Origin: Takakia lepidozioides
Lineage: Eukaryota; Plantae; Bryophyta
Assembly: GCA_030704615.1 (NCBI GenBank)
Contig: CM060733.1
Location: forward strand, 30,504,001 to 30,568,000
Reading direction: 5' to 3'
Length of the DNA stretch: 64,000 nt
A model generated the notes under the pieces. That model ran no database searches. It was not told where the DNA came from and saw nothing but the letters and a program-made list of their open reading frames with translations. Positions within the stretch are counted from its first letter, which is position 1. Each line of letters begins with the position of its first letter. The translations under genes and the position numbers were made by a program. Shown in pieces: positions 1-64,000 of this stretch.

Positions 1-189
1 ATTTTTAAATTCCAATAATATCTTAATGGATGGACGCTGGATCTTTGCGATCCAACGGCCTCCATCCCAGGAGAAAAAACCCAATATAAAACCAAAAATA
101 TATAAAAAATAATAGACATTAGATTTCGATAACAAAAAATTAAAAAACTACATAGGCTCGAGGGGTCAACTCGTCGAGCATACAATACT

Positions 190-500
190 ATTGATGGAGT
201 GGATATTTGCGAGAAGGTGTGGTGGACACCTCATAGAATTGGCAGGTCAGCTTACATGGAGTACAAAAGACTCAGCAAAGAATGGGTTATCTCCTCTCTG
301 CATGGAAATTCTGGAATGAAGCGGCTCCGCCAGAGACTGTTCAGGCTGAGGGGAATATATTGTATATCATTAACGGGAACAGTGATTTCATGCCACATAA
401 GACGAGATGTATTGGTAAGGGGCGCCGAGATACACTCTGTGTACTAGTTCCAGAGATTAATTGGAAACGAGTTCGAGATGAGTCCAACGAGGTGAATATT
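190..500 (+). mobile_element. Frameshifted fragment of the same Sola1-like transposase family as the element at 46758-50550
   Basis: Peptide VDICEKVWWTPHRIGRSAYMEYKRLSKEWVISSLHGN..TVQAEGNILYIINGNSDFMP aligns by eye with VDVCETAWWTIHGIGRSTYMEYKKLSKQGWLSSLHGN..TLQAEGNIMSIINGNTNLMP (48517-48900, minus). Confidence 0.8.
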
Positions 501-569
501 CTTTCTCATCTATTTCTTCTTTTGGACCTCTCTATTAAGACAATGTGAATAAGATGTGATTTGGTTGAG

Positions 570-792
570 CAAATACGAATTTTCAGCGACCAAAAGTACT
601 TGAAATTTGATATCTCCCACACCGCGGGTCCAAAAATTATGAGACCAAGCCGGTGCACCCCTCCTCATCGAGGGCTTTCCAACGGTATCAAGCATCAATG
701 ATGGGCCCCTGCGGTTTGGGAGATCTCAACGACGCTACAAACAAACAAACAAACATACATACAAACAAATTGTCTTAATTCTTATATTGATA
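570..792 (+). repeat. Short non-autonomous dispersed element, copy A (copy B at 24715-25041)
   Basis: Shared text cagcgaccaaaagta.ttgaaatt...gagaccaagccggtg..cccct...gatctcaacgacgctacaaa + CAAA-rich tail + tatattgat in both copies. Confidence 0.8.
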
Positions 793-799
793 TTTCTTA

Positions 800-2900
800 T
801 CTAATATACTTTAGCTTAGCCTAAGCCAAGTACCACAAAAATATCTTTGTAATGTTTGAAGCTTGACACTCGGAATTAATTGTTTTTCTAACTTTGAGGT
901 TGCATACTAGAGTGGTGGGAATATTTAATTGAAAATTTGTATAGGTTCTAAACACTCTCCTATCACCCCTGTCATTCATATTTTTGCAGGAGACTTAACC
1001 CTATAGCCTTAACCCTGTAGTCTAAAATGTAGTTGCTACATTTGAAGCTCAATTAATTGCATTTTCCAGCTTACATGTATGATAGAGTCATCAAGATATT
1101 TACTTGGAAATTCTTACTCTTCCATATGTTTTTAGAAGTACTTTTGTTTATCCGAAACCTTATACCGCAAAACCTCATTCAAATATTTGAAGTTCATTCA
1201 AATCAATTTTTGAGCTTTGGGTATAATACAAATTACAATGGTTAGAATATTATATTGACTTGATTGTTGAATGTTTTAAAAATTATAGGTCATAAACATT
1301 CATGCATATTTTTATGTGGTTCATACTTTTATTTCTTATAAACTTTATGCCCCTAAAGCCTTATATCCATGTTTGAAGCTTCTTAAGAAAGCAAATTCAT
1401 ACTTTGGAATATAATGCATTCTAGGTTGGGATATTTGATTGAAAGCTTTTATAGGTTCCATACACTGTTGATTTGTTTGAAAGTTTTCATTGATATTTTT
1501 GTCCACCTCATATCCATGTTTGAAGCCCAAGTCCTGTTTTTTTTTGTTTTTTTTTGTTTTTTTTTTGCTTTTTCCCTCCCATTTCTAAATTTTTCAGCTT
1601 TAGGGTACAATAGAGTGGGGACGTGGTCAGAACAAATTTTAATCCCAACATGTATAAGATTCAATTAGCTCATTAAAACGATTACTTAGTACTACTTGAT
1701 AGCAATTTTGTATGGAACTTCCTTATAAGCACTTTTCAACCCTTTGTTTACATTGAACAGATTTTTATTTATTTATTGGCTAGTACTAAGCTTTGGGGAA
1801 GTCTATAGAATTTTACGATATTTAATTGAGAGATTTTATATGTCTTAATTACTGTTGTAAATTTATTTGTCATTGAATTGTACCAAATTTGCTTACCCTA
1901 AATCCTAGTATGTCACCCTAAAAATCTTTTTTGATTGTTTGAAGCTCATTATGTTTTTCCCCCCATTGACACACTTTATAATAAGATAAAAGTGATCTGG
2001 ATTTTTAATTGATATATTTGTAGATCCTAAGTTTCATTCTTTCATATTTGTTCTTATCTGTACCTTAGCTTAATAGCCTAAGCCCAGTACCCCAAAAATA
2101 TCTTTGTAGTATTTGAAGCTCACTCAAAAATTTCTTTTCTAACTTTGGGGTTGCATACTACTAAGAGTTGTTCGAATATTTAATTGAAATTTTGTATTGG
2201 TCCTTAACAGTATCCCATTATTTGTATCATTCACACTTTTGCTTGTTCTAAACCCTAGTATACCCTAAAACGTAGTTTCTACATTTGAAGCTCATTGATT
2301 CATTTTATTCTAGCTTATATGTATGATAGAGTCCTCAGGATATTTACTTGAAAATTCTTATATGTTCTACACACTCTTCCAATTTTATTTGGTACTTGAG
2401 AGTACTTTTACTTCTCCAAACCCCTATACCTTAAACCTCAGTCAAATATTTGAAGTTCATTCAAATCATTTTTCCAGCTTTGGGTGCAATACAATTATGG
2501 TTAAAATATTACTTTGATTGAACGTTTTTATAGGTCATAAACTTTCCTGCATATTTTGTGTGATTCATACTTATAATTTTTCTAAAACTTTATGCTCCTA
2601 AAACCTTATATCCATGTTGGAAGCTCGTTAAAAAAACACATTCTTACTTTGGGGTACAATGTATTCAAGGTTGAGATATTTGCTTGAAAGTTCTTTTAGG
2701 TTTGTTGTTTCTTTTTTCCCCTCTTCATACTTTTTTCTTATTCTAAACCCTACAATACCTCAAAACCTCATATCCCGAAGCGAATCATTGAAAAAATAAA
2801 TGTACATAGCTTTGGAGTACATTGATACATTGGTTTGGAGAAATTATTTCGATTAAAAATATCTAGAAGTTCCATAGGTTCCATACATTTTTTCACATTT
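800..2900. repeat. AT-rich degenerate tandem repeat region with a ~1.25-kb higher-order duplication
   Basis: Recurring aaaccct/..tttgaagctca/..agctttggg motifs; block starting ~817 (tagcctaagccaagtaccacaaaaatatctttgt) recurs at ~2074 (tagcctaagcccagtaccccaaaaatatctttgt). Confidence 0.7.
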
Positions 2901-4599
2901 TATTAATATTGATTCAGATTTCTCATGTGAATAAGATTTTTTTATTTCGGTGTACCGTTTTGATTTTGAATATCTTTTAGTTCGCCTTCGGGCCTTGTAT
3001 TCATGTGTTAGTACTGTGGTTACTCTTTTGCAGCCGTCAATTTAGATTCGAGACCGACATTCCTTTTTTTTACAAAACAAAGTATTTTGTCTAAGTTCGA
3101 ATCTTCGTTTTTACAAGCTACCTATCTACGCGGAGGCATTTGCAAAAACATATCTTCGTGCGACGCACACCCAGTCTTCTCAATGTCAGCCTTATGTGTA
3201 AATGTTCTAGTTTTAATGCTAGGGTGTTTGTGGACTATATATAGTGCCTTTGTATTGGGGATAGCAGACTAATTAACAACATGTACTGGGTAACGATGTC
3301 TCATGGATACTTGTGCTAATTAGTATATATCCTTTGCATTGGCTAAATTTGTATATCATTCGACTTTGATGTCGACGTTTAATGAATTTGGAGTCATGCA
3401 AATTGTGTTATTATAATATATCATCTGCATTGTCTAATATATGTCATTCGACTTTGATGTCGACGTTTAAGGAATTTGGAGTCATACACATTCACTTGAA
3501 AACTAAATCTTGATTCATTGCTTCATAATATTGTAATTATTTGATTTAATTTAAATATAAAATTATATTAAGTTTAGTCCGGATTTAAGCCAAAAGTCGA
3601 GAATTAGTTAAAATTGAGTTATTTTTCTGTGATGTCCGGTGACACATGACTAAGTCGCCTCTACATGGAAAAGACTTAATGCTGATTGATGGCAACACTT
3701 TCTTGAATGAGAAGCCATCTCATAACCCACGTCATGACCGATTCAATGGCAATGCTTTCTAGAATTACTTCAATCTTACATAGACCGTTTGTAATGACAT
3801 TTTTTATATGACATGTATAGTGTATCGCACCCAAACTACGTGAGGAAAATTAATACTACTTCGAACTAATGGATGTCTTATTTCATTCAACATCGTTCAT
3901 ATTCCTTCACCATAAATCTTATTGCTGTCATCCATTGTTCATTCATCCATCTTTTGTCATCCAACATTCATTATACATTCATTCATTCCACATATCCATT
4001 CATCTTTAAGAATTTCGTCACACACTACTCTCAATTTTTCATGCATGGAACTCAGCGTCTTAGGTATGTTGCCCTCCGTTCCACTCAACATTGCCCCCAC
4101 GGCAATAGGTTCTGCTTTTCCCACGGCTATAGGCTCCGCTTTCCTTCTATGCTCATGCTTAAGAAATGTGCTCACGCTTAACGAAATTTTGCTCACGCTT
4201 AATCCGTTCACGTGAGCGCGCTTACGCGCTAGCTTCCCTCGTATCCAGCTCCTACATCCTTGGTGACTTGTATTTTTATTTTTTTTCAACTGTAGGGTTT
4301 TCTCGTGGCGTTTGTTCTCTTGAATTTGAGCATACATCATGGCAGCGACGACTTTCGGTTAGCTTGGAGAACCATGGTCAAGTCTTCCGCTGATTTAGGA
4401 ATGAGTCTTCGACGTATTGCAGTGGATGACGAAGTCTCAGTCAACTCCTCAGAGGATGAATCAGACGCACTACCTAATGAACACGACATTATTTACAAAT
4501 ACATCATCAGTAGAAATTCGATGAAAACTATGCGCACTGATATATACTTGCAGGGAGCAAAAAATCCATGAATTCCCAGAGTAGGGATGATATTACCTC

Positions 4600-5010
4600 T
4601 TGATCTGGGCATGACATAAGTGTCGATTGGAAGATCACTTGGTTCTACAGCCTTAGAGGTCTTTACAAAACATTGTGATAAATCATCAAACACTTCTTAG
4701 TGAAGATATGTTTTGGGCATTTCTTTTCTTTCCTGGGGGGTCATTTGGTAGTAGGATTTGCTCCCACAAGGGATCTTCTTTTCATAGTCTCAGACCTTAC
4801 GGAAGTATGCAAATATCCCTTCCCATTTGTCTTGGCATGGTTAGGAATTTCTCAAAACACCTTGTTGGAAACGTGTCTTTTCAACCATCTGCCATATATA
4901 AGTTGCAGGTTGATGCAAGGTTTTGGAGCCTGCTTGAGGTCCATGTCTAGTCCAGTCGCTTCGCCTGGCAGCTAACAAAACCATCATCTTAGAAAGCAAC
5001 AATGCCCATC
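4600..5010 (-). pseudogene. Degenerate trihelix (Myb/SANT-like, ASR3-type) DNA-binding domain; possibly the Myb/SANT ORF of a PIF/Harbinger relic
   Basis: Reading through stops: VLLAARRSDW..WQMVEKTRFQQGVLRNS*PCQDKWEGIFAYFRKV*DYEKKIPCGSKSYYQMT..ERKE..EVFDDL matches the trihelix pattern W..V...G..R...C..KW......KV.DYE...SYW.M..ERKE; at least two in-frame stops. Confidence 0.65.
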
Positions 5011-6944
5011 TTTTGTAAACCCTTCCTAGAATGCATCCCTGTTCATCTCCAAATTTGGTGGTGTCATCATTTGAACCATTCTCCACTGGTATTCCATTGT
5101 TCCACAAGTGATGTTTCATACAGGGCATCTGAGTCTTCTTCATTCAACATAGCCATCATCATTACTCTCTCGCTGTTCACACACTCTCTCGCTGTTCATA
5201 CAATGTGGTCACCAGACGCGACGAAGGGAAAGCCACAAAAAGGCACGAAGAGAGGGACCTGCTCGGCCGGTGATCGCAAAACCGACGTACTACAGCCGGT
5301 GAAAGGCAAAGATCAGGACCCGATCTCCCAGTTTCAGCTTTTTACGGAGAGTTGGGAGATCGGACCCGAGATAGGGTTTGGTTCCGAGAAGCAGGTCAAC
5401 GTTGGTGGGCCGTCCTTGAGGTGGGCCGTCCTAAAGCTTACCCCTCCATGCATGGCTATTCCATGGAGTAGGGGGGCTTAATGGCAGTCCAGCCATCATT
5501 AAATCTGCCATTTGAGAAATGAGCATAATACATATGCATCCCATCATAACGCCATGGGGTTTAACCCCTCATGGGTTTGCCACAAATAATCAAGCTAAAT
5601 TTCCATGGAGATGGTTCCCCATGCTCCAAAGGGAGCTATAGGGACCATAACTCAATGGATTTGCAAAATTTAAATTCCTTGGAGAATCTCTACAAGATTT
5701 CAGCGACAATTTTAAGAAAAAAAAATAACTTGGGAAGATTCTCCCACTCCTTAACTTCCCTCTCACTCTCTCTTATGTGGGGGGTGTTTGGTTAGTCAAG
5801 TAGGTAGCCAAGCTTAGGACCCAGTTGCGTCTCTAAGCTCTTTTTCTTTCCTCTTGCAACAAAAAACTTAAACACAAAACAAGATTTGAGCTTGAATCCA
5901 CACTAACCCTTGCATAGTTAGTTTTCAAACCAAGGTGTTAGCATTTCAACACAAGAACAAAACAACAAGGCTCATGGCCAACAACAGAATGAAATATCCC
6001 CACCTTGTTAGCAACCCCTCTAACTCACTTGGTTAGAGGCCTCACAAGTTAGTATCTCCCAACTTTTTAACACAAAGCAAGCAAACCCTTGGGCCTCTCG
6101 GCTACTAAGGGGGTTAATCCTCTTCTTTCCCACACTCCACCACCCTTTTTGGTTAGACAAGGGTTAGAACAAAGGACTTGCAACAGTTATAAAGAACAAA
6201 ATAACAAAGCAAAACAATGGACAAATGAACAAGACGTACTTCTATCCACTCTAGAAATGTTTCACTTGGCTAAGTGGACTACCAAAACCTAGGGGAAGGG
6301 GTGGGAGCTCACCTCTCCTATGGGGTTTGTTGCTTCTTACCTCCTCTTCTCTCTCTAGGGGCTCGCCACACTCTCAAGTTGAACACCATTCCTCTTTTTG
6401 GGGAAGATCTCTCCTTTTCCACTTCAAAATGGCACGTGGCCTACAACTTAAGCACATATGGTATCCATAGTCTTCGTAAGTTGTACTAGTTGCTTCTTCC
6501 AAGCTTGCCCAAAGAAACTAGGCTAAGCTCTAAGTACACAAGCAAACTAGGACTTCACAAAACAAGTTGCTTCCACAAAGCTTTGCTCTTCTTTCAAGCA
6601 AGTTCCTAAGCAACTAACTAATAAAGAACTAAGCAAAAAAAAACTAGAAGTGAAGTGGTGAGTAAACTCACCTCCTAAGCCCTATATACTAGGAAAACTA
6701 TAAAAAATGATTGGATAGAATATCCAAAATCCTTGGATGAGAAAAGATTTCAATACTTCTTGGTTGTTTCATCCACCCAGTTGTCTTAGGGCGCTCGTAG
6801 GTTTTTTTAGGCCCAAAAATGTCTCTCATTCAATGCGCCTATGGGCCCTGCCAGTACGGCCCATGGGGTGAGCTCATGAATCTACCTCTTTTTCACCGGT
6901 CTAGATTCTGATTTTTTTCCCAAGTCATAGTTTTCTTTATGGCG

Positions 6945-7235
6945 GCGGACCTTCTAGCGGACTGGCTAGACCCTCCAAGAGACTGATTCCTCCAGCAGAC
7001 TGACTCCAACTGGCGAGCGGACTAACCAACAGACTGGCGATTGGTGATTGGCGAGCGGACTGACCAGCGGACTGACAATTGGTGAGCAGACTCACCAGCA
7101 AACTGACGATTTGCGAGCGGATTGACTCAGTCCGGCAGACTGGCGAGGGGACTCACCAGCAGACTGGCGATTGACGAGCGGACTGACCGGTGAGCAGACT
7201 GACCAATGGACTCCAACTGGCGAGCGCCTAACTCC
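6945..7235. repeat. Degenerate minisatellite of (gc/ca)gactg-rich units
   Basis: Repeated agcggactgacc / agcagactggcgattg motifs. Confidence 0.7.
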
Positions 7236-8839
7236 AATCTTCAGACCCTCCTCAAACAAAATATATATTTATAATTAACACACATTACCGCCACAATATC
7301 ACCTGCCAGGATTTGAACATCAAACCTCACGTTCATCACAATTAGTTGCTCTTTACCACCACACTACCCGTTGCTTTCTGCAAACCTTTGAAATAATGAA
7401 TTATTAATATACATATTTAGGTGTTTTGTGGGCCTAATAGACTCGCTCCCCCCTCTCGCTTCCCTTGCGCGCGCCCCGGGGCGGCTCACCCGAGCAGACT
7501 GACCCCGCCGGGTAGGGGGCGCCCCACCCGTCGCTACCCCCTCTCCCACATGTGGGCCCCGCCACAACCACACGTGCCCGCATTGAAGTCACTCTTATCA
7601 AACAATGAGAAGCCCCAAAAATCCACTCCAATTGAAGTTTCTTGAATTGAATTCATACTCAAAAACTTAATTGTCCTCCTGGGAAAATGAATACACTGCC
7701 GGTAGTTTGCTACTTGCCGCACTGGAGTGTCTGGTTGCATAAATGAACTAAAACACAGGGGAACCCACGCTTGATCACTATCACTGACATATCGGAGCAT
7801 AAAAAATCGTATCTATGAGCAAGTATGCTCCACGCCTTTAGCATCTTCATGAAACTACATTGGAGCAACGTGAACATTTGATATCTGGTACATTGCGAGA
7901 CTGTTGTCAACCGTGTCGTGTAAAGCACAGCCCATCGGGCGTTTTCTTCTTAAGGCCAAACACTCATTGCTTGCCTTCACTTTGAATAGCGATCGGACGT
8001 TGAGGTGAGGAACCGGCAGATCATTGTCTGTAATCATATAATTGCCCCCTAGATGTTCGAACGGACGACTGGAATCGCATGCCTTCAACTGTTGCGCCTT
8101 GTAGGTACCCTAGTCGTATAAACTCCTCAACGCTTTGGCTTCATGGATGTCGCAGACTCTTCCATTTGCGGGCCATACCGGTAGATGTGTCGATGTTTCG
8201 CCATTTCTGTAACAAATGGTCCTGATTCTGCACTGTGTGTATGTACAATTCGGCTCTCATTGGCTTAAAAACTCTAAAAAAACAATCCGCGCGATAATTT
8301 ATGCACGTACATGTATCTCCCTGCAACAACCTATGACTCATGAAAACAACCCAACACATACACCCGTACTTCAGAACGGTTATCATTTATCATCTTGCAT
8401 CTCTAATCAAAACAAACCTCCCACTATATCAAATTTACTCGGAGACCCCCCTCTAAACCACCGTCACCAGCTTCAACTCCATACCCTATGTACATCCGCT
8501 CCCATAATATTTTCCAATGTAACGGGCCTTCCACCCAACCTGCTGGATAACACTTTATTACTACCCGAGGTCCCCCACTTCATTCAGCAATTACACCCGC
8601 AATCAATCAACTCACAACTAACTCCCATGCCCATGACACCACAAACGGCTCCTTGGAGACATCTCCTTGCACCATATATCTCTCCCACCACGCACCAGCC
8701 TTCAGATCAACTTCACCACATTGCCTTCCTGCTGTTCACCCTGCCCTTTCATCTGCTTGATTTAGTTTATGTGATTGAGTGGATTCATGAGTGGAGTGTT
8801 TCCATTGTGTTCACTTTCTTTATCACTGCAAGAAGATGA

Positions 8840-10000
8840 CATTATGCTTGTGAGTGCGTAGTGTAAGGATTAGTTTAGCACTTGTATTGGTGTACACCAA
8901 GGAGTGAAAGAGCTAGGACGCTCAAGTATCTCACAAGGCTTGCAAGATGTTGCAAAAAAATGTGCTTGGTAAAGTTGCATGCACCAAGGAATTGGAGAGC
9001 TAGGAAAATTTAGCTCTTATATCACAAGGCTTGCAAGGGTTGCAATGAAAGGTACTTGTGCTGTTACACCGAGGTATTGGGGAGCTCAAGTAGGAGCTTG
9101 TTTGCCACAAGATCGCAAGGATTGCAAGAGGAAAGTCTTGTGTGTGTGGAAGCATGGATTCTAGGGTTTGAGAATCTTTTCAATGCATTATGGAGTCAAT
9201 GGTGTATGTCATGGCATGTGGAGAGCAACTAAAGGATTGTTAGTGCTCATTTCACTATCAATCTAGGATTAAGCAAGCTCAATTGTGGATGTTGTGGAAG
9301 AGAAGCCAAGGAGCTACATAGGCTTGGGCTTGAAGACAACAAGGGCAAACACTTGGAGAACATTCAGAAGCTCAAGAGGTTTGAAGGGAAGCATATGGAT
9401 AAAAATTCTATCCATGATGATGTGAAATCAAGCCTAGAGAAGAGCTTGCAGTTCATGTGGGAGATCATTGGAGGTGGTCTTCATGAAGAAAAGAGATTGG
9501 CGCTCAAGACATGCATAGCAACTTCAACCATACATTAGCATGTGACAAGACAAGGAAGGGGAAGGTTAAGCTCATGTATTCATTCATTTTTGGCTTAAGT
9601 TTTGTGGTGGATGGTTGATCAAGCAAGTGATGCTTATGTGGAGCATGCTTCCCAAGTGTGGCTTCCAGTCTCAAGCTTGAGGAGAGCTAGAAGGTGAAGG
9701 GAGCAAGTTGATTCCCTTTTGTATGAGGTGATGCATGTGTGGAGCTTGCTTTTGGCTTGAGCTTTGCAATTTCAAGCTTGAAAGGGGTGGCTCTTGAGCT
9801 AGCAAGTGAATGGAGCTTGAATGACCAAGGCTTGAAGGAGACAAGGCTTGGTGGCTTGCCAAAAGGGGGTACAAGCTTGATTTTGAGTTCCAATGAGAAA
9901 TTGAGCTTGTTGTGTGGTCAATGCATTGCTAGTTAACTATTTGGAGGACTATTGGGAGTCATTGGAGGATTGTGGCATAGCCTTCTATTGTGTGCTTAGA
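8840..10000. mobile_element. Decayed retroelement-like relic, related to 51022-51830
   Basis: Shared segments (aagag..aagt.tcttgtg..tggaa...tagggttt; tgcatgtgtggagc...ttcaagcttg) with 51590-51790; no intact ORF. Confidence 0.4.
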
Positions 10001-10019
10001 ATGTATGGTAGACAACGAT

Positions 10020-10389
10020 GTATGTTGTGGCACGATGCTTAGGTGCACGACAGCTCCAAAAGTTTCCAGATCGTAGGTTGTTCTAGAATGTTCCAGAGCC
10101 CACTGCCTCGTCGTTTTTTCTAGAACTTTCACCTATTTCTACGCAGGGACCTACACTTGCCCTCGTTATTTGCACGTTCCAATGGCCCAACCCGCCCTCC
10201 CCATTGGCTGGGTCATTTGCCTTTTTCTGACATTTCCGATTAACGCCTTGGGATCCTTAATTTTCAAACCATTCATTTCGTTAATTAATACAGGTGGCAT
10301 TATTACATTGGCCCCCTCTTTTAACTCCTGGACCACGCTAATTCCTGAACCACTCTACAATTAACCGGCCCGAATGAAACTGCTTTACA
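10020..10389. mobile_element. LTR-like relic, same family as 14010-14555 and 14765-15300
   Basis: Shared ~140-bp right end ttcatttc.ttaa.taataca.gtggc.tta.tacattggccccctcttt...ggaccacgctaattcct...aatgaaactgc..taca (reads TGTA.. on minus). Confidence 0.55.
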
Positions 10390-10554
10390 TATTACCATCT
10401 GTTTTTTGGACCCTAGGGGTTATTTCTTCAAATCTTTTGTAGCTTACTATATACCCCCTTTTTTTTATTCCTGGACCATCACAAGGCCCATGCAAACTTG
10501 GGGGGTTTTAATATCACTTGGGGCTAGTGCGGGTGCGTCCAAGGCAACGGATCA

Positions 10555-10730
10555 ATCTATATTCCGGGTGGAAAGGGGGGTTGTTCTTCGCGTGCCTTTT
10601 CAACCGAGAATGTGGCTCTTTTGTATGTCTTATTATTGCATTGGATTGATCACACAAATTGTACTTTAACCGGTTATAGGCAAAATAATCTGAAGCTTTT
10701 TTGGCCAATTAACCCTAAGCGCGCCGAGTG
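10555..10730 (+). repeat. Dispersed repeat copy 1 (copy 2 at 13715-13945)
   Basis: Shared aatctatatt..gggtgg.aaaggggggt..ttcaacc.agaatgtggctcttttgtatgtctt..ttataggcaaaat..gaagcttttttggccaattaaccct.agcgc.ccgagtga. Confidence 0.75.
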
Positions 10731-11413
10731 ATGGGGTCGCACTACCATTGTCTAACATACTTATGTACAGATGTGTGGCTGCAGCTCACTTACATGGTTC
10801 GATCTTCATGAGTCAAAAGGACATATCGGTAGATATCATTTGGTTAAGCAAATTCGATCTTTAAGTGAGGTCGACCTGGGTGGAAGATTTGTATAGAGAA
10901 CAGATATGTACAACAGATACAGTTGTTACCTCACTAGCCATCATCAGCTCATTAAAATTAATAGCTTGCTGTTGCAAGTGATCACATCAGATGTCATGCA
11001 GCACATGAAATAAGAGGTAGTATAACCAACAGCCTAGAAAGCCAAACTGCATTGGGCTGGGACATACTTCAAAAGCCTGATTATCCAAGACTAGTTACAT
11101 CGGCGTAAAGGTATGCAACTTATCTTCAGATGCTAGAAGCAGCTCTACTTCTAATCAAAAGTGTGATTACATACGCTTCTTCAGAGGGAACATGAAAATG
11201 AAAAGCTGGTTTCTTAGCTCAGATCACTTGTTATACACAAGCTGGTCCGGAGTAAGATTTATCAAATTAATACTGTAGTATAACAAACAGGTATGACGTA
11301 ATGGGGACATAATGAACATTGGGAGTTGTAGGCAAGTCTTTCGCTCGCCGATCGATTCTAACATCACCATCGATGACGAGTTCTCCACAGATCCGAGGCG
11401 TGCACCTGTAAGT

Positions 11414-11914
11414 TTAATCTAATGGACTGGTATTCCACATAAAGGTATATTTATCGCCATCAATCTGTCCTGTTGTTTTGCAAACCAGAGCGAGGATATT
11501 ACCTTCGTCTTTCCAAAATTGTAGCTCATAGTAAGCAAGAAACGTACCACAGCCCCCAGGAAAATAATTACTGGTATTACTGGCCCACAGCGGGTAGTTG
11601 TCTGAGCCATAGACCACCAAATTTCCATCGTCTTGGAGAGTCAGACGGCAGTGGGAACTCCTGTGCGAAGTTCCAGCATCCCAGAGCTGCTCGTTCTCTC
11701 CATTTGGATGAGTGTAAATTAGAACAAAATTGCAGTTTGTGTCCATCCCTGCTTTGTACCCACCTTCACCGACAACAGTAATGTAGTTCCCCTCATAGAG
11801 AGTCTCTCCCACATGCAACCAATGATCGTAACATCTTACAAAGGCTGGAAGAGTGAACAATACCAGAAACAGACAGTTATATACGTCAGCCACAAGCAAC
11901 CCAACTTTACCCAT
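11414..11914 (-). CDS. Secreted bulb-type (GNA-like, B-lectin) mannose-binding lectin, 166 aa, intronless
   Basis: Hydrophobic signal peptide; MDTNCNFVLIY, LW.A.T, CRLTLQDDGNLVVY, PLWASNT pattern; one canonical QxDxNxVxY site. Confidence 0.88.
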   Translation of the reverse strand: MGKVGLLVADVYNCLFLVLFTLPAFVRCYDHWLHVGETLYEGNYITVVGEGGYKAGMDTNCNFVLIYTHPNGENEQLWDAGTSHRSSHCRLTLQDDGNLVVYGSDNYPLWASNTSNYFPGGCGTFLAYYELQFWKDEGNILALVCKTTGQIDGDKYTFMWNTSPLD

Positions 11915-13714
11915 CTCCAGAGCTTTGATCTTACAAAACAGATTTCATGAGAGTACAGGTTGGGTGCAACTGCACTCATGATCACACTAGCTAGCTGATT
12001 ATAAAATTTACACACATGGTGCATGATCATCAGGAGGGGGGTTCTTGAAAGGGATGCGTGAAGTGCACGATCTCACTAAATATGTGCGTAGATTGTTGGG
12101 CTGACTAGGAAGTCAAAAGTGACAAGACTGCAGTGTCTGATGTGCAGCAGCAGCTTGTATGGTTGTTTGTGGGTGTCGCATGCGCTGACCCAACTCCATC
12201 TTCCGTTGCAGGGATTCCCCACCACCGAACAAGAGACAAATCTGGTGAACTATCTTGCGATTTCAGACTATCTTTGGACTGCGATTGATCCATTCTTTCA
12301 TTTACTCAACAACCAGGACCCTCTCGAGATCACATTCGGGTCATGCATGCATGCCTCATCACATTCCTATCCATCCATGAGATACAATACGGTAGGCCAC
12401 CTATACAGTTTGGCAAGTTTCCCAAGCAAATCAAAATTTCAGAATGTTTTTTTCAGAATTGGCTATGTCCCACAATCTTCTTCTTTGTTTTTTAATTTGT
12501 TGGCTGTCTTGTAGACAGATTTAGACATGATGTTGAAGTCCGTGGAGAAAATTATATGGTCAAAGAACCTTGCACAAATCTTTACAACGAAGGACTCATT
12601 GGACTCATAAGCCTAGAGGGAGCCCCCTAAATACTAACTAAAATACTTACTATATATGTATGGTAGTGAGGCGAGCACCCCCTTATATAGCCATGGGAGG
12701 CGGTGCCGGAGACTTGGAGAAGACACCCACAAGTCTCCTACCCTACCCCACCCTTTGAAACGTTTCCACTAATTCTAACCCTACAAGACCTCTAATCTTA
12801 ACCCACCATTGGATGCTCCAATGGTGGGCCTATTTTTAACCTTCTATAAATAAAACATTCCTTCCCCTTCTTTATGGTGTCCCTACAGCCCCGGCCCACC
12901 GGTCTACTCAAGGGGCCCCCTTTCTCTTGGGCCTACATGTTCTTCTCCTGCTTTTCCACTAGCCCCCAGTTAGTCAGTCGTGCTAGCTAGCAACTCGCTG
13001 ATTTTCTTTGGAATGAAACTTGGGTTTACATATTGACCGTTTCGAGTAAGTATTGGAAAAAATTAAAATTAAAATTAAAATTTCCAACACCAGGGCAGCA
13101 ACTGGTGGGGGAAGCATTTTGTTTTTTTGGGGAAAGAAAATTCATTTCTCTCCCTTTCACTCTTGCTGAGGTCTCAATAGGGAAAAACAAACTCAGTTTT
13201 ATGGAATATTACTTCCTGCGGGCTACTAGTAAACATTAGGGTTGCCAAGTTTTTCCATGCATTTCATGTTGTTGTGAATCTCGGTACCATGACTCTTTGC
13301 AAATATAGAGTTTTGGGTATGATATAGATAGATATAGGGTAACTGTACCTATCATTGCATAAACCCCTATCATCGCGAACCCCAGCCCCTATCATTGCGC
13401 ACCTGTGGACAGGGCAAACCCCTATGATTGCACATCCCAGCGCCTATCACTGTACACCCCTCGACGCGCACCCGCGTGCGAATGATGTGCATTGATAGGG
13501 GCAATGATACTTGGTTTTATGAAGATTATATAGGCTCATTGTGCCTAACATTTCAACGCAGTGTATTGGGGTTTGTAAATTTCGTAAATTGGGTTTTGAA
13601 GCCAACTTGCCAACTTACCTCCCCCTAGGTCCAAATTTTGCACCATAATATGATCATATGAACAAGTTATGGCTTCTCAAAGTCTTAAATGGGCAATGGT
13701 AGTTATAGTTAATC

Positions 13715-13945
13715 TATATTTGGGGGTGGGAAAGGGGGGTGTTCGTTACCTGCCATATTTCAACCAAGAATGTGGCTCTTTTGTATGTCTTGGCAAATAC
13801 AAATTACCGTAATCACACAAATCACACAAATTTTAATACGAAAATTATTACACAAATCACACAAATTGCGGTTTCAAATCTACCGGGTTATAGGCAAAAT
13901 ATTTTGAAGCTTTTTTGGCCAATTAACCCTCAGCGCACCGAGTGA
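13715..13945 (+). repeat. Dispersed repeat copy 2 (copy 1 at 10555-10730), with internal aatcacacaa duplications
   Basis: Direct sequence similarity to 10555-10730. Confidence 0.75.
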
Positions 13946-14009
13946 CCTGGACTGGGGATCGCACAAGTTTTTACTTTTAAATTTCTCTTAACTTTATGTA
14001 CTTTACTCC

Positions 14010-15300
14010 CAGTCACTAAAATGCATGGTGAGTGTCACTAAATCAAGTGGAATAAAGAAGACCGATAGTAACACTTGCCTCTATGAACTTCTCTGCACCC
14101 TCTGCCGCCTTGTCTTTCTGTCTTGCAGCCACTTTGATCCTACCTGCCATACCTGGCCCGACCCCAACATAGCAAACAACTACTCCCGCTGGCTCTGGCT
14201 CTCAAACCACTAGTGAGACACGCTACTAGTGCTTGTGCCAGCATGTTAAGACACAAGTTATAAGCAACTAGTCATGTTAAGACACAAGTTATAAGCAACT
14301 AGTCACTTGCTTCTCACCGGACCGACATATTAATTGAAATATCTAGAAACTGGAACTATGTAAAACGTCAACTAGAACTAGAACTAGAACTATCTAGAAA
14401 GCCCACGCTAGAAAGTCAATCCTTAATTTTTGGACCCTTCATTTCATTAAATAATACAAGTGGCCTTAATACATTGGCCCCCTCTTTTTACTTCTGGACC
14501 ACGCTAATTCCTGGACCACTTTAGAATTAACCGGACCGAATGAAACTGCTCTACACATTCGGATGAATGAATTGTTGAACATAAAATGCAGCCCTGCATT
14601 CTAGCTTAGTTTTTTTTTTCCTCTTAAAGAAAGGGGACGGAGGCCCTGTAAATCATATTAAAAGAACATGGAAAAAATAACCATGTAAGGTCCATGAGGG
14701 GTACATCAGGAAGATGGGTAACACCGACCCAACCATCAAATTCTAGCTTTCTACATGAAGCCACCAATCACTAAAATGCATGGTGAGTGTCACTAAATCT
14801 GTGAACAAGTGGAATAAAGGGGACCTGATGTAACGTCGATATCTGCTCCACCCACGCCGATAGTAATACTTGCCTCTATGAACTTCTATGCACCCTCCGC
14901 CACCTTGTTTTTCCCTCTTGCAGCCACTTTGATCCTAGCCCCAACATAGCAAACAACTACTCACATTGGCTCTGGCTCTCAAACCACCGGTGAGACACGC
15001 TACTAGTGCCTGTTCATGTTGATACACAAGTTACAAGCAACTAGTCGGTTGCTTCTCACCGGACCGACATATTATTAGAAGTATCTAGAAACTGGAAAGT
15101 CAACTAGAACTAGGAACTATCTAGAAAATCAGCTAGAATCTAGAAAGCCCACCCTAGAAAGTCAATCCTTAATTTTTGGACCCTTCATTTCATTAAATAA
15201 TACAAGTGGCCTTAATACATTGGCCCCTCTTTTAACTCATGGACCACGCTAATTCCTAGACCACTCTAGAATTAACTGAGCCTAATGAAACTGCCCTACA
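14010..15300. repeat. Two near-tandem copies (~14010-14555 and ~14765-15300) of an LTR-like unit
   Basis: Both begin cactaaaatgcatggtgagtgtcactaaatc and end aatgaaactgc.ctaca; extensive identity between them. Confidence 0.8.
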
Positions 15301-16045
15301 TATTTAGCATGCATGCCTCACATTCAAAACCTTAATTTGTTATGAATCTTAGAAGTACTTCAAAGAAGTTTTATTCTGTGTGTGGCCGGGCTACAACATC
15401 TCGCTACCTCGGCTGCCCGAATCTGCATACATGGTCCCTGGCCAGAGGTAGAGGGGAGGGCTTTATTTGCCTTGCCTTGGGAAGGCAGGACTTCGCAGAG
15501 GGCTCTCAAATATAGAACCTATTCTCTCAGTAACAAAATTTTAGTTCGGCAGGCAGATGTAGATGGAATATTTCATTTACACATATGAACACCAAAAAAA
15601 TCTCTCTGTTCTTGTAGCATTCTTTAGACAACCAGTTTCTGTTGCTTTACAATAGGCTCAAGCTCTATCTATTTTTCTGACCCATCCTCTTTCCTGTTGT
15701 CTAACCTTCTTCAGGGAGTAGGTGACACTAGAATAGTTTGATTTCTTCTTGTCAATATATTTAGCTTTTGTTTCTCCCCTTGGGAACAGTTTTACCCATT
15801 TCTACACTTGGGTCTTTTTATAAAGCTATGTGGGTTAGAACAAAAAACTTGTGATTCATTCACAAAGTGACATGGCTAAATATGACTACAATTTGTAAGC
15901 GGCCAACGGAATTAGACAAGGTGGTGGACGGACAAGACCGTGCCGCAGCCGCCACCCAAAAACCATGGAAACTGACAACCTCTGTAGGCATAATAACTCT
16001 GGAATGGGGTTGCTTGTCTCCATCTCTCTTACACACATGACAAAC

Positions 16046-16525
16046 ATGGGCAACCTTGATGTGGGCGTGCTTCTACTAGTGCTGTTGATCTCCACATTTG
16101 CAGCTGTGGATGCAGACTGGGCGCTGGCAGCTCCAAACGGTTTGTATCAAGACCAGCAACTGACAAGCTGGAATCAGCGTTACGTCCTCCTCATGCAAGA
16201 GGACTGCAATTTGGTGTTGTATGAGGCCGGCACGAGTCCCAACAGACAGCTATGGCAGTCCAACAGCTATCTTAGCCCCTTTGTTGACCGTAACTGCTAT
16301 CTCAAGATGCAAGCAGATGGGAATGCGGTGGTGTACAATTTAGATGATTCAAACCGCCCGCTGTGGGCTTCCGACACTGCTAATGCTCCCTGTCATCTTG
16401 GCTACTTTGAACTGGACGTGCAGACTGATGGGAACCTTGTTCTTTACTGCTATACGGACTATAGCAACCCTCCCAAAAGAGCTCCCGGTATTCCGTTCTG
16501 GAGCAGTCGTACTAATGGTCAATAG
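16046..16525 (+). CDS. Secreted bulb-type (GNA-like, B-lectin) mannose-binding lectin, ~159 aa, intronless (in-frame upstream ATG at 15965 also possible)
   Basis: Signal peptide MGNLDVGVLLLVLLISTFAAVDA; three QxDxNxVxY sites: MQEDCNLVLY, MQADGNAVVY, VQTDGNLVLY. Confidence 0.92.
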   Translation: MGNLDVGVLLLVLLISTFAAVDADWALAAPNGLYQDQQLTSWNQRYVLLMQEDCNLVLYEAGTSPNRQLWQSNSYLSPFVDRNCYLKMQADGNAVVYNLDDSNRPLWASDTANAPCHLGYFELDVQTDGNLVLYCYTDYSNPPKRAPGIPFWSSRTNGQ

Positions 16526-17366
16526 GAGTGTGTAGAGAGTGCACCCAAGATCTACTTTCAATGTGGCTCAGTGGACTTTCTAATGTAAGTGACAGTTGCG
16601 TGTTCTGTCGATTGTTTCATTTAATGAACATCAGTCGCAATGCTTCAAGAGGGAGGGTGTCTGCGGAGGTGTGCATATTCCTTGCTTGCAACAATTTGAG
16701 AAGATAGATGGCGCAAATCCTTAAGTGTCATGATTCAAAGCTGCAAATGCACAACCAACGCACAACAGCAAGAATTCGCTCTAACCACTTGAAGCCCGTG
16801 TGTACGTTGAGGGGAGATCTACATACTACATAGACACATGCAGGTGAAAATCTCTCCCACTGTAGATCTAACCTCCTTAGATTTTGACGGTTGTCGTGTC
16901 GAGTGGAGAAGTCACGGAAAGCCGAATTTCAATTGTTCAAAGGCGATGACAGTAGCCAAGAGGACCTATTTGATTGCTTCTACCGCGTGGCCAGCTCGGT
17001 GCGTCTCTCGTATATGTGAGATAGAATGTGTGCTTCACAAATTTAAGGAGAATTTCTGAAGGATGTAAGGTGGTGCGGATGTGGACCAGTATCCTCTCAA
17101 AAGACTCTCTAACCCTAAATTTTTCCAACAAGCAGCATACCAAATCACAGCGATGAACAACAACAGCATTGTCCAAACGAGAAAAGCCTTGAACATTTAT
17201 TTTAGACCAGAGTGATGATTTTCACTAGTGAGCCTTAGTGCCTTCAAGAATTTCTACTTCTGGCAGACCCTGATACTGTAACCCCCTCTCCTCTCCTTCC
17301 AAACTAAAGAAGACCCAACGCAACTCAAGCACTCATGAACTCAGCTAGCAAAAGATAGAATAGCTT

Positions 17367-17506
17367 AGATATACTGCTGTTTTAGACGCTTGCCATATTA
17401 TGAAGAACATATGGCAAGTAACACGAAGCAGAGTCGATTTAGCACATGCTTAGGGCTGTCTTTTCCTTTCAAGGATCCAAGCTGCCCGGGGTAGGCGATG
17501 TGCTGT
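17367..17506 (-). ncRNA. H/ACA snoRNA candidate, predicted guide for the 18S rRNA pseudouridine equivalent to yeast Psi1191 (snR35/ACA13-like)
   Basis: Two hairpins (agcacat..atgtgct; ctgct..agcag with a 10-bp upper stem cttgccatat/atatggcaag); pocket CGUGUU / GUC(U)AAA pairs with 18S UUUGAC-UC-AACACG; AUA box 15 nt from the pocket; hinge AAAUCGA is a non-canonical H box. Confidence 0.65.
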
Positions 17507-17620
17507 GAATGGAACAACACAATGAAAAGACACGAAATTCTGGATTGGCATCCAATCTAGGCCACACAATGATTTTTAAGTTTACAACGACCTTGCAATC
17601 TCAGTGGCAGGAGCTGCATA

Positions 17621-17700
17621 TGCCTCAGAGAGAAGATCAAAGTTGACTTCATAGTCGAAGACTCATTGCACACATGATACGATTTTTTTCCTCATTGGCA
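17621..17700 (-). ncRNA. C/D box snoRNA, predicted U6 snRNA Am47 guide (mgU6-47/Z30/SNORD7-like)
   Basis: Terminal stem tgcc/ggca, box C AUGAGGA, box D CUGA; UGAUCUUCUCU directly before D pairs (one G.U) with U6 AGAGAAGAUUA; D+5 rule lands on A47 (human numbering). Confidence 0.8.
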
Positions 17701-17722
17701 TACACCACCCCATGGCGCACTT

Positions 17723-17842
17723 TCATGTTAGTTCCCACCGCATCACTCTCCTATTGAAAGGGCCTCATCGATCTTAGTGGTAATACTTGTAATCAGTTGA
17801 CTGAAAGCCATCAAGAGTAGCAAATATTTGTTTTAATCACCG
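17723..17842 (-). ncRNA. Possible H/ACA snoRNA, target unresolved
   Basis: Two hairpins (gtgatta..tgattac; ccac..gtgg) followed by ACA; lies between other snoRNAs; H box non-canonical. Confidence 0.4.
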
Positions 17843-18094
17843 GCCCTTTGCATCGAAGACTTACTAAGTCCAACAACTCGTTCAGACTCATTTCCCACAA
17901 ACTGCATCTGAGAGTGCGTGAACGCTCGTACAGGACAGCAACCGAACAGACGAAATATATCTCGACACAAACATTCCAAAGCATTCGTCCAAGATCACAG
18001 ACAGTAGGACAAACAGCCACATGTTTAAGAAAAAAAACAAGTAACCTGAAGACTCTAAGGGAAAACATTGGTGAGTAACTGACAGGGTCCCGAA

Positions 18095-18198
18095 GGCTCA
18101 GACAACCTTTAAGAAATGACTTCATCACCATGCCGCCTCTCGACAGCTCCAGAGAGCCCGGGCAACAATCCGATCGGCCTTTAGATCTCCTCACAGCC
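18095..18198 (-). ncRNA. C/D box sno/scaRNA, predicted U2 snRNA 2'-O-methylation guide (human G12 equivalent)
   Basis: Terminal stem ggc/gcc, box C GUGAGGA, C' GUGAUGA, D CUGA, variant D' CGGA preceded by AAAGGCCGA, complementary to U2 UCGGCCUUU. Confidence 0.7.
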
Positions 18199-18391
18199 AC
18201 ACACAAGACAAAGAAACCCACTTACATAGCCCACTCCCCCCCACCTCCTCTACTCAAAACAAAAGCTTGCTAGAACCCAAAGCACGAACAACCCAACACG
18301 TAGGACACTGGACCACAGCCAAACATCGCAGAAGAGACAGTAGCGAAGTCCAACCTGCAAAGAAAGACGATCTCCATCGCTGCTCAGCCAC

Positions 18392-18421
18392 TTTATATGG
18401 TTCTGTAGCTCCCAAACCCTA
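18392..18421 (-). promoter_or_regulatory. TATA box (TATAAA, 18392-18397 minus) and telo-box (AAACCCTA, 18414-18421) of the snoRNA host transcript; part of a bidirectional promoter
   Basis: Motifs seen directly; telo-box + TATA is typical of plant snoRNA/ribosome-biogenesis promoters; GTAAGT donor at 18220-18225 downstream. Confidence 0.6.
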
Positions 18422-18794
18422 AAAGATGGGGTCAATCCGAACCGTCAGAACGTAATATCCCACGGTAGATTTCTGCTAGCGTGACAATTTGATCTGGGTA
18501 CAAGAGATTCTTGGAAAATTACCCCCGTCCTGTCGTCCTATTTGCAAGCATTCATCATTGATTAGTCTTTCTAAGATTTCATTAACCGCCTGTTGTGTCC
18601 CTGCACCATGCTTTTGTCCTGGGTTTCTTGGGATGGCGGACAGGTTGCCGGCATGCTTTGGTATATGGAGTAACTGGGACTCGTTTGATTCCTCCAGAGC
18701 CGTTGAATTATCAATTCGATCTTAGGGTTGGGATTTTTAGTTTGGTCGCGTTGAACAGACGGGGAGAGGTGGAGTGCAGAGGAATCACGAAGAT

Positions 18795-21700
18795 ATGGCA
18801 AGGATTCAAGCCCTGCTGGGTGTAATTTTGATCTGTTTGTGTCTCGGGAGGACGTACTCATTCAAAACTCTGCTCAATCCTAGAGATGTGATCCCTTTGT
18901 TGCCCCATTCGATCTCATGGCCATTGCTCAACACCTTGCACAACGCAGTTGACTTATTGCCAGAATTTGTTGGCTCTGTCTCATCAGAAGATGCTAAAGT
19001 GTCTTGGAATGGCACCTGCTTTTACGATAATGAGGCTTATATTGAGTACACTGAGCCCAAGGAGGGAGGGACGATGGGTGGCGGCATCCTTCATATCACG
19101 GTATTAGTTGTGGGCTTAATTGCTACACAACGCCTGTGGCTTAATTTCTCAGGTGTAATTGAGCTCAGATCTGGGTTCGATTGGTCTGCGTTCCATTCGA
19201 TCTTACTAGATGTTCTCTTAACAGCTATGCTGTGAAGTAGGTTCACCTTAGTGGTACCATAGGGACCTTAATTGTCGTCATTTTGTCTGTTTGTATCATA
19301 TCTCGTGAATGAAGGAAAGAGGAGGAATTGTTCACTTGACTAATCCACTTCAATTTGGGCATATATTTGGAACGGAATTGTCTCCATTCTTGTGCACATT
19401 CCCCTCTTCCTCAGCAAAATTTCTTGAATCCTCATTTTTAGTAGTCCCGCGGATTGCATGGGCCGTGTTCTCTGAATGATGTGTCCGGTACATTTTCTCT
19501 GAGTTGGTGTCAGGGATTGGATTGCAGACGAGCAAAGCACATAGCTGGACTTGCCTGGATCTCTATGTTTTTGCCACGCCATATCGAGTGACATGGGACT
19601 ACTACTTCACAGCGCGCAACCACACATTGAAGATCTCTAAGTGGGAAGAAGGGGAGCTTGCTTATGTAAGCTCTCTTTCTCTTCCGTTTCCTTTTGCTTG
19701 TGTTGCCTGGCAATGCAACTCTACCTTCATCTGTCACATTGGAGTGAATGTAGAGGCTGTGCTTTCATCAGCACTCTGCTTTGTGTATCATGTCAATGCC
19801 AACCTTCACTCAATAATCATCACCTGTGGTCAGCTGCGGGCAAATTTGTGCGTGCTGCAATGGCTGTGATACTCTTGTGGGGAAAGATCTCAGTAGTTGC
19901 ATTAGGATGGTTGGGCTATCCCATGGGGATTCTGAAGGGCGTGTCACAGAGAACGTTTACAAATGAATGTCATTGTGCGTATATCATGTCCTCCCTTCTA
20001 CGGCAGACGTCATACTGACACAGAATGGAGGCTTGTCAAATCATGATATCTCTCATATTATGCAATGTCTGCTGGAAACAAAAATGTGATTTTGATTCCA
20101 CCATTGGAAAGTAATCAATCATCTTCTATGGGAGGAATGCAGGTAAAAAACAAGGGTTTTTCGGTGTTTCTAATGCCCGCTGGAATGCTGGGCACACTGG
20201 TAGCTCTGTGGGATGTGTTGCCTATCTTCTCAAATTCAGGGTGGGGTGAGAGCTCCAACCTTGCATTCCTCCAGAGTCACATGGGAGCCGAGTTCCTCAA
20301 GCGGCCGGAACCATGGGTGACCAACATCACCACAGCAGACATTCAATCTGGAGATTTTTTGGCACTCTCCAAGATTCGAGGTCGCTGGGGAGGGTTTGAG
20401 ACACTGGAGAAATGGGTGACTGGTGCATACTCTGGCCATACAGCAGTTTGCTTGCGGGATGAGGAGGACAAACTCTGGGTTGGTGAATCTGGACATGAAA
20501 ATGAGGAGGTAAGGTCAACTAGACCCTCCAGGCTTGTCCAATTTTAAGGGATTACTGCTGTGAACTTTCATGCGTATCCCCTGCATGTGGACAGTAGCAT
20601 AGTCAGAGTTCTGCACTGACAGTGACATTCACACTGGGTACTCGGCGAACTCAAAACTGACGTGATCACAGGTTTTGATCTGGACTGTCACTTGGATTGC
20701 CTGTTTGATTGGGAAATGAAATGCTGCCACAGACAGAAACAAAAAAGTGTCTGTACTACTTGTTGAAGGTGCTTTGCTTATGTCTAATTAGCTTTTTCCA
20801 GGCATCCTTGTAAAGACACTATCAATATGGCTATGTCATAATTTCAGTGGTTTTATATACCTGGAGAAGATGTGGAGTATATGTGAATAGCAAACAATGC
20901 TTACACTCTTCATCGTGTGTTGGCAGGGAGAGGAGGTCATAGTTGTGATACCATGGGAGGAGTGGTGGTCTCTGCAGCTTGTGGATGATGCAAATCCCCA
21001 TGTGGCACTGCTCCCTTTGCACCCTGACATGCGTGCTAAGTTCAACGTGACAGCTGCATGGACATATGCTTGCCGCATGAATGGCCTGCCATATGGCTAC
21101 CACAATATGGTCTTCAGCTGGATCGACACCCCTGCCGACAATTACCCTCCTCCCCTTGATTGCAATCTGGTGAATTCACCAGGGTTCCCTTTGTTTCATT
21201 TATTTGTTCCTGTTTCTATCACACAATCAATACTCGTAAGAATTGTCTGTATATCTAAGAATCTGGTCTATTCTTACTAGATGAAATACTCACAGGATTA
21301 TATGTTTAAACTCTGCACTGGTGTACGCATGTCGAACACTTTGCCTTTCGCAAACTATCTGTATGTAGTCAGGCTTGGTCTGGTGCTCGATTGTCTCAGT
21401 GACTATGAATAAAATTAGACTTGAGCTAGTGCACTTGATAGTGCCTGGCTCTCTGCTGCCTTTGATCAGGAGTTGGCCAGTTCTCTCCAAGGCAAGGTCG
21501 TTGCTTGCATTTGGGTGGACCATGTAGGACATTGCTAGATTTATTTGGCCTACTTCCTCTCTCTAGGAGGGTGTCACTTTTTTTCCCCATGATAGCCTTC
21601 AATGTAGGGCTCTGTCAATTGGAACCCAAAGAGCACCCAAGTTTGGCCATCAGGCTGGCTATCTGCTGAAACCATCTAGGGGTCACAGCAAGCGTATGAA

Positions 21701-23294
21701 ATGTAGTGGCAGCCTCACTAGCCTTTGCGATGGCCCCTCCGTTCCCATTTAGGAAGGTTTTGTTTCATGCTTTGAATGTCCACTTGCATGTGTATGCTTG
21801 TGTTAGCAGGTCTCTTGGTTTGGTATGGCAATATATAGGACTTCGGAGGAAAGGGAGCGATTGGGCGGGGCTAGGCAATGTCGCTTCAGGCTTGGCATTT
21901 GCAGCCACCTTGTGGATTGTAGCAGTCATGTAATGAAAGTGGTTCTCGTTTATGTGAAGGATAGCTTTGGCTGGTATAACCCTTTCTATCAATGCAGGAT
22001 AACAGAAGGCATGATTGGCTCCTGGTTTTTTGGATCTGGTGGCAGGTGGCATCAGGAATAATGATGTGGACGCGGCTTCAACCTGATTATGCCTCCAATA
22101 TGTGGAATGAAGCTCTTAACAAGCGCCTGGGTACAGAGGTAGCCATTCCACTGGCTGAAAGTCTCTCTGAAAGCTCCATTTCGTTTCAATTCATTTCTCT
22201 GTGTGCATGAGGCACTCTGCCTTTTTTGCAGAGTTGTTCTTTGGGGTGGGTCTACTATGTTGTTACTCCTTGTTTTCTTGAAACTGCATCAGTTCAACAT
22301 TTTAGTTTAGAACGCAGACAAGTTTCACACTACTTAGGTCCAGCTTTCCCTATCCCCAACCTTTTCTTCCACGGTTCAGCACAGTGTCAGACCACAGGGT
22401 ATCGAAAGCAAGTCTTTCATCTGTCTCCTCCGTCTGATACGTGCAAAGTGTCTGTGCTCACAAATCTACAACAGCAGAATTGACAGAATCTCTCTCCTTC
22501 TTTCACCCTCCCTATCCTTGTCATTGTGTCATTTGGCTTTGTTTCCCTTTGTTATTGGTGTTGTTAACTCATCACTATGCCTGATTTGCTCTTTATGTAC
22601 ACACAGGGTCTGGATTTACCAGGTGTGATGAGGGAGTGTGAAAAGCGAGGCACTCCATTTGAGCAGCTGTTGGCTATTCCTGAGCAAGATGATTGGGAGT
22701 ACAGTGATGGTTTCTCTACTTCATGCGTAGCGTTCATCCTTCAGATGTACAAGGAAGCGGGACTGTTTGGTGCACTTGCAGATTCCATCCAGGTTACAGA
22801 ATTTACGGTACATCTCCTTCACATTTCGTACGCCTTTCTCTTTTGATTCTGTTGGTCTTCATCAAAGTTTCTTGTCTTCTGTAGCTGTCTTCAGCTTCCT
22901 AGGTTAAGTTATCAGTGTTGGACCACTGAGTCAGTCTTCTTCCTGGAGAGGTAACAACCTTTCTTTTCTTGTCTGGTAGCCTGTGCATCCTCTATGGTGT
23001 TTGGAGGTGAATGAAACGATGGATGCATGTGGGTCCCCGGTGCCTCAATCATTCATGCAGAGTGCTGAACTGTGCCTGCAGATCAAAGATGCGTACATGT
23101 TGAAGTTTTTTGAGGACGATGTGTCACGGCTGCCAAGCTGGTGCGATGTCACAGCCAATTCTATCCCTGTCTGCCAGATCTTGGGAAAATACAAAATGGA
23201 GTTTCCAGGGTACAACACGATCACACCATATGCGCACATGGATGAAATTTGCCCAAGCTTGCCTCCAGCATATGAGAGGCCCCCAGGCTGTTGA
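18795..23294 (+). CDS. Conserved secreted plant protein of unknown function (At1g70160/At4g27020-like family), ~519 aa, 7 exons: 18795-19100, 19528-19665, 20143-20508, 20927-21169, 22046-22138, 22607-22807, 23082-23294
   Basis: All introns GT-AG and phase 0; continuous ORF; signal peptide; motifs AHSWTCLDLYVFATPYRVTWDYYF, SGDFLALSKIRGRWGGFETLEKWVTGAYSGHTAVCL, NMWNEALNKRLGT, STSCVAFILQMYKEAGLF. Confidence 0.9.
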
Positions 23295-24714
23295 TAAATT
23301 GATGATCAACTGCGACTGTGGCACAGATTAACCTTCCCAGGTTACATACGTGGCCTGTTCTTCATCGTTTCAGAGTGTTATTTTGACCCAGTCTTGTATA
23401 TAATGTTTTGGGTGGCAAGTAACCCAGCACCAAGGAATCCTACACCAAGTTGATAATCTGGTGCCTTTTAGAAAGTGTCGATCTCCATACCTGGACCCCA
23501 GGTCGTCGAGGAGGTGCCTCTATTGGAGGACCTTTCTCAAGCTGCAGCCCTTCATACAGAGTTTTATATGGGTACTCCATAGTAGTGGGCTAATTTATGG
23601 TGCAGGGGTATCCAGGATGAGGGTGAAATTTGGATGACCCTTTCAACTGTAATTATGTGAGTTGGACTGTTGTTGACATTGAGAGGCTTTCGTTCCAGCC
23701 CCGTCCGATGGTGGTGGTTAGTGACTTCGGGGTGTCAAGTTGCAGCCTGTAGAGGAGCTTGCATTAGAACAACTCGGAAGGCACGATTGACTTGTTTGGG
23801 CAAGTTACATCGGTGCTCCATGTGCCTATTTCAAGGCTGCCTATAATGGTGGTACCCTCCATCGACAGACTTATTGTAAATGAGTTAGGATCATGACTTT
23901 GGATTGTGCTATGAGATTGTGCGGGAATGTTCCATTTGCTGAAGTAATTTTGAGTTCAACCTTGGACAGTGGACAGTGGCTCTGACAATGGCTCCCCTCT
24001 CTTGTTTGTTTAAACAGTCATTGATAATCAAATGAAGACCCAGTCAATGGTGGGACAATCGAGGCAAGAGGTGTATGCTTGTTAAATTACAGAGAGAATC
24101 AGACAACAAGATGCTTCGCAGAAGTTTTCTTGTAAATTGTTATCTCGTCTCCCTCCCCAGCATATTTTTTAAGTCTTGGGGAGCAATTCAGCAATGGGAC
24201 TATTGCGTGAAAGTAGGTTTGGGGTGTTTGCTAGAATAAATTTAGGCTGTCATTGTCAACTGCTAGCTGCAAAGGGAGGATCTATGCATTATTGGTGCCG
24301 AGGAAGGGATAGCTAAAGGAGCAGAGATACGAGCCATCACAGAGGGGCAAGGATGGCGGCGCTTAGTAGTTCATTCAAAATACTAAAATGTTGATAAGTT
24401 GTAGACATGGATTAAACTGTTAAAATGTACTGTGAGTTTATCGTCCAAATATATATATATATACTGTAAGAACTTGATTATGCAAGCTTGCAATCTGACT
24501 AGGGTAGCCCTTGGCCCAAGTGTCATAAAATCTTCCAGACTTCTTCTTCACAGACCAGAACCATGGTCTCCTTGATGCTGATCATTTCCAGAATCAGTTG
24601 ACATGCTTGCATAAATTCCTACGAATACGTCCACGGCGAAATTTAGATGTATCATCTCACATTATGTAAGTCCAAGTGCAATCTCCTATGTATGGAAGTG
24701 CGTCTCCTGTTGAG

Positions 24715-25041
24715 GCTTCATATATTGATATATCCAATCATTGTCCCAAGAAAGCCCACTTTGCTAATTTATTTCTTTTCATGAATTTGCTGTGACCAGA
24801 AACACTTCTCCCACATAAGGGCCAATCCAGGAAAGCCCACTTTGCTATTTTTTGCGAATTTCCAGCGACCAAAAGTATTTGAAATTCCACACCGGAGGTC
24901 CAAAAAATCAGAGACCAAGCCGGTGAACCCCTCCTTGGCATCAAGGCTTTCGAGCACCAAGGGTTGGGGCCCCGCGGTTGGGGGGATCTCAACGACGCTA
25001 CAAAACAATACAAAACAAACTACCTTGCTTCATATATTGAT
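24715..25041 (+). mobile_element. Short non-autonomous element copy B bounded by 15-bp direct repeats GCTTCATATATTGAT
   Basis: Direct repeat at 24715-24729 and 25027-25041; interior homologous to 570-792. Confidence 0.75.
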
Positions 25042-25484
25042 GATACTTTTGTCGAGTTCGGGCAGCGTTAATGGCTCCTCTAGCAAACCTTATGTCAAAC
25101 TCCCCCACACAGTGGCTATTCGTGTGTATTTTGGAAACGGTATAAATGTCGTGATGAGATTGGTTTTGATATATTGCGAGTGTTCAAGGTTGAAATTTGT
25201 TATACAGTCTTTGGTGTGGGATCTCATTGTTTATTATTATTATTATTATTATTATTAGAAACATGGGATGGAGGCCCTGGAAATAATTCTCATTGTTGAT
25301 GAGATATATTTGTGAGTGTTCGTGGTTGTTTTTGAATGTCAAATAGGTTGCATATGCAATTACAAAAAAACCACAAGATGAGGTATCAAGTTGTAAGTTG
25401 CATGTCGCCTATAGAGCCCACCCCCGAAAGAGGGCAGTTCCCACACGGGGAAGAGGCTCTTATTTACGCTAGCTTCGGCTGGCG

Positions 25485-25486
<2 letters not shown>

Positions 25487-25558
<72 letters not shown>
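25487..25558. repeat. (AT)36 microsatellite
   Basis: Seen directly. Confidence 0.95.
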
Positions 25559-25560
<2 letters not shown>

Positions 25561-25664
25561 CCTGCATATGTGTAATGTAGTAATACATATATATATATGA
25601 AGAAATTAATTGGTGAAGGTCGTGAAATATCTCGAAGAGTAGTGTATTGTCTCTAGGCTTAATA

Positions 25665-26389
25665 TGTCGCACACCTCAATTCGGTAAACTCCCCTTCAAG
25701 TCATAGTTACTCGCTTTGATGCGCGCGCCTGACTCCCAACCTGGCCGCCGGGCCAACTTGGAGTTTCGGCTGCTCACCGGGACATAACGGTCCCCTTCCG
25801 CTTCCCTCTAAACCCTCCACCTATTTGGGACTAGGAGAATTCCCTTTGGTAGATGGCAGTCCGGAACAGCTCCCCACTCTTTGGTCGCTTTCCGGCTCGC
25901 TCGCTTACTCACTAGTTTTTGGTCACCAACGGGCTTGCACCGTTCTCGGGGTTACTACTCCCTATATATACTTCTGTAGCTGTCCGCGGGGGTTTCATAA
26001 CCAGCCATGCCATTTTATGGCGAACCACCACGAAAACCCTCGACTCCCGGTGGTGAGTCGCGGTGAGTCTTGGCCCACTCACCGCGGCCCCAATGGACCG
26101 TGATGAGTCCCAAGACTCCCCACGACTCCCACCTCGAGGTCTCCACCCCATGGTGAGTCCTATGCCACCCCCACTAAGTCCCACTAAGCTACCACCACCC
26201 CTTGTGGAGCCACCTCCACCGCAACCCGGTGTGCGGGGCTCCACCTAGTGAGCGCCTCCGCCTCCTTGAGTGCCTTGGGCACTCAAGGGTGCTTCAGCCC
26301 CCCCATACCTATCGCTGCCGCTGCCCCCACCACAGGGGCAGCCCCTCATGTGTCCCGACCCCCTGCCCTCAAGGCAAAGGGCCGCGACA
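25665..26389 (-). repeat. 3' LTR of chromovirus
   Basis: By eye identical to 31912-32636 except two 1-bp homopolymer indels. Confidence 0.97.
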
Positions 26390-27295
26390 CACACCCCTAC
26401 CAACAGGGAGTCGATGTCCTCATCGACTTGTCCATTTTGTAGAAACGAACATCCAAGTTGTGGCGTCCCACATCAAGGAGTTTGTTTCCGTACCATGGCG
26501 TCCCATGGCAAAGAACCAAACCCCACACTTGACTCCACTCTCCACTAGCTAGTTCGGCCGACTTCCTCCAAGTCCCGGCCAAGGGTGGAGCCTCTCCAGC
26601 TCCTCCCAGTGCACTCTTCTTGGCCTACTTCAAGGCCAAGGAACGATCCTTCCCGAGGATCGAATCGCCTTACTGCAACAACATTGCTTGCGATCGCTCA
26701 TGATGCCGCTTTTGGCATCACCTTGAGCAAGGGTTCACCTGGAACCCTCTTTGACTAGGAAGATAACCTTGAACCAACCGTGCGCCCCAATCACTACAAT
26801 TGGGTCCGCCTTGGAATGCTGGCCTGAGGTACGGGAACACGCCGAAGCCGCACTACGACTTCGTCCCGAGGCTACACGATTATAGTACGTGAACGGAAGC
26901 ACGTAGCTTCCGCGTTAGCCCGCACTACAAGGCAACCCCCTCGGTAGCGCAGTTATAGTACGCGCACGCGCCAGGTGCGCACTAGCACTTGAACTCCCAA
27001 ATAAGGCGCAAGTTTCCTTGCCCCTTGGATGGGGGTCACCCGATTTCGGCACTGCGCAAACACACGATTAACCCAATTTACCTCTCCCACTTTTGTAAGC
27101 TAGCATGCATTCTACACACCAGCCAACCACACCATGCATCACCATTCCAAACACAATAGGACGCACAATATTTGGAACCCATTTCCTTTATCACAAATTT
27201 TTGTACAATACAAGTTTTTGCAATCGGATTCCTGAGCTAGCTAAACCGGGCTAAGCATGCATTTCCTCCCCCACGCTCCAAGGTTGATGTCCCCA

Positions 27296-30200
27296 TCAAC
27301 GCTTCTTCCGCTTTTGAGGTCGCCCTTCGAACGCTGCAACTGCCTCGGATGCGTTTCTCATTTCTGAGGCACGCACCCAAGATGCCTCCACAAGATGATA
27401 GCCCTTCCATTTGACGAGATACTCCGTTTCTCGGTTGTTGAACCTCCTCGACTTAAGTATTGCCTCCACCTCGTACTCGGTTCATTTTCATGATCCAACA
27501 GCATAGGTGGCGGACGCAACACTTGCTGCCGATTCGGACGTGCTTCATCTTTGAAGTAAGGCTTCAAAAGGGAGACATGGAATACTGGGTGCACCTTGCT
27601 GTTTGCTGGCAGCTCCAATTCATACACATCCTCATTCATAACCCTCCGAATGCGAAAGGGACCCGCATACGGAGGTACGAACTTCGGACTCATTTCCGGA
27701 GGTAGTCGAAAATTCTTGATGTTCAACCAGACCTCTGTGCCTGCCTCAAACTTCACTTCCCTCCGCTTCCGATTCGCCTGCCTTTCATACCGTTTCCTAG
27801 CTTTGGCAATGTTGTACTTTGCGAGCTTCAACAAACGCTCGCGTTCTTCCAGTACCGCCGCTACTGCCGGTTCCTCAACGTCCTGGGCGGCCCAACTTGT
27901 CGGCACCAGAGGTGCTTTTCCATAGACCAACACAAAAGGGGAAACTCCCGTCGCGGAGTGTTCTGTGTTATTATAACAGAACTCTGCCGCGTCTAAGTGT
28001 TCCATCCAGTCTGATTGGTCTGCCGACACGTAATTCCGCAAGAATTGCTTCACTACGGAATTCACTCTTTCCGTTTGGCCGTCCGTCGTAGGTCGGAAGG
28101 CGGTGCTCATCTTCAGCCTCGTCCCCATCTTCTTCCAAAGTGCTCTCCAGAATTTACTCGTAAACTTTGGGTCGCGGTCCGAGACAATATCCTTCGGGAC
28201 TCCATGATGCTTTAAGACGTGGGCGAAGTAAAGTCGCCCTGTCTCCTGCGCAGTTGCCGTCTCCTTGGTGGGGATGAAATGGGCCATTTTACTGAACCTA
28301 TCTACCACCACCATGATTGCATCGAATCCTTTTGACAGCGGCATAGCAGTCATGAAATCCATCGAGACGCTTTCCCAAGTCCCCTCTGGAATCGGCAAGG
28401 GTTGTAACAGCCCCGCTTGCTTTTTATACTCGCTCCGGTTTTGTTGGCATGTGGTGCATGTCTTTACATACTCCTCTGCCTCCTCCCTCAGTTTGGGCCA
28501 GAAATACTCTTTCTTCAAGAGTGCCGCAGTGCGCTTGGCTCCACCGTGGCCCGCAAGCGGGCTATCATGGCATTCTCTCAAGAGACTATCCCTGATCCCT
28601 CCCTTTGGCACATAGAGACGTTTTTGCTTATACCGGAGCAGTCCGTTTTGCAAGTGGAACTGCGATTTAACCCCCATTCTCAAGTTCTGCATCACGCACT
28701 TTGCCAGCTCATCCTTCCGGCAAGCCTTCCGGATCTTCCTTTGGAGCGCCGTCTCGCCCTTGTACACCAACAAGAGCTGCTGCTTTCTACTTAAAGCATC
28801 GGCCACCACATTGTCCCGTCCCGGTTTGTACTGGATATCCACGTCGAACACTGCCAAAGTATCTTGCCACCTAAGTTGTTTTGGGGACAACTTGGGCTGC
28901 GTGGCAAAATACTTCACCGTGACATTGTCCGTGAACACCTTCACTGGGTTGGAACCAACATAGTGGCGCCAGAGTTCAAGGCAATGTACCACCGCCTTCA
29001 TCTCTTTTTCGTGCGTCGGCCACCGTCGCTCCACTTCATTCAGTTTCTTACTTTCGTAAGCCACTGGACGTCCATCTTGCATAAGTACACCCCCAATTGC
29101 GAAGTCCGATGCATCTGTATGAATCTCAAACGGACGATCGAACTCGGGATTTTTAAGACTGGAGCTTCCGTCATTCGCTGCTTCAATTCAGCAAAAGCTT
29201 GGCCACAAAATGTGTTCCATACCCAGACTTTGGATTTACACAGAAGGTCCGACAGCGGCCCCGCGATCTTGGCGAAATTTCTCACATACTTCCGGTAATA
29301 GGAGGCGAGTCCTAGGAAGGATCGCACTCCCGGGACCGAAGTCGGAGGCTCCCAGTCCAAGATCGCCCTCACCTTTCTGTCATCCATTTTGATCCCATCC
29401 TGTGTAATCACGTGCCCCAAGAACTCCACTTTTGTGACCCCGAATTCGCACTTTGAAGCTTTGGCATACAGCTTCCCTTCTCGCAATTTTTGGAACACCC
29501 TTTTGAGGTGCTCCAGGTGCTCCTCCTTTGTTTTCGAGTACACCAAGATGTCGTCGATGTACACGATCACAAAGTCATCCAACCACTCCTGGAAAAGGCT
29601 GTTCATTAGCGTGCTAAATGTCGCTGGTGCATTGGTGAGCCCAAAAGGCATCACCAAGAACTCATATGAACCATACCTTGTCCTGCACGCGGTCTTCTCC
29701 TCATCTCCTTCCGCCACCCGAATTTGGTGATAGCCGGAGCGCAAGTCGATCCGGCTGAAATACTTCGCTCCTGCCAACCGATCGAAGAGGTCGTCGATCC
29801 TTGGCAAAGGGTACCGGTTTTTGATAGTCACCTTATTCAGAGCCCTGTAATCGACACACATCCGCAGCGTCCCATCCTTCTTGTCTGCAAATAGCACCGG
29901 GGCTCCGTAAGGTGACTTACTCGGCCGGATGTACCCCTTTGACATTAGATCTTTGAGCTGAGTCTTCAGCTCGACCAACTCTTTGTGGCTCAACCGGTAG
30001 GGCGCCTTGGCAGGCGGTTCCGATCCCGGTATCACCTCAATTTTGTGGTCAACTCCTCTTCGCGGTGGCAAGCCGCTTGGTAAATCCTCCGGCATCACAT
30101 CCTGGTATTTCTCCAAAATCCCCTTGATCCAATCTGGGCTCGGCTCCCCATCGCCTTCTCCTTTCACTTCTCTAATGTAAAGCAAAAACTGGGACTCGTG

Positions 30201-31856
30201 TGTCTCCTCCACGGCCCACTCCTTTGCTGATAGAAGGTTTATTCGCCCTCCCACGGATTTGGGCGTTTCCGACACTCGTAAAACCTCGCCACCATTCCCA
30301 CATGGCAGCGTGACTACTCTCTTGCGGCCATCTATGACCGCTCCGGATTTGCTCAAAAAGGTCATTCCCAAAATGAGATCCACTCCATCGATCTCGCAGA
30401 TAGTGAAGTTCTCACGTCCCTCCCAACTCCCCAGTTGAAGAGGAACATCAAACGCCAACCTTGTCGCCAACTGAGGTTCTCCTTTGGCAGAGCGCACCTC
30501 AATAGAGGCCCCCACGTCACTTGTCGGGAGTCCCAACTTTCGCGCCGCCGCCGGCGTCATGAAGGAGTGCGACGCTCCTGTGTCCACCAACAACGACACA
30601 TTAGTTCCGGATATTATCCCATCCACGAACAATAACTGACTCCCTTTTCGTAAGGCGCCAGTTTCCTGATACAACTCACAAGAAAATTTGCCTACCTTGC
30701 AAGTCCTGGCGACCACCGCTTCCACCAAGCGACTGATGGTATCTTCCGACAGCTCCGTGGTCGCCCGAGTCATGTTCAATTGCCGGGGCTTCGTGCACTT
30801 CTTGGCCATGTGCCCGGGCTCCCCGCAATTGAAACACACTCCATCAAAGGTCGCCTTCTGTCCGCCATAAGTCGCTCCACCCGCTTTTCCTTTCGAAGCA
30901 CCGGGTGCCGCCTTGACGTGTGAAGGACCTCCCTTCGATTTCCACGTGCCATTTTCGCCGCGTGGCCTATCCCACTTCTTTTCCGGTCGGGAGGAGTCCC
31001 CTTCCCGCCGGGTCTTCTTGTGGTTCAGCTCCGTACGGCCTTGTCTCTCACCCCTAGGGACATCCGAGAAACATTCAGCTCTCTCAATTGCCTCGTTCAA
31101 AGTCTTGGGTGGCTTCTCCTCCAACTTCCGCCTAGCCCATGGGGCCAGTCCCGCCACAAAGTTGAAGACCATTTCTGGTTCTGCCATGTCCGCGACTTCG
31201 AGCAACAGCACATTGAAAGCCTGGACATACCCCCGAATGTCATCTGTTTGCTTCAAATTCCTCATCTTGTCCCGGGCAAGCCAGGACGCGTTGAGGGGCA
31301 CAAACTGTCTCTTCATCAATTCCTTGAACTCACTCCAGTTCAAGGTTTCCGGGCTTGGGCCTCGGTCGTGAAGGCGTTTCTGCCACCATTGTTGAGCATA
31401 GCCCCTCAAATAGGTAGGAGCCACTTCCACCCGATCCTCGTCACTCAACTTGGCCGCCCGGAAGTACTGCTCTAGCTCCAGGAGCCAGGTGTTGAGTGCC
31501 TTCCGGTTTCGAACGCCCTCGAAGGTGCCGGGTTCCTTAGGCTTCACCTTAAACTTTGCCTTGGTGGAAGTGGCATTAGCCGCCTTCAACACGTCTTTCA
31601 ACGTCCCGCCAAACTGCGCCAACAACCCTTCCCAAAAGGCTGCCGGCATGGGAGGCATCTCTTGGTTTGTCGGAGCTCTCAAAGATTCCTCGGGCTCCGA
31701 CTCCTCGGATTCCTCCCGCTCCTGAGCGGCCTCGTTTTCGGAAACATTAATCGCTTCCTCAAACGGCCGCCTCGGTGACACGTCGCCCCCATCGGGCTCA
31801 CCGGGATCATCATCTTTTGGGCCGTTCCGCTTTCGCTTCGGCTTGCCCGACCCCAT
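27296..31856 (-). CDS. Gag-Pol polyprotein (Gag with CCHC, aspartic protease, RT, RNase H, integrase, chromodomain); two 1-nt frameshifts at ~29145 and ~27478
   Basis: [14 protein letters not shown]; LLVDTGAS; YIDD; [10 protein letters not shown] after frameshift; [13 protein letters not shown]; SMDF..SDRD..ER; [22 protein letters not shown] chromodomain after frameshift. Confidence 0.93.
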
Positions 31857-31911
31857 GATGAGGCCAATCCCAAGGACGATCGCGTACTGAACTCTAAGCT
31901 CTGATACCAAA

Positions 31912-32636
31912 TGTCGCACACCTCAATTCGGTAAACTCCCCTTCAAGTCATAGTTACTCGCTTTGATGCGCGCGCCTGACTCCCAACCTGGCCGCCGGGC
32001 CAACTTGGAGTTTCGGCTGCTCACCGGGACATAACGGTCCCCTTCCGCTTCCCTCTAAACCCTCCACCTATTTGGGACTAGGAGAATTCCCTTGGTAGAT
32101 GGCAGTCCGGAACAGCTCCCCACTCTTTGGTCGCTTTCCGGCTCGCTCGCTTACTCACTAGTTTTTGGTCACCAACGGGCTTGCACCGTTCTCGGGGTTA
32201 CTACTCCCTATATATACTTCTGTAGCTGTCCGCGGGGGTTTCATAACCAGCCATGCCATTTTATGGCGAACCACCACGAAAACCCTCGACTCCCGGTGGT
32301 GAGTCGCGGTGAGTCTTGGCCCACTCACCGCGGCCCCAATGGACCGTGATGAGTCCCAAGACTCCCCACGACTCCCACCTCGAGGTCTCCACCCCATGGT
32401 GAGTCCTATGCCACCCCCACTAAGTCCCACTAAGCTACCACCACCCCTTGTGGAGCCACCTCCACCGCAACCCGGTGTGCGGGGCTCCACCTAGTGAGCG
32501 CCTCCGCCTCCTTGAGTGCCTTGGGCACTCAAGGGTGCTTCAGCCCCCCCCATACCTATCGCTGCCGCTGCCCCCACCACAGGGGCAGCCCCTCATGTGT
32601 CCCGACCCCCTGCCCTCAAGGCAAAGGGCCGCGACA
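31912..32636 (-). repeat. 5' LTR of chromovirus
   Basis: Followed on the minus strand by the iMet PBS. Confidence 0.97.
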
Positions 32637-33723
32637 TAATAGAATCATAGATCACACATTGTTTGGTTTGTTCGTATGATTGTATTAGTGTTAAAATACA
32701 ATGGTTACAGTTAATGAGTAGATGTTGTAAGCATTTGTTGATGTATTGGCTGCATCTGTATGATGTTGCTCGTATCCTTTTATTAGAGAATTTGCAACGC
32801 ACCTCCTATGTGTTCGTCACTTAACCGTCCGTTTTCGTCAATCAATATATGTTTGTGTTCTTGTATTAATTGGTGTATTCCACTACATTGTTACGTCTTC
32901 AAAGCTAATGGGAATGAGGTTGATGTTGATGGATGCTAATATTTCTGAAAATTGATTAGTGTCTTTTATATTGATTTGAGCTAGTGTTGTTATTATAGTT
33001 ATATCGTTTTGATATTTATGATTTGGGCTTTTGAATTTGATTGTAAATGGATATATGTTTTGTTGGAAATGGGTCTGTATCTTCATCATTGATATGAGAT
33101 GATGGCTTTTGTATAACGTTTGATACATTTGCTTCATGACATTGAGGTTGAATATTATTGCATTGCTCTCATAAATTCAATTCTTCCTCAGTAGTTTGGA
33201 ATTGTTGATGTCAAGTTTGATTTTAACACTATTTTAACTAATTCTGGACTTTTGTTTGGTCCAGAAATAATATGAGAAATATGAATAAACAAAATTTATT
33301 ATTGAAATAAAGTGATATATATGATTATTTTGGTTATTTTATGCACAATATAATCCTCCAAACATTTTTTGGAGACAATATAAGTATGTATTGTGGTCTA
33401 GAAGAACATCCACTGCCAAGTTGACGTTCACAAAAAAATGGGATGATGCAATAAATTACACCATGATGTGAGGTCAGATATGTAAAAACAATTGCACAAA
33501 ATGGTTGTCATATCATATGACATACAAAACCAAACATAGAACAATCATGGCATGTGATGAAGAGGATGACATGAAAGAATGTGTCCACATACATTGATGA
33601 TAAACATTCATATTTTATTAGAGATTGCAACTTTGGCGTTGTAGTCAGACATAATGTAACGTCAACTGTACATCCGTTGGACTTAATGTTATCCAGCGGC
33701 TCGAAGCCGTACAACACCTTACA

Positions 33724-36700
33724 CTAACCCATTAATATTACAGAGCCTCCTCCCAAACGGCTCGCAGTCAAGGCATGTGTTCGAAGACGCCTCCGGTTAC
33801 CACAACCACTTGCAACGGTCTCCGTACCAGATGAAACGGAAATACTTTCGGAGAACTCGAACCTAGTAGTAACATTATCATCCGAAATGTTACTTGGAAC
33901 TCTACTTGTTGAATCTCTTGATGCCCTTGAAGCCTGCCGGGAAGCCCGCCATTCTTGCCAATCACGAAGCTCTTCTTCTTCTTTTCGAATTCGCTCCTTG
34001 AATGTGACTGGGCAAAACAATTTTTCATATGACAAATGTCAGCTGAAATGTGGAACATTTGTAGAAAAAATGATAAAGTAAAAGTGCAAGTGAAAGATAT
34101 TTTTAAGATCAAATTCTCCATAAACAACAAACAGTGGGATAAGTACATACCAAGGTAATCAAGTTCATTTTGTTGTGGGATCCAAACACGAGAATCAACA
34201 TATCTTCCAACCAAGCCAATAGGCATGGTCGCGACCAATAGGCTTACGAGAACACTTGGCAGGGTTCTCGCTGATGTAATCTACGACTGTTGAAGCTGCA
34301 ATCATTTTCAATATATATGGTCACACAGCTTTTATCATATCATCCTGGTCAACCAAGCCCTTTGGTGATGGCTTGTATGAAATAGGGAAGAATCCAGTAT
34401 TTGGTGGGTTTTGGAGGCCCTTTGATGGCTCATCATCGACAAGGAGTATTTGTCTCTACGTTGCAAAGGGTGTACAAGGGTACTTGGCAAGAACAGTGCG
34501 AATATCCTTAACGAGTTACTTCATCCCAGACATGATGTACCCGGTAGTGTCTTTGCAATCCTCAGCTGACCAGATGAAGCAAAACTTCTTCGCAATTTTC
34601 ATAGGAACTAAGCACTCGAGCATCCTACAAAAGAACAACTCTTTCAGCACATGACCAGATCGCCACGTGAAAATGCATGAACGCAAGGTTGAGAAACTCC
34701 AAGACTCCGGGCCGGGGAACCACAAAAGGTCTGTCGGGAACATGAATTGTAACTTTCCTGAAACGAAATCTCTCATTAAACAATTCACCGCCTGTTGGAG
34801 GTGGCCGGTAGCAGAAGAGACCGTTGACACTCAATATTAATAACATCCGTTTTCTCTTCCCCGATGTGGCAAATGAAGGTTGATGGACGATGCCATCATG
34901 CGCAATTTAAGTGTTCCCGCCGTCAGAAACAACACGATGTAGTATTTCTTAGTTTCAGAGTGACCTCTACATTTTCGGAGACATAAGTGTTCCGACAATG
35001 GACTACTGTAAAGGACCAAGAGTAGACCATATATCGAAGAGTTCGAGATCAAAAAAAGATGAATGTCGGCTGTCAAATGGAGGTTAATGGACACACCTTG
35101 TCGGGAGGCGCATTCAAGAAGTTATGCGGCTCCATACTCGCTTGTACAAGAGTTAGTTTGGGACAGCAAAACAAACTACAAACGAAAGTGGAGAAATTGT
35201 TTTGAAATGTACCATTGAAGCCTTATTGGAATGTCTTGCAGAAGAACGGTGGATTCCCGCGGGCTTGGATTGACGAGGCGCCACAACATCTGAGGGAGTC
35301 CTCAAGTGTTTGGAGTCCGCTTTTTTTTTCTTGTCACCCTTTTGTCCGTTGGAAAGATTTCCTGCAGAGGAAAGAAATGGCTCGGGGGCTCTTTTTCGCC
35401 TCTTTGGTGCAGAACATTGTGCCAGCAGTTCAGGGTCACATTGTGTCGATGTTGGAGATTTTTTGTCATTGAACGACGGGAGGAGTGGAGGGGCAACAAC
35501 AGGCAAGCACAGAAAATTGTCCCTTGAGCACTCGATATCCTGGATGGAATGAAAACGCAATGAAGGAATAATTTACCTCGGAACTGCATTCCAATGCAGA
35601 CGTCGTTTGACAGGAAGGGCATAATCTGTAGATTTTCTTACCTAGAGCGACAGATGAATATCAAACCCCAAACTAAGTGAAACTAGGAGAATGAGCAAAG
35701 AGCAAGAAATGAGTTTTAAGTCACCTGACTCCTGCGGATTTGGGCTGTCGGCTGTCCTGGCAGTACTTACTTTGAGGGAACTTGAAGGAAACTGCTGAAG
35801 TTACAAGGCAATTACATACATGAGTAAATTTGAGTTACCTATGGACTCTTCTGATGGGGGTGGGGCTGCAGAGGAGGGAGGAGGATAGAACATGAGAAGT
35901 GGAGGACAAAACAAAATCGAAGAAAAATTCCTCCAAAAACAATAAACCCAAAAAATTGAGCCCAAAAAAACTTTGAAGGCGGTGTGTGTCCAGGTGTCGT
36001 CAACGACATCTTAATTCCCACCTCATGTTTCCACAAACATTTCATGGAAAATCCCAAAAAACTAGAAAATTTGAATCCAACAAAACTACAAAGCCGACAC
36101 CTATGCAGGTCACAGCGATTAAGGTGTCGTCAACGACATCTTAAATCCCACCAGCTGCTGCCACATGTCTTTTCACATTATGGCCCAAAAATGGAAAAAA
36201 CAGAAATCCAACAAAACTTTGAAGGCGGTGCGTGTGCAGGTCGGGGCGATAAGGTGTCGTCAACGACATCTTAATTCCCACAACCTGTTGCGATATGACA
36301 GTTCATGGAAAAACCCAAAAAACCAGGAAAAAAAATGAATCTAAGAAAGCTTTGAAGGCGGTGGGTGTGAAGGGGGGATTAAGGTGTTGTCAACGACATC
36401 TTAATTCCAACAACCTCAACAGAATTTTCAAGGCAGTGCGTGTGCAGGTTGGGGGGATTATGGTGTCGTCAACGACATCTTAATTCCCAACAAGTTCTCA
36501 AAAAACAAAAACAAAAACAAATAAACCGTTTTTTTTTTTTTTTTTTCCTCCTCGAATGTGGCAGATTAAGGTGTCGTTAACGACATCTTAATTCCCAGTA
36601 CGAGTTGGCACATGACAATTCATGGAAAAACCAAAAACCCCAAAAAATTTCACCCAAAAAATTTCAACCCACAAAAATATAATGGCGAACAAGCCTTGGC

Positions 36701-37628
36701 GGTAAGGTGGTGTGTGTGCAGGTGCTGGGGATTAAGGTGTCGTCAACGATATCTTAATACCCAGTACGAGTTGGCATATGACAATTCATGGAAAAATAAA
36801 AAAAATCCCAAAATTCACCCAAAAAAATCTTATGGCGAACAAGCCTTGGCGGTAAGGCGGTGTGTATACAGGTGCTGGGGATTAAGGTGTCGTCAATGAC
36901 ATCTTAACTGGAAAAATGACAAGTAACCCCTCCTCAATCCACAAAGCAATTAAACTCCGGCAGGACAAACCACACGAACCTCGCCTGCCCAGTGGAGGTT
37001 CCTGCGTGTTACTAGGCTTACACCCAAATCTAAAGAAGGCAGAGAGGTGAACTCGTGCTTTACAAATATACTAGAGGTCTAGTGGTCTATGGAGACTAGT
37101 CTACTAGAGTAGCCTAGCCCCGAAGAAAAACCCGTTTTCAAATATCGGAAATTCAGAAAAACAATCGCAAAAAACCATGATCCTAACCCGCCATAACCCT
37201 AATAATCCAGCAGCACCAATAAACCAGGACCACAAACCACGCATACGAACCACCCTTACAAACCACCATACAAACCACCAGCAGAGAAGCAGCAATGCAT
37301 TGAAACACCTAAACAGCTTTAATCAATTCAAACTAATTGAAATAGCTTTGGAACCACATGAATTGAAATGAGATGCTCCGCATCAGATAAGACAGCACAC
37401 TCACGAAACGTGACATGCAAGAAACAAATGGTGTTCTATAACCTCTAGAACGAAAGCGAGTGAGGAAGACAAGTAAACCAATAGCGACGTGGGCGATGTT
37501 GACCAACAAAAACAACAGCAAAACTAAAATGAAATCAACAAACAGAACAAACATCAAAGCGAGCAAGAGAGAATGACATCAAAGCAGATGCGTAAACGAG
37601 AACATTACCTGCTGGATGCGTGAGCCAT
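33724..37628 (-). pseudogene. Multi-exon pseudogene with an FCP1/NIF-type HAD phosphatase domain (domain ~34260-34845)
   Basis: LLILSVNGLF, RPGVLEFLNLAFMHFHVAIWS, FIWSAEDCKDTTG, LVKDI, ILLVDDEPSKGLQNPPNTGFFPISY, VVDYISENP with a frameshift and stops; putative first exon ATGGCTCACGCATCCAGCAG|GT at 37628 and micro-exons near 35727-35795. Confidence 0.7.
35990..36910. repeat. Array of 8 copies of a 24-bp near-perfect palindrome TAAGGTGTCGTCAACGACATCTTA
   Basis: Copies at ~35992, 36120, 36250, 36380, 36459, 36567, 36733, 36883; spacing 79-166 bp; spacers mutually related. Confidence 0.92.
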
Positions 37629-38362
37629 TTCGGTGCCCCTGTTGCTGACCTGAAACACCTGATCCTTAAGCTTCCACCGCTCCGCTCCGCTCTCCCTTAC
37701 GCTCTGCTTCCCTCCCATCTCATGTCTGCACTTGAATATGTTGTCTGCTTCCTTTCCTCCACTGCACTCTCACGCTGCACTGAATAGCACACTCTCTTCT
37801 CTCAGCTCTCACAGCACCCTGCACAACATGCTCTCTACTCTTTATGCTCTCCCCTCTTCAAAACTATTTGTTTTCTAGCGCTAGTCGGTCTTACCGCTTC
37901 CGCAGCGCTTCCGCGTACACAATGGAGTGGCGAAAGGGTGGGCTGAACGACCACACCCCTTATATGGTGCCGTCGCAAAGGATCTGAACCATCGCGTCCT
38001 TTCGAAATCGAACGGTCGCGCGTGTTCCATCCAACATCCATGCAAATATCATCCAATTCATCATTTCCATTCTGTCCATCCATTTTACGAATGACTAGAT
38101 GAAATGAAAAAACAGATGAATGAACGAGAAAATATGACGTTAATGATCCCTTGCACAAGATCATCAATTATAACCCGCGGGATTTTCCCACACCCCACAC
38201 GTGACGATAAATGAAATGTACAAGTCAGATCCTCCTGCGGCGTTTTGCCGCTATGAATTATTGCTCCTGACCATGTCTACATTCGGTGGATTAAGGCTTG
38301 GAATATTTCCTCTGTCACTCATTTATGCCCGCCCTCATTTCGGCCGAGTGTCATAGCTGCAC

Positions 38363-38549
38363 TGTCGTGCGCATACATATCGCTACACAACTAATCGCTG
38401 TCCAAAACCACACAACACATGTGTACACCACACACTAGTATACCACTAGTCCACCACTAGTCCAACCACTAGTCCAACCACTAGGCTACAACTAGTCAGT
38501 CACTAGGCTGCCACTATGCTGCCCACTATGGCAGTCACTAGTCCACACA
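38363..38549 (-). repeat. Duplicate of the 3' LTR segment of the DNMT-bearing gypsy element (TG..CA)
   Basis: Near-identical to 38872-39036, with extra ccactagt units. Confidence 0.8.
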
Positions 38550-38550
38550 A

Positions 38551-38869
38551 TGATAAAGAAGAAGAATACAAGCACGAGCTCACAAATCTGAAGCATAAAC
38601 TCATGCATATATAACCTCATCACTCAAATACAAGTCAAGCCAAGTGCACCCCACGCCATGGGGAATCCACACTACGGCGCCATAGCTAGGCGCGGTGAGG
38701 CTCAACTCGAAGAAAGAAGCCCTTCCACGCTTGCCGTGAAGATAACCACTCCAGGGCCTAAATCTGCCTTGACCCCTGGATTGACACTTGGGCCAATCCC
38801 AAATGTCAATATGTAAAAGCTAGTTATTTCCTAGCTAGTTTCACACACAGTATGTAAAATAACTTGACA
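38551..38869. mobile_element. ~319-bp solo-LTR-like unit (TG..CA); inverted copy at 50705-51021
   Basis: tgataaagaagaagaatac...aacttgaca is the reverse complement of 50705-51021 with few differences. Confidence 0.8.
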
Positions 38870-39304
38870 GCTGTCGTGCGCATACATATCGCTACACAAC
38901 TACATCGCTGTCCAAAACCACACAACACATGTGCACACCACACACTAGTATACCACTAGTCCAACCACTAGGCTACAACTAGTCAGTCACTAGGCTGCCA
39001 CTATGCTGCCCACTATGGCAGTCATTAGTCCACACAATCGCCCCCCTAGCTGGTGCTTAGGTCCCTCTAAGTCCAGGTAGCCACAAGATGTGATAGTGAC
39101 CATAGCCTCACTAAGTCCTCCACCACTATCCCTACTACACTCAAACTCGATAGATCAAGAGGCCGGGTGCAAGAGTTGCCCCATCGTTAGTCGCCGTCTT
39201 GCAACCTGTGAACTTGAGCTTGGGATCTCATGTATTGACTCCTATGAGCTTGGCCTCCCATGTCTTGTTAGCTGCCTCCAGTCATGTCCACTGCCACTAT
39301 CCCA

Positions 39305-39490
39305 AGCGTGTGGACACAACCAATCTCCGTCAGAACCTTCTCAAGAGGTGGTGTCAAGCATTCCATATCTCCGTCACGAACCTTTCTCAAGAGGTGGTGT
39401 CAAGCATTCCATATGCCAACCCCTGAGCATCGATCACACACAGCATGGTGGCTGCCCCTTGGCAGACCCACAAGCATGCACCTCAAACCT
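39305..39490 (-). pseudogene. PHD zinc finger at the integrase C-terminus (frameshifted, with a ~45-bp internal duplication)
   Basis: Reconstructed across frameshifts: LRCML(C)GSAKG.ATML.CDRCS.GWHMECLTPPLEKV.DGDWLCP, the C4HC3 PHD signature. Confidence 0.8.
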
Positions 39491-42389
39491 GCAGGTACCA
39501 CTGCCAGTTTGGGTCACTCTGCCATCGACATTGGGAAGGGACATGGCGCACAATTACGCCCACATTGTCCTTCCAAGTCATGCCATCCCAACCCTCCAAG
39601 ATCAGGACCCCCTGAGTGCAAACACCTCTCGAACCTCAGAATAACACGCCTGCAGTAACATCCAGAGTCGTAGGAGCAGTCTGCTGCAAATAAACATAGT
39701 CACCAGGGCTAAACCTCCGAACCCCAGGACGATATCCTCCACCACGTATAGTGGCATACCTCAACGTATCACGGTGCTGTGCAATGGCAAGGTTCTCAAA
39801 AGCCATGGCATGACTTTCTTGAACAACTCTGCACACGCTGATCACATACACGTACCCACATGTCCGGATCGTCAAGGTTAAGGACTTGAGAGCAGTGTCC
39901 CTACGAATGGCTGCAGGCATCCGGCTCTCGGCCAAAGAGAAGGAAATATGGTGAGAAGGAGACAAGTGATGCTTGTTTGCTGACCTGTAGCCCATGGCTA
40001 ACCAAGGACTGAAGATCCCAATCTCCTAGGTGTCCCTTCTGCAAGCCATACTTGCGCAAACCCTCTTCAACCCGTCTGACAACTCTCTCTGCTAAGCCAT
40101 CGGCCTCAGATGATCCCGAGAAGTGGTGCGGTGGTCTATCAAGGCTTCACACAAGCCTGAAACTCCCCCAAAACTCTCTCCTTGGTCCGTGAGTACCTCA
40201 GCTGGAGCACCAAATCGGCTAAGCACACGACTCCAAGAATGCATACGCAGCCCCCTCACTACTACCTGTCGGCAATGGAACCAACTCAATCCACTTGGAG
40301 AAGTGCTCCACCATCACCAACACATATCTGTGGTGGCGCATAATCAGTGGCAACGGTCCTGCGAAGTCAAACTCCACCTGTAGCCCAATCCCATGATTGG
40401 TAAGGATGCAACTGTGGTGTAGGGGCGTTGAATGAAGCACGCACCCTGTCACACACCTGCACCTAGCCACGAATTGTTGCACCTCTGTATGCATACCACG
40501 CCACCAATACTGCCCCCTGCAGTAAACTGTGAGGCGTCGCACTCCAAAATGCCCCACTCCTCATGGGCATGCCGCACGAACACGTGCACGCTGTGGGGTG
40601 AGGCACAATCCTCACCCGACCATCCTCCCACACTCGAGTAGTGTATCCCCCCCACTTGAACCTCTTGGCTCGTTGCAGATCCGATCTCTCCCTGGCAGTC
40701 ACAATGGCTGCCTGTCTCCCGTGCGGAGGTAAGTCCAACACAGCGAATCTCATGTATATCTCTGCACCACCTAGCTCATCACTAGCCTCAGGGTCCTCAG
40801 ACACTCCGTCTCAGTCATCCCTGTTGTAGGTCCATCTGACCTCCCGATGCCAAGATACACACAATGCAGATGCGTGCCATCCCGGCACCATCTCCTCGTC
40901 CGTATCACCATGGCCACCGAGCTCCAGTGTCCTTTGCTAGCTCATGCATGGATTGCGACTCAATCCATCCGCATCCCGATTGACCAAACCCGGTCGATGC
41001 ACAACCTGAAAGTCATACTACTCCTGGAGTATAAGTGCCCACCGTGCAAGCTTCCCCGTAAGCTGTTCCTGACTCCATCAACCACTTGAGTGCTGGTGAT
41101 CCGTGACAAGGGTGAAAAGATTGCCGTAGATAGCACCTGAAGTGTGCCACGGCCCACACTGCAGCTTAGCACTCTCCCTCATATGAGCTGTACTTAGCCT
41201 CTGGCAGCGTTGTTTCGAGCGGCTACATAAGCCACTACGAACTCTCTTCCTCATCATCCCCTGTGTGAGCACCGCTCCAAGCCCAGCATGCTCCAATCCG
41301 TATACAGCTGAAAGGGACGCCCCCTGATAGGTCGTCTCAATATAGGCGCCGAGGTCAACCTCGCCTTGAGCTCTTGAAAAGCTCTTCCTGCTCATCTTCC
41401 CACTGCCACCTCCTGGTCCACCTTGGTCAGCTTGGTTAGAGCCTTGCAATGGTACTAAACCCTTGACAAAACCGTCTATAATAGTTTGCCAACCCATAAA
41501 GCTCGAACTCGGCTCACATCCGTGGCGTTGAATTTGTGCAATGGCCTCTACCTTAGTCTGCTATACCCCCAATCCTCCAGGATATATCATGTGACCCAGA
41601 TACTCAATCTGGTTGTGGAAACTTGCACTTCCCCGATGCAACTTCAATCCGTGCACTCTCAAGCGCTCCAATACCACCTGAAGGTGTCTCTTATGCTCCT
41701 CCATCGTAACACTAAAGATGATGATGTCATCTATGTAGCACCGAAACAAAGTCACCCCCTGCTAGAATCCTATCCATGACTCTCTGAAACTCTTGCAGGA
41801 GCATTCTTAAGCCCAAATGGTAAGAACCGCCACTGATATAGGCAATCTTTGCCGTGCTCATTGATCCCCCCAGAATGCCGTCTCTTGCTTGTCCGCCTCC
41901 TTGATTGGCAACTGGTGATATCCGGATCGTAAATCCAAAGTGCTAAGGCCTTAGCATGCCCGATGGCATCAAAGATCTCCTCTGGTGTTGGCATGGCATA
42001 CTTATCAGACTTGGTCTGACGATGTACAGACCGGTAATCACCGCACATACGTCTCTCCGTCCAATTGCCATAGACATCCTTCTTGGCTGGCATCACGTTG
42101 CAACCTCTTGAGCAGTACTCCATGCCTGCTCAGTCCAATGACAAGGCCTCATCCGCCCCCCATCATCTCATCCTTGAGGACCTCCTCAACCCGAGAATCC
42201 CCAACTCATCCCTCCCACACAGCCGCCTTGGCTGCCAACTCCCTCTGAACCTCGAGCACCTCCCATGTGTGCCATGGATGCATGCAACCCCGTGGTCCTC
42301 ACATGCTCGCCCCCACTCACTGACCTGTTACCGTCTCGGTAGGCAGAGAGCCATTGAGGGAAGTGTACCCGCACTCTGCGTTGCTCAGC

Positions 42390-43350
42390 AGAGCCAAGCT
42401 GATAATCCAGGTCAAGCAATTGAGATCCATTGCTTGCCCCAACACTTGACGACGTGATGCCTCAGAAAGAGACGACACCGCCGTGGTACCAGTGGTAAAA
42501 TCCATTGCCCGCTCACGCTCGTCAGCATTAGGCTCCACTAACTGCTGCAAACTGAGCATCCCACAGGAGGCCAGGTCCACTATCCCGGAAAGCATGCGAT
42601 CCTGGGAAGCTGAGCAGTGTAGGTAATGTTGCTCGTGGTTGACCCACCTTGTTGACCACTGCCAAGGCGAACGGTCATCGTGTCTCACACGCTGAGACTG
42701 CCTCCCTGTGTCTAGAATGTTATCCACTGTGGAGATGTGCTGGCCGATGCACCCCATCAAATGCACGCTTGAGCAGTGCGGGTGGCATCAAGTTAGTCCA
42801 CCATAGCCGTGGACGATGAGCCCGTGACCCCACTATAGCTGCATCTAGCAACACTGCTAACCCAAGCCACGACCGACTTGATGCACAGTAGCCATCACCC
42901 TAGCCCAGACTCGCCCATCAGTGGCACATTCTCCAAGATGTATGCTGGAGATACAGCTTGATGAAGCTGCAAGTGGCGCAAAACCCGCACCATCTCCCAA
43001 AACAGACCCGACCTCGATTCTCGCAATCCATTGCCATGCCCGGCTTGATGAATGCCCTTGGCAGGGCCAACCTGCCACTACCAGATCAATGGAGCCAACC
43101 CGCTCCAAATCCTGCGCCCCCAGCAACGAAATGTCTGCTGGGTAAGGCCCTTCTGATATCCATGAATTGCAGACACCGACACCAACTCAGGGTACCGCTG
43201 CACCAACTGAGCAACATGGCGAAGTGAAACGCGTCGTGCACTCTCATCCCTCTCCACATAAGGTAACGCCGAACTCGTACACCTGCTTGTAACACAGCAG
43301 CCAATCCGGTGCTGATCCCGCCAAACAAGTCCAGAAGACAAATGCCTTCA
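42390..43350 (-). pseudogene. DNMT3-like cytosine-5 DNA methyltransferase domain inside the retrotransposon pol
   Basis: Motif I LLDLFGGIS, II YVERD, IV DLVVAGWPCQG, VI YILENV, VIII DAAIVGSRAHRPRLWWTNL, IX ERERAMDF..GTT, X RRQVLGQAM, in correct order. Confidence 0.9.
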
Positions 43351-46300
43351 TCCGGATACTGCCACACAATAGGTGTGGTGTCCAATGGAGACAATTGAGG
43401 TGGTCCTGGTGCAATCCCCACACCCTCTCCTCTCCTCTCCTGACGGTACAAAAGAGCTCCACCCAGGCTTGTTGCACCCGTCGATCAGCATCCCGGTGCA
43501 AATCCTTGCTCGTGCCCCACAATGGAGTCTGAGCAACCATGGTAGGCAACTCCGCCATACCATACATGTCATCCTGCTCTCCCGGAGGTGGTACATCCTC
43601 TGAATGAGCATTGCCCTCAAGCAACTCTCTAGGCCAACTCACTGCCCCTGTGAATGCTGCTAGTGTCGGCATCTTGCCTCGCTGGGCAAACCGCAACTCT
43701 CCTATGAACGTCACAGGGAGCTGCACACGCGCGGCCCTCCCCTGACTGCCATGCAGGCCTATAAGAAGCTGACTCCTCCCAAAAAATCCAGGGTGAAGCC
43801 CATAGGTACAACACTGCCCCACCAACCAGGACATCGTATGAGACTGCGTCTGTCACAATGGCCTTGGCTCGCATCACTGAGCCATCTGTAGGGTGATCTG
43901 GCCGTAGTCTGATAGCCAACTCACACCATGTCATGCCCCAAGCCTGCTCCGATCCTCCCAGAGACGTTTGTATCTGGAAAGGACAAGGCTCCATATCCGC
44001 CTCCGTGAGGCCCAAGCCTGCAATAGTAGCTCCGCCCAGCATCAATGGCTGAGCTCTCGAGTCCAACAAGACCCGCAGTGGCCAGTACCTCTTGCCTGCC
44101 GGTCCACTCAAACAGAAAATGCCATCCTGGTGTCTAACATGACAACTCTAGGTGTCACCATGGCGCGCTCAATGGCTGGCCTAGCTGGCAGCTCCATCAA
44201 CCTGGCAGCTGCAGCTTGCCATGGCGCCGCCGTGGCAGTCTTGACCCTCAAATCCGAGGATCCCTCCGGCACTACACCTCCCATTATCTCCGCAGAAGAT
44301 GAAGTAACCTCCCCACTCTCACAGAGTGTAGCTGCCAGCCTGAACACCTCAGCTGGTCTTACCCCCGGCGTCGGTAGCCGAGAATAATGGAGCCTGGCAC
44401 ACAGATGTGGCCGCTCCTAGCAGCACACTAGCTGCCGTAGCCTTGGCGACACTAGGTAGTGGTGCTACCCGTGTAGCTCTCCCCAATGGCATAGCAACCT
44501 CCGCCTCGGTAACAGTCGGCGAGAACTAGGTGTCATGGATGGCGTCGACACTGTCTCCGCCAATGTGAATGACTGAGGAAGCCTAGCCTGACGGCTTGCC
44601 TCCCCACGCTGTGGATCCAACTCCACCTCTGCACCTCGTGGCTCAGGAACTCGTGCTGCTCCTCGAGTCACGGCTGCAACAGACTCCACCTACACTAGTG
44701 GTAGTGCTGCTCCACACATGAATCCCATGCCTCCCATATCTCCTCCCTCAGGAGCAGGAGGTGGACCATCCGGCCTTAGAGCCGGTACCACCTGAGCTGT
44801 AGCCATGGCAGCGAGCCTTTGCTCTAGCTGCAAAAGCCGGTTGGCCATGCCTTGGTCAACCCCCTGACCTCCGCGTCCTTGGCCATGTTGAGCTTGCCTT
44901 TGGCCTGCACCTCGTCCTCTCTGGGCTGCTCCACCTCACCCCCGGCCACCATTGTTCCCTTGGAACTGGCTTGGGCGCAACTCAGGATGCAAACCATAAC
45001 ACTGGGCCTCTCGATGCCCGTGCTTACCACAATGCCCACACTGCAACTATGCAGGCTGTGCATGTGCCGGCCCTTTGCCTCCCTCTGGGAAATCCTTCTT
45101 GACATGGGGTCCTCCACATGTCTAACACACCACATCCGCCCGTTGTTGCCCAGCAAATGAAGGGAGAGACCCCTGCATCTGAGGTCCTCTCTGCCCTTCC
45201 CTGAGCTTCACCTGAGCCCCCTTGTTGCCTTGAGCACGTTGAGGTAGTGGTTGGCTAGGAGCACCACTACCCCGTAGTGTCTCCTTAGCAAATCCCACCG
45301 TGACCACTCGTTCCTCCACCATGTTGAGCTCTATCCGCTCTGCCAGCAAAAACACATTTGCTAAGGTGGGTTGGGCCGCTTGTAGGAGAGTTGCATCCCG
45401 CACCCTTCTCCTCAGCTCCTTGTCCAATATCCCATACCAGAATTGGACTGCCTGAGCTTCCGTAACCCTTTGGGTTACATTTATCAAGCGCCTCATGCGA
45501 GTGAAAGCCTCCCTCAAGCTCTTGGTCGGCTTCTATTGGAACTCTTGCAAGCTCCGCAACTTCTCTGTCCTCACCCCTTGGTAGTTCCCTCTCAACTCTT
45601 CGAAGAACTCCACAACAGGGTTGAAGGCAGGCACGGGTGCTAGTGCTGGTGCGGTAGTGGCTTGGGTGGACATCGTAGCTACTGTACCACTAGTCCCACC
45701 AGTCCCACTGCTACTTGCTGAAGCTGCCGGTGCAACGACAAGTGTAGCCACTGCCCTCGTGGCTCTAGTGCCCCTAGTGATGGAGACATAGTCGGGTGAC
45801 CAGTACATCCTCCACTCCTCGATCTCAACCTCATGCCCCTGCCTGAACTCATGGTAATCATCCATAGGCGGCCCCTCAAGGTGCTGAAACAACCCCTTCC
45901 ATGCCATGAAAGGCGTAAATAGTTGTGGATTGCGCATTTGCTGCAAATCACACCAACTATCAAACTCTTGGATAAAATCATCCAACTCGATGGTGCCCAC
46001 CGCCCCAGAGTACCTTCGTGGCCCCTTGGTAGCTCCATACATCTCCTCCATTGTGTCCCACAACAATGACAAAGAAACAACTTGCACCGCTGGTATGAGT
46101 CCTCCTGATTCACAATCCGAATCAGAACCTTCCGTAGAAGACACAGGAGGTGAAGGTGGCCTAATCCGCACACCTCGTCTCGTGTACCCACTAGTATCGC
46201 TAGTGCTCGAACCGGCACTGTCCCCAGCAACTAGTGGCACCTCCGTGTTGACACTCAACCGGTCATGAACATGTCCCTAACCCCCTCTCCACAAGGTAAC

Positions 46301-46757
46301 CGGGTAGAGAACCTGTTGCGGCTTATGGTTTGGAATACTAAGTTCCTAACATAGCCTACACCTGTACCTGCATCCACCGCAAGCACTCCTATGGTTGGCT
46401 GGTCATCACCTCCAACCTCACCACAGGAGAAACAATGATGGTCTGGCTGGTCATCACCCCAGCCTCACCATCGACAGCATGCTCTAGGACTGGCCGGTGA
46501 TCAAATCCGGACCAATCACCTATAAAAACAAGCGCCCACACAAAACTAGCATGGCGCACAGTCAAGCATGCAGGTATGGAGGGGATCCAAACACAAGAAA
46601 GCAGAACGACAACTCCCCCACACCAAAAACAACTCCACGGTGTTGCTCCTGCAAGGACACCCCAGCCCAAACCCGGACTGACTGTTGCCTCCACCTACGG
46701 AAAGGTCTTGGCCTAATGAGAGGGTGGAAACTACGAGGAAGAGAAGCTAAAGCACCA

Positions 46758-49700
46758 GACCGGGCACGTACTTGGGTCATGAGGGCGAACGAGCACAAAA
46801 AACCTTTTCTCAATATCCTTGAACACGGATTCAGGGATATTCTTGGTCGCTCATACCTCGGGCCACAGTAAGGTTCTAGGATTTCATCCTCTTCTTCCAC
46901 ATCTGGCACTATATGTGGATGGATTCCATCTCTGCGATGATTCTTGGACCAATTTGTTTTCGGCCAGAATCCCTCAAGAAGCTGAATACGCTCGGGAGCT
47001 TCTGGAATTGGCTTATCCAGCTCGGCGAGAATGTTTCCCCAGTACTGGTCGTATTGTTCCATTCGACCTCTATAATGATCGTCAAACATCATTCCTTTCG
47101 TCCAAAAATCCTTGTATTTTTTTATTCCATTCTTAATGAATGACTGTTTTTCGGAGGAGTCGTCCCCGACTCCCCAGGTAGGTCTCATTGGAACGGCGTC
47201 TGGGTCTCCTTCAGGGAGCTTCGGAGTCCCGTCAGGATTGGACTTCCACATCTTCACGCTATTGTTTGTTGAAAGCCAATCCGAATCAGTAGCGGACTTC
47301 TTGTACTTCATGACAGGCCAGCCCTCCGCATCCTTAAAAAAGCGGAAGACGTGCATCTCCGAAATCCCGACCAACGCCTCCTTTCCATCGAGAATACAGC
47401 CCTTGACAAAATTCTTGAAGTCAGGAACCTCCTGAATAATCTGTGGAATGAACTGCAGATTTTGCGAGGTCATAAAAGACCTTATCAAATCCGAAAGAAT
47501 GTAGGTGCTTCATTCCTTCAGCTTCTTCGATAGGTAGCTGAAGAACCCGTCGATGTCCTCATGGGTGTGTCCGACCATTAGGAACCCTAGTTGGAGGAAT
47601 AGCAAAGCAAACATCCATCTGTTCTTATTGTCCTTCGCGGAGTTGTCCATTTGCAAGTACAGTCTTCTCGGAAGTGGACAAGCACCACATTTGTCTTCCG
47701 GCCTGCAGGGTTTAAGAGCATCCAAACATCTCGATTTATCTCTTAAAAGTGATTCGAAAAACTCGTTTTGAAGTCGGTAATCGAAAATGTTCCTGGACTC
47801 GCGACAGGTTGGCTTCTCCAACTGGTGCAGGCAACGTACCAAAGAACCAATTGTAAAGTTTGAATTTTCCTTCCAGAACTTAAGAGAATACTGTCCGTAA
47901 GCTCCATCACCGTGTCCGTGCGTGACCATTCCCGTTAGTGAAACTGGAAGCTGACCCAATCCAAAAATCATCTTGTTTGGAGTCTGTAGCCTTGGAACAG
48001 CTGTTTTCCTATGATCCATTTTGTCGTGAATAATACAGAGAAACTCCTCCGGAATCATAATAGACTCATTCCTCCAGCTATGGTACAGTCTTCTGCACGA
48101 CTCTTGGTGCCTCAAATGTTTATCAAGAGCTCGTTTGTGTGTCACCTATTCCACACTTCTCTTGACAGACTTTCCGATCAGGTCCTTTAACATCTCACAC
48201 TCCGTGCACTTCGCAAATATACTCCCAGTTTTACGAACCTCCACGTTATGAAATATCCGACTCCAGATGCGGCTAACAGCCGACTGCGAGACTCCTTCCA
48301 ACCCGAATAGTCTGTTGGACTGTTACAATAAGGTAGGGTAAGGAAAAGAACGTCCACTGGACAGTGGAGGTTCATGAAGCTAGAACCACAGTCGAAAGAG
48401 ACAAAATCGAAGGGAGGATCATCCAAATTGAATCAGAAAAAACATCCAGGAAAGAAATTGAAGAATGGAGATTTCATACCTCGTTGGACTCGTCTCGTAT
48501 TTGCTTCCAGTTCATTTCAGGTGGTAAGACTCTCAAAGTATCCCTCCTTCCCTCCCCAATGCATCTTGTCTTGTGGGGGCATGAGGTTAGTATTTCCGTT
48601 GATAATGGACATAATGTTACCCTCTGCCTGAAGCGTCCTTGGGCGTGGTCTCTTCACTCCACGGTTCCCATGGAGACTTGACAACCAACCCTGTTTACTC
48701 AATTTTTTGTACTCCATGTATGTGGACCTGCCAATTCCATGAATTGTCCACCAAGCAGTCTCACAAACATCCACACCCTCAATCGTAACGCATGCCCTAC
48801 GAGAGGTCCCTTCCAGCATGTGAAGTCGTTTTGAAACATTTAGTCCGTGTTCTCTCTTCTCATCGAAAGTGGATCCCCAAAACAAAGTACGGATAGCCAA
48901 GGTTTTTCACCAATCGAAATATGGACAGCTTCCTCGTAAAATGCCGATACGCCGCTTTCTTCACACCTGCCTCGTGATCTTCGTACAAGATACTGTTAGA
49001 GGATCTAATAAAATCCTCCAGATCATTTGAGAGTAGTCTCCCACTTTCCAAAAGTCGTGTTTTTGTTAAATGCCATTTTACAAGAGACATCAAAGATCCA
49101 GAACCTCCTGAAAGTATTCTGATGACAAGAACTCCAACATCGTCCTCTCCGAGTTTGTCGTTGAGGATCACCTCGTCCGGAATGTAGGCTTGAATCCTCC
49201 CCTCAAACAGTGCACCCCCATCATCACCCAACAGTACGCACTGCAAGTTTCTCCAGTTGTTTCTTCCGAGTCCTCCGCTTGGATTCCCGAAATTCTTCAA
49301 TGGTCTGTGGTTTGATTCATCCTTGTCGACGTTAGAATTCTCGGCAGTATCCCTTGTCTCCGGCATAAAATCAGGATTCATGTCAGGCCCTCCTTGATAC
49401 TCGTTATTCTCCGCATGAACTTCGCCAACATTCCACACCACCGGGATCCCAATGGCCTCCTTCAAGGTGTCAGCATCCATATGTCCATAAGGAAGATGAC
49501 ATAATGAGTGTGCTTCATCACAGGAGATGAGAACCACTGAAATGGTTGAGGAAGATAATTGGTGTCCATGACAGGTCCCAACCCCGGAGACATTAAGGCA
49601 ATCCCCAGTGGCTACTGAAGATGAAGACCTAGGAAGAGTAAGAAACACTCTTTGACCCATCTCTAAGCTCATGATCACCGGAACCTCCACTGCACACACG

Positions 49701-50550
49701 AGGTTCAAGAAACTGAAAACCCCTCCGTGACGACCTTACTTACAGTAATAAGCAGTATGAGTTAAGACTATATTGAGAGATCAATCAATACAATAAAAGG
49801 AAATACACTCACGTATGAACGTTTCAGAGAAGTAGAATAGAAATGGAATTATTGTTTAGTCTAGAACATGTCATGTGAAGATTGTGTCTAATTATATAAC
49901 CTCCACTGTACAGTGGAGGTTGGATGAGATACAGATGAAAAAGTCGGACGGATGAATACTAGTGGATGAACATGGTTACGTGGATGAATAATTGTAATGA
50001 CGGATGGATGTGAGCATTGACGCGACTGTTCAGTGGAGGTCCACGACTTGAGGTATGACGAAATACAGAAATTGGAGAGTATTGGACTGTAATTTCTAAA
50101 CATGCAGATCAGAAATAAGTAGATTTTCCTGTAGAGTATCGAAAACACACAGATGTCATAACATTTTCTACGGGAGAAAATGAAGTTCGCATGAGAGATT
50201 ATGGAAATTCAGAGAGGTACACCTGCGATGGCCACAGAGGTACAGGATGCTCAGAAAGGTGCACTATGGGAAGTGAGGTGGGAGATGAGCAGAGAGGTGC
50301 GGGAAACACAATCTGCAAGTGAGAGGTATGGACATAGAAGTTTGAACAGTTTGCACTCAGACCTTATATAGAGGTGGGAACCAGGTTGCCCGTTGGAACT
50401 CCTCCAATGGGATAGTGCGATACATTGTCTCGCGGATCAATTTCCGTCGCCGTTGATATCCAATATGGCCACAATCGAACGGTTCTGGATGGTGCAGGAG
50501 TGCACTCTTTGACCGATTTCGGAAAAGAGTGTCCTTTACTGGTAGATCCC
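46758..50550 (-). mobile_element. Sola1-like DDD DNA transposon (disrupted), 3' end truncated at the gypsy junction
   Basis: Transposase motifs IIHDKMD, LYLQMDNSAKDNKN, FLMVGHTHEDIDGFFS; upstream SLHGN region; fragments 48860-49708, 48517-48900, 47510-48145, 46760-47488; possible terminus GGGATCT at 50550 next to TATA. Confidence 0.7.
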
Positions 50551-50704
50551 TATATAACAATTATGATGCCAGACCGATAACGGCCGATAACGGTGGTTCA
50601 ATGGTTTGGCACCCGTGCTTATAAAGCAGTACGTATTTCGCATTCAATGGCGTCCAAGTGGATGAAGGCCTGACGCCGATGACAAGCGTTTCATGAAATC
50701 GTGC

Positions 50705-51021
50705 TGTCAAGTTACTTTACCACTAGTGTGAAACTAGCTAGGAAATAGCTAGCTTTTACATATTGACATTTGGGATTGGCCCAAGTGTCAATCCAGGGGT
50801 CAAGGCAGATTTAGGCCCTGGAGTGGTTATCTTCACGGCAAGCGCGGAAGGCTCATCTTTCTCGAGTTGAGCCTCACCGCGCCTAGCTATGGCGCCGTAG
50901 TGTGGATTCCCCATGGCGTGGGGTGCACTTGGCTTGACTTGTATTTGAGTGATGAGGTTATATATGCATGAGTTTATGCTTCAGATTTGTGAGCTCGTAC
51001 TTGTATTCTTCTTCTTTATCA
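50705..51021. mobile_element. Solo-LTR-like unit, inverted copy of 38551-38869
   Basis: tgtcaagtta...ctttatca; reverse-complement identity. Confidence 0.8.
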
Positions 51022-51830
51022 CTCGAGAAAAATGAGCTCGTATCTGTGAGTGCCAGATACGAGTTAGTTGTAGCACTTGTGGTTTTTTTCTTGAGAATGA
51101 GAGAAACCAAGTTGTTATGTTAGGAGCACCATGAAGCTCTTGGTTGTTAGAAGCGGAGGCGATGTGGGTTACGAGGTGGTAGACCTTGGCATTCGATCTT
51201 CAGCTTCAGAGATGAAAGCACCATGCTGCAGGTAATTCCAGAGCACCTTGATGGTTTCAGATTGTGTACATGCATGAGCAAGCACGATTGGGAAGAGGAC
51301 CAGTCAAGAGCAGGTTATAGTGGCTTTGGTGGCAAAGCTGAGAACTGGACTTGGGAATGCGAGCTTTCATTGTGTGAAGGATTGCAAGACCAAGCGAAAG
51401 GGCTGATTTGGCTTGGGGCAAATCAGTGCACTTTGTGGAGTATGGTGAGATTGGGTTTCAATCTCGAGCTTCAGCATTGAGAGGGCTCTTGTCATGGCAA
51501 GAGCAGGGCTGGAACAGGAGCTAAGAGGTGCGGCAAGGCCATGGAATGTGCACCTAGGGTTTCAGAGCTTGGAAGAAGAGCTCTTGCACCACAAGAGAAG
51601 TGTCTTGTGGCTGGAAATGTAAGCCTTAGGGTTTCAGGAGCTTGGCAAAGGCTGTGGAGTGCTTAGTCTTGTCTTAGAGAGCATCAAGGAGCCAAGGAGC
51701 CAAGATAGGGGGCTGATATCTCTTGTGTGAAGAGGTTGCATGTGTGGAGCATGTATTCAGCCCATTGAAGCTTCCATCTTCAAGCTTGGAGGGCAAGCAA
51801 GGAAGAGGGAAGGGCTGACTTCCCTTATGT
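51022..51830. mobile_element. Decayed retroelement-like relic related to 8840-10000
   Basis: Shared motifs with 8840-10000; PBS-like TGGTGCTTTCAT on minus at 51212-51223. Confidence 0.4.
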
Positions 51831-52180
51831 GACGGGCTGTGAGGGGCTGTGACAGGCTGTGCCCATGGCCTTTGGGGCTGTGATGGGCTGTGAGGGGCTG
51901 TGACAGGCCGTGCCTGAGGCCTTTGAGGCTGTGAGGGCTGTGACAGGCCGTGCCTGAGGCCTTTGGGACTGTGAGGGGCTGTGAGGGGCTGTGACAGGCC
52001 GTGCCTGAGGCCTTTGGGGCTGTGACGGGCTGTGAGGGGCTGTGACAGGTTGTGCCCGTGGCCTTTGGGGCTGAGAGGGGCTGTGACAGGTTGTGCCCAG
52101 TGGCCTGTGGGGCTATGACGGGCTGTGCGGGGCTATGATAGGCTGTGCCTAGCGGCCTGTGGGGCTGTGACGGGCTGTGA
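51830..52180. repeat. GC-rich minisatellite built from GGGGCTGTGA decamers in ~40-55-bp units
   Basis: Repeated gggctgtgacaggccgtgcctgaggcctttg. Confidence 0.9.
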
Positions 52181-52239
52181 GCAATGTGGAGGTGATAGAA
52201 CGTGCGGCAAAATGAATTCTCAAGTGGGATCGAGAGGAG

Positions 52240-53790
52240 GCAGCTGTCCAACGTCTATGTTGCAGCTGGCAACAGTTCGAGAAATGATGAAGGCCAGAGT
52301 TGTGCAGAAGGAGCCAGGCCACAGCTGCATTGAGCTCAACACCGAAGTGCATACATTCATTGTGGTATTACCAGGATTTTTCTCGGAGTAAGGGAAATGA
52401 CAGAGCTCGCGTGCTCTTGTAGTTTCTGCAGATCAAGCAACGAGCAACAAACAGTTCTGACTGGAGTTTTTCTCAGATGCTTCACAGTGGTGGTTTCATA
52501 ATGTACGTTTTTTTCATCTTGGACATGAAATGATTGACACTGGCCTTTTTATGCACTTGGCTATTTCACTTGGTAACAATAATACTCTTCACTAGGAAAA
52601 GGTAGCAAAAGCACTGCACCCATTTTTCTCGAAGGAGAAGACAACAACGTCCTACTGCTGTAGATCCGTGCTCTAGTTTTAATTCAGATCCTCTGTGTTG
52701 GGAGCATTCAGGATGCGCAGGGAGTGTTCAACAGTATGGCTGACCGAGATTTGGTGTCATGGAATGCCATGCTTGCAGGGTATCGAGATGTTGTGTCGTG
52801 GAGTGCGATGATTGCAGGATATGCACAGCAAGGGTGCGGGATGGAGGCTTTCGAGATCTAGGAGCAAATGTTGCGCAAAGGGGGGAAGCCCAACCACATC
52901 ACATTTGTTTGTGTTTGCAATGCATGTGCAAGCCTGGGAGCTCTGGAAAAGGGGAAAGAGGTCCGTGGTGACATCATCCAAGCTGGAATTGTACCAGCTG
53001 TCATTCTGAACACTGCCCTAGTGGACAGGTATGCCAAATGTGGGTGCATTGTCAGACCTGCACAGGGTATGCACAACAAAGGCGCGGGATGGAGGCTTTG
53101 GAGACCTATGAGCAAATGATGGGGGAAGGGGTGAAGCCTGGCAGCCCTGGAAGAGGGCAAAGAGGTCCGTGGTGACATCGCCAAAGCTGGAATTGTACCA
53201 GATGTCATTCTGAACAGTGCCCTGGTGGACAGGTATGCCAAATGTGGGTGCATTTTCAGATCTGCAATTGTACAAAATGTCATTCAGAACAATACCCTTG
53301 TGGACATGTATGAAGGGAGTGTTCGACAGTATGGCTGAACCAGATGTGGTTTCGTGGAGTGCGATGATTGCAGGATATGCACAGCAAGGGTGCGGGATGG
53401 AGGCTTTGGAGATCTAGGAGCAAATGTTGCGCGAAGGGGCGAAGCCCAACCACATCACATTTGTTTGTGTTTGCAATGCGTGTGCAAGCCTGGGAGCTCT
53501 GGAAAAGGGGAAAGAGGTCCGTGGTGACATCGTCAAAGCTGGAATTGTACCAGATGTCATTCTGAACACTGTCCTGGTGGGCAGGTATGCCAAATGTGTA
53601 TGGCTGAACGAGATTTTGTGTCATGGAATGCCATGCTTGCAGGATATGCACAGCAGGGGCGCCGGATGGAGGCCTTGGAGACCTATGAGCAAATGATGGG
53701 TAAGGGGTGAAGTGCGACCACATCACGTTTGTGTGCATTTGCAATGCTATGTAGCTACTCAGACCATCCACCATTTCCTCAGAGTCTTGA
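52240..53790 (+). pseudogene. Scrambled PLS-class PPR (E/E+ type RNA-editing factor) pseudogene fragments
   Basis: E-domain VREMMKARVVQKEPGHSCIELNTEVHTF; repeats PDVVSWSAMIAGYAQQGCGMEALEI, KPNHITFVCVCNACASLGALEKGKEV, VILNTALVDRYAKCG; stops and internal duplications. Confidence 0.85.
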
Positions 53791-54321
53791 CCATCATGTA
53801 CTGCCAGAGAGGGCTGGAGGATCAGATGAGGGTTTGACAAATTCAACAAAAATCATTAATAGAGGGTGGCTGAACACTGGGGATTCTACTGCTCACATCC
53901 CAAATGTGCATGGATTAACAGGAAGTACAAGTGCTAAAGACTAACAGTAAGACTATTCCAACAAACACTTAATGTCACGATAAAGAGAAACCTTCCCATA
54001 GGTGCAAAGCTTCCATCTTCGCTTTGTGGCCAAGCAGAAGGAAGTATTGGGAAGGGAGTTATGGGAAATTAGGCAAGAAAGGTGTGTCTGTTTGTCTCTA
54101 GAAAAACAATAGAACCATGTACAGTATAACATGTCTAGATCTCAATTGAGACTACATAATTCTTTTCACTGTCATTCCTATGTTTACTAAGACTCTTATG
54201 TGCTATTCTCAATCCTCCTCTGTCATTACAGTATTGTTGTAACCTGGGCAGAGAGCTATTCACACCTGATCCTCCCAAACAGAATTATAGTAGGTACACA
54301 ACGTATTTCTCTCCTCTCTCC

Positions 54322-54480
54322 TGTTCCGCTCAAACAAGGCTATGGCAAGCAAACAACGTCTCTCTCTCCTTCTTTCCTGTTCCTCTCAAACAAGGCTTTG
54401 CTTGTAATGTCTCTTTCTCCTTCTGTCCTGTTCCGCTCAAACAAGGCTTTGCTTGCAATGTCTCTCTCTCCTTCTCTCCT
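54322..54480. repeat. Three ~54-bp tandem repeats
   Basis: tgttcc.ctcaaacaaggct..g...gtctct.tctccttct repeated. Confidence 0.8.
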
Positions 54481-54833
54481 GCAGTTCAAGAAGTTCAAGA
54501 AAATCAAGAACATTGTGTGCCACCCGATGGTTCTGGGGTCAAATCCTGCTATTTTTCCTATCACTATTAAGAGGCTTGATTTGTGAGCTGTCGCTCTCAG
54601 GTGGTTTTAAGAACTGTCATCAAGCTCTGTCGTAGGTTGATTGAATTGTAGGGATGAAGATAATAAAAGCCTAAACCACCAACTTCCGGGGGCGATTCGG
54701 AGGTAAGAATTGAAAGGAAACCAAAGTTCAAATGAGCCTACTGCTCAACACACACACCATCGAGGGGACAATGGGACAGTAGAAGAACGATCATGAAGGA
54801 TTGAACCCAGGATCACCCTGGTTATGCACTCTA

Positions 54834-55549
54834 TTCAAAGTAGGGGGGGGTCTGTTTTCATAGTTTACATGAACCTCACAAGGAGGACTGATACCATAAT
54901 TCACAGCAATCCCATCAGATGAAGGGCCATGCAAGGAATAGCACCATGACATCTTGCATCAAAAGAGCCAAGTGCTACCTGATTTGACCCAATATGGAGG
55001 TTATGGCACTTGTTCAAAGCAGGGGGGGGTCTGTTTTCACAGTTTCCATGAACCTCACAAGGGGACTGATACCATAATTCACAGCAATCCCAGCTTATGA
55101 AGGGCCATGCAAGGAACAGCACCATGACATCTTGCATCCAGAGAGCCAATTTCAACCTGATTTGACCCAATATGGAGGTCATGGCACTTGTTCAAAGCAA
55201 GGGGGGTCTGTTTTCACAGTTTACAGCCAGCTTACAATGGGGGACTGATACCATAATGCAAAGCAATCCCAGCAGATGAAGGGTCATGCAAGGAACAGCA
55301 CCATGACATATTTCATCCAAAGAGCCAATTTCGACCTGATTTGACCCAATATGGAGGTCATGGCACTTGTTCAAAGCAAGGGGGGTCTGTTTTCATAGTT
55401 TACAGCCACCTTACAAGGGGGGACTGATACCATAATTCAAAGCAATCCCAACAGATGAAGGGTCATGCAAGGAACAACACCATGACATATTGCATCCAAA
55501 GAGCCAATTTCCACCTGATTTGACCCAATATGGAGGTCATGGCACTTGT
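54834..55549. repeat. Four tandem copies of a 178-179-bp unit
   Basis: Unit starts ttcaaag at 54834, 55013, 55191, 55370. Confidence 0.92.
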
Positions 55550-56872
55550 CTCAAGCTAGCTACTGTGCCAGAGTGGGATTTGACTTCCTCAACTGTAGTG
55601 GTTTCTGGAACACTCACATCATGAATGAGTAGATTTAAACACTGCAGTTCATTCAGTATCTGCCCAACACTTAATACTACACTGTAAAACAATTAATGAT
55701 GGTGTCTACCATGTAGGCAAGTCCCTGCAAACATTTGCTACAACAGATTCAGTCAATCAGACTCCCCTACTACTAGAGTTCACATCACATGGCTGTCAAC
55801 CAGTCTGTCAGAAAAAACCTTGAACTTAACTAGGTAGCAAAAGAGGTGGAGCTAAACATTGTGAGGTCTAAGTACTAAAACACACAACAAAGACACCAAT
55901 TTCCACCTACTGTCTTGGTACCATTCATCAAGAGGGGGTGTTTCCTCCTTTGTAATATCCATACCATGTAACACAAGTATTGTTTTGGTTCCCTGCCAAA
56001 GCAGACAGCCCAGTAGAGACTTAAATTGACCACTGCACATACAGATCAAGCCCCACCTTAGAACATAATGTTTTAATCTCTCCAACTCAAACACGCCCCT
56101 TGAATCCCAGTATGCCTAAGCATTTTCTCCAAATCAGAGAAGACCTCAACACACAAGCATATTATGACAATTGCTTCTTCACGGAGTCATTCATTGCAAT
56201 CCAAATGCTCCAGCAACTGCTCCAGCCTTTGCACAGGATAGAGAAGGTCAACATGACCAGCACCTTCCACGTCACTTACACACATATACGCACAAAAAGA
56301 ACTTGCCTCAAGGCTGAAATGGGTCTTTTTGTTATGGAAATCACTTTGTGCACACCGGACCACTCTGTCACAACTATAATTAGGTCAGCTGTGGTGGCCA
56401 TGAAGAGATAGAGACACATTTTAAAATTGTGGGTCTATCACTGTGAAATCCAAGGCTCATTACAAATTCATTTTGTACAAAGCAGTGATCAGGCAACAGT
56501 CACTTACAGTAGGGTACTTGTGATTTGTGTCTAAGTTTTCAGTCACTTGGACTTCCCCTTTGACGTCCCACGTTTATGAGGTTGAGCAACAGCACGGGTT
56601 GTCTTTGCTATAGAGATCCCTTGGACGCAGACTTGGCCATCATTTTCCTTACACAACAATTACCTTGGTGCAGACTAACATTTTCCAAAAACTCAAGAAA
56701 TGGATTTTGCTTCATCCAATCTGGTTGCCAAAAGAGTATAAAGACAAATATCAGCTTTCAGAGAGCAGATTTTTCACTTTATGCAATTTCTGCGGGCAGC
56801 TAAGTGACCTACACTAATGGTAGCAAAAATAAGATTTGAATATAGACAAACAATGAGCAGTCTCTACACCAG

Positions 56873-57800
56873 TCACTTGTTTGCCTCAATGAATTCGCGG
56901 TACTCCCTTTTCATTTTGACACCAGCTATATGCCTGCAAACAAGAATGGCCCAGTTCAGCATAACTAACATCGTGCCAAGAATTACCTTTGCCAGCTGTT
57001 TCAGTCTCAGATAATAATAGAGCTTCGGCTAGTGCCCTAGCTGTGTTTACGTGGCTACACTCTAAAACAAAACAGGGGCATTTGAACAGTTGAAGTGACT
57101 TGTGCGTTATAGAACCACTTTAAGCCTGTATGACCAAAAACCAGCATGCAGCCATCTTTGCCTAGACTATGCTGAGAAGGCTTGTATGCTCCTCTCCCAT
57201 GAATAAAGCTTGACACCATGGCATTCTTCATCCTTCTTCAGATGTCCAGGCAGTATGCAAAACAGCCTGAGGTCTGCACCTTATTAACAATATGTTTGAG
57301 TGTTTGGCAAGGCCCGCAAGTAGGTGAAGTGTACAGGACCCCAAGCAACCGAGGGCTCTCATGATACAGTTTCCTTAGCGCGTACTGTATAAAAGGAAGA
57401 CAATTAGAGGACTCTTTGATGGATACAATACTACAAAACACTGATGCTTTATCGGACATTTACTTTCACTCAAACACAATGGACCCACCTCTCAGTTCAT
57501 GCTCAAATCAAAGGCTCTGTTGCGTTGAAATCGATAAAAAGAAGAGACAGGTCATCAAATCACCATCACTCGTACAGTGACTGGGCCCTAAACTTGCTGA
57601 AATATGTTCACTACCAAAACTAAGAGGACAACGTTCAGTCTATGATCACAGTTGTCCAGCACAGCGTCATAGGCGATTAAACAGTAGGGCAATGAATGAA
57701 TGAACACCACCAGGCTACAGTATCACGAGAGCGACATGACCTCTTGGTTACCTGAAGATCTCCGGTAGCATATACACCCTCCACTGACGTATCAGTGCTG
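56873..57800 (-). pseudogene. NTRC: Partial NADPH-thioredoxin reductase C relic (three exon remnants)
   Basis: TSVEGVYATGDLQ|gt (ends 57752); [35 protein letters not shown] (57280-57384); HIAGVKMKREYREFIEANK* (56873-56933); intervening and upstream exons not found. Confidence 0.8.
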
Positions 57801-58320
57801 TTTTTCGATTTTTTCCTGTTGCCACATTGGCAGTAACATGTTAAGATCACTCCAAAACCACCATAGATCCACCAACGAGCTACCATGCAGAGTTCAACAT
57901 CGGAATTTAGGGACGACTCCGATAACAGGATCTCAGGGCCGAGTTTCATGAGAGGTAAAACAGGCTGAAACAGGTCGAAGAAGAAGGTGCCCTCACCACA
58001 TTGCGTGAAACCCCTCCGCGCTCGAGCACGCCCTTCCCCGCGCTGCTTTTCGGGCATTTCGGGCAGGTTCCAAAGAAATTGACGACGACGATGACCTGGC
58101 GACGATGACCTGGCACTATGGCACCCTATTCCTGCTCTACGCTAAACTAGCTTCCGACCTTCGGTCGTCGCTAGAATTCCCAGTACATATTTTATGTGTT
58201 TTATGGGCTGCAGCCGACCTGCTTGCCCAACAGACTGAGCCGCAGCGGACCCTCCGTCGGGTAGGGGAGCTCCCACCCTTTGTGACCCTCTCTGCTACGC
58301 ATGGGCCCCACCGTAAGCAC

Positions 58321-59080
58321 CAGTGTTGGGCGGGTATTACTTTTTCTAATACCAGCCGGGTCCGGGTATTGAAAAGAAATTAATTTGCAATACCAGCTGG
58401 TTCCATAGTATTGAAAGATTCCCTTCATTTTAATACCCGTCGGTTCTCAATAGTAGTATGATTTTTGATTTGCGGACGGGTATCAATAGGATGGGTATTC
58501 CAATCTAATACCAGCCGGTTATAAACCCGGGTATAAATAATAAAAACTAAAAATAAAAATAACCACTAAATCATTAATATGTATTGAGTTTAGAAGATTT
58601 CAGTTGATTTCACAATGAAATTAATTATTATGTTGCAAAATTCAGTCTTTACATTACATAATAACAGCGTTGCAGATTTTAGTATCCAAATTGAAGCAAT
58701 CTTAGTTAAAAGAAGACTGATTGCAACCACATAAGCCACCCTACATGTGCTAAAAAAAATAAAGAATAGGGGCGGGCCCGGCCTACATGTGGTAAGAAAT
58801 CAAGCATAGTGGCGGCCCTTGGGGTTGGACATGCCCTCCCTGACATGTGCACCCTCTTACCCTGACCCTTGACATATTGTGCACCCAACCAATTTCCTAT
58901 TCATACCATGGTATAGTCCTTGTTTTCGCCCATAATACGGGTATGCACCCGGGTATTGCCTTGGCAATACCAGCCGGTCCGGTTATCGACCATAGTATTG
59001 GAATTGCCAATACCAGCCGGGTTGGATATTCAATTCCCTGGTTGATACCCGGCCAGACCCTACATACCAGTCCAACACTG
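58321..59080. mobile_element. Non-autonomous hAT element/MITE, 760 bp
   Basis: TIRs CAGTGTTGG(G/A)C(G/T)GGTAT; 8-bp TSD GTAAGCAC (58313-58320, 59081-59088); subterminal ATACCAGCCGG repeats. Confidence 0.92.
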
Positions 59081-59082
59081 GT

Positions 59083-59266
59083 AAGCACACGCGTGCGCAT
59101 TGAAGACGCTATTATCTTTCAATGAGAAGTGGCGACAGCGGTCCTTGAGGAGGGGGAAAAATTAACCCCATTGCAAGCACACGCGTGCGCATCGAAGACG
59201 CTATTATCTTTCCATGAGAAGTGAGCCCACAATTTAGGTCCTTGAGGAGGGGGAAAAATTAACCCC
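59083..59266. repeat. ~92-bp tandem duplication
   Basis: aagcacacgcgtgcgcat.gaagacgctattatctttc.atgagaagtg...ggtccttgaggagggggaaaaattaacccc occurs twice. Confidence 0.85.
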
Positions 59267-60819
59267 CTTTATTTATGGGCCATGAATAGGACGATCAACG
59301 TCACGAGCAATCCCACACACAGGGCAGGGCAACGGGTTTGAACCCCAGACACCAGCTGAGCTACCAGCCAATGTACAATGGTATTCTATTCTCTCTTTCT
59401 TAGGCTGTGCTCATGCGTGGTTATTTAAAATTTTACTAGGGCTTCGCGTTGCTCCGCACTACTAGCTACGAATTCTGAGAACTGCGTTCAATTTTTCATA
59501 AAAAAAGGGGTTGGTCATCCCCACGGTGTTACATGCAGAGATCTCGTCTTTTGTTTTTTCTGGAATAAAAATGGCGGATCTGCATTTCAATGTTCAATTT
59601 TCACAAGCTGCACTAATCAATAACAACATACCCGACCCCTATGAGGCTGCTGTTCTCAATAAGCTCATACACTAGTATTGCCATGGGAATGCAGGTGAAA
59701 TTTTGCTGGGGTTGACTATCACTGTTTTGCTCCAGTGTACTGTAGATGGTAGTTTGGAAGTCCGAAGAAAACAAAACCTTGATGTAACAGTTCAGGAAGA
59801 TTTGAATTCATCAATCTTCATAAACAAAGCGCCAGGCATCTTGGGAAATGGTAGTGTCTGGGAATCACTCTCACTTTTGGGGCTTTCCACATTCTCTTCT
59901 ACATACCTCTTCAACCAAAGTTCAAACAGTATATACAATATTATTGGTTCCTTCATGCCTCAGTAACTGAATGTCCACACCTACTTCCTCTTCTTCTGCT
60001 TCGGGTTATGTTTCTTCTTGCTTTTCTTAACTTGTTTAGTGGGACCACTGGCTAAAGGTGCCACAGTTGCTTTGCCCATTTGTTCCAATGGCACTGTCAT
60101 GTCAGAAGCTTGTAATAGATTCCTCAGCTGCTTTCGATCATCCTCCAATGATTTCTTAAGCTCTCTCACTTGCTCTTGTAACCAGTTCAGGTCCGCCTTC
60201 TTGTGCACTTCACACCTGCAACCGTCCATATGGCCATTTGTAATGGCAAGACAGGTCAGAACAGAACCACATATCTGGTATCTTTCCAAGGTTGGTCCCA
60301 CGGCAGAACACCAGCCATCAACTGCTCTGCCAGCTCCATACATGGTTATGGAGTCTTTGAATCCAGTGCAAACCTAGTGAGACGGATGAGAGTAGAAGAC
60401 TGTTTCCCTAGTATTCATACCACCACTCCAAGAGCCAGTTGTTTCGCACGCCACATTATGGAACCCAGCCGGAAATGCCTTAGTGCTGGCTGCGAGGCGA
60501 TAACAATAAATGATAATGTACTTTACAATCTACTTATGGGGTTGATTTGGTGTTCATGTGAAGGCAGGATTGAAATGGAGGATGCGAGAGGAGTAAAAGA
60601 AATCCTAGAATTATAGGAAGAGACAAGGAACTATATAACATCCATGAGAAGTTCAAAGGGCTTTTGAGATAGAAGACAAGACTGAAATGAAATGGCACTT
60701 AATAACGTCCACAGAAAGCTCAAAGAGCTTATGGGACAAAAGGGAAAAACAAGAAAGAAGAGACAAAGATTAAAATTCACTTAGGTCATGTGAGCTCATG
60801 GGACACAATAGGAGAAACA

Positions 60820-63800
60820 GATTATACTCATAAGACGTTGTTTGCCGTAGCCTTGTGGCCATTGACCCCGCGCCCAGTTTGAGCGGGAACAAAAGGGACA
60901 GAACCTACCTGTCAGGGGCTAACATTGGTAGTAAGACTTACCTTCTCGAGGCTGGGCTTTTGGCTCAGCCTCGAGACTTTCAAAGTTGGTAAACAGGGGT
61001 ACAGGCACAATTCCCTTGATAGAGTTGAAGAGAGCGTCTCTTTGGTGAGAGAACCCCGGACAGTGTATCAGAAAATGAATACTGTCTTCAGATTGCTACC
61101 CCACTGCCACTTAAGATCGCTTTCTCCCTCTCCTCTGTCATTGAATGCTACCACTGCACATTTGCTGACATTAGCCTCTAGCCCCCAAAGATCAAAGTAT
61201 CTCTTCGCGCAATCAATCAACTCCTGGAGATTGGTTGGAGTCTCCCCTATGCCTGCAAAGTCATCCGCAAACATAAGGGCTGGTATGGTGGTATCACCCA
61301 CCCTTAACCCAAATCCCTCACTTTCCACATCCTCGAGGAGTTGATTGATAAAAACATTGAAGAGCAGAGGGGAGAGAGTACATCCTTGAGCTACACCTTG
61401 GTCTATGTCAAAGAAGTTGGACTTCTGTCCGTTAACAGTGACACAGCTTTTGGTGTGAGCATACAAGTTGTGGACAACTCTCAACATCTTTCCCTTGATC
61501 CCACAAGACCAGAGGCGGAACCATAGGCCATCTCTCCACACTGTGTCATAAGCCTTTTTGACATCCAGGAAAAAAACATAAGTGGGTTTCCCTTCTTTTT
61601 TCCTTCCCTGGATAATCTGGCTTAGAGTGAAGATATGATCCACACAGCCCCTGTTTCGCCGAAAGCCAGCTTGGCCTTCGTGGAAACAACCTCTAGACTC
61701 CAGATCAACCTCGAGACGAGTACTTATAACTCTGCAGAATGTCTTGCCAACAGCATTGAGGAGTGTGATGTCACGGTAGTTCCCCGGTTCTTCTCTGTCA
61801 CCCTTCTTGTATAGATTGACAATGACCCCCTGATGTCACGGTAGTTCCCCGGTTCTTCTCTGTCACCCTTCTTGTATAGATTGACAATGACCCCCTGTCG
61901 CCAGCGAAAGGGGATCATTTCAGTCTTCCAGATAAGGTTAAAGAGGAGAACTAGGGCCTCTATCATGGGATCGCCACTGTGCTTGATAAGCTCGTTGACA
62001 ATACCATCAGGTCCACCAGCTTTATATCCATTTAAATGTTCAATTGCTTCCACAATCTCAGAAGAACTAATGGGAGCGTTATAAGCCATTGAAATATACT
62101 CCAGTTCATCAGGGCTGTTGTGAATCATAGGAACAGTTTTTCCAACTGTGTCCCTCCATTCAGCAGAAGACCCCTCACTGTTAGACCTAGAAGTTCTGCC
62201 AAGGATACTGTAGTGATTTTCAAAGGTTTTGACAATGTCAACCGATGAAGTCACCACTGCACCTTTAGTAGTCTTCAGCGCTTGTACTTGCTGACCGTTT
62301 TTAGGCTTGTACAAACGTTGAAGGGCCAACCAGAATTTCTTGTCATTACCACCATGGTGGTTTGAGTTTCTTTCACTGTATAACTTGTCCCAGTATAATT
62401 TCTTCTGAGACCTAACAAGCTGATTGATATCTTTACGGAGCTGGTAGTACCTCGCCCACAATTCTCTGTTGGTTTTCAAATTGCAGCACTCTTTATAAAG
62501 GGCTCGTCTCTCAGCTATCTTGAGTTTGATCTCATTGGTCCACCAATTAACAGCTCTACCGCAGACAATTAGTTTCCTCCCAATGATCTTGTCAGCCACG
62601 GAGGAAACGAAACTCTCCCAAGAGTCCACTGCTCTTTCGACTTCATTTCTTGCATTGTCAGAGCGAGACTGAAGTTCTTGGAGCGATTGGACAAAATGAG
62701 GGAGAGCCTCTTGCAAGGCCTGGACGTACTCAGCCTTGACCTCCTCATTATGGAGTTTTTCTATGCGCCACTTCCGAATCGAATGTTTCACAGATCTCTT
62801 GGTGTTGGGAAAACACCTTTTGATCTCACTCCAAACCAGGAAGTGGTCAGAGGTACCAATATCAGTTCTGTCGATCAACACATTGGCACACTGGGGAAAC
62901 AAATTTTTGTCCATTATGATATAGTCCACAATGGAACGTTCCCCAGTTTGGGATTACTCACGAGTCCACTGCACTTGGTCACCTGTTGTCCTGTTATTCA
63001 AGGTCAAAAGCTGAAGCTCTTCCAGACAGTTAATTAACCGTCTGCCATTAGAATTCAGCTCGTCCTCGCCAAAAGGCCCAATGATATCGTCCTGATGGAG
63101 CCCTTTGCCCACCCGGGCATTGAAGTCACCCAATAGCACTACCTGACCTTTGGCAAGGAACGAAGCACAGTCCAGCTTTACATCTTCGAAGGCTTTGTCT
63201 GCGTCAGCACTAAGGGTCCCCTCTGTGGGCATGTAAACACAACCCACAAAGAGGTCCTTCGTACTCATGCCGCCCTTCAGATTCAGTTTTAGCCAGATAC
63301 TATGCTCGTACCTCAAACCCTTGTTGATAATTTCACAATTATCAAACAAGAAATCACGGACAAAGAATCCAACCCCTTTTTGACCCCGTTTGGCAGAGGC
63401 TGCCTTGAGAGTACACATCCTACCTGCCCATTTATAACCATTGACATCTCCAACCAGTTTATCCGATGTTTCCCATGTTTCTTGCCCAGCACAGATATAA
63501 ATATCATTAGTCCGAAGGACTTGTCCCACTTCGAGTTGTTTCCTTTGGTTAGTAAGCCCTGAGAAGTTGAAAGTGGCCAGCCGCAAGCCAGCCCTTTGCA
63601 TGTGAATTGTTTGTCGTCTAGGTAGCTTTTGATTGCTCCTGGACGGCGAACCGTTCTGCAAAGGGGGAACAGTTACCCCATGTGTAGATTTTGCTCGTCT
63701 TGTGTAGACTTTGAGAATTGGTAAGCCATTCAGGGTACCAAATCCTTCGGTTACACGACGCACAGGCTCCGCACACTTAGGGGCATATTGTCCATCAGAC

Positions 63801-64000
63801 TGCTTGGGGAAAATTACCCCGTGTATAGATTTTGCTCGTCTTGTGTAGACTTTAAGGATTGGTAAACCATTTAGAGTACCAAATCCTTCAGTTACACGAC
63901 GTTCAGGCTCTGCACACTTAGGGACAGATTGTCCATCTGACGGCTTGGGGACAATTACCCCGTGTATAGAATTTGTTCGCCTTGTGTAAACCTTGAGGAT
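60820..64000 (-). mobile_element. LINE non-LTR retrotransposon (APE endonuclease + RT), disrupted; continues beyond the window end
   Basis: APE motifs ATFN, GQETW, GDFNAR, DYI, SDHFLV; RT motifs KAGGPDGI, NYRDITLL, QAGFR, LDVKKAYD, GVAQGCTLSPLLF, MFADD; 65-bp duplication 61766-61897 shifts the frame; apparent deletion near 61080. Confidence 0.92.

Follow-up and report, generated by a model that had tools for sequence, protein, structure and literature searches.

A decayed Ty3/gypsy element in the moss Takakia lepidozioides belongs to a bryophyte family whose Gag–protease gene ends in a DNMT3-type cytosine methyltransferase

Introduction

Can a retrotransposon of a land plant carry a cytosine methylase of its own and, if so, what might the enzyme do? 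The question is raised by a window of 64,000 nucleotides from Takakia lepidozioides (the whole stretch of DNA that was analysed), in which an earlier note, made from the sequence alone, had recognised a C5 cytosine methyltransferase (MTase) inside a minus-strand gypsy element. That note mentioned earlier reports from dinoflagellates and charophyte algae, and these exist: SymbioDIRS-Dnmt3 in the former and KnitGypsy-Dnmt3 in a charophyte (PMC5890265). What cytosine methylases do for the retrotransposons that carry them has been an open question since 2018, in part owing to hosts that are difficult to study. The reading reached here, with a probability of roughly 70%, is that the locus is a defunct member of a Ty3/gypsy family of bryophytes in which the Gag–protease gene ends in a DNMT3-type MTase, with a stop codon that is likely read through and a cDNA that is likely methylated.

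The methyltransferase domain

The domain lies at 42405–43345 on the minus strand, without introns and with nine frameshifts and no stop codon. The C5-MTase motifs named in the earlier note are all found on this strand and in order, spread over three frames. Motif I (DLFGG) is at 43331–43317, motif II (YVERD) at about 43260, motif IV (GWPCQ) at 43072–43058 with the catalytic Cys codon at 43063, motif VI (ENV) at 42933, motif VIII (AHRPRLWWTNL) from 42821 and motif X (RRQVLGQAM) at 42454–42428; FGG, WPCQ, ENV and the arginines of motif VIII are intact. A frameshift-aware alignment of 43740–42220, with X at the breaks, gives 317 of 491 identical residues with a Calypogeia protein (P0011) and 316 of 508 with a Marchantia protein (P0022), and identity to intact liverwort relatives is 62–65%. 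Read through its breaks, the domain scores 478 bits over positions 2–329 of a 330-position profile built from relatives, a measure of completeness rather than of class because the profile comes from the same family. Pfam run on single-frame pieces misses the frameshifted domain, and the proposed match to PF00145 was accordingly seen in relatives rather than in the window: one of four window pieces gave a sub-threshold hit (E 0.079), while among 21 relatives scanned 13 match at E ≤ 0.001 and 12 lie above the curated cut-off. Judged by its sequence, the window domain is a complete C5-methyltransferase domain with an intact catalytic Cys.

As to class, the structure model of one relative (P0003, pLDDT 83) has DNMT3A, DNMT3B or DNMT3C in all 34 Foldseek rows listed (best E 1.8e-18). 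By sequence, DNMT3A is the top-ranked PDB match, and phmmer returns DNMT3A at 6e-12, DRM at 1e-8 to 2e-4 and HhaI at 4e-3, with no DNMT1 among 52 hits. As modelled, this is a compact, unpermuted MTase domain of DNMT3-type fold whose best solved match is DNMT3.

The claim of DNMT3 likeness thus stands for the fold and the best PDB match, but phage methylases score as well as DNMT3A. Under identical query and scoring, DNMT3A reaches 48.4 bits and five phage C5-methylases 44.6–56.0, so that capture from a host DNMT3 is no more than one possible origin. Dcm enzymes of phage type are the sister group of DNMT3, and the methylase may derive from one of these instead, a source that is possible rather than probable. 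The LYWTN of phage motif VIII is close to the LWWTN found here, viral clusters rank second and third among the Atlas neighbours, and the marks of host DNMT3 in non-flowering plants, introns and DUF3444 (PMC6453930), are missing, the latter from all 10 full-length relatives scanned. Against a phage source, published trees place KnitGypsy-Dnmt3 in a divergent Dnmt3 clade (PMC5890265), and the Foldseek rows are uniformly DNMT3, although the PDB may hold no such phage enzyme. The MTase tree (69 rows) contained no host DNMT3, and a profile search, pulled toward integrase–PHD sequences, returned none.

A bryophyte family with a fixed methyltransferase

Searches with the MTase stretch found 41 proteins among 284 candidates, and with the Marchantia domain 64 among 7994. 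Matches to the former are named from five bryophyte taxa: Marchantia polymorpha, M. paleacea, Riccia sorocarpa, Calypogeia fissa and Sphagnum. A metagenome scan yielded 77 loci from 113 matches, with the order Gag–protease (PR)–MTase–reverse transcriptase (RT)–RNase H (RH)–integrase (IN)–PHD; RT lies downstream of the MTase in 50 of the 50 loci with room for it. These loci were selected by the MTase, so that sister elements devoid of it could not appear among them. The placement of the MTase between protease and RT, as the earlier note had it, is common in position and spacing to liverwort and moss relatives.

The window falls in a bryophyte clade both in the MTase tree (support 1.00; 69 rows, with a random 30 of the RH–MTase–IN type and near-duplicates dropped) and in the RT tree (support 0.99; 38 rows, few outgroups). 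Where runs contain the window's own family, the element is covered by 64,794 and 71,488 contigs, and three runs show the MTase at the same contig depth as the remainder of the element, a depth that is not a copy number; in run X1 the flank has only about 19. Between subfamilies, dN/dS is 0.08–0.19 for the MTase, 0.08–0.13 for gag, 0.12–0.17 for protease and 0.05–0.09 for RT/RH, with dS near saturation and codons filtered by local identity, which lowers dN; between close decayed copies it is 0.36–0.77. The comparison of copies that had been proposed thus indicates purifying selection on the MTase, much as on gag and protease and slightly weaker than on RT/RH.

The MTase is therefore a fixed part of the bryophyte family. 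That a host methyltransferase retrocopy was inserted once into a single element has a negligible chance of being right, given the shared position and spacing in liverworts and mosses, the even coverage and the purifying selection. Of the signs by which the earlier note would have recognised such an event, introns were not seen: the domain is colinear with that of its relatives and intronless.

Position in ORF1 and stop-codon readthrough

The earlier note placed the MTase inside the polyprotein. It does lie on the same strand between protease and RT; it is not in the RT-bearing ORF, and instead forms the C-terminal part of the Gag–protease ORF, which stops 55–180 residues further on. The 39 proteins with both protease and MTase terminate 55–474 residues past the domain, and RT–RH–IN–PHD follows in frame behind a conserved stop. 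Of 59 loci, 56 have an in-frame stop-CAR-CYN at a single site that separates MTase from RT (40 TAG, one of these rows probably by chance, and 16 TAA), against a background of 231 in 4000; two of the other three loci still have the stop and one has an insertion. In 29 hand-picked spacers (of 77 loci), MTase and RT share a frame wherever no indel intervenes. The sequence past the stop is the conserved N-terminus of RT, which in two loci with open Pol ORFs (L026 and L072) starts upstream of any ATG. UAG-CAR-YYA is given as the plant readthrough consensus (PMC3159437). It is matched in full by L026, L072 and one contig 97% like the window, while the commonest form, CAA-CCC of the main Sphagnum-type subfamily (48 of 56), is one base off.

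The conserved stop context, with the RT N-terminus in frame behind it, points to an ORF1 of Gag–PR–MTase and to a Pol that is likely made by readthrough, a prediction from sequence held with high confidence. As ORF1 stops before RT, the MTase is also not part of Pol, nor would its level be that of Pol. A likeness exists to type I (tobamovirus) readthrough, in which an amber stop with CAA-CCA, CAA-CTA or CAA-CCC likewise stands between an abundant ORF and a polymerase (PMC3159437); here, in contrast, the predicted readthrough would take place in a retrotransposon, after Gag–protease–MTase.

Structure and state of the window copy

In element orientation the copy probably begins with a 5′ end that is now inverted and 4 kb away. 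GTGC, the left copy of a probable 4-bp target-site duplication (50701–50704, plus strand), precedes repeat A1 (50705–51021, plus strand; TGTC...TATCA), which is 96% identical to repeat A2; the right GTGC, the same four bases, is at 38359–38362 (minus strand). Since both the inverted A and the terminal repeat B2 are flanked by GTGC, a match expected by chance in 1 of 256 cases if there is no target preference, A1 was probably the 5′ terminus of this same element. Directly after A1 the window has CTCGAGAA, which resembles CTCAAAGAA after A1 in relatives. In the same place, at 51030–51110 (plus strand), hairpins occupy the expected primer-site position and may permit self-priming.

The remaining parts of the element are on the minus strand. 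A remnant of the 5′ leader (46052–46757) has no DNA match in relatives, where the distance from A1 to gag is about 1170 nt; family coverage starts near 46740. A TGG at 46757 was considered as a primer site and rejected, as CTC follows A1 in relatives. The 46758–50700 stretch, inside the inferred inversion, carries an unclassified and probably mobile element with DUF7869 ORFs (46760–48145, PF25273 E 4.8e-24) and others besides; it has no CpG loss and a related stretch at 147–518. gag (44150–46051) encodes two zinc knuckles and a linker, is 50% identical to Marchantia P0022 over 616 residues and has five in-frame stops (TAG four times, TGA once). The aspartic protease (43716–44144; 51% identity with P0022) reads LLDSR at about 44063, where relatives have LLDSG; one relative's protease matches PF13650 at E 8.8e-5. 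Behind the MTase lies the ORF1 tail (42096–42404), in which about 250 nt, including the ORF1 stop and the RT start, are gone at about 42099: the MTase–RT spacer is 557–600 nt in the 29 hand-picked relatives as against some 305 in the window, and contigs from two runs continue unlike the window at 42096–42099. RT and RNase H (40950–42096) are broken, with a YIDD motif and 74% identity to the open ORF2 of L026, as are the integrase (39560–40600; H2C2 and core, PF17921 E 1.1e-7, 73% identity with locus L040) and, at the Pol end, a PHD finger (39310–39490), which follows integrase in relatives too. The polypurine tract (PPT) AGGGGGGCGA (39038–39047), the same in relatives, directly precedes repeat B1 (38872–39037, ending GACA). 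The B1/A2 junction (38865–38875) is the palindrome GACA-GC-TGTC, and repeats A2 (38551–38869) and B2 (38363–38550, the 3′ terminus, ending GACA) complete the element.

That this copy is dead, as had been supposed, follows from the five gag stops, the deletion and the inversion. Its description as frameshifted needs more care. The protease–MTase stretch (1740 nt) has 13 frameshifts and no stops, whereas eight decayed relatives have 0–2 frameshifts and 4–11 stops, and many of the copy's indels may in part be assembly or consensus errors. Against general consensus error, a neighbouring gypsy is almost free of frameshifts. This neighbour (25664–32636, minus strand) is a young, ordinary Ty3/gypsy with LTRs 99.7% identical, a tRNA-type primer site, no methylase, a single frameshift that separates an ORF of 960 codons from one of 609 and a CpG observed/expected ratio (o/e) of 0.85.

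Split terminal repeats and the route of integration

The element had been called a gypsy LTR retrotransposon. The Ty3/gypsy part of this holds, by the Gag–PR–RT–RH–IN order, the DDE integrase, the PPT and the target duplication; the plain LTR layout does not. Neither the window's copy nor its relatives have a pair of full direct LTRs or a tRNA primer site (TGG); the layout is A-coding-B-A-B or A-coding-B, and CTC follows A1. Neither are these DIRS or Ngaro elements, which have a tyrosine recombinase and no target duplication: an rve integrase and a 4-bp duplication are present.

The terminal structure is known from the window together with its relatives. The window's 3′ end reads PPT-B1-GC-A2-T-B2, with the second A inverted. 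Among the loci, L034, L057 and L073 share the layout A-coding-B-A-B, while that of L024, L040 and L065 is A-coding-B; L045 is rearranged. Elements begin with TGTC and end with GACA, and the 4-bp duplication is exact in six of seven elements and matches at three of four bases in L024. All seven internal B/A junctions of relatives are GACA-nn-TGTC, the spacer being GC three times, AC once and AT three times, and they are never imprecise. The seven distinct A/B junctions have a single base in five cases and longer filler in two insertions, the filler being leader- or PPT-like (L034, L044/L045).

B plus A behaves as one LTR, placed behind the PPT. Split repeats together with 4-bp duplications suggest integration from an opened circle: a two-LTR circle, joined at its ends, would be opened by integrase at the internal GACA-GC-TGTC palindrome, and opening at B/A would turn B-A-coding-B-A into A-coding-B-A-B. 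Foamy virus integrase offers a precedent, as it cleaves the palindromic LTR–LTR circle junction (PMC1180852), although the cut there is at the junction between LTRs and here would be made at a palindrome within the LTR itself. The circle model is put slightly below even odds because its mirror product, A-B-A-coding-B from opening of the other junction, was not found in 77 loci, and because an alternative exists in which the split repeats arise as in DIRS and Ngaro elements. RNA would then run from A1 into B2 and strand transfers would build the ends without an end-joined circle. This alternative is tentative. The repeat layout is the same as that of DIRS-type elements as described (PMC5890265), and the single base at most A/B junctions and the missing mirror product also favour it; yet the PPT adjoins B1 as in an ordinary 3′ LTR, there is a DDE integrase with 4-bp duplications and no recombinase, and some A/B junctions hold filler. 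In the literature searched, integration from an opened two-LTR circle may be undescribed for LTR retrotransposons, and an integrase element with split repeats would escape LTR finders.

Relation to known elements

Elements of this kind are already published for one charophyte, Klebsormidium nitens (de Mendoza et al. 2018; PMC5890265). As described there, KnitGypsy-Dnmt3 likewise combines Ty3/gypsy domains with an intronless DNMT3-like C5-methylase, is under purifying selection, has DIRS-like split repeats and lives in a streptophyte; gypsy domains with such repeats are present in the window, L034, L057 and L073. It differs in that its DNMT shares one ORF with RT and RNase H, whereas in the bryophyte family it ends Gag–protease before an in-frame stop, and in that the bryophyte family is large and has land-plant hosts. 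The target duplication, junction palindrome and readthrough seen or predicted here do not figure in the accessible description of KnitGypsy-Dnmt3 (PMC5890265). The named database matches included no Klebsormidium sequence, and the comparison is one of descriptions.

Green-algal Ty3/gypsy elements (Scenedesmus sp. PABB004 KAF8056149.1, Monoraphidium neglectum) have a homologous MTase (33–42% identity) and a PHD after integrase. Theirs is an RT–RH–DNMT–IN–PHD arrangement, in which the MTase is part of Pol and is flanked by RNase H and integrase. Its motif IV often reads EC, and by RT these elements form a separate clade (support 0.94). Across 209 multi-domain proteins (a redundant set) the MTase stands before RT in 62 and between RNase H and integrase in 147; named members of the latter type are chlorophytes. 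One protein of the algal type (P0041, MTase–IN–PHD) has a C-terminal stretch with a DPF motif that looks adenine-methylase-like by eye and, if so, would come from a dual-methylase element. Other retrotransposon-borne C5-methylases are those of SymbioDIRS-Dnmt3, tyrosine-recombinase elements of dinoflagellates (PMC5890265), and of EpiLTRs, whose DNMTs are described as DNMT4-related and accompanied by Dam and a chromodomain (bioRxiv 10.64898/2026.05.21.726589).

A search of the openly accessible literature found no land-plant description of such elements, their readthrough or their target duplication, and later papers speak only of 'streptophytes'. The present family extends these elements to mosses and liverworts, with an unusual layout. 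A broader history is conceivable, if rather unlikely as a whole: an ancient lineage of green-plant Ty3/gypsy elements with a PHD finger would have kept one MTase from chlorophytes to mosses while relocating it within the genome, and its bryophyte branch would combine the Gag fusion, a leaky amber stop, enzyme-loaded particles, pre-methylated cDNA and permuted-circle integration through the LTR palindrome.

A possible function of the enzyme

Made at Gag levels and beside the protease, the MTase would be packed into particles and would be abundant where cDNA is made. The element's protease would release it, the cDNA would be methylated inside the particle, most likely at CG, and the new copy would arrive pre-marked. 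This sequence of protease release, in-particle methylation and pre-marking is given somewhat better than even odds. Published assays with related enzymes, as reported in PMC5890265, point both ways: SymbioDIRS-Dnmt3 enzymes methylated CG de novo in yeast, and the KnitGypsy-Dnmt3 enzyme gave no methylation there, a result that its authors called inconclusive.

The open ORFs of L026 and L072 differ from their flank in that CpG is lost (codon-junction o/e 0.03–0.08) and CWG is not, the pattern expected from CG self-methylation. More fully, the open Pol ORFs of L026 (321–6809) and L072 (9980–12882) show strong CpG loss with CWG excess, and the host flank is depleted of both. As a mark of self-methylation, CpG loss is not general: at Sphagnum-type loci, MTase elements have CpG values of 0.46–0.57 and adjacent MTase-less gypsies 0.38–0.50, so that this subfamily shows no excess over neighbouring gypsies. 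The low CpG of the window copy can stem from decay after insertion.

The domain might alternatively serve as a DNA-binding or base-flipping module, or act with the PHD finger on chromatin at the integration site rather than on cDNA. This is considered improbable, though several observations fit it. EC replaces PC at motif IV in many algal relatives (about a third of the wider group, 54 against 108, with 42 unparsed), the KnitGypsy-Dnmt3 enzyme showed no activity in yeast, a PHD finger is almost always present and Sphagnum-type copies show no general CpG loss. The bryophyte ORFs, on the other hand, retain GWPCQ, ENV and the motif VIII arginines, their domain is tied to Gag and not to integrase, and the loss in L026 and L072 is confined to CG.

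Annotations of Marchantia polymorpha, a model plant for which methylation mutants exist, include family members whose ORF1 is long and open, which makes the role of such enzymes testable. A methylase made in Gag amounts would provide land plants with de novo methylation from a new source, and bryophyte annotations that include it could overcount DNMT genes.

Other features in the window

A seven-exon gene at 18795–23291 has 78.5% identity with its Sphagnum homologue and 70% with that of Riccia, which are 71% identical to each other; this one gene, with its two comparisons, makes a moss outside Sphagnum the likely host. At 61071–62953 (minus strand) there is a LINE-type RT (PF00078 E 1e-33) with upstream ORFs that extend to the window end. 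Decayed PPR fragments with an E-like domain (by eye) lie at 52200–53000 (plus strand), interrupted by a short tandem array at 51830–52180. Two bulb-type lectin-like ORFs (PF01453, below cut-off) are at 11417–11944 (minus strand) and 15899–16522 (plus strand), and an array of about seven diverged repeats of 130–166 nt occupies 35990–36910.
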